NCBI GenBank assembly: GCA_964649985.1
Contig: CAZYQX010000003.1
Location: forward strand, 29,704-93,703
Length of the DNA: 64,000 bases
From: an uncultured Pseudomonadales bacterium
Lineage (GTDB): Bacteria > Pseudomonadota > Gammaproteobacteria > Pseudomonadales > CAZYQX01
Direction of reading: 5' to 3'
Below the pieces are notes generated by a model. That model was not told the origin of the DNA. It worked only from the letters and a program-made list of their open reading frames with translations, and ran no database searches. A program made the position numbers and the translations under genes. Shown here one piece after another: positions 1 through 64,000 of this stretch; position 1 is the first letter of the stretch, and the number at the start of each line of letters is the position of its first letter.

Positions 1-333
1 GTTCAGGCCAGGGAGTTCAACCGGCAGCATGAGATCAGCGGTTTGCTGCTGTATCGCGATGGCAACTTCATGCAGCTGATCGAAGGGCCGAAGGAGCACG
101 TCGAATCGCTGTATAGCCGCATTCTGGCGGACCCACGCCATCATATGATCATCACGCTGCTGCAGGAGCCCGTGTCGGATCGGCTTTTTTCCGGATGGGC
201 GATGGCCTACAAGCCGCTTACTGAGCCCGATTGGCGCGAGTTGATGGAGGAAATTCGCCGTGGGGAAGGGGCGGGCCCGCTGGACAGCCACAAGCTGCTC
301 AAGGTGCTGTTGTCGTTCTGGCAGCGGGGCTAA
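1..333 (+). CDS. BLUF-domain blue-light FAD photoreceptor, 5'-truncated by the window edge
   Basis: Frame 1 is open from nt 1. The translation ...GLLLYRDGNFMQLIEGPKEHVESLYSRILADPRHH... matches the BLUF core pattern (Y..G.F.Q.LEG....V..L...I..D.RH). Confidence 0.75.
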   Translation, partial: VQAREFNRQHEISGLLLYRDGNFMQLIEGPKEHVESLYSRILADPRHHMIITLLQEPVSDRLFSGWAMAYKPLTEPDWRELMEEIRRGEGAGPLDSHKLLKVLLSFWQRG

Positions 334-355
334 AGGCTGGCACGGATCTGGCCGT

Positions 356-931
356 TCAATCCTGCACCCAGTTGAGCCATTTCAACTGGCCGTTTTCCAG
401 TTTTAATTCGGCGCTGTGGCCACTTTGCGGGAAGTGATAGCGCCACAGTTCCACCTGCACCTGTTTCAGCAGCCAGCCGCTTTGGCCGGTGGCGTAGGGC
501 TGGTCCCTGCGCTCGAGCAGGCGCTTGTCGTCGGGGGGGCCACAGCGCAGTTCGATCTCCGGTGCCCAGTCGCCCACCTGCACGCCGAAGGCGGGGCCTT
601 CGCACTGGCGGTGGTCGGCGGTGTAGTGGCTGCCGTAGTCACCGTTCTCGATGTTTTTCAGCGCGTCGTCCTGAAACACCAGGATCTGCAGCAGGGTGTT
701 GCTGCCGGTGCGGTATACCCACACGTCCAGGGCCTGGTAGCGCTCGATTTCCTGATAGGTCTGCTTCGCCTTGTGCACCACATCCTGGTGATAGCGGGCG
801 CTGGGCTCGCCGCAGGCGGCGCGCACTTCGGCCGGGCTGTCATCAATGCTGACCAGATTGCCGCCACAGCGCAAGGCCAGTGCACTGCTGCACGCCGTGG
901 CGAGCACTGCGCTCAGCAGCCATTTTTTCAC
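356..931 (-). CDS. Secreted DUF2845-like protein, two similar halves
   Basis: 191-aa ORF with signal peptide MKKWLLSAVLATACSSALA. Cys-framed repeats (RCGGNLV...AACGEP and RCGPPDD) resemble DUF2845. The GTG start at 931 overlaps the upstream stop (GTGA). Confidence 0.55.
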   Translation of the reverse strand: MKKWLLSAVLATACSSALALRCGGNLVSIDDSPAEVRAACGEPSARYHQDVVHKAKQTYQEIERYQALDVWVYRTGSNTLLQILVFQDDALKNIENGDYGSHYTADHRQCEGPAFGVQVGDWAPEIELRCGPPDDKRLLERRDQPYATGQSGWLLKQVQVELWRYHFPQSGHSAELKLENGQLKWLNWVQD

Positions 932-1301
932 AGGGTCGGGCTCTTGCTGGCGGCGACCGCCACGATGTAGCCAAAGCAGACCAGCGCGGCGACAAAGGCG
1001 CCTCTGCGCACGCCGTTGCGCTTGCCGAAGCGGAAGGCCACCAGGCCCAGGCCGATATAGGCCAGCAGACCGATGATCTTGGCCATCAGCCAGGGCGCTT
1101 GGCCGGGGGAGAGTTGCAGGCTGATGGCGAGGAACAGCGCACTGGCCAGCAGCACCGTGTCCACCACGTGGGGGGCGATCTTGAGCAGTTTGCTGCGCGG
1201 GGCCGGGTTGTCGCGCAGGTAGAGCGCGCCGCGCAACAGAAAGCCGGCGCCCGATAGCAGGGCGGCACTCATGTGGATGATCTTGGCGATTTCGTAGCTG
1301 G

Positions 1302-1305
<4 letters not shown>
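928..1305 (-). CDS. SirB2-family small inner-membrane protein
   Basis: 125 aa with four hydrophobic helices. The N-terminus (MTSYEIAKIIHMSAALLSGAGFLLRG) is typical of the SirB2/YchQ family. The ATGA overlap with the xseA stop suggests translational coupling. Confidence 0.6.
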
Positions 1306-4370
<3,065 letters not shown>

Positions 4371-4385
4371 GGATCAGAGAACCAG

Positions 4386-4415
4386 ACAACGGGGCCGCGC
4401 GCCCCGTTGTTGCTT
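4386..4415 (+). terminator. GC-rich hairpin between guaB and guaA (attenuator or partial terminator)
   Basis: ACAACGGGG (4386-4394) / loop CCGCGCG / CCCCGTTGT (4402-4410), followed by TGCTT. The U-tract is weak. Confidence 0.4.
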
Positions 4416-4457
4416 ACAGGGCGCCGCACGCGCCGCAGCCATTTTTGAGCAGCCACC

Positions 4458-6032
4458 ATGACCCAGAACATCCACGCCCAGAAAATCCTGATCCTGGACT
4501 TCGGCTCCCAGTACACCCAGCTGATCGCCCGCCGGGTGCGCGAGATCGGCGCCTACTGCGAGATCTACGCCTGGGATGCCGGTGACGAGGCCATCCGCGC
4601 TTACGCGCCCCAGGGCATCATCCTCTCCGGTGGCCCCGAGACCACCACCCTGGAAGGCACCCCCCGCGCCAGCCAGGCAGTGTTCGAGCTGGGCGTGCCG
4701 GTGCTGGGCATCTGCTACGGCATGCAGACCATGGCGGTGCAGCTGGGGGGCAAGGTGGAGTCCTCCGAGCTGCGGGAATTCGGCTATGCCCGCGTCACCG
4801 TGAACGGCGCCAACCCGCTGCTGGATGGCATCAGCGATCACGACGATGCCGCCGGCCACCAGCTCGACGTGTGGATGAGCCACGGCGACAAGGTCACCGT
4901 GCTGCCGCCCGGTTTCAGCCTGATGTGCGGCACCGACAGCGCCCCCATCGCCGGCATGTGCGATGTGAGCCGCCAGCTCTACGCGGTGCAGTTCCACCCG
5001 GAAGTGACCCACACCCACCAGGGCGGCCGCATGCTGGAGCGCTTCGTGCGCGGCATCTGTGGCTGTGAAGGGCTGTGGACCACCGCCAACATTATCGAAG
5101 ATGCCATCGCCACCGTGCGCGCCAAGGTGGGCGGTGACAAGGTGCTGCTGGGCCTGTCCGGCGGGGTGGATTCCTCGGTGGTGGCCGCCCTGTTGCACCG
5201 GGCCATCGGCGAGCAGCTGACCTGCGTGTTCGTCGACACCGGCCTGTTGCGCCTGCACGAGGGTGATCAGGTGATGGCCATGTTCGCCCAGAACATGGGC
5301 GTGAAGGTGATCCGCGTCGACGCCGAAGCCCTGTTCATGGGCAAGCTGGCCGGCGTGGCCGACCCCGAAGAGAAGCGCAAGATCATCGGCCGCACCTTCA
5401 TCGAGGTGTTCGATGCCGAGGCCGCCAAACTCACCGACGTGAAGTGGCTGGCCCAGGGCACCATCTACCCGGACGTGATCGAGTCCGCCGCCAGCAAGCA
5501 CGGCAAGGCGCACGTGATCAAGTCCCACCACAACGTGGGCGGCCTGCCGGAAGACATGGCGTTTGAGCTGGTCGAGCCACTGCGCGAGCTGTTCAAGGAC
5601 GAAGTGCGCAAGCTGGGCCTGGAACTGGGCCTGCCCTACGACATGGTCTACCGCCACCCCTTCCCCGGCCCCGGCCTGGGCGTGCGCATTCTGGGCGAGG
5701 TGAAGAAAGAGTACGCCGACATCCTGCGCCAGGCGGACTACATCTTCATGGAAGAGCTGCACAAGGCGGGCTGGTATCACCAGGTGTCCCAAGCCTTCGC
5801 GGTGTTCCTGCCGGTGAAATCGGTCGGCGTGGTGGGCGACGGCCGCCGCTACGAGTGGGTGATCTCCCTGCGCGCGGTGCAGACCATCGACTTCATGACC
5901 GCCCACTGGGCGCACCTGCCCTACGAACTGCTGGGGGAAGTCTCCCGCCGCATCATCAACGAGATCAGCGGCGTGTCGCGTGTGGTGTACGACATTTCCG
6001 GTAAGCCGCCGGCCACCATCGAGTGGGAGTGA
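4458..6032 (+). CDS. guaA: GMP synthase (glutamine-hydrolysing)
   Basis: 524 aa. GATase domain ([27 protein letters not shown]), ATP-PPase P-loop SGGVDSSV and the invariant C-terminus [10 protein letters not shown]. Confidence 0.97.
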
Positions 6033-6076
6033 TTTGGCGGTTGGCACTTTCCCGTACGTACTAGTAAAGGCAAGCC

Positions 6077-6103
6077 AAAAGCCCGCGTAATCGCGGGCTT
6101 TTG
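6077..6103 (+). terminator. Rho-independent terminator of guaBA
   Basis: AAAAGCCCGCG (6077-6087) / TAAT / CGCGGGCTTTT (6092-6102). Perfect 7-bp GC stem plus a T-run. Confidence 0.7.
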
Positions 6104-6192
6104 GCATTTACACTTCTGTAAATTGAGGCTTCTCGTTCTGCCAGCGAGCCGTTGAGCTAACGTCGAAGTAGGCGTACTGGCCAATCCAACAG

Positions 6193-6198
6193 TAGAAT
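6193..6198 (+). promoter_or_regulatory. Candidate -10 box (TAGAAT) for the SIR2-domain gene
   Basis: TAGAAT lies 29 nt upstream of ATG 6227. No convincing -35 hexamer at 16-18 nt spacing. Confidence 0.25.
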
Positions 6199-6226
6199 CG
6201 ACGCACAGTATTGATTAATTGAGCTT

Positions 6227-9200
6227 ATGAGATTCTATCCCGATGGTCCCGCGATACCGGATATCCTTCTGGAGCGCTGTGATGCTGGTCGCGTCGTGTT
6301 TCTGTGCGGTGCAGGAGTTTCGAAACCATCTATGCCGGATTTTGTCGGCCTCACTCGCTACGTCATAGACTGTTTTGCCCCGCCAGCTGATTCAGAAATC
6401 ATGGTCGCGTTTTGGCCATGGCACCCTGATAATCCGCATCGGAACGATCAGTCTGCGGCAAAAGTCCCGCTCGACCAAATCTTCAATCTCCTGCACCTTG
6501 AATACGGCAAGGACGAAGTGAACGCTCTGGTTACAGAGAAGCTTAGTACTCCTCTCGAAACCCAAGATGTTGGACGTGAACACGGCCTGATCAAGCGGAT
6601 TTCTAAGAGTACGAGCGGTGTGCCGCAGATCGTCACGACGAATTTCGACCGCTTGTTCGAGATAGGGCCCGAGGGGGAGCATCTGCGCCCGCATGAGCCG
6701 CCTGCTTTTCCCGACCTGAACTTCGGATCGAAGATAGAGGGGATCACGTATCTACATGGGCGGCTGGTGGAGGTGACCTCAGAAAGCCATCCCTACGTTC
6801 TGAGTAGCGCGGACTTCGGGCGTGCATATCTCTCAGAGGGATGGGCAACTAACTTCATCCGGCACCTCCTCGAACGATATACCGTCGTTTTGGTCGGCTA
6901 TCAGGCCGAAGACCCGCCAATCAAATATCTTCTTCAGGGTCTCAACCATGACGGTCAGTATGACCGGTCCAGACTCTACGCCTTTGATCGTGGGCTTCCG
7001 GAAGAGATCGAAGCTCGGTGGCGTGACCGAGGTGTCACAGCTATAGCCTATTCCGATCATCCGGACTTGTGGAAGAGCATGGAAGCTTGGGCAGACCGGG
7101 CCGACGACCTGCGCAAGTGGCGTGCATCCATCATCAATAAAGCCCAGCATGATCCGAAAAATCTTGCCCCTCATGAGCGTGGTCAAGTGGCGCATGTACT
7201 TCGCACAGTACAGGGGGCGAGATTGTTCTCTGAGGCGGACCCTTTACCTCATCCGGAATGGGTGTGTGTGATGGATGCGAATGTTCGTTTGGCGGCACCG
7301 GGCCCAGGCGATAGCGCCGTTGCAGAAGTTTTCGATGCCAGGGTTGCTTATGGGCTCGATGATGATCTGACGGATAACTCTGATGATGAGAGTCGTCAGG
7401 GTGCCAGCAACGACAATCTCCTAGTTTGGCGCCATGGCGATGACAGCCCACATGAGTTTCATCGATTGGCTGGGCGACAGGTCGAAGGCTATGAGGCCAT
7501 TCCTAGAAGGCTCGGCTATCTCATCAAATGGATTAGTAAGTCGATCGATAGTCCGGTGTTGGCGTGGTGGGCCATTCGAAAGAACGGACTGCATCCACGA
7601 TTGCTGCATGAGATTGAATTGCAGTTAGCGCGTGAGGGTGGTCTGCACGAGCGTGCACGCCATATCTGGAACCTTATACTCGAATACTTTCGGGATCCAC
7701 GTAATCGTCAGAGGTGTGACGGCTGGTTCGATTTGAAAACGCGGATCAATTTGGAGGGGTGGACGGCCAGTGTTTTACGAGAATTCCAGAGGGTTGCGAT
7801 GCCTAGATTGGATATCACACCGCCTCATGGACTGAGCCAGTCCAGGCCACCTTGTGTGCCTTGGGAGCAAATTTGCCTAGAACACCTCGGCCATTTTGAG
7901 GTGAAATTCCTTTATCAGTGTAAAGAAGATGTAGACGTTCCCGACGATTTTTTGCCGCAGGTATTTGGCATCCTGGAAGATCAGCTGATTGTAGCGTCAG
8001 GTTTGCTGGGGGATATTGATAGCACAAACGTTGAGGCTCCGACCTGCTATGCCGACCGTGAGATCGACGGGGATGACTACGTTACTCCAGCTGGGGAAGT
8101 TTTTGCTCGGTTTGTACATCTTTTTGACCGAATGGCTGACAGGTGGCCTGCACTCGCGAATGCGCACGCAACAACTTGGCCTGTGACGGACCGGCTCTTC
8201 TTCCGGAAGCTAAAGCTGTATGCGTTCAACAAAGTAGGTGTGTTCGAAGCCGATTATGTTGCCGAAGAAGTTTTGTCTTTAGATCAGGAAACATTCTGGG
8301 ACATTGATGTTGCCCGAGAGCTTCTTTTTCTTTTTGTGGACCGATGGGGAGAGTTTTCTCTGGAGTGCCGGAATCGACTGATCGACCGTATTTTGACTGG
8401 CCCCAATAAGGGTTCGGATGGGCTTGGGGAGGAGTGCGCTGTATCGTGGGATGAGTTTGATGCCGCCAGATACGCTCGGTATATCGAACTACAAGGGTGC
8501 GAGCTGGCGGCTGATCACAGTGAACGACTTGCCGAGATGATCCAGCGTATTCCTAGATGGAGTGACCGTTGTGCGACCTCACTGGTGGACGAACGGGGCC
8601 ATTGTGTGGTTGGGATTGTTAAGGATGAAAAACCAGATGTCCTTGTGGGCATTCCTGTAAACGAGGTGGTCTCCAGGGCCAAGGAAGACTTGAATCGGGA
8701 CGTTGGCAGCTTCATTGAAAAGAGACCCTTTACGGGTATGGTGAGAGAAAATCCGCGAAAAGCGTTGTCTGCATTGACTATTGCGGGAAAGGCTGGCGAC
8801 TACCCAGAGGTGCTCTGGTTGGCGATGATCAATGAAATTCCCGCAAACATCACGTCTAGGCTGAGAAGGGTATTCCTTAACCGACTCGCACGGCTTCCAA
8901 ATAATGTGATCGTCGAACTGCGCCATAACTTAGCTCGATGGCTCAGGCAAAATTTGGGTTCTATTCTTGAGTTCGACGTTGATCTTGGTTGGGCAGTTTA
9001 TGATCACGTCGTCGAAGGTATCCTAGGGGGTGGTGCAGACGCTACAAAGAGTGACCTTGTTGAAATTTACCATGCTGGAGGCGTCGCCCAACGGTCTCGG
9101 CGCACTTTAAAGCAGGCGTTCCACGGCCCAATTGGTCTGTGTGCTGAGGCTCTTTTTTCCGCAGTGCCTGGCGAAATACAGGCTGCCGGGTCACTAATCC

Positions 9201-10054
9201 CATATGACATCAAGTCTCGTGTCGAGCGACTCTTTACCGCGCCGGGAGAGGGGGCAGACCACGCAGTATCGGTAACGACTAGCAAGCTGGTCTGGCTTAT
9301 GTCTGTCGACCCTGCCTGGACAAAGGTTCGCATTATTCCAATGTTGGCGTTTGAGCACTCCGCTTCGGAACCAGCTTGGAATGGTTTTCTTCATGGCGGG
9401 CGAGTGCCGTCACCCCCATTGGCCGAGATCATCAAGCCGCTCTTGCTTGATATCCTCCCGTGGATCGAAGAATTTTCCTGGGATCGCAACCTCTCAAATG
9501 TAGCGGTCCAATGGCTAGGCATCATGCGGGTGCGTCGCCTGGATGAACTGGGTGGCCTCTCAGAAGGCCAAATGCGCGCGGTTATTCGAACGATGACAGA
9601 CGCTACTCGGAAGCAGTTCATTTTCTGGTTGGGTCTAGTCGGTCAGCAAAACGATAACGGCTGGGTTAAATATGTCATCCCCTTAATCAATGAGAGCTGG
9701 CCGAGAGAGCGCCGATACAGGACCAGTGCATCGATGACGGCATGGATGCAGCTGCTTGTTAAAACCCAGGATAGTTTCCCGGTTGTATATAACGCGGTGA
9801 AGCAGTTTTTGGTGCCGACTAAGACCGCAGACCATTCGTTTTACTTGTTTACTCGTGTGAACCAGGAGGAAAAATCGATTGCGGCCTTATATCCAGAAGA
9901 AACACTGGATTTGGTGAGCAGGACTATACCTCAAGCCTTCGATTACCCGCTTTTCGGGTTAAAGGAATTACTTGAGCTGATTGGGGATGCCTCCCCCATA
10001 TTGAAAGCAGACCCGCGCTATGTGCGCTTAATCGACCTTATCGAGTGCAGCTAG
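6227..10054 (+). CDS. SIR2-domain protein, 1275 aa: N-terminal SIR2_2/DSR-type NADase-like domain plus ~900-aa C-terminal region of unknown function. Candidate stand-alone anti-phage effector.
   Basis: Ordered SIR2_2 motifs: VVFLCGAGVS (aa 23-32), IVTTNFDRLFE (N139 = nt 6641-6643, D141), YLHGRL (H177 = nt 6755-6757), VVLVGYQAEDPPI (aa 220-232). An acidic linker DDDLTDNSDDESRQGASNDN follows at about aa 378-397. No GxxxxGK[ST] motif occurs anywhere in the protein. Low GC; the only gene in the islet. Confidence 0.8.
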   Translation: MRFYPDGPAIPDILLERCDAGRVVFLCGAGVSKPSMPDFVGLTRYVIDCFAPPADSEIMVAFWPWHPDNPHRNDQSAAKVPLDQIFNLLHLEYGKDEVNALVTEKLSTPLETQDVGREHGLIKRISKSTSGVPQIVTTNFDRLFEIGPEGEHLRPHEPPAFPDLNFGSKIEGITYLHGRLVEVTSESHPYVLSSADFGRAYLSEGWATNFIRHLLERYTVVLVGYQAEDPPIKYLLQGLNHDGQYDRSRLYAFDRGLPEEIEARWRDRGVTAIAYSDHPDLWKSMEAWADRADDLRKWRASIINKAQHDPKNLAPHERGQVAHVLRTVQGARLFSEADPLPHPEWVCVMDANVRLAAPGPGDSAVAEVFDARVAYGLDDDLTDNSDDESRQGASNDNLLVWRHGDDSPHEFHRLAGRQVEGYEAIPRRLGYLIKWISKSIDSPVLAWWAIRKNGLHPRLLHEIELQLAREGGLHERARHIWNLILEYFRDPRNRQRCDGWFDLKTRINLEGWTASVLREFQRVAMPRLDITPPHGLSQSRPPCVPWEQICLEHLGHFEVKFLYQCKEDVDVPDDFLPQVFGILEDQLIVASGLLGDIDSTNVEAPTCYADREIDGDDYVTPAGEVFARFVHLFDRMADRWPALANAHATTWPVTDRLFFRKLKLYAFNKVGVFEADYVAEEVLSLDQETFWDIDVARELLFLFVDRWGEFSLECRNRLIDRILTGPNKGSDGLGEECAVSWDEFDAARYARYIELQGCELAADHSERLAEMIQRIPRWSDRCATSLVDERGHCVVGIVKDEKPDVLVGIPVNEVVSRAKEDLNRDVGSFIEKRPFTGMVRENPRKALSALTIAGKAGDYPEVLWLAMINEIPANITSRLRRVFLNRLARLPNNVIVELRHNLARWLRQNLGSILEFDVDLGWAVYDHVVEGILGGGADATKSDLVEIYHAGGVAQRSRRTLKQAFHGPIGLCAEALFSAVPGEIQAAGSLIPYDIKSRVERLFTAPGEGADHAVSVTTSKLVWLMSVDPAWTKVRIIPMLAFEHSASEPAWNGFLHGGRVPSPPLAEIIKPLLLDILPWIEEFSWDRNLSNVAVQWLGIMRVRRLDELGGLSEGQMRAVIRTMTDATRKQFIFWLGLVGQQNDNGWVKYVIPLINESWPRERRYRTSASMTAWMQLLVKTQDSFPVVYNAVKQFLVPTKTADHSFYLFTRVNQEEKSIAALYPEETLDLVSRTIPQAFDYPLFGLKELLELIGDASPILKADPRYVRLIDLIECS

Positions 10055-10307
10055 AGTAGGGGGGGCGACAAGAGAAATGCTTGGTGCCGTTGTTAGTTTC
10101 GCGCTCTAGATTTTAGTGCAACGAGTGCAGATGCTCGTGAATGGATGTCGCATTACCTTGAATCATCATTGAGATCGGCGGTGACGCGCGGGTGCTGTAG
10201 GACATCTTCGGTCAGCCGTCTGTTACCAAATAGTGGGAGTAAGTCGCCAGATTGAGGCCTGCCACCGAGGTGGTTTGGCCCCTGGCCGGGTGTAATGCCA
10301 CGGCCAT

Positions 10308-10333
10308 GCGGCGTTGCCTTCTGGCAACACCGC
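10308..10333 (-). terminator. Strong hairpin 14 nt downstream of the epimerase-family gene stop (terminator-like, no U-tract)
   Basis: GCGGCGTTGCC (10308-10318) / TTCT / GGCAACACCGC (10323-10333). 11-bp stem with one C/T position. Confidence 0.4.
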
Positions 10334-10346
10334 TTGGCCAATGCCC

Positions 10347-11378
10347 TCAGGCGGGCAGTAGTGGGTGTTTGGATGCCCGCAGGTGCTGCACCGTCAGTTT
10401 GATGCCCTCAGCAAGATTCACCTTCGGTTTCCAGCCAAAATCGCGATAGGCCTTGCCGATCTGGTAGTAGTGATCGGTGATCATGTATTTCACCGCGAAG
10501 CGCGACATGCCGTTTTCCGCGCTGATGCCGCCGCCTTTGAGGGTGTCGATGCCCTCGATGATCGCGGCCACCGCATAGGCCAGCCAGTAGGGCACCCGGT
10601 ATTGGATGGCGGGGAAGCCTGCGGTGAGCATGAAGCGCTCCACAAACTCGAAGAAGGCCATGGGTTCGCCGTTGGTGATGAAGTAGGCTTGCCCACACAG
10701 CGGCGAATCCGGCACCAGCGCGGCCTCGGCGGCGATCACGGCATCCACCAGGTTGGCAATGTAGGTGAAGTCCGACAGCTTGTTGCGCGCACCGATCTCG
10801 AATTTCAGCTTGCCGGCCGCGGCCTTTTCCAGAATGTTGGGGATGAAGCGGTTGTCCCCCGGGCCGAACACTACATGGGGGCGGATGGCGCAGGCCTGGG
10901 TGATGCCGGTGCCACTGAAGGCCAGCACATCCTTCTCCGCCTGGATCTTGCTGTCGGCATAGGGGGCCTGCGAGATGGAGGAGTAGGGCAGGCTCTCATC
11001 GCCGTTGCGGATATCGTGACCTTCATAAACTGCACTGGCGGAGCTGATATACACCAGGCGGGGGATCGTGTGCTGCTTACAGGCCTCCATCACGTTCAGC
11101 GTGCCCTGGTGGTTCACGGCCCAGACCAGGTCTTCGCGGTTGTTTTTGGTGTGCACGATGGAGGCATTGTGCACCACCGAGTCCATGCCCTGGCAGGCGT
11201 CGATCACCGCCTGCCGGTCGGTGAGGTCCACCTTGAGGAAGCGCACATCCGGCCTGAAGGGGGTGCCGCCCAGGTCGATCACGGTGACCTCGAAGCCCTG
11301 GTCGGCGAAGCCATCCACCAGGCTTTTGCCGATGAAGCCAAAACCGCCGGTGATGAGAATTTTCCGCGCCTTAGCCAT
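10347..11378 (-). CDS. NAD(P)-dependent 3beta-hydroxysteroid dehydrogenase/isomerase-family (extended SDR/epimerase) protein
   Basis: 343 aa. Rossmann motif ILITGGFGFIGKSL, catalytic YADSK (YxxxK), overall 3beta-HSD/NAD-epimerase layout. Confidence 0.8.
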   Translation of the reverse strand: MAKARKILITGGFGFIGKSLVDGFADQGFEVTVIDLGGTPFRPDVRFLKVDLTDRQAVIDACQGMDSVVHNASIVHTKNNREDLVWAVNHQGTLNVMEACKQHTIPRLVYISSASAVYEGHDIRNGDESLPYSSISQAPYADSKIQAEKDVLAFSGTGITQACAIRPHVVFGPGDNRFIPNILEKAAAGKLKFEIGARNKLSDFTYIANLVDAVIAAEAALVPDSPLCGQAYFITNGEPMAFFEFVERFMLTAGFPAIQYRVPYWLAYAVAAIIEGIDTLKGGGISAENGMSRFAVKYMITDHYYQIGKAYRDFGWKPKVNLAEGIKLTVQHLRASKHPLLPA

Positions 11379-11414
11379 GCGTGTCTCCTTGCCTGTGAAG
11401 AGGGGTGTCCCGGC

Positions 11415-12092
11415 TCATTTGTAGGTGCCGAACATCAGATCCCAGAACGGGAAGATGGAGGCGTAGTTGCGGTTCAGGTGGTGGCCGTGGTGAAAATCGT
11501 GCTTGGTGGCCCAGAAGTTGGTCAGTTTGAAGAGCGGGTGTGGCAACACCATGTTGGCGTGCACCAGCACGTTGATGACGCTGTGCAGGAACACGATGAT
11601 CAGGAAGGCGGCGCCACTCACCGGGCCAATCGCCATGGTGGTACCGAGCAGCAGGGTGACGCCGGCAAAGCCTTCGATCGGGTTGAGGAACAGGCTCTCG
11701 GCCGGGGTGGGGAAGCGCGAGCGGTGGTGCACGCCGTGCACGAACTTCATCAGGCGCGGGTGGTGCAGGGTGCGGTGCATGAAGTAGTAGCAGAAATCGT
11801 AGATCAACAGCACCGCCAGCACTTCGCCAAAGATGGTCACGCCACTGGCCTGGCCTTCGGCGATCAGTTTGTCGCTCAGGTGATACAGGGCGGCGATGAA
11901 CAGCAGCACCATGAACAACATGTTCAGGCCGATGTTCACCACTTTGCGCGAGAGGGGAATGGTGACGTTTTGCGGCGTGCGAATGCGGTATTGGCCGTAT
12001 TTGTGCGATGTGACCATCCACTGCGTCAGCGCCATCAACAGGCCGGTAAAGCCGCCGATGAAGAGCATGCCATACAGAATTGTGCTGTTCAT
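11415..12092 (-). CDS. Fatty acid hydroxylase / sterol desaturase family membrane di-iron protein
   Basis: 225 aa. Histidine boxes HRTLHH, HGVHHRS and HDFHHGHH, with four hydrophobic segments. Confidence 0.8.
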   Translation of the reverse strand: MNSTILYGMLFIGGFTGLLMALTQWMVTSHKYGQYRIRTPQNVTIPLSRKVVNIGLNMLFMVLLFIAALYHLSDKLIAEGQASGVTIFGEVLAVLLIYDFCYYFMHRTLHHPRLMKFVHGVHHRSRFPTPAESLFLNPIEGFAGVTLLLGTTMAIGPVSGAAFLIIVFLHSVINVLVHANMVLPHPLFKLTNFWATKHDFHHGHHLNRNYASIFPFWDLMFGTYK

Positions 12093-12109
12093 GTGTGATT
12101 CTCCTAGGG

Positions 12110-13717
12110 TCAGGCGTGCTTGCGGCGCAGCATGGCTTTAAGGGAAAGCCCGCAGATGCGCAGCAGGTGCAGGCATTTGTTGCCGATGCTGGGCGAAAAC
12201 AGCAGGTGGGCGGAGCTTTTTGCGATCTCGTAGTCATCCGGTTTTACCGGGAAGATCTTGGGTGGGATCTCGAAGGAGAAGCGGTCCGCCATCACCGCCT
12301 TGTGGTTGGTGTAGTCGCGCAGGCCGTCGCGGCCGTTCATGCGGCCGTAGCCGGAGTACTTCACGCCGCCGAAGGGCAGATCCTGGTTCAGATAGCACAG
12401 GCCGAAATCGTTTATGCAGGTGGCACCGGCCTGCAGCTGCCGGGCGATGCGCTCGCCCTTTGCCTTGTCGCGGGTGATGACCGAGGACTGCAGACCAAAG
12501 GCGGTGCTGTTGGCGACGGCAATGGCTTCGGCTTCGTCCTTCACCTTCATGATCAGCATGACCGGGCCGAACACTTCCTCGTTGATGATGCGCATGTCGG
12601 GGGTGAGATCGGTGAGGATGGTGGGGGGGTAAAACTGCCCGTTGCCGATCCGGCGGATTGCGCCGCCCGCCAGTACCTTGGCCCCCTTGGTGATGGCATC
12701 CTGCACCAGCCGGTCAATCACCTCGATCTGCAGCGGCGACACGATGGCGCCCACATCCACATTGCCGCCGCGCTCGGGTTTGCCCTGGCGCAGCTGGCGG
12801 GTAATGGCGCTGACTTCGGCGACAAACTGCTCATAAACCGCCTCGAACACCAGGATGCGCTCGGAGGCGACACAGTTCTGCCCCAGGTTGATGAAGGTGC
12901 CGCCGATGGCGGAGTACACCGCCTTTTCGATGTGGGCGTCATCGCAGACGATCAGCGGGTCCTTGCCGCCCAGTTCCATGATCACCGGGGTGAGGTGCTC
13001 GGCGCTGCCCTCGATGATGCGGCGGCCGTTGTTCACCGAGCCAATGAACAGAATCTTATCCACCCCGGCGCGCACCAAGGCGGCGCCAGTTTCACCATAA
13101 CCGTTCAGGATACGCACGGTGTGTTTGGAAAAACCTTCCTTTTCCAGCGCCTCATCGGTGATCTGCTGGAAGCGCTGGGTAGACCACGCCACCGCCTCGG
13201 AGGCCTTGATCACCACCGCATTGCCGGCCATCAGGGGCGCCACCAGCGAGCTGAGAATGTTTTGCAGGGGATAGTTCCAGGGCACGATGCAGGCCACCAC
13301 CCCCAGTGGCACATATTCAATGCGCGCCGTTTTGTGCAGCAGAATGCCGGGGCCGACCTTTTCCGGCTTGAGGTGCTTTTCGCCGTGCTTGATCAGCCAT
13401 TTGATCTTGTTACAGATCGGCACGATCTCGCCCAGCATGGCGTTTTCGAAGGTCTTGCCGGAATCCTGCACGATCTCCGCGCACAGCTCGTCGGCGTGGC
13501 TGAGTACGTGGTTGAGGATGTGGGTGAGCACCGCCCGGCGCTGCTTGAAGCTGCTCTGACCCCAGCTCAACTGTGCCTGGCGCGCGGCCTTCACGGCCTC
13601 CAGCACCTCGTCGGGGCGGTTGACGGCCACCGTGCCGAGCCGCTCTCCGGTGGCGGGGTTGAAGCACTCGATCTGCTGCGGGGCGCCGGTCTCAAGAGGA
13701 TGGATGGCGGCTGTCAT
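12110..13717 (-). CDS. NAD(P)+-dependent aldehyde dehydrogenase
   Basis: Start set at ATG 13717 (MTAAIHPLETG...), overlapping the GMC stop (ATGA). ALDH motifs PWNYPL, ELGGKDP and the catalytic-Cys region GQNCVASERILV. 535 aa. Confidence 0.9.
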   Translation of the reverse strand: MTAAIHPLETGAPQQIECFNPATGERLGTVAVNRPDEVLEAVKAARQAQLSWGQSSFKQRRAVLTHILNHVLSHADELCAEIVQDSGKTFENAMLGEIVPICNKIKWLIKHGEKHLKPEKVGPGILLHKTARIEYVPLGVVACIVPWNYPLQNILSSLVAPLMAGNAVVIKASEAVAWSTQRFQQITDEALEKEGFSKHTVRILNGYGETGAALVRAGVDKILFIGSVNNGRRIIEGSAEHLTPVIMELGGKDPLIVCDDAHIEKAVYSAIGGTFINLGQNCVASERILVFEAVYEQFVAEVSAITRQLRQGKPERGGNVDVGAIVSPLQIEVIDRLVQDAITKGAKVLAGGAIRRIGNGQFYPPTILTDLTPDMRIINEEVFGPVMLIMKVKDEAEAIAVANSTAFGLQSSVITRDKAKGERIARQLQAGATCINDFGLCYLNQDLPFGGVKYSGYGRMNGRDGLRDYTNHKAVMADRFSFEIPPKIFPVKPDDYEIAKSSAHLLFSPSIGNKCLHLLRICGLSLKAMLRRKHA

Positions 13718-15327
13718 GAGCGAGTCTCCTGGGGTTGTTGAAGCATGAAGTCCGCCGCGCGATAGCCGATCATCATGCTGGGGGCGTTCAGCGCCGATAC
13801 GGGGATTTCCGGGATCACGGAGGCATCGGCGATACGCAGTTGGCCGAAGCCTTTCAGGCGCAGGTTGGCATCCACCGGGAACGCATCGCCTTCCCCCATG
13901 CTGCAGGTGCCGCAGTAGTGGAAGGTGGTCATGGTGGCGCCGTAGGCCCATTTGCGGTGAGTGTCGCGGTTGCTGCTCTGTAGTGCGGGGATGGGCGATT
14001 TGCTGCCCCATTCGCGCAGGCCGTGGTCGGCGGCGATTTGCCGGGCCAGGGCGATGCCGTTGAGCAGGGTGTCCATGTCGGCCGGGTCTTGATAATAGGC
14101 CGGGTCAATCACGGCGGGATCGCGCACGTTGCTTGAACGCAGGCGCAAGCTGCCGCGAGATTTGGGCTTGCCCAGGATCACCACAATACCAAACAGCGAA
14201 TTCACCAGGCGGCGGGTGGCGGGTATGGCGAAGGCGGCATCCACCAGCCGGCGCATCAGCCAGCGCAGGGGCTTGTTGAAGAACAGTGTGGGCGGCAATA
14301 CCGTGGCGGGCAGCATGCGGTACATGGAGCGCTTCATGGTGGCCGCCGGGGCCAACAGGGCCAGACAGGTGTCCGCCTGCTGGGGCGGCAGGGGCAGGTC
14401 GGGATTGCAGCGCTGGAAGCCGTACACCTGGGGGTGGGCAAAATCCGGCGGCTGTTTGCCCTGGAAGAACATGCTCACATTGGGGTGGTCGTGCAGATTT
14501 TGTCCGATGCCCGGCACATCCTTCACCAGCGGAATGCCCAGTGGCTGTAGCTCTGCGGCGGGGCCCACGCCGGACAGCATCAGCAGCTTGGGGGTTTCCA
14601 GGGCGCCGGCGCAGAGCACCAGCTCCCGGTTCAGGCGAATGGTTTCCCGCCCGCCGTTGCTTTCGCACTCCACCGCCACGGCGTTGTGTTGCGCGTCGAA
14701 CAGGATGCGGTGCACCAGGCAGCGGCTCTTGATGGTGAGGCGCTGCCGGTGGCTGTTTTCCTTGATGAAGGCGACATAGGAGTTGCGCCGGGCGTCGCCC
14801 TCGTAGTTCATGTCGTTGTAGCCCATGAAACCGCACAACTCGCCATCGTTCAGCCCGTGCTTGCGGGCCAGGCCGTTGCGTTCGGCGGCATCCAGCGCGA
14901 TTTCGGTGAAGCGGCCGGGCGCGCGGTGGCGCACCCGCAGGCGCTGCTCCACGCCGGCAAAGGCGGGGGCGTTATCATCCCACTGCCAGCCGGCGGGCCA
15001 CTGCTCGAAGTCCAGCTTGTCGCCCCGGGTGTAGACCATGCCATTGACCGCGCCGCTCCCCCCCATGACGCTGCCAGACCCCATGTACAGGGTACGACCG
15101 GCGCAGCTCGCCTGCGGGGTGGACATGCGGTCCAGCATCACTTTGTCGTTGGCGAAGGCCTGGGTGAAGCCCTCCGCGCTGAGGGTTTCGGGATTGTTTT
15201 CGGCCAGATCGCCGGTTTCGATAAGTAGCACGCTGCCTACATTGGCTTCGGCCAGCCGGCCGGCTACCACGCAGCCCGCAGAGCCACCTCCGACCACAAT
15301 ATAGTCATACGCATTGTTGCTGTTCAT
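13714..15327 (-). CDS. GMC-family FAD oxidoreductase (choline/alcohol dehydrogenase-like)
   Basis: Start set at ATG 15327 (MNSNNAYDYIVVGGGSAGCVVAGRLAE), preceded by GGAAG. GMC signature regions and the C-terminal active-site block (HYCGTCSMG...RIADASVIP). Confidence 0.9.
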   Translation of the reverse strand: MNSNNAYDYIVVGGGSAGCVVAGRLAEANVGSVLLIETGDLAENNPETLSAEGFTQAFANDKVMLDRMSTPQASCAGRTLYMGSGSVMGGSGAVNGMVYTRGDKLDFEQWPAGWQWDDNAPAFAGVEQRLRVRHRAPGRFTEIALDAAERNGLARKHGLNDGELCGFMGYNDMNYEGDARRNSYVAFIKENSHRQRLTIKSRCLVHRILFDAQHNAVAVECESNGGRETIRLNRELVLCAGALETPKLLMLSGVGPAAELQPLGIPLVKDVPGIGQNLHDHPNVSMFFQGKQPPDFAHPQVYGFQRCNPDLPLPPQQADTCLALLAPAATMKRSMYRMLPATVLPPTLFFNKPLRWLMRRLVDAAFAIPATRRLVNSLFGIVVILGKPKSRGSLRLRSSNVRDPAVIDPAYYQDPADMDTLLNGIALARQIAADHGLREWGSKSPIPALQSSNRDTHRKWAYGATMTTFHYCGTCSMGEGDAFPVDANLRLKGFGQLRIADASVIPEIPVSALNAPSMMIGYRAADFMLQQPQETRS

Positions 15328-15534
15328 GCTTCCATTTCTCGCATTGTGTGGCATTCGGCTATTCAGTCGAGGCTTGCGCTTCACATGCGTGGCTGTTCTC
15401 ATCCACGCTTCCTATGCTGTGCTCGGGGACAATTCGGGTTTTCAATCAGCGCGAAGCCGCCCTGACCGTTTGGGCCACCGGCTCGCATTTACCGCAGGAT
15501 GGGGGGGTACGCACATTGTCCATTTTGCTTGTGT

Positions 15535-15563
15535 ATTAATTGTCAACATAAGTTGACTAATAG
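15535..15563. promoter_or_regulatory. Palindromic candidate operator upstream of the GMC-ALDH-hydroxylase-3betaHSD operon
   Basis: ATTAATTGTCAAC-ATAA-GTTGACTAATAG. Perfect 6-bp arms GTCAAC/GTTGAC (15542-15547 / 15552-15557) with partly symmetric AT-rich extensions. About 215 nt upstream of ATG 15327. TTGACA/TTGACT -35-like hexamers are embedded on both strands. Confidence 0.3.
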
Positions 15564-15825
15564 GGTGCCCGCTCTTCAGGGCAACGTCAAGCGCCGTTTT
15601 GCCGCTTGCATCTGAGCATGATGCTGGTGAGGGCGGGCCGCAGTTGTCTGCATCGCGATGTTCTAGGCCAGGGCCGATGCGCGCTATCATGTTGATCTGC
15701 CAGGCCGCTAAGGGGCATGGGGTAAATGACCTGCGCCATAGGTGCGGTTGTTGCTCGAAGTTGGCGGTGTATCAAGTACATGCCTGCGTTGAGTAAGAGC
15801 ATGCGTTTGCTGAAGGCTTTGTGTT

Positions 15826-16311
15826 GTGGACATGACCATGAATACTGACGACCACTACTGGATGCAGCATGCCCTGCGGCTGGCCGAACAGGCGGCAGAG
15901 GCGGGTGAGGTACCGGTGGGGGCGGTGATCGTGCGCGATGGAGAAATGATTGGTGAAGGCTATAACCAACCGATTTCTTCCTGTGATCCTACGGCGCATG
16001 CGGAGGTCGTCGCACTGAGAGATGCTGCGCGTCGAGTGGGCAATTACCGGTTGGTGGATGCAACGCTCTATGTGACCATCGAGCCCTGCAGTATGTGTGC
16101 GGGAGCGCTGGTGCATGCACGCATCGGGCGCTTGGTATTTGGTGCCCGGGAGCCGAAGGCGGGCGTGGTGTGCAGCCACGTGGGCTTGTTGGGGGCGAGC
16201 TTTCTCAATCACCGCGTGGTGGTGGAGGAGGGGGTGCTTGGTGAGGCCTGTGCGATGCGTATGGCCGCGTTTTTCCGGGGGCGGCGTGCGCGCGCCAAGC
16301 CAACTAGCTGA
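15826..16311 (+). CDS. tadA: tRNA adenosine(34) deaminase
   Basis: CDA fold motifs PTAHAEVVALR (HAE) and EPCSMCAGAL (PCxxC). GTG 15826 or ATG 15832/15838 are possible starts. Confidence 0.9.
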   Translation: MDMTMNTDDHYWMQHALRLAEQAAEAGEVPVGAVIVRDGEMIGEGYNQPISSCDPTAHAEVVALRDAARRVGNYRLVDATLYVTIEPCSMCAGALVHARIGRLVFGAREPKAGVVCSHVGLLGASFLNHRVVVEEGVLGEACAMRMAAFFRGRRARAKPTS

Positions 16312-16376
16312 AGTGTCAGGCCCTTGTTAAACTCCTAGGGTTGGCCCACGGTAGGGCCCTAATGGGAGTGCGCGCA

Positions 16377-16607
16377 ATGAATCTAAAGAACATCTTTGCT
16401 TTGCTGACGGTAACTGCCTCGCTTGTTTCATTGACTGGCTGCAGTAGTCCCTACGTCATCACCACCCGCGATGGCACGGCCATCGTGACGGATGGCAAGC
16501 CCAAGCTGGACAAGAAGGCCGGGCTGTACAAATACGAAGACTCCGAAGGCCGTGACGGCCAAGTGACAGCCCAGGATGTTAAGCAGGTGATTGAGTGCGG
16601 TGATTGA
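16377..16607 (+). CDS. YgdI/YgdR-family (DUF903) small lipoprotein
   Basis: MNLKNIFALLTVTASLVSLTGC contains a lipobox. The mature part YVITTRDGTAIVTDGKPKLD...YKYEDSEG...V.AQDVKQV parallels E. coli YgdI (recalled from memory). Confidence 0.85.
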   Translation: MNLKNIFALLTVTASLVSLTGCSSPYVITTRDGTAIVTDGKPKLDKKAGLYKYEDSEGRDGQVTAQDVKQVIECGD

Positions 16608-16615
16608 TACCAGCG

Positions 16616-16634
16616 GGCGGGCTGCTGGCCCGCC
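16616..16634. terminator. Bidirectional hairpin between the convergent lipoprotein gene and cheX
   Basis: GGCGGGC (16616-16622) / TGCTG / GCCCGCC (16628-16634), followed by TTGGTTT. Confidence 0.5.
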
Positions 16635-16639
16635 TTGGT

Positions 16640-17107
16640 TTAGTTGGGGGTAAAGCACACTTCCACGAAGAACTCCCCAGCATCAGAGGCGAAGGGGATG
16701 ATGATGGCTGGCAGTTTCCCTAGCCGCTCAATGCTCTTGTCTCGCCCCACTAGCACTTCCGGTGTTGCCAGCTGGAAATCATAGCCCTTTGTTTCCAGCA
16801 GCTGTTTGGCGCCTCCAGTCACCATGTTGGTGATCTCACCCACAAGATCCTTTATTTCGTCGTTGATGTCGGGAAAGGGCTCGCCCAGCATACGTTCGGC
16901 AATGGACAGGATCACCGGGGTGTTGAACGAAACGGCCAGGGTGCCGTTGGTTTGAGGCGAGCGCATGGCTATTACGCCAGTGATGTCGCCGGCGGGTATG
17001 GCATCCTGCTTAACGGATGCCTTGCCTGCGTTGATCTGCAACATGGCCATGGTGGCCAGCACATTGCTCATCGAGGACAGAAAGGGATTGATGAATTCCG
17101 CCTTCAT
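16640..17107 (-). CDS. cheX: Chemotaxis phosphatase CheX-family protein (orphan; no che operon nearby)
   Basis: Start at MKAEFINPFLSSMSNVLATM. ITGVIAM...GTLAVSF... and GEITNMVTGGAK are typical of CheX. Confidence 0.8.
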   Translation of the reverse strand: MKAEFINPFLSSMSNVLATMAMLQINAGKASVKQDAIPAGDITGVIAMRSPQTNGTLAVSFNTPVILSIAERMLGEPFPDINDEIKDLVGEITNMVTGGAKQLLETKGYDFQLATPEVLVGRDKSIERLGKLPAIIIPFASDAGEFFVEVCFTPN

Positions 17108-17218
17108 CTGCGCTCCGGGCTCCTTGGATTTACTACGGCGAGAGATAATTAAAACAAGTCTAGCAGCGAATCCGGGCTGCACATTGAAAATGTGATCTAG
17201 AGCACGTTTTGCTGCTGG

Positions 17219-18442
17219 CTATTTTCTGTAGCCATGCTGCTTGATCCAGCGCTCATGAGTAGGGATCAGTTTGGCCAGGCTGTAATGGTCCAGCATGGTC
17301 TGGCGCGCCTGTTGCCGGATGGGCTGGTAATGGTCGGGGCGGGCCAGGGCTTGCTCGAGGGTGCTGGCCAGGGCCTTATGGTCGAAGAAATCCACCAGCA
17401 ATCCGTTGTGGCCATCCTGGATCACTTCTTCCACCGGCGCCGTGCGCGAGCCGACCACCAGGCAGCCGGTAGCCATAGCTTCCATCAGCGACCAGGACAG
17501 CACATAGGGGTAAGTGAGATAGACGTGCGCCTGGGAGGCGCGCAGCACTTCCCGGTAGTCGTGCTGATTCAACCAGCCGGTGAAGTGGACGCGGCGCAGA
17601 TCCAGCTGGCCGGCCAGTTCCTCCAACATGGCCTGCTTGTAGCTGCGGCCGTCCGGGCGCTGGCGCGAGTAGTGCACTTCATCGGCACCCACGATCACCG
17701 CGTGGCAGTGGGGTCTGCGTTGTTGCACCAGTGCCAGGGCGCGCATGAACTCTGGAAAGCCTCTAAATGGCTCCATCCCTCGGGTGGAATAGGTCAGCAG
17801 TTCAATCCCCTCATGGGGCAGCGTACCGCCGGGCAACGCCAAAGTCTCGGGGCGTGCCGGGCTGTAGTAGTCGGTGTCCACCCCGTCGTGAATCACGTGC
17901 AGTTTGTTGCGGTATTCCAGTGGGAACTGAGACTGCTGCCAGCGGGTGGGGGTAATGCCAGCATCGCAGCTTTGCAGGTCGATCAGCTGGTTGGCATTGC
18001 AGATGCGCAGATAGCGTTGCTTGTCGAAATCCAGTGGGTGGGCCGGGTCGAAGTTGTACTCTGAGCCGAAGGCGTTCAGGTACCACTCGAAATAGCCGAT
18101 GAAGGGGGTGTCGGGGAAGATGTCCTTCAGATAGAAGTTGTGCCCCCAGCCGGCATAGCCGTAGATCAGGTCGGGTACAAAGCCTTGCCGCTTCAACTGC
18201 AACATGGCGCGGGCCATGGCTTCACCGTGTTGCAAGGCATCGTACATCTTGCCCAGAAACGGGTGGGGCGGGGGCGTGCTATCCAGCTCGATGCGGTAGT
18301 GCAGCCGCTTCACGCCCGGCACACTTTCCAACGAGGCACGCTGTGACAGGTGCAGCACGTGATTGGCGGGGTCTGCCGCCAGTCGTTCCATGAGCTTGTG
18401 AAACTGCCCGGGGAATACCGGGTGGATGAACAGATAGCGCAT
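17219..18442 (-). CDS. Glycosyltransferase, GT4/GT-B family
   Basis: ATG 18442 (MRYLFIHPVFPGQF), preceded by GGATGAGG. C-terminal GT1/GT4 block: YPYVLSWSLMEAMATGCLVVGSRTAPVEEVIQDGHNGLLV (E-x7-E region). Confidence 0.75.
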   Translation of the reverse strand: MRYLFIHPVFPGQFHKLMERLAADPANHVLHLSQRASLESVPGVKRLHYRIELDSTPPPHPFLGKMYDALQHGEAMARAMLQLKRQGFVPDLIYGYAGWGHNFYLKDIFPDTPFIGYFEWYLNAFGSEYNFDPAHPLDFDKQRYLRICNANQLIDLQSCDAGITPTRWQQSQFPLEYRNKLHVIHDGVDTDYYSPARPETLALPGGTLPHEGIELLTYSTRGMEPFRGFPEFMRALALVQQRRPHCHAVIVGADEVHYSRQRPDGRSYKQAMLEELAGQLDLRRVHFTGWLNQHDYREVLRASQAHVYLTYPYVLSWSLMEAMATGCLVVGSRTAPVEEVIQDGHNGLLVDFFDHKALASTLEQALARPDHYQPIRQQARQTMLDHYSLAKLIPTHERWIKQHGYRK

Positions 18443-18474
18443 GGCCTCATCCAATGAGTGGACGCCTAAAGGCG

Positions 18475-18497
18475 AAAGGGGCCGGTTGCCGGCCCCT
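18475..18497 (-). terminator. Rho-independent-like terminator after the thiolase gene
   Basis: GGGGCCGG / TTG / CCGGCCCC (18478-18496). On the minus strand it is followed by TTTCGCCTTT. Confidence 0.5.
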
Positions 18498-18505
18498 GTG
18501 CGGGC

Positions 18506-19687
18506 TTACTTCTTGAGGATCACCGAGGAGCCGTGGCCGAACAGGCCCTGGTTGGCGGTGATGCCCACCTTGGCTCCTTCGACCTGGCGACCTTCCGCCT
18601 GGCCGCGCAGCTGCCAGGTGAGTTCGCAGACCTGGGCCAGCGCCTGAGCAGGCACGGCCTCGCCGAAGCAGGCCAGGCCGCCGGACACGTTGACCGGAAT
18701 GCGGCCGCCCAGCTTGGTTTCACCGGCGCGCACCAGCTTGGCGGCTTCGCCGCGCGGGGCCAGTTGCAGATCTTCGATCCAGTCCAGCTCCAGTGCGGTG
18801 GAGAGGTCATAGACCTCGGCCAGGCTGATGTCCTGCGGGCCGATGCCGGCTTCTTCGTAGGCCTTGGCGGGCAGGGCAGCGCGGAAGCGGTAGGCGTCGG
18901 CCGCGGCGGCGGAGTCGGTGGCGATGTCGGGCATCTCCACCAGCTCGCTGGCGAAGGTCGGCGTGACGGTGGAGATGGCGGAAACGCGCACCGCATCACC
19001 ACGGCCGATCTTCTTGGCGTACTCCAGGCTGCACACCACCACGGCGGCACCGCCGTCACTGGTGGCGCAGATGTCCATCAGACGCAGCGGGTTGGCGACC
19101 ATGGCAGAGGCGGCCACGTCTTCAGCCGTGAAGCACTTGCGGTAGCGGGCGTAGGGGTTCTTGCTGCCGTGCTCGGCGTTCTTCACCTTCACCGCCGCGA
19201 AGTCCTCCAGCGTGTCGCCGTACACGTCCATGCGGCGGCGCGCGTAGAGCGCGAAGTAGGTGGGGTTGGTGATGCCGATGTAGAAGCGCACCCAGTCCGG
19301 ATCTTCCGGGCGGTAGCCTTTGGCCGGGGCCAGGAAGCCCTTGGGCGTGGTGTCGGCGCCGACCACCAGGGCCACTTCGCACTCACCGGAGAGAATCTTG
19401 GAGCGCGCGGCGGCCAGGGCCTGGGAGCCGGAGGCGCAGGCGGCGTAGGAGGTGTTCACCTGGCAGCCGTTCCAGCCCAGCGCCTGGGCGAAGGTGGCAC
19501 CGGCCACATAGCCGGGGTAGCCACAGCGCATGGTGGCGGCGCCGCTGACGAACTGGATGTCTTTCCAGGCAACGCCGGCGTCTTGCAGGGCGGCGCGGGC
19601 GGCGTGTACACCGTACTCCACGAAATTGCGGCCCCACTTGCCCCAGGGGTGCATGCCTACACCGAGAATGGCGATATCTTGGCTCAT
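18506..19687 (-). CDS. Thiolase-like lipid-transfer (SCP-x/Ltp-type) protein
   Basis: ATG 19687 (MSQDIAILGVGMHPWGKW). Nucleophile region SYAACASGSQAL. C-terminal NVSGGLACFGEAVPAQ and GITANQGLFGHGSSV are thiolase-fold signatures. Confidence 0.85.
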   Translation of the reverse strand: MSQDIAILGVGMHPWGKWGRNFVEYGVHAARAALQDAGVAWKDIQFVSGAATMRCGYPGYVAGATFAQALGWNGCQVNTSYAACASGSQALAAARSKILSGECEVALVVGADTTPKGFLAPAKGYRPEDPDWVRFYIGITNPTYFALYARRRMDVYGDTLEDFAAVKVKNAEHGSKNPYARYRKCFTAEDVAASAMVANPLRLMDICATSDGGAAVVVCSLEYAKKIGRGDAVRVSAISTVTPTFASELVEMPDIATDSAAAADAYRFRAALPAKAYEEAGIGPQDISLAEVYDLSTALELDWIEDLQLAPRGEAAKLVRAGETKLGGRIPVNVSGGLACFGEAVPAQALAQVCELTWQLRGQAEGRQVEGAKVGITANQGLFGHGSSVILKK

Positions 19688-19701
19688 TGTTGCTGTTCCC
19701 C

Positions 19702-20130
19702 TTAAACCGGTTGCCACTTCCAGATCATTTTTTCCTGGTCGCCATCTACGTGCAGAACATCCAGCACGAGTTTGACGTCCTGGCCCACCTTGAGCTGCTC
19801 GACGTTCACGCCGGCCACCACTTGGCCGAGTACGATCATCTTCTCTTTCTCCAGCTCAACGGCGGCAATGGCGTAGGGCACGTAAGGGTCCGGCGCTATG
19901 AAGGGCTCCGGTGGCTGATAGCAGGCATCGGTGTAGGACCACACCTTACCGCGGTTGCTGAGCTCGACTTCCTCGAACTCGGTGCCTTCGCACACAGGGT
20001 TGCGGCAGAAGGTGGTCAGTTTTGGGAAAAAGTAGGTGCCGCAGCAGGTGCAGCGGGTGCCGATCAGGTGGGGATTGTCGGCATCCAGGGTATACCAGCC
20101 CTCGATGGCGGGCACGCGTTGCTTGCTCAT
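19702..20130 (-). CDS. DUF35 OB-fold / rubredoxin-like Zn-ribbon protein (thiolase partner)
   Basis: ATG 20130. Zn ribbon CTCCGTYFFP...CRNPVC, then an OB fold. Lies 14 nt upstream of the thiolase gene, the classic DUF35-thiolase pairing. Confidence 0.8.
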   Translation of the reverse strand: MSKQRVPAIEGWYTLDADNPHLIGTRCTCCGTYFFPKLTTFCRNPVCEGTEFEEVELSNRGKVWSYTDACYQPPEPFIAPDPYVPYAIAAVELEKEKMIVLGQVVAGVNVEQLKVGQDVKLVLDVLHVDGDQEKMIWKWQPV

Positions 20131-20288
20131 CGTTCGGTCTCCGATTTGATGCCGCGCAAGGATACTACCCGGCCATGCTTGGAACAAGGCGAATAGCGGT
20201 CAGTGCATTTGTGTAATTGGCCTTTAACACCAATACTTGAGTGTTACTGTTAGGTGCTCCGAAGAGCGATGTTGTCCGAGAGGTATCA

Positions 20289-21920
20289 ATGCAAGCCCTG
20301 TCTTTGCGCATGAAGCTGATCATCAGCTTTGGTCTGTTAAATCTGCTGGCCTGTGTCTGCTATACCCTGGTGGCGGCGATGGATGCGCGGCAGCACGTGC
20401 GTGAAACGGTGGACGCCAGGCTGGAGGCCGCCGCTGCGGCGCTGCCCTTTGCGCTGGGGGATGCCTGGATGACCAGGGCGCATGCCGAAGGCGCTTCGCT
20501 CAGCGATGAGGAGTATTTCGGCTTGGTGCGCCGTGCCTATGCCTTGACGCAGCGCAGTGGCGTGGAGTTCATCTATCTGATGTCTGTGCGCGATGGCAAG
20601 GTCATCACCATTACCGATGCGGCCCCTGAATCGGATTTGGCATCGGCGAATTATCAGGCCTATCTCGCCGATTACCCCGATGCAAGCCCGGCTGTGCTCC
20701 AGGCCTGGCAGAAACAACAGAAGCAGTTCGATGAGTACACTGACCGCTATGGCACGTTCAGGTCGGTGTTCGTCCCGTATGAGGTGGATGGTAAGCGCTA
20801 CGTGATTGGCGCCGACATGGCGCTGACGCAGGTTGAAACCATGGTGTCAGATACCATCATGGGCCATGTGGGTATCGGTGTTGGTCTGTTTCTGGTCGGC
20901 AGCCTGCTGGCCTGGGGGGCGGCCCATCTGATCGCGGCGCCGTTGGTGCGTATGTCGGAGGAAATCAAGCGCGCGGCGGATCAGCACGACCTCAGTCGCG
21001 GCGTCAGCGTGGCCGATGGCGCCGAGCTGGGTCGCCTGAGCGAGAGTCTGAACGGCTTGTTCGGGGTTTTGCGCACCACCTTCCAAGCCATTCGTGGCAG
21101 TGTGGATGAAAATGCCCGCCTGGCCGAGCAGCTCGAAGGTGCGGCTTGCCATTGGCGCGAACAACTCGATCGCAATGCCGGGCGCATGGTGGCGGTGACC
21201 ACCGAGGCCGTCAGCATCCGCACCAGCACAGAGCAGGCGACACGGTTGGTGTCCAGCGCGGAGCGGGAGATGGAGGGGGTCTCCTCGGTGCTGGTGCATA
21301 CCCGCCAGGTATTGGCTACCGTGGTGCAGGGCGTTGGCCGCGCCGCATCTGACGGCGAGCGTTTGGCCACTGAGCTGAATGACCTCAGCGAGCAGGCGAA
21401 GAGCATCAATGATGTATTGGCGGTGATTCGGCAGATCTCCGAACAGACCAATTTGCTGGCCCTCAATGCCGCCATTGAGGCTGCGCGCGCAGGGGAGCAC
21501 GGGCGCGGTTTTGCGGTGGTGGCCGATGAAGTGCGCAAGCTGGCGAGCCAGACCAATCAAACCGTGGAACAGACCAGCGGTATTGTCGACTCCTTGGTGG
21601 CGGCGGTGTATCGCTCGGTGGGGCAAATGGAAGCCAACAGCAATACCAGCCGGGCGCTGGCAGATTCTTCCCGCTCGGTGGAGCAGGCCATGGAGGAACT
21701 TTGGGGGCATCTGCAGTGCATGTTTGACTCCGTGAAGGTGAGCATTTCTGCTACCGAGGGTTGTCATGGTGCGGTCAAGGCCATCGTGGGGGATTTGGAA
21801 GGCCTCAACCATGCGCTGGATGCCAGCGTGGTGGAAGCCCGCAAGGTGAGCGAAGTGGCCGACCGGCTGGATGAGCAGGCGGCCGATCTCAGCCAGCGCC
21901 TGGCTGATTTCAAGTCCTGA
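20289..21920 (+). CDS. Methyl-accepting chemotaxis protein with a Cache-like periplasmic domain
   Basis: ATG 20289 after GAGG. Two TM segments, a HAMP domain and the signalling hairpin [35 protein letters not shown]. Confidence 0.9.
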
Positions 21921-22164
21921 AGTTCTCGCTGCGATGATGCGGCTGACAAAACCGCTCATCGCTCACTGACGCCAGACGTCACTGGCCGCTTTTAATAGTT
22001 GCGCATCGGGCTATTGTGAGGTCGTGACCGGTTTGGTCATTGAGACGGCTAGCCGGCTGATCAACTATAGATTCGCTAAAAGCGGGCAGTCCCTTTGACT
22101 GATCCGCCATCTCAACACGCTCCCCGCAGGGTTTGCCGGTGGGGTCACTGACAGAGGCAACGAG

Positions 22165-23355
22165 ATGAAAATCGAGTTCACTCCCGAGCAAGAAGCGCTG
22201 CGCCAAGAGCTTCGCGCTTACTTCAAAAAGTTGATGACGCCTGAACTCACGGCCGAAGTTGCCGAGAGCCCGGGTGAAGGCGGTGGCCCGCTGTTTTTCG
22301 AGGCCCTGAAGCAACTGGGGCGCGATGGCTGGATCGGCGTGGGCTGGGACAAGAAATACGGTGGCCGTGGTATGTCCCACCTGGAGCAATTCATCTTCAT
22401 CGAAGAAGTGATGCGCGCTGGTTATCCCTTCCCGTTCCTGACCACCGAGTCCGTCGGCCCGATGTTGGCCGAGCACGGCAACGAGTGGGTTCAGACCGAG
22501 ATCGTACCCAAGATCCTCAAGGGCGAACTGATCATCGCCATCGGCTACTCCGAGCCGGGTTCAGGCACCGACCTGGCCTCCCTCAAAACCACCGCCGTGC
22601 GCGAGGGTGATGAGTGGGTGATCAATGGTCAGAAGATCTTCACCAGCTGTGCGCATTTCGCCGACTACGTCTGGCTGGCCTGCCGCACCAATCAGGACCC
22701 CGAGGTGAAGAAGCACAAGGGCATCTCCATGCTGCTGGTGCCGGTGACTGCCAAGGGTTACGACTGCACGCCCATCGTGACACTGGGCGGCGTGCGTACC
22801 AACGCGACTTACTACGATAACGTCCGTGTGCCGGCCACCGCGTTGGTAGGCGAGCTGGACAAAGGCTGGAACCTGGTGACCTCCCAGCTGAACCGCGAGC
22901 GTCTCTCGCTGGTGAACGTGGGGCCGGTATCCAACCTGTTCAACGAAGTGACCAAGTGGGCCAAAGAAACCACCCTGCCCAACGGCAAGCGTGTGATCGA
23001 TCAGCCTTGGGTTCAGCTGAATCTGGCGCGCGTGCGCACCGGTATCGAAGCCCTCAAGCTGATGTGCTACAAGCAGGCCTGGGCCATGAGCGAAGGCAAT
23101 CTGCAGATGGCCGATGCGTCTGCCGCCAAGGTTTACGGCACCGAGTTCTTTGTAGAAGCCTATCGTGCGCTGGCCGAGATCGTGGGCCAGGGCTCCACCA
23201 TTCACGCCAAGTCTGAAACTGGCCAGGTCATGGGTGGCCTGCTGGAAGTGCTGTACCGCACCGCCAGTATCATCACCTTCGGTGGCGGCGCCAACGAAAT
23301 TCAGCGTGACATCATTTCGGCGGCGGGTCTGTGGATGCCGCGGGCCAAGCGATAA
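22165..23355 (+). CDS. Acyl-CoA dehydrogenase family protein (first of a tandem pair)
   Basis: 396 aa. ACAD N/M/C layout (AIGYSEPGSGTDLASLKT, WVINGQKIFTS). The C-terminal motif reads FGGGANEIQR rather than YEGT. Confidence 0.9.
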   Translation: MKIEFTPEQEALRQELRAYFKKLMTPELTAEVAESPGEGGGPLFFEALKQLGRDGWIGVGWDKKYGGRGMSHLEQFIFIEEVMRAGYPFPFLTTESVGPMLAEHGNEWVQTEIVPKILKGELIIAIGYSEPGSGTDLASLKTTAVREGDEWVINGQKIFTSCAHFADYVWLACRTNQDPEVKKHKGISMLLVPVTAKGYDCTPIVTLGGVRTNATYYDNVRVPATALVGELDKGWNLVTSQLNRERLSLVNVGPVSNLFNEVTKWAKETTLPNGKRVIDQPWVQLNLARVRTGIEALKLMCYKQAWAMSEGNLQMADASAAKVYGTEFFVEAYRALAEIVGQGSTIHAKSETGQVMGGLLEVLYRTASIITFGGGANEIQRDIISAAGLWMPRAKR

Positions 23356-23367
23356 GAGGGGATCGTC

Positions 23368-24495
23368 ATGGATTTTTCCTATAGCGAAGAACAACGCGAA
23401 GTGCAGAACCTGGCGCGCCAGATCCTCACCGATCTCGCCACCACCGACCGCATCAAGCAACTGGAAAACCAGAAACTGCGCTACGACAGCGCCCTCTGGG
23501 AGAAACTGGCCGAAGCCGGCCTGCTGGGTGTGGCCATCGATGCCGACTACGAAGGCATGGGCTTTGGCCTGACCGAGCTGTGCCTGGTGATCGAGGAAGT
23601 GGGCCGCACGGTGGCTCCGGTGCCGGCAATTTCCACCCTGGTGACCGCGCTGGCCGTTCAGAAGTACGGTTCCGCGTCCCAGAAATCAGACCTGCTGCCC
23701 CAAGTGGCCGGTGGCAAACTGCTGCTGACCTCGGCGCTGATGGAAAATCAGAACGAAGACGCCGCCGCTCCCGCGCTGACCACTGCCCGCAAGGAGGGTG
23801 ATGGCTGGGTGATTTCTGGTGTTAAGAACTGCGTTCCCTTTGCTGAGCAGTCCGGCCAGATGCTGGTATCTGCCAAGGCCGAGGGCGGCGTACTGGTTGC
23901 CCTGGTGAGCCCCAAAGCGGCCGGTGTGAAACTCACCTCTCTGCGCGTAACGACCTATGAGCCCCAGTGCCTGGTTGAGTTGAGCGATGTGAAGGTGAGC
24001 GCGGCTGACGTGCTGGTAGCACCTGCCGATGGCGCAGCGGCTATGCAGTGGCTGGTTGAGCGCTACGAGGCTGCACTCTGTGCCGCTCAGTTGGGTGCCA
24101 CCCACAAGATGATGAGCATGACGGCCAGCTACACCTCCGAGCGTCATCAGTTCGGCGTGCCGATCGCCACCTTCCAGGCGGTAGGCCACCGCGCGGCCAA
24201 CTGCTACATCGACATCGAGTGTCTGCGTCTGGTGACGCAGCAAGCGGTATCAATGCTGGAAGAGGCTGATTACGCGACCACCGAAGTTACCGTGGCCAAG
24301 GTGTGGGCTGGCGATGTGGGCCACCGCGTCAGCTATGCCGCACAGCACTTGCACGGCGGCATGGGGGTGGATCGAGACTACCCGCTGTGGCGTTACTGCC
24401 TGTGGGTACGCCAGAACGAGATGACGCTGGGCAGCTCCGCCGCTCAGCTGTCGAAGCTGGCTGACCGCATCGTCGAGGGCAATGCATTCGCCTGA
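23368..24495 (+). CDS. Acyl-CoA dehydrogenase family protein (second of the tandem pair; divergent)
   Basis: 375 aa, 12 nt after the first ACAD. ACAD-like blocks (FQAVGHRAANCYIDIE, AAQHLHGGMGV). No Glu in the region corresponding to the usual catalytic base (TLGSSAAQL). Confidence 0.85.
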   Translation: MDFSYSEEQREVQNLARQILTDLATTDRIKQLENQKLRYDSALWEKLAEAGLLGVAIDADYEGMGFGLTELCLVIEEVGRTVAPVPAISTLVTALAVQKYGSASQKSDLLPQVAGGKLLLTSALMENQNEDAAAPALTTARKEGDGWVISGVKNCVPFAEQSGQMLVSAKAEGGVLVALVSPKAAGVKLTSLRVTTYEPQCLVELSDVKVSAADVLVAPADGAAAMQWLVERYEAALCAAQLGATHKMMSMTASYTSERHQFGVPIATFQAVGHRAANCYIDIECLRLVTQQAVSMLEEADYATTEVTVAKVWAGDVGHRVSYAAQHLHGGMGVDRDYPLWRYCLWVRQNEMTLGSSAAQLSKLADRIVEGNAFA

Positions 24496-24517
24496 TGAAT
24501 GCTTTTGCGTGAGACAA

Positions 24518-24550
24518 CACAACGGGCCCTGATGGGCCCGTTGTGCGTTT
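24518..24550 (+). terminator. Rho-independent terminator after the ACAD pair
   Basis: CACAACGGGCCC (24518-24529) / TGAT / GGGCCCGTTGTG (24534-24545), followed by CGTTTGG. Confidence 0.6.
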
Positions 24551-24603
24551 GGGGCTTTAGCCCTGTCGTGCGTCGCTTGGTCCGCCGAACTGCCTGAGCA
24601 GAG

Positions 24604-25485
24604 ATGCGGCAGTTGAGCGCTAAAGGGCCGTTTTTAGCACAACTTCGCAATCGCGCGCCTTCATATTTGGCGCACGCTAGAATAGCGGCCAGTTGTAGAC
24701 GCCAGAGCTTACTCTTGGACCAGCCAGAATCACTATCGCCAACCCCCTTGTCTGAAGGGTTTAGCGAATCACCTCCACCTAAGCCGCGGCGATGGCGCGT
24801 CGTGCTGGTAGTGCTATTCGCGCTGCACTCGCCGGTGTTGCTGTTGGCGGTGGTGCCCCCTCCATTTACCCTGATGATGCTCAAGTGTGGGCTGGAAGGG
24901 CTGGGGGATGCCAAATATGACTTCCGCTATGACTGGGTGCCGTTGTCGCGCATTTCACCTCAAGCGCAGCTGGCGGTGATCGCCGCCGAGGATCAGAAAT
25001 TTCCTCACCACCTGGGGTTTGACCTCGATGCCATCGGCAAGGCGTGGGACTATAACCAACGCGCTAAGCGGGTACGCGGGGCAAGCACCATCTCGCAGCA
25101 AGTGGCAAAGAATCTGTTCTTTCCGTTTACCCGCAGCTGGGTGCGCAAGGCCATAGAGGCCTATTGGACTTGCTGGATCGAGTTGCTCTGGTCCAAGCAG
25201 CGCATTCTTGAGGTCTATCTCAACACGGTTGAATTGGGGCAGGGCACCTTTGGTGTTGAGGCGGCCAGCCAGCGCTTTTTTGGCCACCCTGCAGCGAGCT
25301 TGTCGGCCGCTGAGTCAGCTCGTTTAGCGGCGGTATTGCCAAACCCGCGCGCCTACTCGGTGGTGAAGCCAGGGCCCTACGTGGCTGGACGTGCCAGCTG
25401 GATCCGGCGGCAGATGGGGCAACTGGGAACGGGGTATCTCCGGCAGCTTCCGGCCCATCCGGCGTGGATGGATGGGCTTTTGTGA
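24604..25485 (+). CDS. mtgA: Monofunctional biosynthetic peptidoglycan transglycosylase
   Basis: GT51 motifs AVIAAEDQKFPHHLGFD, RGASTISQQVAKNLF and WSKQRILEVYLNTVELG. The ATG 24604 start gives a ~55-aa N-terminal extension relative to E. coli MtgA, so the true start is uncertain. Confidence 0.85.
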   Translation: MRQLSAKGPFLAQLRNRAPSYLAHARIAASCRRQSLLLDQPESLSPTPLSEGFSESPPPKPRRWRVVLVVLFALHSPVLLLAVVPPPFTLMMLKCGLEGLGDAKYDFRYDWVPLSRISPQAQLAVIAAEDQKFPHHLGFDLDAIGKAWDYNQRAKRVRGASTISQQVAKNLFFPFTRSWVRKAIEAYWTCWIELLWSKQRILEVYLNTVELGQGTFGVEAASQRFFGHPAASLSAAESARLAAVLPNPRAYSVVKPGPYVAGRASWIRRQMGQLGTGYLRQLPAHPAWMDGLL

Positions 25486-25668
25486 AGTGCTTGTTATTCC
25501 ACGGTCATCACGTGATCAAAATAACCGTCTATACTGTTCAACGTAACGTATATAACCGCTATGTTGATTGATGCTCTCCAAGGAGAGTGACGGCGGGGTT
25601 GGCGTGAGGCTGGTAGAGGCACGACGCCCCGGCAATGCCAAAAGAGAGGTCGGGCTGGGTACCGTAGG

Positions 25669-26856
25669 ATGTATCGGATTCCTCGCACAGTGCTAGCGGA
25701 GGCCGAATCTGTGGATCAAGAGCGCGATTACGAGCGTTATCGTAGGCGCCTGAAGGATCTGTCGGATCGTCTGACTCGCCTTATTGAGGATGGTGCGCAC
25801 AACGAGCGCACCTTTCAGCGTTTCCGCAATTTTGAAATCAGCCTACTCTCAGCCGACAGCTTGTCGGAGACTTTGCTCATCCTGCTTGAAGTGAGCAAGA
25901 GCCACTTTTCGCTTGATGCCGTTGAGCTGGTGTTTTACGACCCTGAAGGCAGCCTTGCCGAGGTTTTGGAAGATTTGCCTCAGTCGGTTGAGCACCTGCC
26001 GCTGACGCTGGTGCCGCGCCAGGAGAATGTGCAACGCTTTTACGATGGCCGGCCGCGCCCTTTGGCCCTCAGTGCAGCCGCCCTGCAAGCGCGAATGATT
26101 TTTGGTGGTCGACGCGAAATTCAGAGCGCGTTGGTCTTGCCCATGGTGCGCCACCAAACGTTGGTGGGCAGCCTGCATATGGGCAGCAACTCCCCGGATC
26201 GCTTCACCAGTAGCAAGGCCCTGGACTTCGTGAGTCACATGGCGTCGATTGTGGCGGTGTGCCTGGAAAATGCCATCAGCCAGGAGCACTTGCGCCGCCT
26301 TAGCGTGATTGACGTACTCACCCGTGTGAAAAACCGGCGCGGCTTCGATGCTGCGCTTGAGAAGGAAATATCTCGTGCGGCGAGGACCACCGAGCCACTC
26401 AGCCTGTTGTTCATCGATCTCGATCATTTCAAACGCATCAATGATCGCTATGGTCATCAGGTGGGGGATCGCACGCTAAAAGTCGTTGCGCAGCATGTGC
26501 GCGCTTTGCTGCGCAAGACCGATCAACTGGCGCGATATGGCGGTGAGGAGTTCGCCGCCTTGCTGCCGAGCTGTCCGCTGGAACGTGCCCAGCAGATTGC
26601 GGATCGTGTGCGTGCCGAGGTCAGCCAGCTTCGCTTGCTGGATGATAATGGCGAGCCTTTCACCGCCACCTTGTCTGTCGGCTTGAGCTGTTGGCAACCC
26701 GTGCAGTCCGCTGAGGCGCCGGAGGTGGTGGCGCAATCCTTGGTCCGCGCGGCGGATGAAGCGGTGTATCAGGCCAAATCCGAGGGGCGCAATCGCGTGT
26801 GTTGTGCGCCTTTTGTGCTGCGTGCCGATTTGCTGGACACTTCGCCGGCCCTCTGA
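25669..26856 (+). CDS. Diguanylate cyclase (GGDEF) with an N-terminal GAF/DUF484-like sensor
   Basis: DVLTRVKNRRGFD, FIDLDHFKRINDRYGH, RYGGEEFAALL (GGEEF active site) and YQAKSEGRNRV. Confidence 0.85.
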   Translation: MYRIPRTVLAEAESVDQERDYERYRRRLKDLSDRLTRLIEDGAHNERTFQRFRNFEISLLSADSLSETLLILLEVSKSHFSLDAVELVFYDPEGSLAEVLEDLPQSVEHLPLTLVPRQENVQRFYDGRPRPLALSAAALQARMIFGGRREIQSALVLPMVRHQTLVGSLHMGSNSPDRFTSSKALDFVSHMASIVAVCLENAISQEHLRRLSVIDVLTRVKNRRGFDAALEKEISRAARTTEPLSLLFIDLDHFKRINDRYGHQVGDRTLKVVAQHVRALLRKTDQLARYGGEEFAALLPSCPLERAQQIADRVRAEVSQLRLLDDNGEPFTATLSVGLSCWQPVQSAEAPEVVAQSLVRAADEAVYQAKSEGRNRVCCAPFVLRADLLDTSPAL

Positions 26857-27127
26857 GTTACTCTCTGCACATGCGCTTGATCCAGCCGCTACCGCGGTTG
26901 CAGGCGATGTGTCAGCCCCAACGCCTACTTCCAGCTGAAGTGCCCACGAATCTGGCCAATGCTCAACTGGCGCCCTGCGCCGCGCCCCTTTGGGCGTGGC
27001 CTTCGGCTCGCCTAGCCATCATCGGCGTGATCGACTTTTTCAGAGGTTCTCTAAGTGCTGCTTGCGAGCAGTGCGCTGTGGCCGAGGAGTGCCATACTTA
27101 AACTGGGCAATGATCGGAGCACAGAAC

Positions 27128-27880
27128 ATGCAGGTCTCGGGACAGTGTGTGATGGTCACAGGGGCGGCCAGCGGTCTTGGTGCGGCGGTAGTGGAGGCGA
27201 TGCTGGCGCGTGGCGCGTATGTGTTGGCGCTCGATTTGTCGGCCATGAAGCAGGATGAGAAGGGGCTGCTCGCCCGCCAGGTGGATATTTGCTCTGAAGC
27301 CGATGTGCAAAACGCTTTGAAGGACGCAGTGGCCCAGTGGGGAGCGGTGCGAGCCTGTATCAATTGTGCCGGCATTCTTCAGGCGGGCAAGGTCGTCGGG
27401 CGCGAAGGGCCGCTGTCGCTGGCGCTTTTCCGGCGGGTGATCGAGGTCAATCTGATCGGTAGCTTTAATGTCGTGCGTTTAGCCGCTGCAGCCATGGCGA
27501 GCAATGAGCCGTTGGCGCCGGATGGTGAGCGAGGCGTGATCATCAACACCGGCTCTATCGCCGGTATTGAGGGGCAGGTGGGGCAAAGCGCCTATGCCGC
27601 TTCAAAAGCCGGCATCATAGGCCTGACCTTGCCTCTGGCGCGGGACTTGGCGCCACTGGGTATTCGCGTTAATACCATTTGCCCAGGCGTGTTCGATACT
27701 CAGATGATGGCGGGTGCCTCGGATGCGCTCTTGGCGGGCTTGCGCGATAGCATAGCCTTCCCGCGGCGCCTGGGGCGGCCCGCTGAGTTTGCCGCGCTGG
27801 TGCTTCAGCTGTGCGAGAATAGCTACCTGAACGGCGAGGTGATCCGGCTTGATGGCGCTGCCCGCCTCCCCATGCACTGA
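27128..27880 (+). CDS. Short-chain dehydrogenase, HSD17B10 / 3-hydroxyacyl-CoA dehydrogenase type-2-like
   Basis: ATG 27128 after GGAG. VTGAASGLG; GVIINTGSIAGIEGQVGQSAYAASKAGIIGLTLPLARDLAPLGIRVNTICPG; C-terminal LNGEVIRLDGA. Near-collinear with human HSD17B10 as I recall it. Confidence 0.88.
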   Translation: MQVSGQCVMVTGAASGLGAAVVEAMLARGAYVLALDLSAMKQDEKGLLARQVDICSEADVQNALKDAVAQWGAVRACINCAGILQAGKVVGREGPLSLALFRRVIEVNLIGSFNVVRLAAAAMASNEPLAPDGERGVIINTGSIAGIEGQVGQSAYAASKAGIIGLTLPLARDLAPLGIRVNTICPGVFDTQMMAGASDALLAGLRDSIAFPRRLGRPAEFAALVLQLCENSYLNGEVIRLDGAARLPMH

Positions 27881-27906
27881 ATGAAGATTTTGTTTTGAGG
27901 CTTTAG

Positions 27907-28227
27907 ATGACTGTTCAAGCCACGATCGAGACCAAATTGCAGCAGGCGTTGTCACCGTCGCTGCTGGATGTCATCAACGAGAGCCACCAGCACAGTGTGC
28001 CGGCGGGTTCAGAGAGCCACTTCAAGGTGGTGATTGTGTCTCCGGCATTCGCGGGGCAGCGCTTGGTGGCGCGGCACCAGACTGTCTACCGCGTGCTGGC
28101 CGAGGAACTCGCCGGAGGCGTGCACGCATTGGCGTTACACACCTATACCCCTGAAGAGTGGGGCGCTAGGGAGGGAGGGGCGCCGGCCTCGCCCAAGTGC
28201 ATGGGCGGGAGCAAGCACGATCACTGA
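27907..28227 (+). CDS. BolA-family protein
   Basis: 106 aa. [47 protein letters not shown]...[13 protein letters not shown] is the BolA fold signature. Confidence 0.8.
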
Positions 28228-28366
28228 CAGCCTTGCGCGCTCGATCACATTCAGAGCGCTCTTTACCTATAAATATGAACATCGCGTGCTAAATTGGCAG
28301 TAGACACACGCCGAGGCGTTTTTGCAGGCGGCTGTGATGGAATAACACTAAGCATTGAGGATTTGC

Positions 28367-29377
28367 ATGAAGGTTCTGGTAACGGGTGGTGCAGGATATA
28401 TCGGTAGCCATACCTGCCTGCAGTTGTTGAATGCCGGCTACGACGTGGTGGTGGTCGACAATCTGAGCAACAGCAGTGTCGAGTCATTGGCACGCGTGCA
28501 AACATTGGCGGGGCGCGCACTCGAGTTTGCACAGGTCGATATCCGCGATCTGGAGGGGCTGCGCCGGGTGTTCGCGGCACATCAGATTGACAGCGTGATC
28601 CACTTTGCCGGCCTGAAAGCGGTGGGTGAGTCCGTTCGCGAGCCGCTGCGCTACTACCAGAACAATGTGGAAGGCACCCTCACGCTGTGCCAGGCGATGC
28701 AGGAGGCTGGTGTTTTTAAGATGGTGTTCAGTTCCTCTGCCACCGTCTACGGCGACCCGGCCAGTGTGCCGATTCGGGAGGACTTTCCGCTCTCTGCCAC
28801 CAATCCCTATGGCCGCACCAAGCTGATGATCGAGGAGATCCTGCGGGATTTTCGCGTGGCCGACAGCCGCTGGCGCATCGTGCTGCTGCGCTATTTCAAT
28901 CCTGTGGGAGCCCACGAGAGCGGCACCATCGGTGAAGACCCCAAGGGCATTCCCAACAACCTGATGCCTTATATTTCGCAGGTAGCGGTGGGCAAGCTGG
29001 CGGAGCTCAGTGTATTCGGTGGTGACTACCCCACCGTGGACGGCACCGGCGTGCGCGACTACATCCATGTGCTCGATCTGGCCGATGGCCACCTCAAGGC
29101 GTTGGAGAAAATTGGCCGTGAGGATGGTCTGTTTGTCTACAACCTCGGCACCGGCTGTGGCTATTCCGTGTTGGAAACCCTGCGCGCCTTTGAGCGGGCC
29201 AGCGGTCGAACGGTACCCTATAAGATCGTCGATCGCCGCCCAGGCGATGTGGCGAGTTGTTACGCTGACCCAGCGCTGGCCAGAGATGAACTGGGTTGGC
29301 AGGCGACCCGTGACATCGATTGCATGACGCGCGATGCGTGGCGTTGGCAGAGCCAGAATCCTGAGGGCTATGTGTAA
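28367..29377 (+). CDS. galE: UDP-glucose 4-epimerase
   Basis: [23 protein letters not shown], catalytic [14 protein letters not shown] and [12 protein letters not shown]. Confidence 0.9.
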
Positions 29378-29558
29378 CGCCGTCGCATCTTCACCCGGGG
29401 GGGGCGATGTGCCGCCCCGGGGTATCCCCCCGTTGTAAGTTTCCTTTCCCCATCGCGGGTTTTATCTCTCCCCTTGGCCGGCGCCTCCGTGACGCCCCTC
29501 TATGGTTGGTCTATACCTAATATCTGTTTCATCACTCTTGGATGATAGGGGTAGTGGT

Positions 29559-31223
29559 ATGAGTATCAAGCGTCTGCTTCAGCTGTTTGTGGCAGTGAGT
29601 GTGGGTTTGAATACCATTGCCCTGCTGCTGATGCTGGGGGTATTGGATCGGCAGTCCCAGCTTGTGGCGACCGCACAGTCCCGGCTCGACTCCTACCGCA
29701 TGGGGCAGGAGATCATGGTGACCTCGGATGAACTCACCCGTCTGGCGCGCACCTATGTGGTGACCGGAGACAAACAATACAAGGAACAGTACTGGCAGAT
29801 CGTTGATTGGGTGGAGGGCAAGTCGGCGCGGCCGGATGGCCGTACCATTGCGGTGCGCGACTTGCTGAAGGAGTATGGTTTCACACCTGATGAGCTGGCC
29901 AAGCTTGACCGCTCCAACGAGCTTTCACTCAAGCTGGTGGAGACCGAAGAGGAAGCCTTTAACGCGGTGGAAGGCAAGTACAAGGATGCCGCTGGCAATT
30001 ACACGGTGAACGGGGAACCTGACGTTGCCAAGGCCACTGCCCTGGTGCACGATCAGCGCTATCACACCTATCGGGAACATATCATGGCGCCGGTGCAGGA
30101 GTTCTTGCGCATGGTGGATCAACGTACTGGGACTGCCGTTGAGGCAGCCGTGGGTTCCACCCATGCCAGCGCCATGGCGCTGGTGGGCTTCCTGGTGGCG
30201 GTGATCATTCTGGCCGCGGTGAATTACGCAGTGCTATTGCGCTTTGTGATTGCCCCGCTGGACCGCCTGGGCAAACAGGCTGAACGCGTTGCGGCGGGGG
30301 AGCGCGGGGTGCGATTGGCTGAAGAGGGCGCGGCTGAACTTGGCCGGGTGGCGACGACCGTCAATCATATGGTGGACAACCTGCTGCGCGTGGTTGAGAG
30401 CGTGGAGCGGGGCGGCAAGGCGGTGGCACAGACGTCTGCCGAGGTGAGCGATGCCATGGCCCGCACGCACGAAACCGTGACCCGGCAGAAGGAGTCCATT
30501 AATCAGGTGGCCGCTGCCGCCACCGAAATGAGTGCCACCTCCCATGACATGGCGGGCCATTGCCAAGGCGCCGCAAGCGCCAGTGGCACGGCCCAGCAGG
30601 CGGTGGGAGAGGGGCGCCAAGTGCTGGCGCGTACGATTGACGTGATCAATGAGTTGACCCGCGAAATTGAGCAGTCGAGTGACCGCATTGGCCATCTTGA
30701 GGAGTCGGTACAGCTGGTGACCAAGGTGATCGACGTGATCAATGCCATTGCCGAGCAGACCAATCTGCTGGCACTCAATGCTGCCATTGAGGCTGCGCGT
30801 GCGGGTGATCAGGGGCGTGGCTTTGCGGTCGTTGCAGATGAGGTGCGCTCACTGGCGCAGCGCACCCAGCAGTCCACCCTGGAGATCCTGCAAAACATTG
30901 AATCGCTGAAGGGGGATACCCGCCAGGCGGTGGAGTGCATGGGGTCCAGCACTGCAAAATCCGGTGTTGTGTTGGAGCAGGCCAGTCGCGCTTCCCAGTG
31001 TTTGCAGTCCATCAGCCATGCCATCGACCAGATCAATGGCATGGTCATCCAGATCGCCTCGGCCGCTGAGCAGCAGTCCCAGGTGGCGGATGACATCGGC
31101 CGGCAGGCCAATCAGATCGATGCACTGGCCACCGACTCGGTGTCGCTCAGCGCCCGTTCATTGCATGCCTCCCGCCAGCTGGATGAGCTGGCGACAGACT
31201 TGTTAGGTACGGTGGGGCGCTGA
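29559..31223 (+). CDS. Methyl-accepting chemotaxis protein with a helical (CHASE3/4HB-like) periplasmic sensor
   Basis: ATG 29559 ([10 protein letters not shown]). Sensor motif [20 protein letters not shown], a HAMP domain and [35 protein letters not shown]. Confidence 0.9.
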
Positions 31224-31228
31224 GGGGC

Positions 31229-32059
31229 TCAGCTGGTGGATTTGAGCGAATCACTCTGGGCGACGATTTCCGCGCCCAGTAGCAGGATCATCCACGAGGT
31301 GTGTATCCACAGCAGGAACAGCGGCACGGCGGCAAAGGTACCGTATACGAAGCCGTAGCTGGTCTTCGCCGTGATCCAGCCAAAGCCCCATTTGGCCAGC
31401 TCAAACAGGGTGGCGGCCGTCGCCGCACCGGTGAGGCAGTCGCGCCAGCACACCCGGCCGCTGGGCATCAGCTTGTAGAACAGGCTAAATGCCAACAGGC
31501 TGAGGCACCAGGGGGTGAGCTTCAGCAGCGGCCAGCTGAGCCAGTCGTGCAGTGTGCCCTCGGCCAGCCAACGCAGTGACATTGCCCAGGTGGTGATGCC
31601 GATGCCGATGGCGATCAATATGGGGCCCAGGCTGATCAGGCACCAGTAAATCAACAAGCTGACCCAGGTGCGCCGCTTGTGTGGGATGTGCCAGATGTGG
31701 TCGAAGGCGGCTTCAATTTCCCGTATCAGGAAAAATCCGGTCAGCAACAGGCCGGCGATACCCAGCACGGTGAGTTGTCGCGCCTGCTGGGCGAACTCCT
31801 GCAGTTGCGCCTGGACGGCTTCGCTACTGTTGGGCAACAGATGTTGCAACAGGGCCTGCTGTGCGGTGTCGGCCAGCGCTGCCGACATGGGCAGCGAGGC
31901 CATCACGCTGTAAATCACGCTCAGCAGTGGTACCAGGGCGAACAGGCTCAGGTAGGTGAGGGCACCTGCATAGAGGCTCAGTTCGTGCTGATACACATTG
32001 CGCAGCAGCCCCTTCAGCCAGAAGCGAAAGCTGCGGGGTGATGGCGTGGCGTTGTCCAT
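31229..32059 (-). CDS. YihY/BrkB-family inner-membrane protein
   Basis: ATG 32059 (MDNATPSPRSFRFWLK). YAGALTYLSLFALVPLL plus six hydrophobic segments. Confidence 0.8.
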   Translation of the reverse strand: MDNATPSPRSFRFWLKGLLRNVYQHELSLYAGALTYLSLFALVPLLSVIYSVMASLPMSAALADTAQQALLQHLLPNSSEAVQAQLQEFAQQARQLTVLGIAGLLLTGFFLIREIEAAFDHIWHIPHKRRTWVSLLIYWCLISLGPILIAIGIGITTWAMSLRWLAEGTLHDWLSWPLLKLTPWCLSLLAFSLFYKLMPSGRVCWRDCLTGAATAATLFELAKWGFGWITAKTSYGFVYGTFAAVPLFLLWIHTSWMILLLGAEIVAQSDSLKSTS

Positions 32060-32066
32060 GCGCGCT

Positions 32067-32831
32067 TCAGAAGTGATCTGGGCGCAGTTGCGCATCCAGC
32101 CCGCCATCCACGAACAGCACCGCGCCGTGGATGAAACTCGCCTGAGGGCTCAGCAGTAGTGCGATGTTGCCGGCGATTTCGGCGGGGGTGGCACGGCGCC
32201 CCAGTGGTGCGTTGAAATCGCGGATGGCAGGGCCGTAGACGGGGTCTTGCAGGCCGGCCTGCAGCAGCGGCGTTTCAACCGCCCCCGGCGCGATGGCATT
32301 CAGGCGCACGCCGGCCTGGCCCCAGCTCAGGGCGCGCTGGCGCACGGCGCTGGCCACCGCCTGTTTGGAGCAGGAATAGGCGGTGAAGCCGTCGCCACTA
32401 TCGGCGATCTGTCGGGTTGCCTGATGATCGCCCGCCAGCATGGCGGCGCGCAGGGGGTGTTCGCGCCAGTCTGCCAGGGTGGCGGAATTGGATGACACCA
32501 CCACGGCGGAGGGCTGCTGGCCCGCTTGCAGGTCGGCAAACAGCCCATCCAACAGGTTGATGGCGCCGAAGTAATTCACCAGGGCAATCAACGATGGGGG
32601 ATTCACCTGCGGGCCCAGACCGGCGCTGCACACCAGGTGGTCGATGGGCCCTGCGGCGGTGCTGCGGATGTCGGCAATGGCCTGCTTGCGGCCTTCGGCG
32701 CTGGACAGGTCGGCGCATACTTCCGCATTGCGCAGATCCACCCCGATCACGCGATGTCCTTGTGCTTCAAGCAGTTCGCGCGTGGCGGCGCCGATGCCAG
32801 AGGCGGCGCCGGTGATGACGGTGACGGGCAT
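32067..32831 (-). CDS. hsdA: 3alpha-hydroxysteroid dehydrogenase/carbonyl reductase-like SDR
   Basis: 254 aa. VITGAASGIGAATRELLEAQGHRVIGVDLRNAEVCADLSSAEGRKQAIADI, YSCSKQA and GVRLNAIAPGAVETPLLQAGLQDP are nearly collinear with Comamonas testosteroni 3alpha-HSD/CR as I recall it. Needs alignment. Confidence 0.75.
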   Translation of the reverse strand: MPVTVITGAASGIGAATRELLEAQGHRVIGVDLRNAEVCADLSSAEGRKQAIADIRSTAAGPIDHLVCSAGLGPQVNPPSLIALVNYFGAINLLDGLFADLQAGQQPSAVVVSSNSATLADWREHPLRAAMLAGDHQATRQIADSGDGFTAYSCSKQAVASAVRQRALSWGQAGVRLNAIAPGAVETPLLQAGLQDPVYGPAIRDFNAPLGRRATPAEIAGNIALLLSPQASFIHGAVLFVDGGLDAQLRPDHF

Positions 32832-32973
32832 GGGTTGATCTCGTCCTGAAGTTGAACCGCCATTATAGGGCGCGCGGGGGCCGTTGTATCACCCACTTGG
32901 CGGGTTGAGACGGGGGAGGCCTGGCGTTGATAATGAGGGCCTGTTTGCACCTGTCTTGCCATGAGAACCGATC

Positions 32974-33405
32974 ATGATCGATATTCACGCCCCTTCCGAG
33001 TTCCCGGCCCAGCAGGCCAGCTTCAATTCCGCCAAGAATGTGATGGCCAAAAATCGCGATGGCTGGCTGGCGTTGTTTGCCGAGGATGCGGTGGTGCAGG
33101 ACCCCGTAGGCGTGTCCCCGCTAGACCCCACCGGCTTGGGCCATCGCGGCATTGAGGCGATTGGCAAGTTCTGGGATACGGCGATTGCTTTCGGTGAGCT
33201 GGAAATGAACCTGCGCGAGTCGCACCCCTGTGGCGACGAGTGCGCCAATGTGGCCACGCTGACGAAGAAGCTCTCGGACACCGTGTCCATCACCACCGAT
33301 CTGGTGATCGTCTACCGGGTGAATGAGCAAGGCAAGATCGTGTCGCTGAAGGCGTATTGGGAGTACGCCAAGGTGGATGCCCAGCTGAAGAAGGCCTTCG
33401 GCTGA
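32974..33405 (+). CDS. NTF2-fold, ketosteroid-isomerase-like (SnoaL-like) protein
   Basis: 143 aa. WLALFAEDAVVQDPVG parallels the KSI block LFADDATVEDPVG. Length and context (between the hsdA-like and kstD-like genes) fit. Confidence 0.6.
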   Translation: MIDIHAPSEFPAQQASFNSAKNVMAKNRDGWLALFAEDAVVQDPVGVSPLDPTGLGHRGIEAIGKFWDTAIAFGELEMNLRESHPCGDECANVATLTKKLSDTVSITTDLVIVYRVNEQGKIVSLKAYWEYAKVDAQLKKAFG

Positions 33406-33568
33406 GCCCCATGCCCATCCGCGCTTAAGCCGTGGGTGGGCTTTTCCCCGGTCCTCGACCGGGGCTAGGGTTTACACCCCGCCGCGGCAGAGCGCGTGTC
33501 AATTTCGCCGGCGGCAGCGTCAGATCAGCTTTGCCCGGCTGGCGCGGCGACCAGCCTCTCGCTTGACT

Positions 33569-35281
33569 TCATGATTGCCAGCCACTGATGTGCTTTGCCG
33601 CCTGCCAGCCGAAGGTCATGGCAGGGCCGAGGGTGGAACCGGGGCCTGGATAGGTGGGCAGGGTGGCGGCGGTGATGTTGCCACAGGCGTAGAGGCCCGC
33701 AATGGGCTCGCCCCGGGTGTTCATGACCTGGGCATTGTGGTTGATCACCAGCCCGCCTTGAGTGCCGAAATCGCCGGGGTCGATGCGCATGGCGTAGAAC
33801 GGAGCTTGCGCGATGGGCGCCAGGCAAGGGTTGGGCTGCACGGTGGGGTCGCCGTAGTAGCGATCGTACTCGGCGTCGCCCCGCTGCATTTCCAGATCTT
33901 TGCCTGTGTTGGCGTACTCATTCATCTGCTTAATGGTCTGGTGCAGCCCATCGGGGTCGATGCCGGTTTTGATGGCCAGCTCGCGGATGCTGTTGGCGCG
34001 GGTGAGGAAGCCACTATCGAAATAGCTTTTGGGCAGGGTGAAATCCGGCTTGAAGCCTGAGGTCAGCAGCGGGCCGACGAAGTAGGCGGCGCGGAAGCGG
34101 GCATCGAACACCATCCAGCTGGGCACGGCGGGCTGGCCTTGGCTGTGGCGTTTGAACAGGGCCAGTTGGTAGGCCATGTAGTTCTGGGATTCGTTGGCGA
34201 TGCGCTTGCCCTGGCGATCCACCACGCAGTTGCCGGGCAGGGATTTTTCCATGATGGACAGTCGCGGGCAGGGTTCGCCGGGCGTGGTGGTGGTGCTGCA
34301 CCACCAGGCGCCGTTCATCTGCGCGGTGGCGGCGCCCAGTTTCATGGCTTGCTGCATGACCTCGCCGGTGTTGCCAGGGGTGCCGGCGCTCCAGGCGCTG
34401 TTGGTGGGCTTCGGCAGGTATCGCTCGCGCATGGACTGATTGTGCTCGAAGCCGCCGGCAGCCAGCACTACGCCTCGCCGTGCCTCTATGCGCAGGGTTT
34501 TGCCGTTGCGTTGTACTTCGGCCCCTATGACCCGGCCGGTGTCGTCGGTGATCAGTTGGCTGAGGGCGGTATTGAGCCAGAGCGGCATGTCGCGCTCGAT
34601 CATCGACAGCCGCAGGCGGGCAATGCCGGCGCTACCGGTGCAGAGGCGGCGGCCGCGGCGGTGTTTCAGCCACCAGCGCACATCCTTTGCATAATCCCAC
34701 ATTAGTCTGGCCAGCAGTCGGGTCCAGCCGGGCAGCCGGCAGATCAGTTGCTGTCCTTCGCTCTGAGTGAAGCCGATGCGGTCAAACAACCACATCATGT
34801 GATGGGTATCCTGCAGGGTGTCGGCCTCGGCACCCAGTGCGTCGCGCATGATCGGCTCGGGTTCCATGGAGCGGTGGCCGTGGCGTGCCCCGGGCAGGGA
34901 GGAGTAGTAGTCCGGGTAGTGATCCAGGCTCAGGTAGCGCACGCGGGTGCGCTGGTGTAGAAACTCCACCATGCGCGGACCCTCGCGCAGGTAGGTGTCT
35001 ATGATCTGGTCGGGCACCACGCCCTCGGGCAGCGTATGGCGCAGGTATTCCCGGGCGTCTTCCAGGCTGTCCTCGGCACCTGCGGCCAGGGCGTAGCGGT
35101 TGCAAGGTATCCATACGCCGCCGCCGGAGAGGGCGCTGGTGCCGCCGTATTTGGCTTGTTTTTCGATGACCAGTACATCCTTGATGCCCATCTCCCGGGC
35201 GCATAGGGCACTGGTGAGGGCGCCGTTGCCTGAGCCGACGACGAGCACATCGGTGCTGTGATCCCACGTGGTAGTTGGCAT
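33569..35281 (-). CDS. kstD: 3-oxosteroid 1-dehydrogenase-like FAD flavoprotein
   Basis: ATG 35281 after GAGGAGG. DVLVVGSGNGALTSA (FAD), GGTSALSGGGVWIP, VLAAGGFEHNQSMRERY, YDRYYGDP, PFYAMRIDPGDFGTQGGL and GSTLGPAMTFGWQAA, all collinear with C. testosteroni KstD as I recall it. Confidence 0.82.
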   Translation of the reverse strand: MPTTTWDHSTDVLVVGSGNGALTSALCAREMGIKDVLVIEKQAKYGGTSALSGGGVWIPCNRYALAAGAEDSLEDAREYLRHTLPEGVVPDQIIDTYLREGPRMVEFLHQRTRVRYLSLDHYPDYYSSLPGARHGHRSMEPEPIMRDALGAEADTLQDTHHMMWLFDRIGFTQSEGQQLICRLPGWTRLLARLMWDYAKDVRWWLKHRRGRRLCTGSAGIARLRLSMIERDMPLWLNTALSQLITDDTGRVIGAEVQRNGKTLRIEARRGVVLAAGGFEHNQSMRERYLPKPTNSAWSAGTPGNTGEVMQQAMKLGAATAQMNGAWWCSTTTTPGEPCPRLSIMEKSLPGNCVVDRQGKRIANESQNYMAYQLALFKRHSQGQPAVPSWMVFDARFRAAYFVGPLLTSGFKPDFTLPKSYFDSGFLTRANSIRELAIKTGIDPDGLHQTIKQMNEYANTGKDLEMQRGDAEYDRYYGDPTVQPNPCLAPIAQAPFYAMRIDPGDFGTQGGLVINHNAQVMNTRGEPIAGLYACGNITAATLPTYPGPGSTLGPAMTFGWQAAKHISGWQS

Positions 35282-35307
35282 GCTCACCTCCTCTGAACCC
35301 GTGGCCA

Positions 35308-38300
35308 TCATGGCCTGTGGTCGGCTGTGGCGCCATCACCTGTTTGGGCGGCGGTGGGGCGTTTTCCCCACTCCAGCGAATAGATCAGTTCCAAGGCACT
35401 TTCAACGCCGCTGAGGGCATCCACGTAGAGGCGGGGGGCCAGCTGGTAGCGCAGTCCCACGGTGTTGCTGGCGCCGAAGGCGCCGATGCCGTAGCGCAGT
35501 TCCAGTCGCTCGCTGAGCTTGCCGCTGAGTTGCACCTGGGTGCCTTGGGCGGTGTTGCTGGTATCGATGCTGAAGTCATCTACCCCGAATGTTTGGGCGA
35601 TTTTGTCTGCGGGTTTTTCGGCGCTGGCCAAGCCTAGCGAGAGGGCGGCCTGCTGCATGGCGCCGGCCTCGTTTGCCTGTTGCAGCTTGTTGGGGGCACG
35701 GCCTGTGATGAGGTAGCTGAGCACGCTGTTTTCTGGCATGGCGGGCTCTGAGAACAGGCGCGTCAACAGATGGTCGGGGCGGCCACTGAGGCGCAGGCCG
35801 GCGACGGTGCCGTCATCGGCCTTGCGGATCGCTTCTACATCCAGGCGGGGCTGGCTGAAGTCGCCGCTGAAACTCAGCATGCCTTTGCGCACCTTGAGAT
35901 CCTGGCCGTAGGCTTTGTAGCGCCCGCGTTCCAGTTTGAGCACGCCGTAGGCCTGGGGGGCGTGGTCGTGCCCCAGTTTGGCGAGCAAGTCCCCCTTGAG
36001 CAAGGTGTCGAAGCCGTAGCCGGTGATTTCGACGTGGGGGCCGAGTTTGATGCGCAGGTCTGCCTGCCAGGGGAAGGGCGCGGTGTGGGCGGCTGAAGCT
36101 ACCGGCGTGTCAGCCATCACCACATCGGGGGATTCGGTGATGGCGCTGTCGGGAAGTTCCTTGAGTTTCGCCACGGCCTTGGGGATGGCAATGTCGCCAC
36201 TGATGGCGGCGCCGGCAGGGCTGAGCTGGCTGCTGATTTTGGCTTGTGCCTCCAGGTTGATGCCTGGATAGGGTGCCAGGGCGAGGTGTCGGCTCTCTGC
36301 GTCGAGCTGGGCGCGCCAGGGGCTTGCACGCCAGTCGGCGCCGCCGCGCACGCTAATGTCTCCGGCATTGGTGTGCAGCACGCCGTTTAAGGTGTTGCGC
36401 TGTCCCAGCCATTGGCTGTTGAGCTGGCCGTCGCGGAGATCAAGCCCGAGGTCGGGGCGCTGCAGGCGCAGTTTGCTGGCGCTTAGCTGGCCGTTGATCT
36501 GCGGCATGGCGGGGTCGCCCTCCAGGCGCAGGTCGGCATCTAGCTGACCGGCTAGGGGATAAGGCAGGCTAGCCAGGGCGCTGAGGGTGGCCAACTGGCT
36601 GCCCTGCAGGTGTGCGCTCAGGGACATTTGCCGCGCCCGGCTAAGGGGGGCACGCAGTTCTCCCAGGCTGTTGAGTTGGCCCAGGGGGCCGCCGTCCAGT
36701 GTCAGGCGCAGACGGGCGCGATCAGGCAGGAGGCCCAGCGTGCCCTCCAACTGGCGGATGGGGAGCACGGGAGTGTCCGGGCTGGTTTGCACGGTTCCGG
36801 CCTGCAGGCGAGCCGTCAGTTGCGCCTCCTGTAACCCATCGGCTGCCCAGCGGGCGCTGCCCTCCAGGCCGAGTTCACCCCGTAGGCGGGCATCCAGGGC
36901 TAGCACATCCAGCCATTGGAGGGGTAGCCGGCGCAGCTGGGCCTGGGCTTGGCCAGCACCGGCCTGGCTCTGCAGGTTGACACACAACTCGGCCGGGTTG
37001 GCCTGCCAGCAGGCATTGCGCAAATGGGGCCCGGCGCCGGCCTGCCAGCCGAGTGTGGCCTCTCGCTTCAGCTGCCAGGCTGGGAGCGTGGCGTGGGCGG
37101 GCGTCAGGGTCGCCTGGCGTAGCAGGCCCTGCCAATCCTGCCCCTGAGCGCGTCCATCCAGGGTCAGCGCGAGGCGGGCCTGGTCAGAGGAGCCATGGAG
37201 TTGTAGCCGGTGCTGTAGCCAGCCGCCGCTCAGCTTTGCGCTGATGGCGCTGAACTGCTGCTCGCCCAGGCGCATGTGTTGGCTGAGGATCTCGATGCGG
37301 CCATCGCTGGGCTTGCCCTGGGCGAGCAGCGTGAGTTGCTCCAGCGCTAACTCATCCAGGCTCAGCAAGGGGGCGTCCAACTGAACGGCCAGGGTGGGGT
37401 TCGCCAGGGGGCCCGATGCGCCGAAGCGACCGTTTAGCCTGCCCCCCAAGCCGGGCCAGAGCTGTTGCAGCTCGGGGGCCTGCACGGTGCCCTGCAATTC
37501 AACCTGTTCACCCAGTGCGGCGGTGGCGTTCAACAGGTTGCGCCCGACGCTCAGTTCAAGCTGTTGGATGCGAGTGGATTGTGTGTCGCCCTCGAGCTGC
37601 AAGCTGGCCAGCAGGGGGTGCTGTTGCCAGCGCCCTTCGAGCCGGGCCATGGGAACGGCGTAATGCCACTGCTGCAATTGCTGCTCGAGCGCAAATGCCA
37701 GCTGCCCCTTCAGCTGGCCCGCCACCGGCAAGCCCCAAGCTTCAGGTTTGAATTGCGCCAGGCTCAGGCTGCCATTGGCGCTCAGTGAGGGCTCTGTGAG
37801 CAGCTCCGCCTGGATGCGTGCCTGCAAGCCTTCGGCGTCCAGTGTCAGTGACTGCAATGCCAGCCGTGGCGTTTGCCATTCGGCTTCCAGTTGTGCGTGC
37901 AACGGTGGCGTGTTTGAAGCCTGCTGCAGTTGCAGTTCAGCAGCGCCGCTAATCTTCAGTTGAACGAGTGTCCCTTCGGCGTGGAGTTGGGCCTGTCGCA
38001 GGGTGATGGCCGCCGTCGGCAGGGTCCAGGGGCTGCCGAGCTGCAGTTCGGCCTGCAGGGTTTGGTCGTCCAGCCGGAGTTGCCCTTTACCGGTCAGCTG
38101 CGGCGGCGCCTGCTGCTCGGCCTGCCAGTTGAGCCGGGGTAGGTCGCCCTGCAGGGTCACATCAAGTTGCTGGTCTTCGAGTCGCGCTTGCAGCGCCAGA
38201 GGGCCCTGTGGCTGCAGGGGGAGCTGCCCGTGCATGCTCAACCGCCCCAGCGGCGGGGGCAGGGTGGCGCTGAACTGGCTCAGCTGTAGCTGGCGCCCGC

Positions 38301-38784
38301 TCAGCTGCAGGCTGGCCGCGATGGCGTCAATCTGGTGGCGGCTTTCGCCTTGTACTATCTCCAGCGTTTGCAGGGCGAGTCGATCAATGCCGAAAAACAG
38401 CGGGGGCAACGCCAGTGGGGCACGGTCATCGTTGACCGGCGGTGATGCCGGGAGTGCTAGATGAACGCGCTCGGCGCTGAGCTGTTGAAGGCAGAGCAGG
38501 CTGTGCTGGCAGGTCAAGCCGGCATCAAGGTAAAGCTGATCGATTTGCAGCAGCAGCTCGCCGTTGCGATATTCGAGTTGTAGCAGCTGTAGGCCCGACG
38601 ACAGGCGGCCCTTGGGGGCAGAAAGGCGCAGGCCCGGCACCCAGTCAGGCAGGCGCTCGGCCAGCAGTTGGGGGGCGGCTTCGCTGGTGAACACGCTGAC
38701 GGTGGCTGCGGCCAGCAGCCCCAGGCCGGCGAACCAAGGCAGTGCGCGCAGGCTCCAGAGGGTCAGACTGCGGCGCAGGCTCAC
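35308..38784 (-). CDS. tamB: Translocation and assembly module inner-membrane subunit TamB
   Basis: Start set at GTG 38784 (VSLRRSLTLWSLRALPWFAGLGLLAAATV signal-anchor), overlapping the tamA stop (GTGA). Long beta-rich Q/L/G repetitive body and a C-terminal DUF490-like block (RLYVDALSGVESALELIYSLEW). Confidence 0.85.
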   Translation of the reverse strand: MSLRRSLTLWSLRALPWFAGLGLLAAATVSVFTSEAAPQLLAERLPDWVPGLRLSAPKGRLSSGLQLLQLEYRNGELLLQIDQLYLDAGLTCQHSLLCLQQLSAERVHLALPASPPVNDDRAPLALPPLFFGIDRLALQTLEIVQGESRHQIDAIAASLQLSGRQLQLSQFSATLPPPLGRLSMHGQLPLQPQGPLALQARLEDQQLDVTLQGDLPRLNWQAEQQAPPQLTGKGQLRLDDQTLQAELQLGSPWTLPTAAITLRQAQLHAEGTLVQLKISGAAELQLQQASNTPPLHAQLEAEWQTPRLALQSLTLDAEGLQARIQAELLTEPSLSANGSLSLAQFKPEAWGLPVAGQLKGQLAFALEQQLQQWHYAVPMARLEGRWQQHPLLASLQLEGDTQSTRIQQLELSVGRNLLNATAALGEQVELQGTVQAPELQQLWPGLGGRLNGRFGASGPLANPTLAVQLDAPLLSLDELALEQLTLLAQGKPSDGRIEILSQHMRLGEQQFSAISAKLSGGWLQHRLQLHGSSDQARLALTLDGRAQGQDWQGLLRQATLTPAHATLPAWQLKREATLGWQAGAGPHLRNACWQANPAELCVNLQSQAGAGQAQAQLRRLPLQWLDVLALDARLRGELGLEGSARWAADGLQEAQLTARLQAGTVQTSPDTPVLPIRQLEGTLGLLPDRARLRLTLDGGPLGQLNSLGELRAPLSRARQMSLSAHLQGSQLATLSALASLPYPLAGQLDADLRLEGDPAMPQINGQLSASKLRLQRPDLGLDLRDGQLNSQWLGQRNTLNGVLHTNAGDISVRGGADWRASPWRAQLDAESRHLALAPYPGINLEAQAKISSQLSPAGAAISGDIAIPKAVAKLKELPDSAITESPDVVMADTPVASAAHTAPFPWQADLRIKLGPHVEITGYGFDTLLKGDLLAKLGHDHAPQAYGVLKLERGRYKAYGQDLKVRKGMLSFSGDFSQPRLDVEAIRKADDGTVAGLRLSGRPDHLLTRLFSEPAMPENSVLSYLITGRAPNKLQQANEAGAMQQAALSLGLASAEKPADKIAQTFGVDDFSIDTSNTAQGTQVQLSGKLSERLELRYGIGAFGASNTVGLRYQLAPRLYVDALSGVESALELIYSLEWGKRPTAAQTGDGATADHRP

Positions 38785-40475
38785 AGTGCTGGCCCCATGG
38801 AAATATGCAGGCGCAGGGATTCGGGGTTCTCGCTCACGGCGCTGGCCAGATCGACCCGGATCAGGCCCACCGGGGAGTACCAGCGCAAGCCCAGCCCTGC
38901 GCCGGTATGCCACGGGTCGTCGACGTGGTCGTAGGCGCGACCGCTGTCGCAAAACACGGCCACGCCCCAGGACTGACTGAAGCGCCAGCTGTACTCGCCG
39001 CTCAGTACATTCAGGTAGCGACCGCCTCGCAGCTTGCCATCATCGTATTGCGGCGCCAGGCTCTGGTAGTCGTAGCCGCGGATACTCTGGTCGCCGCCGG
39101 TGAAAAAACGGTACTTGGGGGGCACTTCGTCCTGATCGGCGGTGGCCAATGCTCCCAGCTCGGTGCGCAGCAGCAGTTGGTGATGCTGCGCCAGGGGCTG
39201 GAGCCAACGGGCGCCGGCGCGGGTGTAGAGCAGATCCGTTGCACTGCCCCAGGATTCTGCGCCGCCGGTGGTCTCCAGCCACAGCCGGTAGCCTTGCTGA
39301 GGGGTGATCGGGTGGTCGCTCACCAGGCGGGAGAGACCCATGCCGGGCATGGGATAAAAGCCGCTCTGATCTTGCTCGCCTTGTTGGAAATCGTCGTATT
39401 CCAGGTTCAGGTAGCGGCGCCATTGCCAGCCGCTATCGAACACGCGCACATGGGCCAGCGACAGGGTGGAACTGGTGGATTCGGTATCCTGCAGTGTTTC
39501 CTGCTCCAGTGCTGCGCCAATCTCCCAATAACGTTTGAGTGGGCTGCCCTGCGGGATGCGATAGCGGGCGTCCAGGCTTTGGCGGATGGCTGACAATTCG
39601 AGATTGCTGCGCAGGCTGTCACCGCGCTCATTGATGAGCGGACGCTCCCAGCTGATGCGCCCGGTGGGGCCGCTATCGGTACCGAAGCCCAGGCCGAACT
39701 CGTTGCGGTGCAGCGGGCGATCGGTGAGCAGAACCCGGATGGGTACCTGCTGATCATGCGCACTTGGCTCGCCGGGGGCCAGTTCCACCTGTTTGAAATA
39801 CTGTGTCTCTTCCAGATTGCTTTGCAGTTCGGCGAGTTTGTCCTCGTCGTAGGCATCGCCTTGCTTGAACGGGGCGAGTTTGTTCAGTCGCTGCGGGCTT
39901 AGTTGGCTGCCCTGGAACACCAGCTCGCCAAAGCGATAGCGCGGCCCTGGCTCGAATGTGAGGCGAACATCGGCGTAGTTCCGGCTGCCGTCGATGCGGA
40001 TCTGTTGCTCGCTGAAGCGCGCCTGAAGGTAGCCCAAGCGCCGGGCCCGGCTCTGCAGGCTGCGTTTGAAGTGCTCGTACTGGCCGTGGTGTAAAGCGCT
40101 GCCGACGGGCAGCGGCCACTGCTTGAGCAGTTTGGCAAAGTCATGGCCGGGGTCGTCGCAATGCAAGGTTACGGACCTTACCCGTACCCGCTCGCCAGGC
40201 TGCAGCGTGATCGCCAATCGTTTTTCACTGATCTGCAGCTGGCTCTTCAACTGGTAGTAACCCAGCCCGCGAGCGGCCTCATCAATGCGTTGCATCACCT
40301 GCTGCTGCAGGTGTTCCGGGTGTTCCAGCTGGGCTTGCTCGATTTTCCCCAGGTGGGCCAACACGTTTTGCTGCAGGGCCGGGTCGGCACCGAAAATGTC
40401 TGTTTTCAGTGTGGCAGCCCATGCCGTGCCGGTGAGAGCCAGCCCCAGCGCCAGGAGGAGGTGGCGCCACGGCAT
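38781..40475 (-). CDS. tamA: Outer-membrane autotransporter assembly factor TamA (Omp85 family)
   Basis: 564 aa. Signal peptide, POTRA-like repeats and a C-terminal Omp85 barrel (FFTGGDQSIRGYDYQSL...GAGLGLRWYSPVGLIRVDLA). Confidence 0.9.
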   Translation of the reverse strand: MPWRHLLLALGLALTGTAWAATLKTDIFGADPALQQNVLAHLGKIEQAQLEHPEHLQQQVMQRIDEAARGLGYYQLKSQLQISEKRLAITLQPGERVRVRSVTLHCDDPGHDFAKLLKQWPLPVGSALHHGQYEHFKRSLQSRARRLGYLQARFSEQQIRIDGSRNYADVRLTFEPGPRYRFGELVFQGSQLSPQRLNKLAPFKQGDAYDEDKLAELQSNLEETQYFKQVELAPGEPSAHDQQVPIRVLLTDRPLHRNEFGLGFGTDSGPTGRISWERPLINERGDSLRSNLELSAIRQSLDARYRIPQGSPLKRYWEIGAALEQETLQDTESTSSTLSLAHVRVFDSGWQWRRYLNLEYDDFQQGEQDQSGFYPMPGMGLSRLVSDHPITPQQGYRLWLETTGGAESWGSATDLLYTRAGARWLQPLAQHHQLLLRTELGALATADQDEVPPKYRFFTGGDQSIRGYDYQSLAPQYDDGKLRGGRYLNVLSGEYSWRFSQSWGVAVFCDSGRAYDHVDDPWHTGAGLGLRWYSPVGLIRVDLASAVSENPESLRLHISMGPAL

Positions 40476-41201
40476 TTAGAGCGGAATCCGCTGGCCGGGC
40501 TGCAATACGCGCAAGCCATGCTGTTCAATGCTGGCGCCCTGCTCTGCATTGGCGTAGTGGTAGCACCACATGCGAGCACGTTGCTCCGGGCTGTACTCGC
40601 GCAGCAGGTCATCCACGCCGCTATGGGAGGGATTGCCCTCCAGTCCACAATCATGGAACAAGGTCTCACCGCGATTGGCGCAGTGAGAGATCAGCTCCGG
40701 CACTGGCCGTGTATCACCGCTATAAAAAAACACCCCATCCACGCCGATGGAAAAGGCCGACAAGGGGGCGTGGTGGCGCGCGGGTCGCACACTCCAGAAA
40801 TACTGCTCATGCCAGAAGCCGTCGCTGACGGGGATCAGGTGAAACACCTCCCAGAAGTTCACGCCGCCCTCGGCCAGTGCTCCAGGATAGGTGCCCAGGC
40901 GTTGATGCAGTAGCGGAATGATCCAGACAGGCACATACACCTTGACCTGGCCGCGCCGGGCAGGGTCGAAGCATATGGTGTGGAACAGCCCTTCCAGGCC
41001 ACCTATATGATCGAGGTGGCAGTGGGTGATAAACACGGCGGAGGGCGGTTCTCCATAACTGGCAAGATAACGACTGAGCGTGTCGAGTCCACAATCGATC
41101 AGGAGTAGGGGAGTACCGCCTCGCTCAATAACGCAGGCAGAACAGCCCAGCCCTTTGTTACTGGCAGAACCTACCCCTAAAAAATGCGCACTGAGTGTCA
41201 T
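40476..41201 (-). CDS. MBL-fold metallo-hydrolase
   Basis: ATG 41201 after GGAGGGGAG. THCHLDHIGG (HxHxDH) motif. The stop abuts the tamA start codon. Confidence 0.8.
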   Translation of the reverse strand: MTLSAHFLGVGSASNKGLGCSACVIERGGTPLLLIDCGLDTLSRYLASYGEPPSAVFITHCHLDHIGGLEGLFHTICFDPARRGQVKVYVPVWIIPLLHQRLGTYPGALAEGGVNFWEVFHLIPVSDGFWHEQYFWSVRPARHHAPLSAFSIGVDGVFFYSGDTRPVPELISHCANRGETLFHDCGLEGNPSHSGVDDLLREYSPEQRARMWCYHYANAEQGASIEQHGLRVLQPGQRIPL

Positions 41202-41453
41202 GCTCCCCTCCTGAAGCGGGCAGTTCATGTGCTGCCCCATGGGAAGTCATTCTAACAGGCCGTTGTAATCTGCGATCACGGGGGGCGGTATATGGGCATC
41301 AGCTTGCGTGGTCAAAACAAGCATAGGCGAGGAGAATAACGCTTGTGTCTGCCGGCAGATTAACATGCGTCTGCGCACGAAGAGCACTGCTGCCTGCGTG
41401 ATTCAGCCACTGGCAAGTGCTACATGGTGATCATGGTTGAATGAGACTGATGT

Positions 41454-42950
41454 TCAGCAGGCTTGCTCAAACCATTGCAAGCCCTCTTGATGAGGGGGGT
41501 AGAGGCGCCAGATTTCTTCAATCATGCCACTGTGCGCCAAATAGGCCATGTGATTGACGATGTCTGGGTCAAGCTGGGTGCCCGCCAGGCTGTGCAGCTC
41601 CGCCATGGCGTCGAGCAGCGGCCAGGGGTCCTTGTAGGGGCGTTTGGAGATGAGGGCATCGAAAATATCGGCCACGGATGTAATGCGTGCTGATAATGGA
41701 ATCTGTTTGCCCTTGAGGCCCCGAGGATAACCGGTACCATCCCATCGTTCATGGTGTCCGCCGGCAATTTCACGCGCGACCCGAAAAAACGGTTTTTCGC
41801 CGAGGATCTGTTCGCCCTGGAGCGTGTGCTGTTGCATTATGCGGCGCTCTTCCGCGTTGAAATTTCCGGGTTTTTTTAAGATGTGATCGGGGAGTGCAAT
41901 CTTGCCTACATCGTGCATCATCGATGAGTAGCCCAGCTCCATCACGTCGTGTTCTGGCAGGTTCATCAAGGTGGCAATATGCTCTACGTACAGTCGAACC
42001 CGCTGTATGTGGTTAGCGGTGGTGCGGTCTTTCAGATCGCATACAGTAGCGAGTTTGTAGATCACCTCCAGTTGGGCGTCATATAACTCGCGCGTACGCT
42101 CCACGACTTTTGCATCAAGCATGGTGTTGAGTTCTTTCAAGCGCTGGTTGAGGCGTTGCTTGCTGCGCAAAAGTTGTCGCGTGCGCAAGTGGGTGGTGAG
42201 TCTGGCGCGCAGCTCCTCTGGAGAGAAGGGTTTAACCAAATAATCGTTAACGCCTTTTGCCAGTAACTGGTGTAACACTTCCTTTTGTTCCAGCTTGGTG
42301 ACGACCACCAGGCTGACATCATCGTACTTGGGCAGGCTGCGAATGCGATGGCAGAGAGAGATGCCGTCCAGTACCGGCATGTAGATGTCGGTCAGCACCA
42401 AGTCCACATTGGGTTCGGCCTCAAGGTTTTTCCAGGCTTCCAGTCCATCCCGGCAGGCGATAATGTTACAGCCCATCTGCTCCACGACCAGCCGGTATAT
42501 GGCCGTAATCGCCGGGCTGTCTTCCGCTACTAAAACGGTGGGCGTGCCATCAAAACTGGGCAAGCCTTGTTTTCGATCGGGATAGGCGGCGGCGATTTCT
42601 CCGATGCGATCAACCAGCTCTTGTGGGCTCAGTTGGCGGGAAATGAAATCGATGGCCCCCACCTCGAAGGCCTCTTCGCGCAGCCCTACGGCGTTGCTGC
42701 TACTGAGCAGAGCAACAGGTACCAGCCGAGTTTCCTCACTCGCCTTAAGCAAGGCGCAAAATTCCAGTGCCGACATGTCGGGCAGGGTCATGGCGATGAC
42801 CATGATATCGGGAGAAAAATCACGAATGGCGCGAAAACTTTCCGCAGCTGAATGCGTGCAGCAAACCTCCCAGCCTTCCTGGCGGAACAGGGCGGCATAG
42901 ACCTCGCTCACCGCCGTGCTTGGGTCTGCCAGAAGAACGCGTTGGGCCAT
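41454..42950 (-). CDS. Dual-receiver response regulator with an HD-GYP c-di-GMP phosphodiesterase domain (RpfG-like)
   Basis: ATG 42950. Two REC domains (RVLLADPS...DIMVIAMTLPDM; TVLVAEDSP...DLVLTDIYMPVLDG...KPF), then HD-GYP (HDVGKIALP, GGHHERWDGTGYPRGL). Confidence 0.85.
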   Translation of the reverse strand: MAQRVLLADPSTAVSEVYAALFRQEGWEVCCTHSAAESFRAIRDFSPDIMVIAMTLPDMSALEFCALLKASEETRLVPVALLSSSNAVGLREEAFEVGAIDFISRQLSPQELVDRIGEIAAAYPDRKQGLPSFDGTPTVLVAEDSPAITAIYRLVVEQMGCNIIACRDGLEAWKNLEAEPNVDLVLTDIYMPVLDGISLCHRIRSLPKYDDVSLVVVTKLEQKEVLHQLLAKGVNDYLVKPFSPEELRARLTTHLRTRQLLRSKQRLNQRLKELNTMLDAKVVERTRELYDAQLEVIYKLATVCDLKDRTTANHIQRVRLYVEHIATLMNLPEHDVMELGYSSMMHDVGKIALPDHILKKPGNFNAEERRIMQQHTLQGEQILGEKPFFRVAREIAGGHHERWDGTGYPRGLKGKQIPLSARITSVADIFDALISKRPYKDPWPLLDAMAELHSLAGTQLDPDIVNHMAYLAHSGMIEEIWRLYPPHQEGLQWFEQAC

Positions 42951-43184
42951 CGGTTTACCCTCATCCATGATGCTGACAAAAACAGGCAGGACACACATCA
43001 CCTCAACTGTATCGTGGTGATGCTGAACCTGCCTGCTGGGGGCGACAGCAGTAGCCCTTAGTAGGACCCTTGAATCTCATCGCTTAAGGCTGCCGGCGTC
43101 CGTGTTAAAACTATAGCCAGCCCTTAGCTCAAGCCTTAAACCGATTTTTCATAATACGCCGTAGATATAGTGAAAAAGTTGTAC

Positions 43185-44636
43185 TCATGTGCCGTTAGCT
43201 GGCAGCTGAATAATCCCCTCAGGGGCTGGGCCGTTCAGCCAGCGCTGAAGGATGCGATAGGTGTCTTGATCAAAGTCGCCTAGCGCGCGTTGGGCGGCCA
43301 TTTGCTGTGCTGCGGCTATGCCCGCAGCACTTCCCAGGTAATGCCACTGATCAAAAACATGAATGAGGTCTGGCGAGTGCTCGTCTGGAGGGGCAATCAA
43401 GCCAATGGGGCCTGGATAGGGCCAGGTCTGAAAGCGGAGCGGCCCCAATGCCCGCTCAACGCGCGCGCGATGCGCTTCAGCGGTCTCAAGGCCAATACAT
43501 GCCCCTGAGCATTGGCGAATCTGGTGTTGGCGGCAGGGGCTGCCCTTGCGACTGGGTTTTTCCAAGCCCAAGCTAACTTTGCATAGCTGATGAGCGTTAC
43601 TTAGACCTTCCAAGGCCTGCAGGGCTGCCTTGCGCTGGCTGAAAGGCCCCAGCAGTGTGCCCTGGTACTTGGCGAGTTGTTCGGCGCTGACCAGTTTGGC
43701 CGGGGCGCTGGGGTCTGCCGGTAGATACCAGGCGCACACTTCGCGTGCGCGCCGCAGTTGGCGATTGAAAACGGGGTTGAGCGCCCTGACCAGGCGGCTT
43801 TGCGTTAGCAGTGCATGCAGTTCGCTGCCCGTTTCTTGCCATTCTACACGCCGCACTTGCTGGCTTAGCCTGCGTGCCTTGTGGTCGCTGGCTGCGGCAT
43901 TAAAATGCGCGATCACGCTACGGCGGAGGTTGCTGCTCTTGCCAATGTAGAGCAAGGTATCGTTATCGCTGAAAAACTGGTAGACGCCACAGCCTTCGGG
44001 TATTGCATCGATGAGTGCGTCGTCCAGGCCAGGAGGGGCGCTGGGTCGGGCGATAAGTTGCTTGACGGTGTTGTCGAAGCGCTCAGGGCCCACGCTGTTG
44101 CGTGCAATGTCGAGAAACTGGTGGACTGCCTGGGTGTCGCCCAGTGCACGGTGGCGGGCCGACATGTGCAGCGCATGGCGTTGGACCAGATGATCCAACC
44201 CGTGGTGTTTGTGTTGCGGAAACAGCTTGCGCGAGAGGCGCACGGTGCAGAGCGTGGGCGCTTCATACGCAATGCCCACCCGCTGGAATTCATGGCGCAG
44301 AAAACCATAATCGAAGCGCGCGTTGTGGGCCACCAGCCAGCGGCCCGACAAGCGCTTGGCCAGTGCTGCTGCTAGGTGGGCAAAGTCCGGCGCCTCGCCC
44401 ACCATGTCATTGTCAATGCCGGTGAGCTGAGTGATGAACGGTGGAATCGGGCAGCCCGGATTGACCAGGCTGCTCCAGACCTCCATCTGTCCGTCGGGCT
44501 CCAGGGTGATCAGGCCAATCTCGGTGATGCGATCACGCAGGGGGTTGCTGCCGGTGGTTTCCAGATCGAGGATGGCCACCGGCTGCGGGAACAGCCCCTC
44601 AGCGCTGCTGGGCATCGAACTGCTTGCCGGTGACAC
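43185..44636 (-). CDS. DnaQ-like 3'-5' exonuclease fused to a GIY-YIG (Cho/UvrC-N-like) nuclease domain
   Basis: Exo motifs AILDLETTG, VAHNARFDYGFL and HRALGDTQAV. GIY-YIG block GVYQFF...LLYIGKSSNLRRSV. The start is GTG 44636 or ATG 44615. Both overlap the yciK 3' end. Confidence 0.8.
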   Translation of the reverse strand: MSPASSSMPSSAEGLFPQPVAILDLETTGSNPLRDRITEIGLITLEPDGQMEVWSSLVNPGCPIPPFITQLTGIDNDMVGEAPDFAHLAAALAKRLSGRWLVAHNARFDYGFLRHEFQRVGIAYEAPTLCTVRLSRKLFPQHKHHGLDHLVQRHALHMSARHRALGDTQAVHQFLDIARNSVGPERFDNTVKQLIARPSAPPGLDDALIDAIPEGCGVYQFFSDNDTLLYIGKSSNLRRSVIAHFNAAASDHKARRLSQQVRRVEWQETGSELHALLTQSRLVRALNPVFNRQLRRAREVCAWYLPADPSAPAKLVSAEQLAKYQGTLLGPFSQRKAALQALEGLSNAHQLCKVSLGLEKPSRKGSPCRQHQIRQCSGACIGLETAEAHRARVERALGPLRFQTWPYPGPIGLIAPPDEHSPDLIHVFDQWHYLGSAAGIAAAQQMAAQRALGDFDQDTYRILQRWLNGPAPEGIIQLPANGT

Positions 44637-45345
44637 CGCGGCTGTCCGGGCCCATCAGGTAGAGATAAGCCCCCATGATGGCCTCGGGCAGGGGGTTCAC
44701 CTCGGGGCTTTCACCGGGGTAGGCGGCTCGGCGCATGCTGGTGCGGGTGGCCCCCGGGTTGAGGCTGTTGACGCGGATGTGCGTGGTGGAGGCCAGCTCA
44801 TCGGCCAGCACCTGCACGAAGCCCTCGGTGGCGAATTTGGAAACCGCATAGCCACCCCAGTAGGCGCGACCGTGGCGCCCTACACCCGAGGAGGTGGCAA
44901 TGATTGAGGCATCCTCACTCAGGCGCATCAGCGGCAACATGGCGCGGGTCAGCATGAACATGGCGTTGACGTTGACCTGCATCACTTCCATCCAGGCGTC
45001 GGCGTCGTAGGTTTCAATCGGTGTGCGTGGCCCGAGCACGGCGGCATTGTGCAGCAAGCCATCGAGCTTGCCGAAGGCATCCTCAATGCGAGCACCCATT
45101 TCCCAGTAGTTATCCATGCTGGCACCGCGCAGGTCGATCGGGTAAATGGCCGGCTCTGGGCCATCTGCGGCGATGATCTCGTCATACACCTGCTCGAGTT
45201 TTTCTACCGTGCGGCCCGCCAGAATCACCCGGGCACCGTGGGCGGCATAGCTCTGCGCGGCAGCGCGGCCGATGCCGTCGCCGGCGCCGGTCACCAGTAT
45301 GACGCGACCGCTGAGCAGGTCGCGGCGGGGGCTGTAGTTCATCAT
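44599..45345 (-). CDS. yciK: YciK-family SDR oxidoreductase
   Basis: 248 aa. ILVTGAGDGIGRAAA, YAVSKFATEG. Positioned downstream of a HAD phosphatase gene, as in Pseudomonas. Confidence 0.8.
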   Translation of the reverse strand: MMNYSPRRDLLSGRVILVTGAGDGIGRAAAQSYAAHGARVILAGRTVEKLEQVYDEIIAADGPEPAIYPIDLRGASMDNYWEMGARIEDAFGKLDGLLHNAAVLGPRTPIETYDADAWMEVMQVNVNAMFMLTRAMLPLMRLSEDASIIATSSGVGRHGRAYWGGYAVSKFATEGFVQVLADELASTTHIRVNSLNPGATRTSMRRAAYPGESPEVNPLPEAIMGAYLYLMGPDSRGVTGKQFDAQQR

Positions 45346-45386
45346 GGGTTCATCTCGTGGCTGTGCGGGCTCTGGGGTGTAAGTGT

Positions 45387-46049
45387 TCAGATCTGGCGGA
45401 AGATCAGTTGGGCCAAGGCGTGTGCATCATCGGCCACAAGATCGGCTCCCCAGTTTTCCAGCGGATCATCGGGGTGGATATAGCCCCAGCCGGCGGCGGC
45501 GGAAGGCATGCCGGCATTGCGAGCGGCCTCGATGTCGCGGCGGTGGTCGCCCACGTAGAGGGTGCGTCCGGGCGCGACTCCGACCTGCTGGCAGGCGTGC
45601 CATAGCGGCTCGGGTGCCGGTTTTGGCATGCCGACATGATCTGGGCACACCAGCGTGCTTGAGGTGGGCTCCAGCACGATCCGGCGCATCAGTGGCTCGG
45701 CGTAGTGGCTTGGTTTGTTGGTCACGATACCCCAGCGGATGCCCCGTTCGGCCAGTGCCAGTAGTAGCTCTGGAATACCGGGAAAGGGCGCGCTGTGTGC
45801 GCCGAGGTCTTCTTCGTAGATGGCCAGCAGTCGCAGCCGGGCGGCCTGAAAGGACGGGTGCTCTTCTTCGATGTCCAGCGCCAGGCGCGTCAGTGCACGT
45901 GCGCCGTCGGAGACGGTGGCGCGGATAGGCGCGTAGTCCATGGCGGGCAGCTGGTGCTCGGCGCGCAGCCTGTTTACGGCCACGGCGAACTCCGGTGCGG
46001 TATCGAGAAGAGTGCCGTCCAGGTCAAATAATACGCAGTCGATGTTCAC
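45387..46049 (-). CDS. HAD-family phosphatase (phosphoglycolate phosphatase / MupP-like)
   Basis: 220 aa. DCVLFDLDGTLLDT, GIVTNKP and YVGDHRRDIEAARNAGM. The ubiG...HAD-yciK synteny suggests MurNAc-6-P phosphatase MupP (inference). Confidence 0.75.
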   Translation of the reverse strand: MNIDCVLFDLDGTLLDTAPEFAVAVNRLRAEHQLPAMDYAPIRATVSDGARALTRLALDIEEEHPSFQAARLRLLAIYEEDLGAHSAPFPGIPELLLALAERGIRWGIVTNKPSHYAEPLMRRIVLEPTSSTLVCPDHVGMPKPAPEPLWHACQQVGVAPGRTLYVGDHRRDIEAARNAGMPSAAAGWGYIHPDDPLENWGADLVADDAHALAQLIFRQI

Positions 46050-46157
46050 GGCGTGAGGGGGACTCGCGGGCTGACTGAAGGGGCTAAAAGCTTAACCCGG
46101 ATGGCGTCTCAGGGGAATCAGTGAAGGAGGCGTCGGTTGGGCCTCCTTCTGATGCGC

Positions 46158-46565
46158 TCAGGCTGATTCTGTTTGTGGCGCAGGCGGCTGTTGTTCCCGT
46201 CGAGGCTGCGCGATCAGTAGCAGACCCACGCGGCCAATCAGAATGATGCCAAGTGCGTCTGCCAGCAGGTCGGCAACGTCCACCTGGCGATGTGGGAACA
46301 GGCCCTGGCTCAGTTCTTCCGCGAAGGCAATGGCGAAGGCGAGCAGGCTGCCGATATGGAAGCGCAGACCAAAGGCGGAGACTTGTCGAAACCGAGTGGC
46401 CAAGTTGGCCATGGCACCCAGGCCGCCCCAGATCACCATATGCCCCAGTTTGTCGGCATAGGGGAACAGCCCCCCCAATTTCATCACCACGCCTGCCGGT
46501 TGGGTGTCACCTTGATAGACGAGAACAGCTACAAATAGCATGTAAAGAGCAAGCAGTGTGCGCAT
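46158..46565 (-). CDS. VanZ-like small membrane protein
   Basis: 135 aa, four hydrophobic segments. ADKLGHMVIWGGL and EELSQGLFPHRQVDVADLLADALG resemble VanZ family motifs. Confidence 0.5.
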   Translation of the reverse strand: MRTLLALYMLFVAVLVYQGDTQPAGVVMKLGGLFPYADKLGHMVIWGGLGAMANLATRFRQVSAFGLRFHIGSLLAFAIAFAEELSQGLFPHRQVDVADLLADALGIILIGRVGLLLIAQPRREQQPPAPQTESA

Positions 46566-46725
46566 TTAAGCGAAGTCCCTCATGTTGAGTTGCACTGAGC
46601 ATGGCAGTGAATCCCGAGGTACGACAGCGCAAAACGCACATGTTGATGCTGCAGAATTGAAACCTGCGACGTTCGCATATTTACGTTGCGATGCAGGTCT
46701 CAATTTTCCATATTTTAAAGCTTGG

Positions 46726-47433
46726 TCAAGCGGGCTTTCTGGCGCGCACCAGGTAGTTGACGTCGGTATCTTTGCCCAGTGAGTACACTTGGGTAATGGG
46801 GTTGAAGCTCATGCCGACGATCTCGACCAGCTCAAGCCCTGCCTCCCTCAGCCAGCGGGCCAGCTCAGACGGTTTGATGAACTTTGCATACTCATGCGTG
46901 CCGCGCGGCAGCATGTTGAGCACATACTCGGCCCCGACGATGGCCAGCAGAAAGGCTTTGGGGTTGCGGTTAATGGTCGAGAAATAGAGGTCCGCCCCAG
47001 GCTTGGCCAGGGCGGCACAGGCGCGGATTACCGAGCCGGGGTCTGGCACGTGCTCGATCATTTCCAGGCAGGCCACCACATCGTATTGCGCCGGGCGCTG
47101 CTCGGCCATCGCCTCGGCGGTGGCATTCAGGTATTCCACCTCCACGCCGGATTCCAGCTGGTGCAACTTGGCCACGGCCAGGGGGCCTTCGCCGGCATCC
47201 ACGCCTGTGACTACCGCGCCGCGGTGGCTCAGGGCCTCACTCAGCAGGCCGCCACCGCAGCCGACGTCGATGACGCGCTTGCCGGCCACCTGGGAATGCA
47301 GGTCGATATAGTTGGCCCGCAGGGGGTTGATGTCGTGCAGGGGTTTGAACTCTGAGTTCGGGTCCCACCAGCGATGGGCGAGAGCTTCGAACTTGGCGAC
47401 TTCCTGGCGGTCGACGTTGCTGGTGTTGGCCAT
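46726..47433 (-). CDS. ubiG: Bifunctional ubiquinone biosynthesis O-methyltransferase
   Basis: EVAKFEALAHRWWDPNSEFKPLHDINPLR, SAM motif VIDVGCGGGLLSE and LEMIEHVPDP. Confidence 0.92.
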   Translation of the reverse strand: MANTSNVDRQEVAKFEALAHRWWDPNSEFKPLHDINPLRANYIDLHSQVAGKRVIDVGCGGGLLSEALSHRGAVVTGVDAGEGPLAVAKLHQLESGVEVEYLNATAEAMAEQRPAQYDVVACLEMIEHVPDPGSVIRACAALAKPGADLYFSTINRNPKAFLLAIVGAEYVLNMLPRGTHEYAKFIKPSELARWLREAGLELVEIVGMSFNPITQVYSLGKDTDVNYLVRARKPA

Positions 47434-47482
47434 GATGATATTCCTGCCGAGGGCCTCGCGGGCCGTGCGTAATGCGTTGGGT

Positions 47483-48814
47483 TCAGTGGCTGTGGATCTG
47501 GCGCGCCCAGCGGCGTGCCTTTTCCTTCAGCGCCTCGCTGTCCAGTGTGGTCAGCTGGCGCTGGTCGAGCAGCTGCTGGCCGGCCACCCACACGTGGCTC
47601 ACCCGTGGGGCTGAGTTGGTGTACACCAGTTGCGATACCGGCTCATACAGCGGGTAGGCTTCCAGGTCGCCCATGTCGAAGGCGGTGATGTCGGCCTGCT
47701 TGCCCACTTCCAGTGAACCCAGGCTGTCCTGCAGACCCAGGGCGATGGCGCCGTTCAAGGTGGCCATGCGCAGGGCGTAGTGGGCGGGCACGGCGGCGGC
47801 ATCGTTGGCCACCGCCTTGCCCAGCAGGGCGGCGGTGCGCAGCTCGCCCAGCAGGTCCAGGTCGTTGTTGCTGGCGGCGCCATCGGTGCCGATGGCCACG
47901 TTCACGCCCGCCTGGCGCAGTTTTTCCACCGGGCAGAAGCCGCTGGCCAGTTTCAGGTTGGATTCTGGGCAGTGCACCACGTGGCTGCCGCTGCTGGCCA
48001 CCAGGGCGATGTCGCTGTCATCCAGGTGCGCCATGTGCACGCACTGGGTGCGGGGGCCCAGAATGCCCAGGTCGTTCAGGCGCTGCAGCGGGCGCTTGCC
48101 GGTGGCTTCCAGGCCGCTGTGTACTTCGAAGGCGGTTTCGTGCAGGTGTACCTGGATGTTGGCGTCCAGCTGGTTGGCCAGGGTGGCGATGCGGCCGAAG
48201 GTCTGGTCCGACACGGTATAGGGCGCGTGGGGGCCAAAGGTGGTGGTGACCAGCTCGCTGTGCTTGAAGGTGTCGATCACGCCGAGGCCTTTGTGCAGGT
48301 ATTCGTCGGCGTCGCGCGCCCAGGCAGTCGGCATCTCCAGTACCGGGAAGCACAGTTGAGCGCGCATGCCGGCGGCTTGTGCGGCATGGCCACACGCGTC
48401 TGGGAAGAAGTACATGTCGCTGAACAGGGTGGTGCCCGAGCGCAGCATCTCGGCGATGGCCAGCTCGGTGCCATCTCTGACGAATTCGGCGTCTACCCAT
48501 TTGCCCTCGGCGGGCCAGATGTGTTGCTCCAGCCATACCATCAGCGGCTTGTCATCAGCCAGTCCGCGAAACAGCGTCATTGCCGCGTGGCCGTGGGCGT
48601 TGATCAGGCCTGGGGTGAGCACGTGGTTGTCGAGCGCCAGCACCCGGCGGGCGCTGAACTGTTGGTGTGCCTGTTCGGTAGGGAGTACACCTACAATGCG
48701 GTTCTCGGTGATGGCTAGGCTGTGGTGTTCCAGCACCACCCCGGCAGGTTGCACGGGGATGATCCAGCGGGCGTCGATCAACCAGTCGACGGCGATGGGC
48801 GTGGTGGTGGTCAT
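47483..48814 (-). CDS. mtaD: 5-methylthioadenosine/S-adenosylhomocysteine deaminase (TRZ/ATZ amidohydrolase)
   Basis: ATG 48814 (MTTTTPIAVDWLIDARWIIPV). LINAHGHAAMTLFRG, HLHET and IGTDGAASNNDLD metal-binding motifs. Adjacent to ubiG as in Pseudomonas. Confidence 0.85.
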   Translation of the reverse strand: MTTTTPIAVDWLIDARWIIPVQPAGVVLEHHSLAITENRIVGVLPTEQAHQQFSARRVLALDNHVLTPGLINAHGHAAMTLFRGLADDKPLMVWLEQHIWPAEGKWVDAEFVRDGTELAIAEMLRSGTTLFSDMYFFPDACGHAAQAAGMRAQLCFPVLEMPTAWARDADEYLHKGLGVIDTFKHSELVTTTFGPHAPYTVSDQTFGRIATLANQLDANIQVHLHETAFEVHSGLEATGKRPLQRLNDLGILGPRTQCVHMAHLDDSDIALVASSGSHVVHCPESNLKLASGFCPVEKLRQAGVNVAIGTDGAASNNDLDLLGELRTAALLGKAVANDAAAVPAHYALRMATLNGAIALGLQDSLGSLEVGKQADITAFDMGDLEAYPLYEPVSQLVYTNSAPRVSHVWVAGQQLLDQRQLTTLDSEALKEKARRWARQIHSH

Positions 48815-48939
48815 GGCGCGCTCCGGTGGCTGAAACGAGTGCGCAGTATAAGCCATGTGGCATAGAGTCTGCCGGTGGACTAGTTTTAATAAAATATTTG
48901 TTATGACTCTATAAAGCGTTAATCACCCGAGGTCTCACC

Positions 48940-50553
48940 ATGCAGGGTAATACTCGTCAGCGTTTTGCATTAATTTTCATGGTGATCGGCTTGGCTACGG
49001 CTCTTTTGGCGGTGGCCGTGTTCCAACTGCGGTTTGCCTCACATGCGGCGCGTGAGGCTGGTGAGAACCGCTACCAGTCGTTCCTGCTGGCAAACCAGTT
49101 GCGACAGGACTCCCAGGATCTCACCCGCATGGTGCGAACCTACACGGTAACAGGTGATGCCAAGTGGGAGAGTCAATACCTCCAGGTAGTGGACATACAA
49201 GATGGCAAGGCAGCCCGCCCGGAACAATACCAGCGCATCTACTGGGATTTTCTTGCGGTAAGTGATCAGAAGCCTCGCCCGGATGGCGAGCCAGTGGCGT
49301 TGATGGCGCTGATGAAGCAGGTGGGGCTGACCCCGGAGGAAGAAGCCAAACTGGCCGAATCCAAGCAGCTTTCCGATGCGCTGATTGCCATTGAAACCCA
49401 GGCCATGAACCTGGTGAAAGGGCTGCAGGATGATGGCAAGGGCGGTACGCGCCAGGGCGCTCCTGATCTGGAAAAAGCCCGCAAGTTGGTACACGACCAG
49501 GTTTACCACCAGGAGGTGGCGAAGATCATGCGCCCGCTGGACGAGTTCTTCGCCATGCTTGATGAGCGCACTCAGGCCACGCTCGACCGCGCAGAGGCGC
49601 GCCAATCCCTGTGGCAAAATGTGGTTTCGGTATTGGTGGCACTTATTTTAATGCTCTTGGCCTTGGCGGCCTGGATGCAGCGCCAGCTGTTCCGCCTGAT
49701 GGGGGGCGAGCCAGCTTACGCGGTCGAAATGATGCATCGCGCGGCTCAGGGGGAACTCTCTCTGCAGATAAATACCCGCAGTGGCGATGAAGCGAGTGTG
49801 CTCTATGCACTTAAAAACATGCTGTCCAACCTATCCGCCATGGTGGGAGAAGTGCGCCAAGGGGCCGATGCTCTCAGCATGATGTCTTCCCAGATCAATG
49901 CTACTGCCCAATCCATTGCCCAAGCGGCCTCTGAGCAAGCCGCCAGCGTGGAGCAAACCTCGGCTTCGATGGAGCAAATGTCGGCATCGATCAGTCAAAA
50001 CACCGAGAACGCCCAAGTCACTGATGCCATTGCACAGCGCGCGGCGGGGTCGGCTAGCGACAGTGGCATCGCGGTGAGTGAAACCCTTACGGCCATGCGG
50101 CAAATCGCTGGAAAAGTCAGTGCTATTGACGAAATTGCCTACCAGACCAACTTGTTGGCGCTTAACGCCGCTATTGAAGCCGGTCGTGCCGGGGAGCAGG
50201 GCAAGGGCTTTGCTGTGGTTGCTTCGGAAGTGCGCAAACTGGCCGAGAATAGCCAAGCCGCGGCCAAACAGATCGGAGAGCTGGTTCAACAGAGCCTCTG
50301 CACCAGCGAGCGCGCAGGCAGTCTACTGGAAGACATGGTGCCTTCTATTCGCCGCACTGCCGACTTGGTGCAGGAAATCGCGTGTGCTTCAAATGAACAG
50401 AGTAGTGGTGCCGGGCAAATCAGTGGTGCGATGGGGCAGTTGAGCCAGGTGAATCAGCGCAATGCGGCGGCGGCGGAGGAGTTGTCCGCCACCGCTGTGG
50501 ACATGGCCGAGCAGGCTGCCCGCTTGCAGCAGCAGATGGCTTTCTTCCGTTAA
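48940..50553 (+). CDS. Methyl-accepting chemotaxis protein, paralogous sensor to the 29559 MCP
   Basis: [20 protein letters not shown] sensor block, HAMP domain and [35 protein letters not shown]. Confidence 0.9.
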
Positions 50554-50843
50554 CTATGCAGTGCTAGCGGCAGTTTCTGGGGTGGGGCGGGGCCGTTGGT
50601 GAGGCAGGGTATCAGGCGGCTGTAGCTGGGCCCCGCGTCTGTGCTGCGGGTGCCGTTTGTTGCGCTTGGCTGAGTTGCGGCTTCTGGTTGTACCCAATCG
50701 GTCAGCGTGCCTCGGCTTGCCATGGTTGGGCGATGCCCCCACTAAGCGCGCCTAACATTGGGCGCGCATTTAAGTCAGGGGGGGCACTCCTGGATCTTCT
50801 AAGGCAGTACCCATCTGCCGTTCAGGAGCAGATGGCGTCTACT

Positions 50844-51617
50844 TTAGCGCTTGGCCATGAACGCCGCTTCGGCTAATACCTTGCCTTGGCTGTTGATGAC
50901 TTGCACTTGCCATAGCCCTGGCACATCGTAACTGACGTATTTGCTGGCGGCCGTCTTGCCCTCAGGGCTGGATTGAGTGGCCACTTTGGCCGCCAGTTTG
51001 CCATTGTGGTACCAGCGGTAGTAAACCGGTTGTTTGCCACCACTGAGCTCACCACTGAACACCACCTTCACGGCCTTTTTTTCGCTCAGACGGATGGCGC
51101 CCTTGTTCAGGTTGAGTGGCTCTTGATCGAGCACCTGATTGAGGGAGGCGTTCTTGATGGTCTTGCTGCTGTACTTCACTTGGCCGGGTTTCAGCTTGGC
51201 ATAGGGCGCCGGCACGTCAGACTGCAGCTGCTTGATAGGCTCTGCGGTGGGGGCTGAGGTTTTGGGGGCGGAGCTGGCCGCACGCGCCTCGCTTGCCTCT
51301 GGCGCTTGAGGGGTGGCGACGGGGGAGACCGCCTCTTCTGCCGAGGGTGGGGCGTCGGAGGGAGGTGGGTTGCCGCTTTCAGCCACGCCCGCGGCGCTCT
51401 CGGGCTCGGCAGGCTCCTCGGCCGGCGTGGCGGTAGGCTGCGTTTCGGTGGCGGCCGGTACCACCGCTACGGTGCTGGTGGCGGTATCAAGGCTGTCACC
51501 AGGCAGGTTGGCATACAAGGCCACGAGTATCATGATGAGGCCAATGATGGCGGGGATGATGCGGTGCCAGTGGTAGACGTATTCGACCTGCTCACTGCTG
51601 TCGTCGCGATAGTTCAT
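50844..51617 (-). CDS. DUF2914-like membrane-anchored protein with a Pro/Ala/Glu-rich linker
   Basis: ATG 51617 ([10 protein letters not shown]). One TM segment ([17 protein letters not shown]), a low-complexity PAxE linker and a C-terminal beta-rich block ([10 protein letters not shown]...[18 protein letters not shown]). Confidence 0.55.
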
Positions 51618-51774
51618 GGCTTCGTATGCTGTGTGATGAATTTGGGCGGGGTAACCCCCGAATGTGCGCCAAGTGTAACACCGTCGGGGGCTCCAGGGCT
51701 GCGCCTGTTCAATGCGTGCCCATTCAGTTAAAATCACGCCCTTTTCCCACCGCTTTTACCGGGTTCTCACATCC

Positions 51775-52873
51775 ATGGCCGAGATCAACCCCATCGTCAA
51801 TGCCCTCAAGGATCTGCGCGACCGCACCGAGTCGCTTAGGGGGTATCTTTGACTACGAAACCAAACAAGAGCGCCTGACCGAAGTCGAGCTCGAACTGGC
51901 TGACCCAAAAGTGTGGGACAACCCTGAGCGCGCCCAGGCTTTGGGCCGTGAGCGGGTGGATCTGGAGCGCGTGGTTAAGGTGATCGACGAGGTCACAGGT
52001 ACCATTGGCGCTACCGAGGAGCTGCTGGAGCTGGGCGCCGCGGAAGACGACGAAGAGACCATCCAAGCCTGTGCTGACGAGGTGCAGGGCATCGAGAAAA
52101 TGGTCGCTGACCTCGAGTTCCGCCGGATGTTCTCAGGCGAGGCTGATGCGAACAACTGCTACCTGGAAATCCAGGCCGGTGCCGGTGGCACTGAAGCGCA
52201 GGACTGGGCCAGCATGCTGCTGCGCATGTACCTGCGCTGGGCGGAATCCCACGGTTTCAAGACCGAGGTGGTGGAAGAATCCGATGGTGAGGTCGCGGGC
52301 ATCAAGAGTGCCACCGTGTCCATCCAGGGCGAATACGCCTATGGCTGGCTGCGCACCGAGACCGGTGTGCACCGCCTGGTGCGCAAGTCGCCCTTCGACT
52401 CAGGTAACCGCCGGCACACCTCGTTTACTTCGGTGTTCGTCTCGCCCGAGATTGACGATAACATCCAGATCGAGATCAACCCGGCTGACCTGCGGGTCGA
52501 CACCTATCGTTCCAGTGGCGCTGGTGGTCAGCACGTGAACAAGACCGAATCCGCCATCCGCTTTACTCACATCCCCACCGGGGTTGTGGTGGCCTGCCAG
52601 AGCGAACGCTCCCAGCACGCGAACCGCGATAAGGCGATGAAGATGCTGCGGGCAAAACTGTATGAGCTGGAGATCCAGAAACGCAACGCCGAGAAGCAGG
52701 CGCTGGAGGATTCCAAATCCGACATCGGTTGGGGCAGTCAGATCCGCTCCTATGTGCTCGATCAGTCCCGCGTAAAGGATTTGCGCACCAATGTCGAAAC
52801 CAGCAACACCGGTGCCGTGCTGGACGGCGGCATCGACATGTTTATTGAAGCCAGCCTGAAATCCGGCCTGTAA
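51775..52873 (+). CDS. prfB: Peptide chain release factor 2, requiring a programmed +1 frameshift: join(51775..51849, 51851..52873)
   Basis: Frame 0 gives [25 protein letters not shown], then TGA at 51850. The +1 frame continues DYETKQERL...SPF...[13 protein letters not shown] (GGQ), collinear with E. coli RF2. Confidence 0.95.
51838..51853 (+). promoter_or_regulatory. RF2 autoregulatory recoding site (internal SD plus CTT TGA C slippery stop)
   Basis: AGGGGGTATCTTTGAC is identical in architecture to the canonical prfB frameshift cassette. Confidence 0.9.
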
Positions 52874-52881
52874 GAGCGCAT

Positions 52882-54384
52882 ATGAGCAAAGAACAGCAAA
52901 CACCCGTGCAAGAAGCCCAGGACGAGAACCGCCTGATCGCCGAGCGCCGCGCCAAGCTGAATCGCATGCGCGAGCGCGGCAATGCCTTCCCCAACACCTT
53001 CCGGCGCGACAGCTACGCCGAAGGCCTGGTGCGCGAGCACGGCCACCGCGAGAAGGCCGAGCTGGAGCAGGCCGGGGTGCGCGTCTCCGTGGCCGGCCGC
53101 ATCATGGGCAAGCGCAGCGCCTTCCTGGTGGTGCAGGACATGACCGGTCAGATCCAGTTCTATGTCAACAAGCAGAAGCTGGCGCCCGAACTGCTGGAAG
53201 ACATCAAGAGCTGGGACATCGGCGACATCATCGGTGGCAGCGGTGAGCTGCACAAGTCCAACGCCGGCGGTCTGTATGTGGATCTGGACCAGGCCCAGCT
53301 GCTGACCAAGAGCCTGCGCCCGCTGCCTGACAAGTGGCACGGCCTGAGCGACACCGAGACGCGCTATCGCCAGCGCTATGTCGACCTGATCGTCAACGAG
53401 GACTCGCGCCGGGTGTTCGCCCTGCGCTCGCGCATCATCGACGCCATCCGCGACTACCTCACCGATCGCGACTTCACCGAGGTGGAGACGCCGATGATGC
53501 AGGTGATCCCCGGCGGCGCCAGTGCGCGCCCCTTCACCACCCACCACAACGCGCTGGACATGCAGTTGTTCCTGCGCATCGCGCCCGAGCTTTACCTGAA
53601 GCGCCTGGTGGTGGGCGGTTTCGAGCGGGTGTTCGAGATCAACCGCAATTTCCGCAACGAGGGCTTGTCCACCCGACACAACCCCGAGTTCACCATGCTG
53701 GAGTTCTACCAGGCCTACGCCGATTACCGCGACCTGATGGATCTCACCGAAGACATGCTGCGCTACGTAGCGCATCGCGCCCTGGAGTCAGCCCAGTTCA
53801 CTTCCGGCGGCGTGGAGTACGACTTCGACCAGCCCTTCGCCCGCATCAGCGTGTTTGACTCCATCCTGCAGTTCAACCCTGAACTGAAGGCCGAACAGCT
53901 GCAGACGGTGGACGCTGCCCGCAAGGTGTGCGACACCTTGGGCATCCCCTGGAAAGAAGGCTATGGTCTGGGCAAGCTGCAGATCGAGATTTTCGAGAAG
54001 ACGGTGGAACACCGCCTGATCCAGCCCACCTTCATCACCGAGTACCCCACCGAGGTCTCGCCGCTGGCGCGCCGCAGCGACAGCAACCCCTTCGTCACCG
54101 ACCGCTTCGAGTTCTTCGTCGGCGGCCGGGAGCTGGCCAACGGCTTCTCGGAGCTCAACGACGCCGAGGATCAGGCCGAGCGTTTCCGGGCTCAGGTGGA
54201 GGCCAAGGATGCCGGTGACGACGAGGCGATGTTCTTCGATGAGGACTACATCACCGCCCTGGAGTACGGCCTGCCGCCGACCGCCGGGGAGGGCATCGGC
54301 ATCGACCGTTTGGTGATGCTGTTGACCGATTCACCCTCCATCCGCGATGTGCTGTTGTTCCCGCACATGCGTCCCCAGGGCTGA
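52882..54384 (+). CDS. lysS: Lysine--tRNA ligase (class II)
   Basis: 500 aa. [12 protein letters not shown] (OB domain), class II motifs [20 protein letters not shown] and [14 protein letters not shown]. prfB-lysS operon order. Confidence 0.97.
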
Positions 54385-54856
54385 GGAGTCGGCACCATGC
54401 ACTCAGGGATGAAGGCTGTCGGGCTGCTGTCGGCGCTGCTGTTGGCGGGCTGTTCGGGTACTGGCGGCACGCCGTACCCCACTGACGCCTCCAGCAGTGT
54501 AGGGCCCGTCAAGGATGCCGAACCCGGCCTGAGTCGCCGGCAAGGCCATGCGCTGGAAGAGCAAGCCTACGCTGCGCTGGCGCAAGGGCGCCGGGAGGAG
54601 GCGCGGGGATTGTTCCAGCGTGCCGCCGAGGGCGGCTTTAACCGCGCCTGGCTTGCGCTGGGTGCCCTGGCACTGCCGTCGGATACTGCATCGGCCGCCG
54701 AGGCCCTGGCGCACTATCGCCTGGGTACGGTTGCGCCAGAAGATGCCCTGTGGCTGGCCAGCCTGGAGCAGCAGCTCAGCCTGAGCCAGGAGCGGCAACG
54801 GCATGCGGCCGAGCTACAGCGGTTGAAGGCCGAGCTGCAGAAAAAGGAATCTGCCA

Positions 54857-56388
<1,532 letters not shown>

Positions 56389-56392
<4 letters not shown>

Positions 56393-56766
56393 GTGGCGCT
56401 GCTCTTGGCCAGCCAGTGCTTGATCTTCACCAGCAAGCGGGGAAGATCCACCGGTTTGACTTCATAATCGTTGCAGCCACTGGCCAGCGCCTGCTCCCGG
56501 TCGCCGGCCATGGCGTGGGCGGTCAGCGCAATGATGGGCAGTTTTTGCCAGCGGGGCTGGGCGCGCAGTTCCCGGGCGGTGGTCCAGCCATCCTTGATTG
56601 GGAGATCCATGTCCAACAGCACTAGATCGGGCTGAATCGCCTCCACCTGGCGCAGGGCATCTTCGCCGTCCACGGCCATCTCTACGCTAAAGCCTTGACG
56701 CTTCAGCCGCCGTGACAGCATGTCGCGATTGAGGTCGTTGTCTTCCACCAGTAGCAATGTGGTCAT
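56389..56766 (-). CDS. Single-domain response regulator (receiver only)
   Basis: 125 aa. LLVEDNDLNRD...DLVLLDMDLPIKDG...ALTAHAM...KP. The start overlaps the upstream stop (ATGA). Its stop overlaps the HK start. Confidence 0.9.
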
Positions 56767-58262
56767 TGCGCTGCAGTGTCCTCGAGTGTCAGATTGAAGG
56801 GGGCACCGATACCGAGAATGGGATAAATGCGTTGTCGGCCCTCGATTCCTTTGGGCTGCACCAGCTGGGCTTCACCCAGTTGCAGGCTGGCGCTGGCATC
56901 CTGCACCGTGGCCGCAGAGGCGAGGATATCGTCGCCTTCAGTGTAGGACTCGATACGCGAGGTGAGGTTCACATGGTGGCCCACCACGCCGTACTTGGCA
57001 CGTTTCTCCGAGCCGATATTGCCGGCGATCACCTCGCCGGTGTTCAGGCCGATGCCAATGCGGATCTGGGGCAGGCCCAGTGCCTGGTTGCGGGCATTGA
57101 CCGCGCGCATTTCATGTTGCATGGCGATGGCGCAGGCAATGGCTCGGTCTGAGTCGTCCGGGCGCGCCACGGGGGCGCCAAAGATGGCCAGGATGGCATC
57201 GCCGATGAACTCGTCCACCGTGCCGTTGAAGCGCATGATCACATCGGACATGGCGCCCAGGTAGTTGTTCAGCAGGGCCACCACCCGCTCGGGGGGCAGC
57301 TGTTCGCCGATGCGGGTAAAGCCGCGGATGTCGCACATCAGGATGGTGACCTTGCGGCGATCTCCACCCAATTCAAGGCCGCCAGGCTCTTCCAGCAGGC
57401 TGGCGACGATCTCCTCACTGAGATAGCGGCCAAATGTCTTGCGGATGAAGCGTTGGTTTTTCTCCAGCTCCCGGCGATAGGCGGCTTCGCGATCCTGCCA
57501 GCGCTTGCGTTCCAGGCAGTTGGCCACCCGGGCATTGAGCAGCACGCGGTTGATGGGTTTGACCAGATAGTCGTCAGCACCTGCTTCAATGCAGGGGATG
57601 ACCTTGGCGGTGTCTTGCAGGCCAGACACCATCACAACCGGGATGGAGCGCCATTCAGGGTGCTGTTTGAGTCGCAGCAGCATGTCATAGCCGCTGATAT
57701 CAGGCATCAGCAGATCCAGTAATACCAGGTCCACCACGCCGCTTTCGAGAATCTTGGTGGCTGCCAGGGCGGAGCCGGCCTGCAGCACTTCATGGCCCAT
57801 CTGGCCTAGATAGCGGGCCAACAGGGCGCGGTTGTCCGGGTTGTCGTCGATGACCAACACGCGCCCTGGCGGGTGGTTCTCCACGTCGATTTCCAGCGTC
57901 ACCGGGCTGTTGGCCGGCCGGCTCAGCTGCAATCGCGTGAGCAGTTGCTGCGCCACCTGTTGCAGCTCGGCAAGAATGGCATTGGCGGCGTGAGTTTCGG
58001 CCAATGTTTCGCCGATCAACTCCCCGTAGCCGGTGAGGGCGCCGAGGGCATTGCGCAGGTCGTGGCGAGGCCCGGGGGGCCACTGCTCAAGGCGATCGGG
58101 ATTATCGCGGAACAACTGGGAGGCTTGCTCTCGAGCGCGCTCCAGGGCAGACAAATCCTGTTGTAGCTCTGGCTCATCGTCCTGGCTACATGCCGCGTGC
58201 AAGCGCTCCACCAGCGCCGTCAGGGCTGTGGTGGATGGCGGCGTGGTGTCGGGTGTTGTCAT
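56763..58262 (-). CDS. Hybrid protein: N-terminal H-box-like helical segment, receiver domain and class III adenylate/guanylate cyclase domain
   Basis: HDLRNALGALTGYGELI (phosphotransfer-like), REC (VLVIDDNP...DLVLLDLLMPDISG...KP) and cyclase (TILMCDIRGFTRIGE, GDAILAIFGAP, GLNTGEVIAGNIG). ATG 58262 is preferred over TTG 58277. Confidence 0.85.
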   Translation of the reverse strand: MTTPDTTPPSTTALTALVERLHAACSQDDEPELQQDLSALERAREQASQLFRDNPDRLEQWPPGPRHDLRNALGALTGYGELIGETLAETHAANAILAELQQVAQQLLTRLQLSRPANSPVTLEIDVENHPPGRVLVIDDNPDNRALLARYLGQMGHEVLQAGSALAATKILESGVVDLVLLDLLMPDISGYDMLLRLKQHPEWRSIPVVMVSGLQDTAKVIPCIEAGADDYLVKPINRVLLNARVANCLERKRWQDREAAYRRELEKNQRFIRKTFGRYLSEEIVASLLEEPGGLELGGDRRKVTILMCDIRGFTRIGEQLPPERVVALLNNYLGAMSDVIMRFNGTVDEFIGDAILAIFGAPVARPDDSDRAIACAIAMQHEMRAVNARNQALGLPQIRIGIGLNTGEVIAGNIGSEKRAKYGVVGHHVNLTSRIESYTEGDDILASAATVQDASASLQLGEAQLVQPKGIEGRQRIYPILGIGAPFNLTLEDTAAQ

Positions 58263-58427
58263 GACGGAGGCGATCAAAGGATATTGTTGGATTATAGAAA
58301 GACTTAGACCAGCATACTACGATGATACATAAAGTTATGCCGGTAGCGTTGTATCCTTGAACAAGGGGGGCAGGGCCGCTACCATTGCTTCGAGCTGCCC
58401 GCCAGGTGGGCCCAACGGAGAGTGGAC

Positions 58428-59102
58428 ATGTCCGACGCTGTGGATGTCATTGCAATTCTTAAGAGTGTAGAGCTGTTCGAGGGCCTTACCGACACCGAGC
58501 TGTCGGCACTGGGCGAGCGCACCGTGGTGCGCAATTATCCCAAGAGCACGGTGATCATCAACGAGGATGACTACGCCGACTCCCTCTACATCATCGTATC
58601 TGGCCGGGTGAAGGTGTACTGCAGCGACAAGAGCGGCAAGGAGTACATCATGAACACCCTGGAGGGTGGCGAGTACTTCGGCGAACTCGCGCTGCTGGAT
58701 GACGACAAGCGCTCGGCCTCGGTGCGTACCCTTGAGAAGTCCACCTTCTGCGTGATGTACAAGCAGGACTTCTCCCAGATCATGGATCAGCACCCGGGTA
58801 TCGCCCGCACTCTGATGCGCAACCTGACCCGCCAGGTGCGCCACCTGACCAACACCGTGAAGAGCCTGGCGTTGCAGGATGTGTATGGTCGCGTCACCAA
58901 GGTGCTGACCAGCCTGTCGGTGCCTCGGGATGACGGCAAGTCCTATATTGAGGACCGCCTGACCCAGCAGGACATCGCCGATCGCGTCGGTGCCTCCCGC
59001 GAGATGGTGGCGCGCATCCTGAAGGATCTGTCGATCGGCAACTACATCGAGTTTGAAGATCGCCACATCGTGCTGAACGGCAAACTGCCGGCGCATTATT
59101 GA
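58428..59102 (+). CDS. Crp/Fnr-family cyclic-nucleotide-binding transcription regulator
   Basis: ATG 58428 after GGAGAG (GTG 58422 is also possible). cNMP-binding fold (GEYFGELALLDDDKRSASVRT) and a C-terminal HTH (TQQDIADRVGASREMVARILKDL). Confidence 0.85.
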   Translation: MSDAVDVIAILKSVELFEGLTDTELSALGERTVVRNYPKSTVIINEDDYADSLYIIVSGRVKVYCSDKSGKEYIMNTLEGGEYFGELALLDDDKRSASVRTLEKSTFCVMYKQDFSQIMDQHPGIARTLMRNLTRQVRHLTNTVKSLALQDVYGRVTKVLTSLSVPRDDGKSYIEDRLTQQDIADRVGASREMVARILKDLSIGNYIEFEDRHIVLNGKLPAHY

Positions 59103-59137
59103 TCGACAGGCGGGCCAAGCCTGCCTGATCCCTTCTC

Positions 59138-59165
59138 ACCGCGCCCTTGGGCGCGGTCATTTTTC
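59138..59165 (+). terminator. Rho-independent terminator after the crp-like gene
   Basis: ACCGCGCC (59138-59145) / CTTG / GGCGCGGT (59150-59157), followed by CATTTTT. Confidence 0.7.
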
Positions 59166-59421
59166 AGCCAATAGGGTTTGCCACCGTAAGGCTACCAATG
59201 CAGCGACGGGATGCCCGGTCATAAAGCTGAGAGATCAGCAATGTGCGCTGACGGCTTCTCTTCATGGGGCACATGGCTTGCTGATAAAGCGCTGTAGCAA
59301 GGTGGGGTAATTTGACGCCCTTGCCGCAGGGAGTTTTTCACATCCGGGACGGCACAATTTCAGCGGTGCAGGGGCGGCCTGAGCTCTATAGTGATCACAT
59401 CACGATAAGAGCAAAAGTGCC

Positions 59422-59550
59422 ATGACCAAGGCAGCCAAACTGAAGATGAACGAGTTGTTGGGGGCCGAGCGCCTGACCCGCTCCGAGCTGTTACTGCTCT
59501 CTACCTCGCTGCTGGCGCTATGTGCTGCGGTGGGGGTGTTTTTCCAATAA
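59422..59550 (+). CDS. Possible 42-aa small membrane protein (not in the ORF track; below its length cut-off)
   Basis: ATG...TAA gives MTKAAKLKMNELLGAERLTRSELLLLSTSLLALCAAVGVFFQ: a basic N-terminus plus one hydrophobic helix. No clear RBS. Confidence 0.25.
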   Translation: MTKAAKLKMNELLGAERLTRSELLLLSTSLLALCAAVGVFFQ

Positions 59551-59643
59551 GACCACATTGCCTGCGGCAAAGTAGGCAACGCATGCCGGGCCGTCAACGG
59601 CACCGGGTGTGCGTGTTTAGTCGCGGATGATATCTCGACGCGT

Positions 59644-60645
59644 TCAGCGCCCCCAGCGGAAGCCCGCACCCGCTATCCCCACCAATACCAGTGCCAGCCC
59701 GCCCAGATAGGCCAGGTGATGGGCAACCGCCACCAGACCTGCACCGTTGATCATGACCTCCCGTGAAGCCCGCACCAGGTGGGTGAGAGGCAGCCAGTTG
59801 GCCAACTGCTGCATCCAGGGGGCGGCACTGTCCAGCGAGAACCACACTTCCGACAGGAACATCATCGGCCAGGCCACCAGGTTGATCATGCCGTTGGCGG
59901 CTTCCTCGGCCTGGGTGCGCGAGGCGATCACCAGCCCCACCGCCAGCATGGCCAGGGTGCCACAAGCCGCCACGGCGAGCAGGTCGAGGTAGTGGCCGGC
60001 CACCTGGAGATCCAGCAGCCACAGACAGCCGGCAAACACGGCGGCGGTGGTGAGCAGGCTGATGAAGAAGCGCGAGGCCATCTGGGCCAGGATGAACTCA
60101 AAGGCGGTGACCGGGGTGGCGTGCAAGCGCTTAAGCACACCGTTTTGTCGGTAACGCACGATCATGTAACCGACGCCAAATAGGGCACTGAACATAAGAT
60201 TCATGCCCAGTACGCCGGGTACCACCCAGTCCACGTAGCGCACCCGCTGGCCTTGCACCGGTTGCGCCTGCCAATGGCCGGGTGAGGCGAGCAGCAGGCG
60301 TTCCAGCACCTGGCCGCGGCTGGATTGGGGGTTGATCCAGTAGTGGGCGACATCGGCTGCCAGCAGCAGGTGAAGCTGGTGTTGGCGAACCTGCTGCTCG
60401 GCGCGCTGCAGATCCTCCACCTGGCTGAGGCGCACCCAGGGTTCGGCCAGGAAGGGGAGCTCGGCACGGTAGGCGGCAGGGTCGCCTACCACGCCGACTT
60501 CAAACAGCTGCTCGCGATCAGAGGAAAAGGCAACAGCACAACCCAGGATGGCCAGTAGGGGAAACAGCAGTGCCCAGCCATAGGAGGAGCGATCGCGCAT
60601 GAATTCCAGGTTGCGGGCGTGCAGCAGGGCGAAAAAGCGACGCAT
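59644..60645 (-). CDS. ABC-2 type transporter permease
   Basis: 333 aa, six hydrophobic segments. 3 nt downstream of the ATPase gene. Confidence 0.8.
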   Translation of the reverse strand: MRRFFALLHARNLEFMRDRSSYGWALLFPLLAILGCAVAFSSDREQLFEVGVVGDPAAYRAELPFLAEPWVRLSQVEDLQRAEQQVRQHQLHLLLAADVAHYWINPQSSRGQVLERLLLASPGHWQAQPVQGQRVRYVDWVVPGVLGMNLMFSALFGVGYMIVRYRQNGVLKRLHATPVTAFEFILAQMASRFFISLLTTAAVFAGCLWLLDLQVAGHYLDLLAVAACGTLAMLAVGLVIASRTQAEEAANGMINLVAWPMMFLSEVWFSLDSAAPWMQQLANWLPLTHLVRASREVMINGAGLVAVAHHLAYLGGLALVLVGIAGAGFRWGR

Positions 60646-60648
60646 GGA

Positions 60649-61533
60649 TTAGTCCCGCAAGGCGTGGCCGGTGAGTTTGATGAACAGGTCTTCCAAGGTG
60701 GGGTTGCGCACCCGCAAGGCGTTGAGCCGCACCTGATGCTGAATCAGTGTCTCTAGGGTCTGCTCCACGTGCTGGGTGAGTATCTCCACCTCGTGGTCAG
60801 TTTCGACGATGGTTTCGTGTAGTTGATGGCGCACTGGCGCGAAGTCGCTGGGGGGGAGGCATACCCGCACATGATTGAAATGCTGTTTCAGCAGGGCGTG
60901 AGGGGAGCCTTGGGCAATTACGCGGCCCCGGTCTATGATGACCAGCTGGTCACACAGAGCCTCGGCTTCATCCATGTAGTGGGTACTCATGATCACGGTT
61001 TTCCCCTCCGCCTTGAGGCGTCGGATCAGCTCCCAGAAGCGCCGCCGGGATTGGGGGTCCAGGCCCGTGGTGGGTTCGTCGAGGAATACCAGACTGGGGT
61101 TGTTGATCAGCGCCAGGGCCAGCAACAGGCGCTGTCGTTGGCCGCCGGAGACCTGCTGGTGGGTGCGATGTTGCACCTCTTCAAGCTCACACTGTGCCAG
61201 CAACTGCTCCACCGGTAGGCTGTCGGGGTAGAAGCTGGCGAACAGGGCGAGATTTTCTCGCAGGCTTAGGCGATCCATCAGCGCGGTGTGCTGGAATTGC
61301 ACCCCCACGCGCTGGCGGAACTGGCGATCCCGGGGGCTGCCCTGAAACAGTACGTGCCCCGCGCAAGGTTCGGTCAGTCCCTCCATGATTTCCATCGTGG
61401 TGGTCTTGCCTGCCCCGTTTGGCCCCAGCAGACCAAAGCAGCTGCCCTGGGCAATCTGGAATGACAAACCATTCACGGCAGTCACCTTGCCGTAGCGTTT
61501 GACGAGGTCGCGGACTTCTAGGATCGGACTCAT
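60649..61533 (-). CDS. ABC transporter ATP-binding protein (ABC-2/drug-exporter type)
   Basis: Walker A GPNGAGKTT, signature VSGGQRQRL and Walker B LVFLDEPTTGLD. Confidence 0.9.
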   Translation of the reverse strand: MSPILEVRDLVKRYGKVTAVNGLSFQIAQGSCFGLLGPNGAGKTTTMEIMEGLTEPCAGHVLFQGSPRDRQFRQRVGVQFQHTALMDRLSLRENLALFASFYPDSLPVEQLLAQCELEEVQHRTHQQVSGGQRQRLLLALALINNPSLVFLDEPTTGLDPQSRRRFWELIRRLKAEGKTVIMSTHYMDEAEALCDQLVIIDRGRVIAQGSPHALLKQHFNHVRVCLPPSDFAPVRHQLHETIVETDHEVEILTQHVEQTLETLIQHQVRLNALRVRNPTLEDLFIKLTGHALRD

Positions 61534-61573
61534 GCGCTGGCTCTGAGAGGGCGGCCGTGCTCGCCTGGAGCTT

Positions 61574-63007
61574 GTGTACGGAGGTGTGGGGCGGCAGACT
61601 GTCGCCGCACGCCTGAATGCGTCAGTATATCACCCTTTTTTTGGCGCCCCTGGGGCGCAGTGGAGTCATGTTTTGATTCAGCGCAGCCTGGATGTGCTTG
61701 GCCAGTCCCTGGCGCCCTACCGGGATGGCCCGATGCGGGCGGCCCTAGCGCTGGGCTTTGGCTCTGGCCTGCCGCTCTATCTGGTGTTCTCAACCCTATC
61801 ATTCTGGCTGCGCGAGAGCGGCGTAAGCCGCGAGAGCATCGGCTATTTCAGTTGGGTGGCGATGGTGTATGCCATCAAATTCCTCTGGTCGCCACTGGTG
61901 GATGGCTGGCGCCTGCCAGCGCTGGGGCGGCTTGGCCGGCTGCGCGGCTGGTTGCTGTTGTCCCAGCTGGGGGTGATGGCGGGGCTGATGGCGATGGCGG
62001 TGGTCGATCCCCGCGTGGATCTGCAATTGATGGCGTTGCTGGCGGTGGGGGTGGCGCTGTGCTCCGCTACTCAGGATATCGCGGTGGATGCCTGGCGTAT
62101 TGAGCGTGGCCAACACTACCCGCAGGACCAGCTGGCCAGCGCCTACCAGTTGGGCTATCGGCTGGCCCTGATCGTGGCCTCTGCCGGCGCCCTCGAGCTG
62201 GCTGGCGTGCTTGAGGCCAGCGGTAGTGCTCAGCCCTGGCGCACAACCTATATGGCTATGGCGGCGCTGATGGGCCTCGCCTTGCTGACCACGTTTTGTA
62301 TTGACGAGCCGCATGTCGGGCATGAGGCACACCGGGCCGAGCGGTTGGCGGCGCTGGGGCGTGGCCCGCGCTGGCTGGCGCAGTTGCGGCTGTCGGTGTT
62401 GGAGCCGCTACTGGAGTTTTTCCGCCGCAATGGCCGGGCAGCCGTCCCCGTTCTGGCGCTGATTTGTTGTTACCGCCTGGCGGATGTGGTGCTGGGCGCC
62501 GTGGCCAATACGTTCTATGTGGACATGGGCTTCAGCAAGCAGGAGGTGGCCAGTGTCACCAAGCTGTTCGGGTTGGTGGTGACGGTGTTGGGGGTGTTTA
62601 TTGGCGGGGCCATGATGCGCCAGTGGGGGGTAGGGCGAGTGATGGTGATCGGTGCCTGGTTGGCATGCCTTTCTAACCTGCCGTTTGCTTGGCTGGCCTT
62701 GCAGGGCCATGATCTGAACGGGCTGATCATGGCCGTGTTTGCTGACAACTTGGCCGCCGGGTTGGCCACGGCGGCTTTCGTGGCGTATCTCTCCCGCTTG
62801 ACCCACGTGGATTTCTCCGCCACCCAGTACGCGCTGTTGAGTTCGCTGATGGTGCTGCTGCCGCGCTTTATCGGTGGCTACTCCGGCTGGGTGGTGGATC
62901 AGTGGGGCTGGGTACCATATTTCGTGGGTACCGCTGCATTGGGCTTGCCTGTCGTGTGGCTGGCGGCTTATGCATGTCGTTCACTGGATTCGGCCACTGT
63001 GGGTTGA
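61574..63007 (+). CDS. ampG: AmpG-family muropeptide MFS permease
   Basis: [28 protein letters not shown]...[22 protein letters not shown] is typical of AmpG. The real start is probably downstream of 61574 (for example TTG 61673 or Met at RDGPMRAA). Confidence 0.85.
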
Positions 63008-64000
63008 GCTGGGTCGAGGGGCAGCCAAACACTGAAACGGCTCCCCTCGCCAGGCTTGCTTTCACACCACACTTCTCCGCCGTGAAGCGCGGTTAGTTCA
63101 TGTACGATGGTGAGTCCGAGTCCTGTGCCTTCCACTTTGCGCGATACGCGACTGTCTATGCGGCTAAAGCGCCTAAAAAGGCGCTGTTGATGCTGTTCAC
63201 TGATGCCTATCCCGGTGTCTTGCACTTCCAGGCAGATACCGGGGCGATGTTTGTGTAAAAAAGGGTGTGCCGAGAGGCAGACTCCGCCATGCTCAGTAAA
63301 TTTGATGGCATTGGACACGAGGTTCAGCAAGATTTGCACGAGTCGATTGGGATCCGCCTGGAGGCGTGGCAGCTGTTCAGGGATTTTCGCCTCGAGCCTG
63401 AGGCCTTTTTGCTGGGCTAATTCAACGGATTGTTTGATGACATTGCCCACCAAGCGCGCGAGATCGACATTTTCGCGATGCAGACTGAAATGCCCTGATT
63501 CAATGCGTGCGATGTCGAGCAAGTCGTTTATGATGCCGAGCAGGTGCTTGCCGTTGCGCTCAATGGCCTTGAGTGCTTCTATTTCTCGTTGATCGTGCTC
63601 ACGTTTACGGCTGTCTAGCAAGCGGGTGCTGAAGCCGATCACGGCGTTTAATGGCGTGCGTAGTTCGTGCGACATACTGGCTAAAAATTCACTTTTAGCC
63701 TGGTTTGCGCTTTCGGCGCGCCACTTTTCCTGTTCGAGTTCTTTGGTGCGTGCTTCCACTTGCTGTTGTATTACCGCTGTGCGCACATTAAGCACAATAA
63801 GAAAGACGCTGAATAGGCTGGTGAATAGCATGCCGCAGACCAAGGCCAGCCACGCATTCCAACCCTGGTGGTGCGCCATGAACTCAGGTGTCGCATAGTA
63901 GCTGAGTCGCCAGCTGCGGTTGGCGACGTTCAAGCTTTGCTCGGATCGCCCAAAATGTTGGCTTGGCGGCGCGCCATACAGGTGGTCGGGGCCGCGTTGA
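62968..64000 (-). CDS. Sensor histidine kinase, N-terminus beyond the window edge
   Basis: The frame stays open upstream of the TTG at 63933 all the way to nt 64000. TM segment, coiled coil, H-box [21 protein letters not shown]-box [12 protein letters not shown] and G-box [12 protein letters not shown]. Its 3' end overlaps ampG by 40 nt (convergent). Confidence 0.85.

Follow-up and report, generated by a model that had tools for sequence, protein, structure and literature searches.

Our analysis of a 64,000-nt stretch of bacterial DNA (hereafter the window) identifies a 4.2-kb islet downstream of guaA that is probably foreign DNA inserted at the conserved guaA attachment site (attB) by a GIsul2/PIME-type tyrosine integrase, and that would now be a CIME-like, att-flanked remnant without an integrase. 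The islet was horizontally acquired, since its composition is deviant and it is absent both from L113, the contig of the closest relative that we found, and from 80 other guaA loci.

Positions 6106–10161 have a GC content of 0.523, compared to 0.619 in the rest of the window, and form the GC minimum among all 4-kb stretches of the 64 kb (mean 0.613, sd 0.027; ~3.3 sd below). The islet ORF has a GC3 of 0.543, against ~0.65–0.89 in most ORFs of the window and 0.91 in guaA. An earlier sequence-only reading of this DNA had located the trough correctly but overestimated its depth, giving 42–48% GC where 400-nt windows give ~0.48–0.56. On the left, the islet follows guaA (GMP synthase; 4458–6032, + strand; stop 6030–6032), an intact host gene with a GC content of 0.662 and matches to Pfam GMP_synt_C, GATase, and NAD_synthase, and a strong hairpin at 6074–6105, which has a stem of 14 bp with a T-run after it (−32.5 kcal/mol, z = −7.65) and resembles a bidirectional terminator. 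The right edge lies at ~10162–10242, and the DNA beyond it (10243–10346) is host-like, with a GC content of 0.663; this stretch probably represents the native spacer downstream of guaA. It contains a hairpin without a U-tract at ~10301–10340 (−36.6 kcal/mol, z = −6.6), which lies between guaA and the operon convergent with it. Both edges agree with the sequence-only reading, which had set the left one after guaA and a terminator at 6077–6103 and had GC recovering ahead of a closing hairpin. The host flank continues with a 3-beta-HSD/epimerase-family gene (10347–11378, − strand; Pfam 3Beta_HSD, 2e-55), the last gene of a convergent GMC-oxidoreductase/aldehyde dehydrogenase/FA-hydroxylase operon that is kept in relatives, but there not beside guaA. 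Across the islet junctions, four independent assemblies match the window at 100% identity.

As the sequence-only reading had proposed, the cargo is a single gene, a dsr1-like ORF of 1275 codons (6227–10054, + strand) that fills the islet and has its own conserved upstream region. This region (6149–6226, + strand), a candidate promoter or 5′ leader, is ~75–80% identical in four other dsr1 loci (L094, L095, L101, and L106). The TAGAAT −10-like box pointed out earlier is present at 6193–6198 and is kept upstream of most homologues; a consensus scan called no sigma-70 promoter upstream of dsr1, finding no good −35. Only ~370 nt of the islet is element DNA other than dsr1. The attL-proximal spacer (6033–6148), which holds the hairpin at 6074–6105, has no homology to the DNA downstream of guaA in L113 or to other dsr1 loci, and the attR-proximal spacer of the insert (10055–10161; GC 0.495) has no homology downstream of other dsr1 loci and contains no backbone remnant. 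We detected no tRNA, Rfam match, integrase-like ORF, or transposase in the islet, in line with the earlier reading, and no int, alpA, rep, or mob gene or pseudogene fragment in the spacers or in any other part of the 64-kb window.

L113, whose guaA is 87% identical to the window's at the nucleotide level, lacks dsr1, and homology to it ends exactly at the guaA stop codon (6032). None of the 80 other guaA loci carries dsr1 at guaA, and the gene that comes first 3′ of guaA in these loci is not commonly an integrase. No very close relative sharing the downstream genes turned up in the comparison, and the exact empty site (guaA–spacer–epimerase) was accordingly not observed. The dsr1 family has a patchy distribution among orders, with members on plasmids and in integrase islands, and keeps a GC content of 0.48–0.56 in hosts of 0.50–0.73; the window's copy is therefore unameliorated.

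The sequence-only reading had seen no direct repeats as long as 9 bp. We found that the insert is in fact bracketed by an 81-nt direct repeat with sharp edges and 74% identity (repeat family D1; 5952–6032 versus 10162–10242, both + strand), which includes the exact 9-mer AGTGGGAGT and aligns with a score of 79, compared to 26 ± 3.6 in shuffles (~14 sd above). The left copy, on the attL side, consists of the last 26 codons and TGA of guaA and carries a perfect GAGTGGGA core at 6021–6028; this core occurs only once in the window and provides the codons for ...EWE-stop at the very end of guaA. The right copy, on the attR side, is a decayed guaA 3′-end pseudo-copy (IIIEIGGDARVL*DIFGQPSVTK*WE*) with two in-frame stops and a core-like TAGTGGGA at 10231–10238, which matches GAGTGGGA at 7/8 positions, with one mismatch. 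GIsul2 Int recombines at the GAGTGGGA core at the guaA 3′ end (PMC9376610), and this site is also used by an IncP island, ATE-1, and PIMEs (PMC9376610, PMC5704250, bioRxiv 10.64898/2026.01.12.698999), in line with its earlier description as an integration hotspot.

On comparative grounds, the left copy is the native one and the right copy is not: the last 81 nt of L113's guaA share 90% identity with the left copy, in keeping with the remainder of the gene, and 72% with the right copy. At the sites where the two copies differ, the guaA consensus agrees with the left copy at 15 of 21 and L113 at 17 of 21. The differences fall 6/6/9 by codon position, and the right copy shows a net GC-to-AT drift. 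GC content is island-like directly after the true guaA stop (0.548 in 6033–6105, 0.455 in 6106–6226) and host-like directly after the right copy, as expected for a crossover at the core.

A second instance of this arrangement is present in an unrelated metagenome contig, L094, as guaA-core-dsr1-core, in the order guaA ...GAGTGGGAGTAG, spacer, the shared ~70-nt upstream region, dsr1, 341 nt, ATGGAGTGGGAATGA, and a hairpin. No integrase is present in the L094 unit. In ~400 kb searched, the guaA-end motif was found at only four places, namely the sites in the window and in L094. The L094 dsr1 belongs to a different lineage, being 88% identical to a P. aeruginosa copy in a tRNA-Met island and 73% identical to the window's, and the two units have unrelated att-proximal spacers. 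Judged by their sequence, the duplicated guaA end with its core and the independent L094 unit are signatures of tyrosine-integrase insertion.

Under this model, the foreign segment would span ~6029/6033 to ~10231/10242. A crossover at the core would leave the native guaA frame intact on the left, where the element would supply a new stop/terminator region, and would place a non-coding guaA-end relic borne by the element beside the host's original downstream spacer on the right. The earlier statement that guaA is untouched would then hold for the reading frame but not for the 3′ end, which would be the recombination site itself. Loss of the integrase and of any mobility backbone would have produced a CIME-like islet bounded by att sites, in which a single gene with its own conserved upstream region is left as cargo. 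We infer both the acting integrase and the route of backbone loss, the former from the site alone, since no integrase, alpA, rep, or mob gene or fragment is detectable. The repeat also reaches ~70 nt upstream of the core into guaA-like sequence. This extension needs an extra assumption, either a guaA fragment on the element or the relic of an earlier occupant, because the 19-bp GIsul2 att site does not predict it and L094 lacks it.

The islet may instead never have had its own integrase here, if a small circle of dsr1 plus att was put into the guaA attB by a GIsul2/PIME-family integrase of a co-resident island or plasmid. We hold this alternative only tentatively. Such a circle would derive from a larger element in which an att site lies internally. 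The CR2-sul2 unit of GIsul2, which is att-flanked and has no integrase, behaves in this manner: it is both excised and integrated by GIsul2 Int, and a minimal int+attL plasmid integrates as well (PMC9376610). The very compact core-dsr1-core layout, with zero backbone fragments in two independent hosts, fits such a route, and since the two units carry different dsr1 lineages, the layout has originated or served on more than one occasion. However, clean deletion favored by selection against costly mobility genes would lead to the same end state, and the unrelated att-proximal spacers fit two deletions as well as they fit two cassettes. The right core in the window is imperfect (7/8), and neither a circular form, a donor with an internal att by dsr1, nor an in-trans integrase was observed.

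The sequence-only reading favored homologous exchange of flanks over site-specific integration, that is, RecA-dependent replacement with crossovers in guaA and the downstream flank. That inference was based on the supposed absence of a repeat and is unsupported; as the origin of the structure, flank exchange is contradicted by the att-type repeat, and we consider it improbable. The missing integrase would suit it, but it would not create a duplicated guaA end with a known att core at the distal junction, it leaves the L094 unit with its different dsr1 lineage in an unrelated host unexplained, and no donor or recipient relative with the same downstream flank appears in the data. The same islet is found in all four population assemblies, so homologous recombination may have carried the islet, once complete, from one close strain to another; at best, this would be a last transfer step rather than the structure's origin. 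Hardly credible is the view that the guaA end was duplicated in situ long ago and that a long-resident gene between the copies has been inherited vertically: the right copy is heavily decayed, implying age, and is slightly nearer to this lineage's guaA (74%; L113, 72%) than to the ends of 78 other guaA genes (none above 70%), but dsr1 remains unameliorated (GC3 0.54 in a host of ~0.8–0.9) though the pseudo-copy differs at 26% of sites, that decay runs AT-ward, opposite to host composition, and the gene is missing from the nearest relative and the 80 other loci, in a family whose occurrence is patchy from order to order and includes plasmids and integrase islands.

By its family model matches, the cargo is a defense gene, as the sequence-only reading had supposed. 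The protein matches Pfam SIR2_2 (1.5e-15) and the PADLOC Dsr1 models (1e-76 and 6e-70), and scores 335 bits against NCBIfam Dsr1, under the equivalog cutoff of 1400. It falls in a large gammaproteobacterial subfamily annotated just as "SIR2 family protein". A SIR2 NADase module (aa 1–~346; nt 6227–7264) precedes a predicted alpha-solenoid sensor of roughly 900 aa (aa ~380–1275; nt ~7367–10051). Across 42 sequences, the motifs GAG 28–30, TTNFD (N139, D141), and YLHG (H177) show little or no variation. BLASTP aligned the protein colinearly with bona fide E. coli Dsr1 at both ends and gave no alignment over the middle ~280 aa. An AlphaFold 2 model of the C-terminal part is all-alpha (pLDDT 74) with HEAT/ARM-type matches, the structural model of the SIR2 part is poor, and the protein matched no solved structure by sequence, DSR2 included. 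On these sequence matches, we assign it as a distant member of the Dsr1 (defense-associated sirtuin 1) family with intact catalytic motifs. DSR1 depletes NAD+ (bioRxiv 10.1101/2021.12.14.472415), and the reported trigger of EcDsr1 is the major capsid protein (PMC12803255). By homology, we infer NADase activity and a trigger for the window's protein: the C-terminal alpha-solenoid/TPR-like domain would sense a phage protein and switch on the N-terminal SIR2 NADase, which would lower cellular NAD+ and block phage replication.

Like Dsr1 (NCBIfam NF041818; E. coli WP_029488749-type; the DSR1 tested in Bacillus), the islet's putative system is a single gene, and it combines an N-terminal SIR2_2 domain bearing GAG, TTNFD, and YLHG with a long all-alpha C-terminal sensor. 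E. coli Dsr1 is equal in length (1275 aa), whereas identity is just 22–28%. DSR2 is built on the same principle: helical repeats at the C-terminus sense a structural protein of the phage and are coupled to a SIR2 NADase at the N-terminus. It belongs to another family, however, its reported trigger differs (the phage tail tube protein), and it does not appear among the 50 best structural matches to the C-terminal model.

With GIsul2/PIME-type integrative mobilizable elements (also the IncP island, BcenGI2, and ATE-1), the islet shares an attachment site in the last guaA codons, compared over the GAGTGGGA core, as well as core direct repeats on both sides of the insert and an intact guaA. Anti-phage accessory cargo is likewise reported from PIMEs (PMC5704250; bioRxiv 10.64898/2026.01.12.698999). 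In contrast to these elements of roughly 10–20 kb, the 4.2-kb islet lacks int, alpA, repA/C, relaxase, and oriT, and its right repeat runs 70 nt into guaA-like sequence with one mismatch in the core. Because the mobility genes are absent and the size and right repeat differ, we do not class the islet as an IME; it can be described only by its use, past or present, of the shared site. It resembles a CIME in being flanked by att repeats at the 3′ end of a target gene and keeping adaptive cargo without recombination or transfer genes, although its descent from a complete element is putative, with no surviving remnants, and described CIMEs come mostly from Firmicutes ICE families. The CR2-sul2 unit of GIsul2 (PMC9376610) is also small, integrase-less, bounded by GAGTGGGA cores, and located at or beside guaA, but carries a resistance gene with an ISCR element rather than a defense gene, and has a parent island whose Int moved it in trans, whereas no such parent is present for the islet. 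Set beside these systems, the islet would be an ordinary mobile-element remnant of known kinds, formed by a mechanism that is not new.

A sliding-window profile shows that GC content falls from ~0.65 in guaA (4458-6032, plus strand) to 0.48-0.56 at ~6100-10200, and returns to at least 0.60 beyond. The interval 6106-10161 has a GC content of 0.523 compared with 0.619 for the remainder of the window, and the islet is the lowest-GC 4-kb stretch in the 64 kb (all 4-kb windows: mean 0.613, sd 0.027). The sole long ORF of this trough, a dsr1-like gene at 6227-10054 (plus strand), has a GC3 of 0.543, against 0.91 for guaA and 0.65-0.89 for most other ORFs in the window. The location and reality of a low-GC islet, proposed in a sequence-only reading, are therefore borne out, but the GC content of 42-48% given there is not, as we measured ~52%. 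Two hairpins that this reading placed at the islet's borders are also real: the guaA-terminator hairpin at 6074-6105 has a 14-bp stem (-32.5 kcal/mol, z = -7.7) and T-runs on both strands, and the hairpin to the right of the islet (~10301-10340, z = -6.6) lacks a U-tract. No tRNA or Rfam family was found across the window, in keeping with the reported absence of a tRNA. At the junctions, the window shares 100% identity with four assemblies built independently from different sequencing runs, and a single contig covers 5894-13228 in the assembly comparison, ruling out an assembly chimera. Milder low-GC stretches (0.54-0.57) lie at 15201-17400, 41454-43001, and 62968-63933, and encode a tadA-like deaminase, CheX, a response regulator with an HD domain (Pfam HD_5), and a histidine kinase; the other low-GC ORFs of the window are ordinary signalling and housekeeping genes, and nothing in them points to mobility or defence.

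The sequence-only reading reported no direct repeat of 9 bp or more, and this proved wrong. A repeat search first detected 5952-6030 against 10162-10240; in the correct register, the repeat comprises 5952-6032 (the last 26 guaA codons plus the stop) and 10162-10242, and brackets the insert with 81 nt at 74% identity, including an exact 9-mer, AGTGGGAGT, common to both copies. The local alignment score is 79, compared with 26 +/- 3.6 for shuffles, and the 30-nt blocks flanking the repeat show background identity on either side. The right copy translates as IIIEIGGDARVL*DIFGQPSVTK*WE*. Since the differences between the copies are spread over codon positions (6/6/9), and the consensus of 78 other guaA ends sides with the left copy at 15 of the 21 differing sites, we infer that the right copy is a decayed, non-coding guaA end. 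None of these 78 guaA ends is closer to the right copy than the host's own, and no donor lineage emerged from the comparison.

The 3' end of guaA is a known hotspot, as the sequence-only reading had stated. GIsul2 inserts there at 5'-GAGTGGGA-3', and its integrase recombines 19-bp att sites with a common GAGTGGGA core and also moves CR2-sul2, an att-flanked sub-unit without an integrase (PMC9376610). The same site is targeted by an IncP island, ATE-1, and recently described PIMEs, a reservoir of anti-phage systems (PMC5704250; bioRxiv 10.64898/2026.01.12.698999). In the window, the GAGTGGGA core occurs once, at 6021-6028 in the left copy, where host homology meets foreign DNA. The right core, TAGTGGGA, matches it at 7/8 positions, making the right att site degenerate relative to the left; a search of the flanks for degenerate att sites, suggested earlier, thus yields a perfect core on one side and a 7/8 core on the other.

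Comparison with the closest relative we found, L113, fixes the left junction. L113 shares the upstream order xseA-guaB-guaA with the window (GuaA 86.5% identical in amino acids, guaA 87% in nucleotides), and the alignment begins at 1812 and breaks off precisely with the guaA stop at 6032; past this point the two are unrelated. Downstream genes differ from those of the window: guaA in L113 is followed by a GST gene, with neither dsr1 nor an integrase. Over the last 81 nt of L113 guaA, the left copy is 90% identical, like its neighbouring blocks, versus 72% for the right copy, so it is the left copy that represents the guaA end passed down vertically. Left-to-right changes are AT-biased (10 GC-to-AT versus 5 AT-to-GC), the 26% divergence of the right copy exceeds the 22.5% third-position divergence between window and L113 guaA, and dsr1 in the window shows no amelioration; all three observations fit a foreign or earlier-occupant origin for ~70 guaA-like nt.

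The right flank is less readily compared. A genome contig scan gave no guaA contig close to the window, none of the GuaA matches listed exceeding 75% identity. The epimerase gene to the right of the islet (10347-11378, minus strand) has homologues of up to 74% identity whose operon is located elsewhere, not adjoining guaA, and contigs with an identical epimerase all carry dsr1. The operon itself (10347-15402, minus strand, convergent with guaA) encodes a GMC oxidoreductase, an aldehyde dehydrogenase, an FA-hydroxylase, and the epimerase. In the nearest relatives (L090, L091, and L092), the epimerase gene is followed by another of 327 aa, and there too the operon does not adjoin guaA. The window operon lacks this second gene, so the guaA-operon junction is specific to the window's lineage, and perhaps rearranged.

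A second islet supports the assignment of this site. Close dsr1 homologues occur on 19 metagenome contigs, and one of these, L094, carries guaA directly upstream (GuaA 74.8% identical to that of the window). Its guaA ends in ...ATCGAGTGGGAGTAG, followed by an AT-rich spacer of ~530 nt, a conserved ~70-nt upstream stretch with TAGAAT as in the window, and dsr1; ...ATGGAGTGGGAATGA lies 341 nt 3' of the dsr1 stop, with a hairpin next. We found no integrase ORF or remnant in L094. Its spacers (6405-6930 and 10809-11149) are longer than those of the window and AT-rich (GC 0.47-0.49), with neither a coding remnant nor similarity to the window spacers detected. Across ~400 kb of sequence (window plus dsr1 loci), we counted four occurrences of the guaA-end motif (core plus stop), two at real guaA ends and two a short way beyond dsr1, in the same two loci and on the same strand. 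The L094 dsr1 is 87-88% identical to the P. aeruginosa tRNA-Met-island and M. resinovorans copies and 73% to that of the window. Given that the two genes belong to separate dsr1 lineages and the att-proximal spacers are unrelated, these islets are two independent insertions at the same attB, rather than products of shared ancestry.

The guaA site is a recognised target that is usually empty. A survey of 80 diverse gammaproteobacterial guaA loci found no dsr1 homologue, and Phage_integrase is absent from the top 25 Pfam families among 111 first and second ORFs 3' of guaA. A scan of ~65 loci, within 10 kb and hence short of the reach of longer islands, found a duplicated guaA end in only one, Thalassotalea sp. 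ND16A (L035, 11451-12131). We excluded this as an island: it is a 227-nt unit across the guaA stop in three tandem copies (two identical, one 67%), perhaps a true tandem duplication, perhaps an artefact of assembly.

The best-supported reading of these data is that a GIsul2/PIME-type integrase inserted the islet site-specifically at the guaA attB. Crossover at the core would leave host guaA up to the core and then element DNA on the left (attL), and element DNA up to the core and then the host's original downstream spacer on the right (attR). GC content 3' of the true guaA stop is island-like (0.548, then 0.455) and 3' of the right copy host-like (0.663), the pattern expected of such a crossover. 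The ~70 guaA-like nt left of the right core would have been brought by the element or left behind by an earlier occupant, and the empty-site junction would have read guaA...GAGTGGGAGTAA followed directly by GTCGCCAGATTGAGG.

Consistent with the reported absence of an integrase, no int ORF was found in the islet and no related int anywhere in the 64-kb window. Searches with tblastn using P. aeruginosa element queries gave no int, alpA, or rep remnant in the insert (all E >= 0.09, noise). The only plausible coding ORF of the insert is dsr1, six opposite-strand ORFs of at least 80 aa within it having been left unscanned, and the ~370 nt of non-dsr1 DNA leave no room for repA/C, oriT, or a relaxase. 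The element supplying the queries sits at tRNA-Met, not guaA. This island (L002, 6561-13810; P. aeruginosa GCA_007922905.1) carries a dsr1 homologue 88% identical to that of L094, in the order tRNA-Met, short integrase relic, int, 68-aa gene, RPA/Rep3-type rep gene, dsr1; an OLD-TOPRIM/UvrD (Gabija-like) pair and a second integrase-like gene follow, an arrangement that suggests accretion of elements.

Two routes could have produced an insertion without an integrase, and we do not choose between them. The backbone may have been deleted after integration, plausibly from an int-alpA-rep-dsr1 layout like that of the P. aeruginosa island, where a related dsr1 directly follows int-alpA-rep; the unrelated spacers of the two islets fit two separate deletions equally well. 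Alternatively, a compact att-dsr1 circle may have been inserted in trans, like CR2-sul2, a route favoured by the finding of two independent instances, both clean of backbone debris. The homologous exchange of flanks favoured by the sequence-only reading over site-specific integration is not supported as the origin of the structure, being contradicted by the att-type repeat and core; the error in mechanism follows from the error about repeats. That the islet was gained horizontally, has a defence role, and lies at a recognised hotspot was read correctly.

The dsr1 product is a 1275-aa protein with a Pfam SIR2_2 domain at aa 134-273 (E = 1.5e-15), and an ORF search found no partner gene inside the islet. 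Two PADLOC Dsr1 models match it (1.1e-76 and 6.4e-70). On the NCBIfam Dsr1 equivalog NF041818 it scores 335 bits versus a cutoff of 1400, indicating a Dsr1 homologue rather than an equivalog; the Dsr1 of an E. coli prophage, also 1275 aa, scores 2059. The latter is an unannotated bona fide Dsr1 right after the integrase gene at the end of an Stx2c-converting prophage (LC727881.1, 643-5876). By BLASTP, window aa 1-346 align with E. coli Dsr1 1-353 (28%, 3e-36) and aa 626-1268 with 634-1266 (22%, 4e-21), colinearly, with no alignment for aa 347-625. Among 42 aligned family sequences, G28-A29-G30 (NAD-binding) is nearly invariant and T137-T138-N139-F140-D141 and H177 (YLHG) are invariant; the GAG, TTNFD, and YLHG motifs also align with E. 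coli Dsr1. An all-alpha solenoid is predicted for the C-terminal 895 aa (pLDDT 74), with only generic HEAT/ARM solenoid matches (TM 0.2-0.27); for EcDsr1/Avs7, a sensor of bilobed TPR type has been reported. The SIR2 domain model (pLDDT 56) is too poor to use, and the protein has no PDB sequence match. The public gene call P0001 (1240 aa) starts at Met36, losing the conserved N-terminus (6227-6334) with the Rossmann GAG (aa 28-30). The likely true start is 6227, since both the homologues and E. coli Dsr1 begin at the MRF/MQF...GP.IPD position.

Homologues at 66-73% identity occur in Pseudomonas, Alcanivorax, Microbulbifer, Halomonas, Dyella, and Gallionella, in integrase islands beside Gabija-like genes and IS elements, and more distant ones on 63 plasmids. 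GC content of the family is 0.48-0.56 regardless of host, and the unit common to dsr1 loci is the gene with at most 200 nt upstream and 120 nt downstream. This Dsr1-like subfamily, with >2,700 matching clusters at 90% identity, falls below the NCBI equivalog threshold and is publicly labelled only "SIR2 family protein".

An apparently mobility-free islet thus turns out to be a textbook att-flanked insertion at a known site, with a degenerate repeat as the clue, and together with L094 it adds an environmental gammaproteobacterial example to the growing record of anti-phage cargo landing at the guaA attB. If the core-gene-core layout can be mobilised in trans, it would offer single defence genes without their own recombinase a simple route of spread. 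We consider it improbable that single-gene defence cassettes bounded by guaA-type att cores alone form a recurrent integrase-less mobile class, shuttled in trans by GIsul2/PIME-family integrases. Were this so, "naked" defence genes at the guaA attB would form a pool serviced by one integrase family, as for CR2-sul2, and the two islets, which differ in dsr1 lineage and lack backbone debris, would be the first examples of the class.

The islet belongs to known kinds, a Dsr1-family gene within a CIME-like remnant at the guaA attB. Like Dsr1 proteins (about 1250-1280 aa), its product is single and large, with an N-terminal SIR2 domain and intact catalytic motifs. DSR1 depletes NAD+ (bioRxiv 10.1101/2021.12.14.472415) and, according to a preprint, E. 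coli Dsr1 is triggered by the phage major capsid protein (PMC12803255); by homology, the window protein should deplete NAD+ once its sensor detects infection. The islet resembles GIsul2/PIME-type integrative mobilizable elements in its position at the guaA 3' end with the GAGTGGGA core and in the att direct repeats at both ends, but differs in lacking a tyrosine integrase, an AlpA-type excisionase/regulator, and replication and mobilisation modules. As it now stands, att-flanked, integrase-less, and with one Dsr1-family gene, it is CIME-like and in these features matches the definition of a cis-mobilizable element (PMC5704250): it has no integration or transfer genes, and keeps attL and a degenerate attR at the target site.

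Follow-up and report, generated by a model that had tools for sequence, protein, structure and literature searches.

The C-terminal region encoded at positions 7349-10054 of the 64,000-nucleotide stretch of DNA analysed here (the window) is very probably the sensing half of a one-protein phage-defence system in the DSR1 (defense-associated sirtuin 1) family (Gao et al. 2020; Garb et al. 2022), for which we propose a mechanism whereby an alpha-solenoid triggers an NADase. From this analysis, the assignment rests on full-length homology to Dsr1, a solenoid fold, intact SIR2 catalytic residues, a solitary mobile gene and the defence-island neighbours of its homologues. That NAD+ is depleted, that capsid protein is the trigger and that the effector is needed has been reported for other DSR1 members, and the same behaviour would be expected here by analogy. 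The protein of 1275 aa is encoded by an open reading frame at 6227..10054 (+), of which position 7349 is codon 375, and its homologues (448 by word-seeded search; 1568 clusters at 50% identity by exhaustive phmmer with the C-terminal query) establish that this frame is real.

Domain architecture of the window protein

The N-terminal SIR2 NADase effector domain (6227..7264, +; aa 1-346) is identified by Pfam (SIR2_2 on aa 134-273, 1.5e-15), by PADLOC (Dsr1 model PDLC02183 on aa 1-346, 6e-70) and by conserved residues. Among 35 diverse homologues, G28, A29, G30 and S32 of the GAGxS motif (aa 28-32) are at least 90% conserved, and T137, T138, N139, D141, H177 and G178 are invariant, with N139 and D141 carried by the motif TTNFD; the NAD+-binding and catalytic residues are intact. 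The family profile also matches the SIR2 NADases of KomC, DSR2 and ThsA. Although this domain lies outside 7349-10054, it serves the same protein as its output module. A conserved junction (7247..7366, +; aa 341-380) bears the subfamily motifs PxPxxEW(L/V)CV(F/M)D and FDPxxxYGLDDD, in which W345, V348, D350 and D378 are invariant and R354 and D380 at least 90% conserved across the same 35 homologues, and its pLDDT is 73-93 in the second of our two AlphaFold2 models. The YGLDDD motif is absent from E. coli Dsr1 in an hhalign alignment.

An earlier note on this DNA, made from the letters alone, had described an acidic low-complexity linker after the SIR2 domain, and the acidic stretch DDDLTDNSDDESRQGASNDN does occupy aa 378-397 exactly, with 878 residues after it where about 880 had been estimated; its first three residues, however, belong to the conserved YGLDDD(P) motif. 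The variable acidic linker, marked by low identity, high entropy and low pLDDT, is therefore narrower (7367..7417, +): only aa ~381-397 vary, and disorder is predicted only at aa ~384-393, the sole segment with pLDDT <50 in AlphaFold2 model 2 (model residues 50-59 = aa 384-393). Taken whole, aa 378-397 average 24% identity, and no other segment measured exceeds their entropy of 2.78 bits.

Beyond the linker, the tryptophan-, leucine- and arginine-rich composition reported earlier was reproduced (W 3.1%, clearly enriched; L 11.4%; R 8.2%), and its helix-like character was borne out by structure prediction. A first AlphaFold2 model, from a shallow alignment, had a pLDDT of 72.8; the second (pLDDT 89.6, pTM 0.76) is an all-alpha solenoid of ~42 helices. 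In it, a helical bridge sub-domain (7505..7906, +; aa ~427-560) comprises six helices (H93-190 of model 2) and, after them, a pair of short beta strands (E193-197/E222-226). The sub-domain bears a conserved L-x2-WI...P-x2-AWWA motif, with W435, W448 and W512 invariant in the 35 homologues, and by hhalign it aligns with aa ~405-560 of E. coli Dsr1. Part 1 of the alpha-solenoid (7943..9028, +; aa ~573-934; H239-600) has pLDDT mostly >90 and an approximate boundary, set by secondary structure and the low-confidence loop that follows. That loop, Gly-rich and with a beta-hairpin, separates the two solenoid parts (9029..9106, +; aa ~935-960; strands E614-615/E618-619); pLDDT falls there to 57, and conservation is poor (21% identity in windows over aa 926-950). 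Part 2, with the stop codon (9107..10054, +; aa ~961-1275; H627-940), contains invariant W1031, W1158 and P1159 in the same homologue set and is co-linear with E. coli Dsr1 up to Dsr1 residue 1266/1273.

The claim that this body has no recognisable catalytic or NTPase motif also holds: in regular-expression scans of aa 398-1275, Walker A (in strict or loose form), Walker B, DEAD, HxH and HD motifs were all absent and very permissive PD-(D/E)xK and HNH patterns gave only trivial matches, and Pfam at E<=1 over the whole protein gave the SIR2_2 match at aa 134-273 alone, with no TPR, HEAT or NTPase model. Internal repeats, which the note had proposed to look for, did not reach significance in an hhalign self-comparison (best off-diagonal E 0.01, probability 4%). 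The helical repeats are too degenerate in sequence, hence the absence of TPR and HEAT matches in Pfam.

Homology to DSR1

On sequence comparison, the window protein is best described as a diverged member of DSR1 over its whole length, in a distinct subfamily and not an equivalog. The PADLOC Dsr1 model PDLC04167 matches at 1e-76, with its best stretch at aa 658-1272, and the NCBIfam Dsr1 model NF041818 matches at 7.7e-100, aligning aa 474-1271 with profile positions 479-1261 of 1263. The latter score is 335 bits, far short of the equivalog cutoff of 1400, whereas a bona fide E. coli Dsr1, also of 1275 aa and used as a control, scores 2059 bits; all 35 diverse relatives match the model (best 1e-138) and none reaches the cutoff, which indicates a separate subfamily. 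Against E. coli Dsr1, BLASTP aligned the SIR2 domain (aa 1-346, E 3e-36, 28% identity) and the sensor (aa 626-1268 with 634-1266, E 4e-21, 22% identity), and hhalign with the family profile gave a co-linear alignment of 1194 columns (probability 100%, E 2e-100). Among the best 150 of the 1568 clusters, almost all members are 1220-1310 aa long and are matched at ~395-1270, and an architecture of ~1270 aa is common to more than 1500 clusters. Mean identity is 30% in the C-terminal region, with almost no indels, versus 49% in the SIR2 domain, and the former evolves faster. Both E. coli Dsr1 and the window protein have an N-terminal SIR2 domain, then a C-terminal helical domain of ~880 aa, and both are single-gene systems on mobile DNA, the E. 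coli reference copy adjoining a prophage integrase; the EWxCVxD...YGLDDDP junction and the acidic linker, by contrast, are the window subfamily's own. Of the earlier description of the region as a putative novel sensor, the sensor, as opposed to an enzyme, stands, on the all-alpha solenoid, the faster evolution and the homology to the Dsr1 C-terminal domain, but the novelty does not, since the PADLOC and NCBIfam Dsr1 profiles already span the region and the family is very large.

DSR2, the comparator originally chosen, was considered as the family and rejected, with homology confined to the SIR2 domains (E 8e-9 by profile). Profiles A2 and A3 matched DSR2 chains only at profile positions 16-240, the SIR2 domain, and DSR2 was absent from the best 50 Foldseek matches. 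Both proteins join an N-terminal SIR2 NADase to a C-terminal alpha-solenoid, which in Bacillus subtilis DSR2 is reported to bind a phage structural protein, that of the tail tube, as well as an anti-defence protein; they differ in length (1005 versus 1275 aa), and their C-terminal regions have no detectable sequence homology. The resemblance is one of analogy, not membership: the functional likeness survives, and for homology DSR1 is the correct comparator.

E. coli Dsr1 has been reported to have a unique trigger, the major capsid protein of the phage, and to require its effector (PMC12803255). The same work reports homology between the C-terminal domain of Dsr1 and the bilobed TPR sensor found in Avs7, a link that took 9-16 PSI-BLAST iterations, and finds that both sensors answer capsid protein by recognising fold rather than sequence (Lee et al. 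2026 preprint, PMC12803255). The window model resembles the sensor of Avs7 (antiviral STAND family 7) in being a long alpha-solenoid broken by a loop; Avs7 differs in its central STAND NTPase, whereas the window protein has no Walker A/B motif and no NTPase match in Pfam, NCBIfam or PADLOC, and in its effector, a Cap4 nuclease instead of SIR2, and EF-Tu dependence and tetramer assembly are Avs7 features. The Avs7 structures (PDB 9N00/9N01/9YIX) gave no match in profile sequence or Foldseek searches with the window protein. No other effector was fused to the same sensor among the eight shorter and one longer matches scanned: the eight (887-1040 aa) carry no Pfam domain and are probably truncated gene calls, and the longer one (1314 aa) carries SIR2.

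Given a separate subfamily and 22% sensor identity, trigger specificity could differ from that of E. coli Dsr1. We consider it possible, if rather doubtful, that the protein is a DSR1 member whose solenoid does not sense the HK97 major capsid protein but a different cue, such as a host factor in a perturbed state or some other structural or replication protein of the phage. The divergence in favor of this (the sensor identity, 335 bits versus 1400, the subfamily-specific YGLDDD motif missing from E. coli Dsr1, and sensor windows aa 726-800, 901-950 and 1076-1125 at 19-22% identity), together with the room that PMC12803255 itself leaves for alternative activators, has to be set against the Avs7 and Dsr1 sensors, which are far more distant from each other and both capsid-responsive (PMC12803255), and against a domain whose co-linearity and length hold throughout the family.

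The cassette at guaA and its neighbourhood

The gene sits inside a low-GC cassette of ~4.2 kb inserted at the stop codon of guaA, itself identified by Pfam. The cassette is bounded by 79-nt direct repeats (75% identical; blastn E 8e-5): the left copy (5952..6030, +), an att-like site, is the functional 3' end of guaA, and the right copy (10162..10240, +), at the far edge, is what remains of a guaA 3' end that has degenerated and contains a stop. Between the repeats, GC is 0.48-0.56, versus 0.62-0.66 outside. Upstream of the gene, a non-coding region (6140..6226, +) is a probable promoter and 5' UTR that travels with it: conservation with an Alcanivorax locus covers the ~90 nt that precede the ATG and none of the remaining intergenic DNA, and no strong sigma-70 consensus was found in 6140..6226.

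Neighbours in the window are guaA and an epimerase, and the flanking and other large open reading frames scanned are housekeeping genes (TamA/TamB, response regulators, oxidoreductases), with no other defence system among them. Elsewhere, the M. resinovorans homologue adjoins a YobI-ATPase gene and IS elements, and the P. aeruginosa homologue adjoins genes for an integrase and Rep as well as Gabija-like genes. Other settings of homologues are plasmids (63 records) and an Stx2c prophage. The family distribution is patchy and cross-phylum. No conserved neighbour gene was found across these loci (window, M. resinovorans and P. aeruginosa), and since the neighbours differ at every locus examined, we regard this as a single-gene system. 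The low-GC insert, the guaA duplication, the plasmids, the Gabija-like neighbours and the prophage associate the gene with mobile DNA and defence islands.

The window copy itself is alone among housekeeping genes and outside any defence island, which counts against our preferred explanation.

More speculatively, the ~1269-aa proteobacterial clade may be a separate DSR1-like lineage, with a solenoid cue that is maybe not capsid, and may spread as an integrase-less cassette of ~4.2-4.5 kb at the guaA stop codon; we hold this combination only tentatively.

Proposed mechanism and other roles for the solenoid

Under the DSR1 assignment, the protein consists of the SIR2 NADase (aa 1-346), the junction and acidic disordered linker, the helical bridge, and a HEAT/TPR-like alpha-solenoid of ~700 residues. 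In the uninfected cell, the solenoid would hold the SIR2 domain inactive, an autoinhibition that we infer; upon infection, it would wrap around a freshly synthesised structural protein of the phage, using a broad surface of complementary shape; for the E. coli Dsr1 counterpart, the bound protein is reported to be the HK97-fold major capsid protein. A conformational change or oligomerisation would then switch on NAD+ hydrolysis and starve phage replication. DSR1 has been reported to deplete NAD+ (bioRxiv 10.1101/2021.12.14.472415) and to be countered by T4 nrdC.5 (PMC9391042). The identity of the trigger of the window protein would likewise be assigned by analogy.

The AlphaFold and Foldseek checks suggested earlier were run, and yielded a confident all-alpha solenoid with similarity solely to generic HEAT/ARM scaffolds. 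With both AlphaFold2 models, Foldseek returned generic HEAT/ARM solenoids alone and no enzyme fold, the neighbours being protein-binding scaffolds and adaptors (CAND1, transportin-3, importins/karyopherins, SF3B1 and PP2A-A; TM-score 0.13-0.29, identity 9-13%, E 1e-4 or weaker), and TM did not exceed 0.31 with either model. What is shared with these eukaryotic proteins is the class of fold, in which helical hairpins form long superhelical arrays around protein cargo; the likeness reflects a generic repeat fold, neither homology nor shared function. A BFVD fold search returned nothing, a single-sequence search for solved-structure homologues found none, and profiles A2 and A3 against the PDB matched the SIR2 domain with no C-terminal match.

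That scaffolds and adaptors (CAND1 and PP2A-A, for example) are the best structural neighbours would also fit a C-terminal body that is mainly an oligomerisation or scaffold module for the SIR2 domains, with infection sensed elsewhere, for example as NAD+/ADPR-derived or nucleic-acid signals at the SIR2 or bridge domain. Such a role would be in keeping with the conserved bridge (aa 427-560) and with DSR2, where non-SIR2 regions are reported to serve tetramerisation; it is nonetheless improbable in our view, given that deletion of the Avs7 sensor abolishes capsid-protein binding (PMC12803255), that capsid protein alone triggers E. coli Dsr1 toxicity (PMC12803255), and that 880 aa far exceed what oligomerisation needs, while sensor and scaffold roles are in any case compatible. 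The housekeeping neighbours in the window would fit a hidden new enzymatic or nucleic-acid-binding activity, or a non-defence housekeeping deacylase with a substrate-recruiting solenoid; we judge both highly improbable given an all-alpha repeat model without an enzyme-like core, invariant C-terminal residues that are mostly Trp, Pro and Phe and so structural rather than catalytic, the low-GC insert, patchy cross-phylum spread and plasmid copies, the defence-gene neighbours of homologues, and a SIR2_2-type domain of the type found in NADase defence effectors.

Read as a DSR1 sensor, an 880-residue region annotated just as part of a "SIR2 family protein" becomes a testable prediction, that of a DSR1-family solenoid which senses a phage protein. 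A large, widespread DSR1 subfamily, present in Pseudomonas, Alcanivorax, Yersinia and allied genera, is missed by the NCBIfam equivalog cutoff and by current product names, and the cassette at the stop codon of guaA shows the mobility of a single defence gene in a small and clean form. Being strongly diverged, this subfamily would be a reasonable place to test capsid sensing across DSR1.

Assignment to the DSR1 family

The protein is encoded by a single long ORF (6227–10054, plus strand; 1275 aa). Across the 878 residues C-terminal to aa 397 (W 3.1%, L 11.4%, R 8.2%), regular-expression searches returned no match to Walker A, Walker B, DEAD, HxH or HD motifs and only trivial matches to very loose PD-(D/E)xK and HNH patterns, and SIR2_2 (aa 134–273) was the sole Pfam match of the whole protein at E ≤ 1; thus, the earlier note had described the composition and lack of motifs of this body accurately. 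Defence-specific profile libraries, though, recognised it directly, with matches to PADLOC Dsr1 PDLC04167 (1e-76; best stretch aa 658–1272 against profile positions 640–1239 of 1248), PADLOC PDLC02183 (6e-70) and NCBIfam NF041818, “anti-phage defense-associated sirtuin Dsr1” (7.7e-100; aa 474–1271 against positions 479–1261 of 1263).

As a reference, we used the E. coli Dsr1 gene recovered by tblastn from an Stx2c prophage record, whose product is likewise exactly 1275 aa long. BLASTP alignments between the two proteins were co-linear, covering aa 1–346 (28% identity, E 3e-36) and aa 626–1268 against reference residues 634–1266 (22% identity, E 4e-21), and an hhalign comparison of a 95-sequence family profile to the reference spanned 1194 columns from residue 1 to 1273 (probability 100%, E 2e-100), including aa 398–625, which BLASTP had missed. 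Together, the profile-library, BLASTP and full-length hhalign matches indicate that the whole “motif-free body” is, on sequence grounds, the C-terminal domain of a diverged DSR1 subfamily, and we hold the family assignment with high confidence. Since the protein scored 335 bits on NF041818, far under the equivalog cutoff of 1400 (the reference scored 2059), it is a DSR1 member in the broad sense of PADLOC and not the NCBIfam equivalog of E. coli Dsr1. Identification as an Avs (antiviral STAND) protein was ruled out for want of an NTPase. DSR2, to which the earlier note had likened the protein, is a functionally apt analogy but the wrong comparator, and membership of that family was ruled out, as relatedness is confined to the SIR2 domains.

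The reference gene itself, at 2049–5876 of Stx2c-converting phage LC727881.1, is unannotated there; it lies directly after the integrase (643–1866) at the left end of the prophage record, and is a prophage-borne defence gene. The database copy of the window protein (1240 aa) begins at Met36. Homologues retain M1-R2-F3...GP-IPD-LL and the CGAGVS NAD-binding loop (aa 27–32), so the true start codon is the ATG at 6227, and 35 codons (aa 1–35, 6227–6331) are missing from the deposited gene call.

Conservation and predicted structure

Among 35 diverse homologues, mean identity was 49% in the SIR2 part and 30% in the C-terminal part, with gaps of only ~1%, so that the C-terminal part is a domain that evolves faster and keeps its length. 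Conservation of the SIR2 catalytic residues (N139, D141, H177) and of the GAGxS loop makes the effector look functional from its sequence. Invariant C-terminal residues (W435, W448, W512, F835, W864, W1031, W1158 and P1159) are structural, and the windows of lowest conservation (aa 726–800, 901–950 and 1076–1125) are candidate specificity surfaces.

The stretch linking the SIR2 domain to the sensor carries two conserved subfamily-specific motifs, PxPxxEW(V/L)CV(M/F)D and FDPxxxYGLDDD(P) (aa 341–380, 7247–7366), with W345, V348, D350 and D378 invariant; E. coli Dsr1 lacks the YGLDDD motif. This junction may couple sensor to effector. The acidic linker of the earlier note, DDDLTDNSDDESRQGASNDN, occupies exactly aa 378–397 (the region start at 7349 being codon 375), but its first residues belong to the second conserved motif, D378 being invariant and D380 at least 90% conserved. 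Mean identity over aa 378–397 is 24%, and only aa ~381–397 form the variable part of the linker, within which disorder is limited to aa 384–393, the one segment where the AlphaFold2 model has pLDDT<50.

Structurally, a first AlphaFold2 model, for which 26 close homologues were used, was of middling quality (pLDDT 72.8), and a second, of aa 335–1275 from 95 diverse sequences, was confident (pLDDT 89.6, pTM 0.76). In the latter, the junction and linker (aa 335–426) are followed by a six-helix bridge and then two short paired strands (aa ~427–560), and then by a predicted solenoid of ~35 further helices, which a Gly-rich hairpin loop interrupts at aa ~935–960. Foldseek searches of the PDB with this model returned only large protein-binding HEAT/ARM solenoids (CAND1, transportin-3, importins, SF3B1, condensin HEAT subunits and PP2A-A; best E-value 9e-5, best TM-score 0.29), with similar results for the first model, and no enzyme fold, DSR2 or Avs was among the matches. 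As these are generic fold-class likenesses, they do not place the region in a well-known domain with a non-defence role. A BFVD fold search gave no match, and PDB sequence-profile matches covered the SIR2 domain only (KomC, DSR2, ThsA and sirtuins). When the profile was compared with itself, no internal repeat was significant at the sequence level (best E 0.01), which explains why repeat-family HMMs were silent.

Distribution and genomic context

Residues 398–1275 as query retrieved 448 proteins in a word-seeded search. Beyond the protein itself, the 118 closest relatives listed share 61–68% identity with it, carry, where named, only “SIR2 family protein”, “SIR2-like protein” or “hypothetical protein”, and come from Pseudomonas, Metapseudomonas, Alcanivorax, Microbulbifer, Gallionella, Paraburkholderia, Halomonas and others. 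In an exhaustive phmmer search of 1.84 billion representatives, 1568 clusters matched at E ≤ 1e-3, and 424 did so at E ≤ 1e-30; among the best 150 matches, almost all are 1220–1310 aa long and match at ~395–1270, i.e., share the same architecture. The NCBIfam Dsr1 model matched all 35 sampled members, none of them near the cutoff. Relatives occur in Beta-, Gamma- and Alphaproteobacteria, one Chitinophagaceae MAG and 63 plasmid records, a distribution that points to horizontal transfer.

In the window, the gene lies between guaA (4458–6032) and a minus-strand NAD-dependent epimerase gene, and the flanking genes examined are all housekeeping (xseA, guaB, guaA, aldehyde dehydrogenase and GMC oxidoreductase). 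GC content is 0.48–0.56 between ~6050 and ~10250 and 0.62–0.66 outside. A 79-nt direct repeat borders this 4.2-kb low-GC block (6031–10240), one copy being the functional guaA 3' end (5952–6030) and the other degenerate and stop-containing (10162–10240); the block carries the DSR1-like gene as its sole gene, with no integrase inside. The repeat pair is the att-like trace left by site-specific insertion at the stop codon of guaA. In an Alcanivorax MAG (CP051239.1), a 71%-identical homologue (6001–9810) likewise directly follows guaA (4098–5669; 75% amino-acid identity to that of the window), with ~215-nt direct repeats of ~90% identity (5655–5880 and 10155–10381) starting at the last guaA codons, an arrangement that suggests either a cassette targeting guaA or a recurrent hotspot. 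The two loci are also conserved over the ~90 nt preceding the ATG.

Just downstream of guaA, inside the left edge of the block, a hairpin with a perfect 14-bp stem (GCCAAAAGCCCGCG/CGCGGGCTTTTGGC; 6074–6105) is probably the guaA terminator, possibly bidirectional. Elsewhere in the window, a 254-aa metallo-beta-lactamase-fold ORF (40476–41240, minus strand) with a sub-threshold Pfam Anti-Pycsar Apyc1 match (44 bits against a cutoff of 50) lies in a slightly low-GC stretch (40–44 kb, 0.57–0.58), adjoins an HD-domain response regulator and an RNase T/GIY-YIG protein, and is probably a housekeeping MBL hydrolase.

The P. aeruginosa homologue (14730–18559 and 12224–16053 in two loci, L004 and L005) sits in an integrase-bearing island with a Rep-like gene among its neighbours, beside an OLD-like TOPRIM/AAA ATPase and UvrD helicase pair of GajA/GajB architecture that looks like Gabija. 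In Metapseudomonas resinovorans (AP013068.1, 5717–9511), a 1264-aa YobI-ATPase-domain protein is encoded directly upstream of the DSR1-like homologue, and IS elements adjoin. These variable surroundings, with their mobile DNA and other defence genes, are consistent with a defence gene that works on its own. Additional observations were a group II intron reverse transcriptase nearby in L005, a 65-nt repeat (1368–1432 and 6719–6783) flanking the homologue locus of a Thiobacillaceae MAG, and the YobI-ATPase and DSR1-like pair on 10 further contigs, which may be a two-gene defence hotspot.

Proposed trigger and mechanism

In published work on other DSR1 proteins, DSR1 lowers NAD+ during infection, with phi29 only transiently and without collapse of the culture (bioRxiv 10.1101/2021.12.14.472415); T4 nrdC.5 overcomes an E. 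coli Dsr1 (PMC9391042). The C-terminal domain of E. coli Dsr1 is reported to share homology with the Avs7 sensor, a bilobed TPR domain that wraps the HK97-fold capsid protein in a shape-complementary interface of 3,700 A^2, its two lobes clamping together to relieve autoinhibition; of 73 genes screened, only that of the phage major capsid protein triggered E. coli Dsr1 toxicity, which requires the effector domain (PMC12803255). By homology, we posit that aa ~427–1275 of the window protein would bind a phage structural protein, and that binding would release or assemble the SIR2 NADase. That the capsid protein is also the trigger of this 22%-identical subfamily has about an even chance of being right. 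The putative novel sensor of the earlier note thus belongs to a new, diverged member of the already known DSR1 family, which by homology would function like DSR1.
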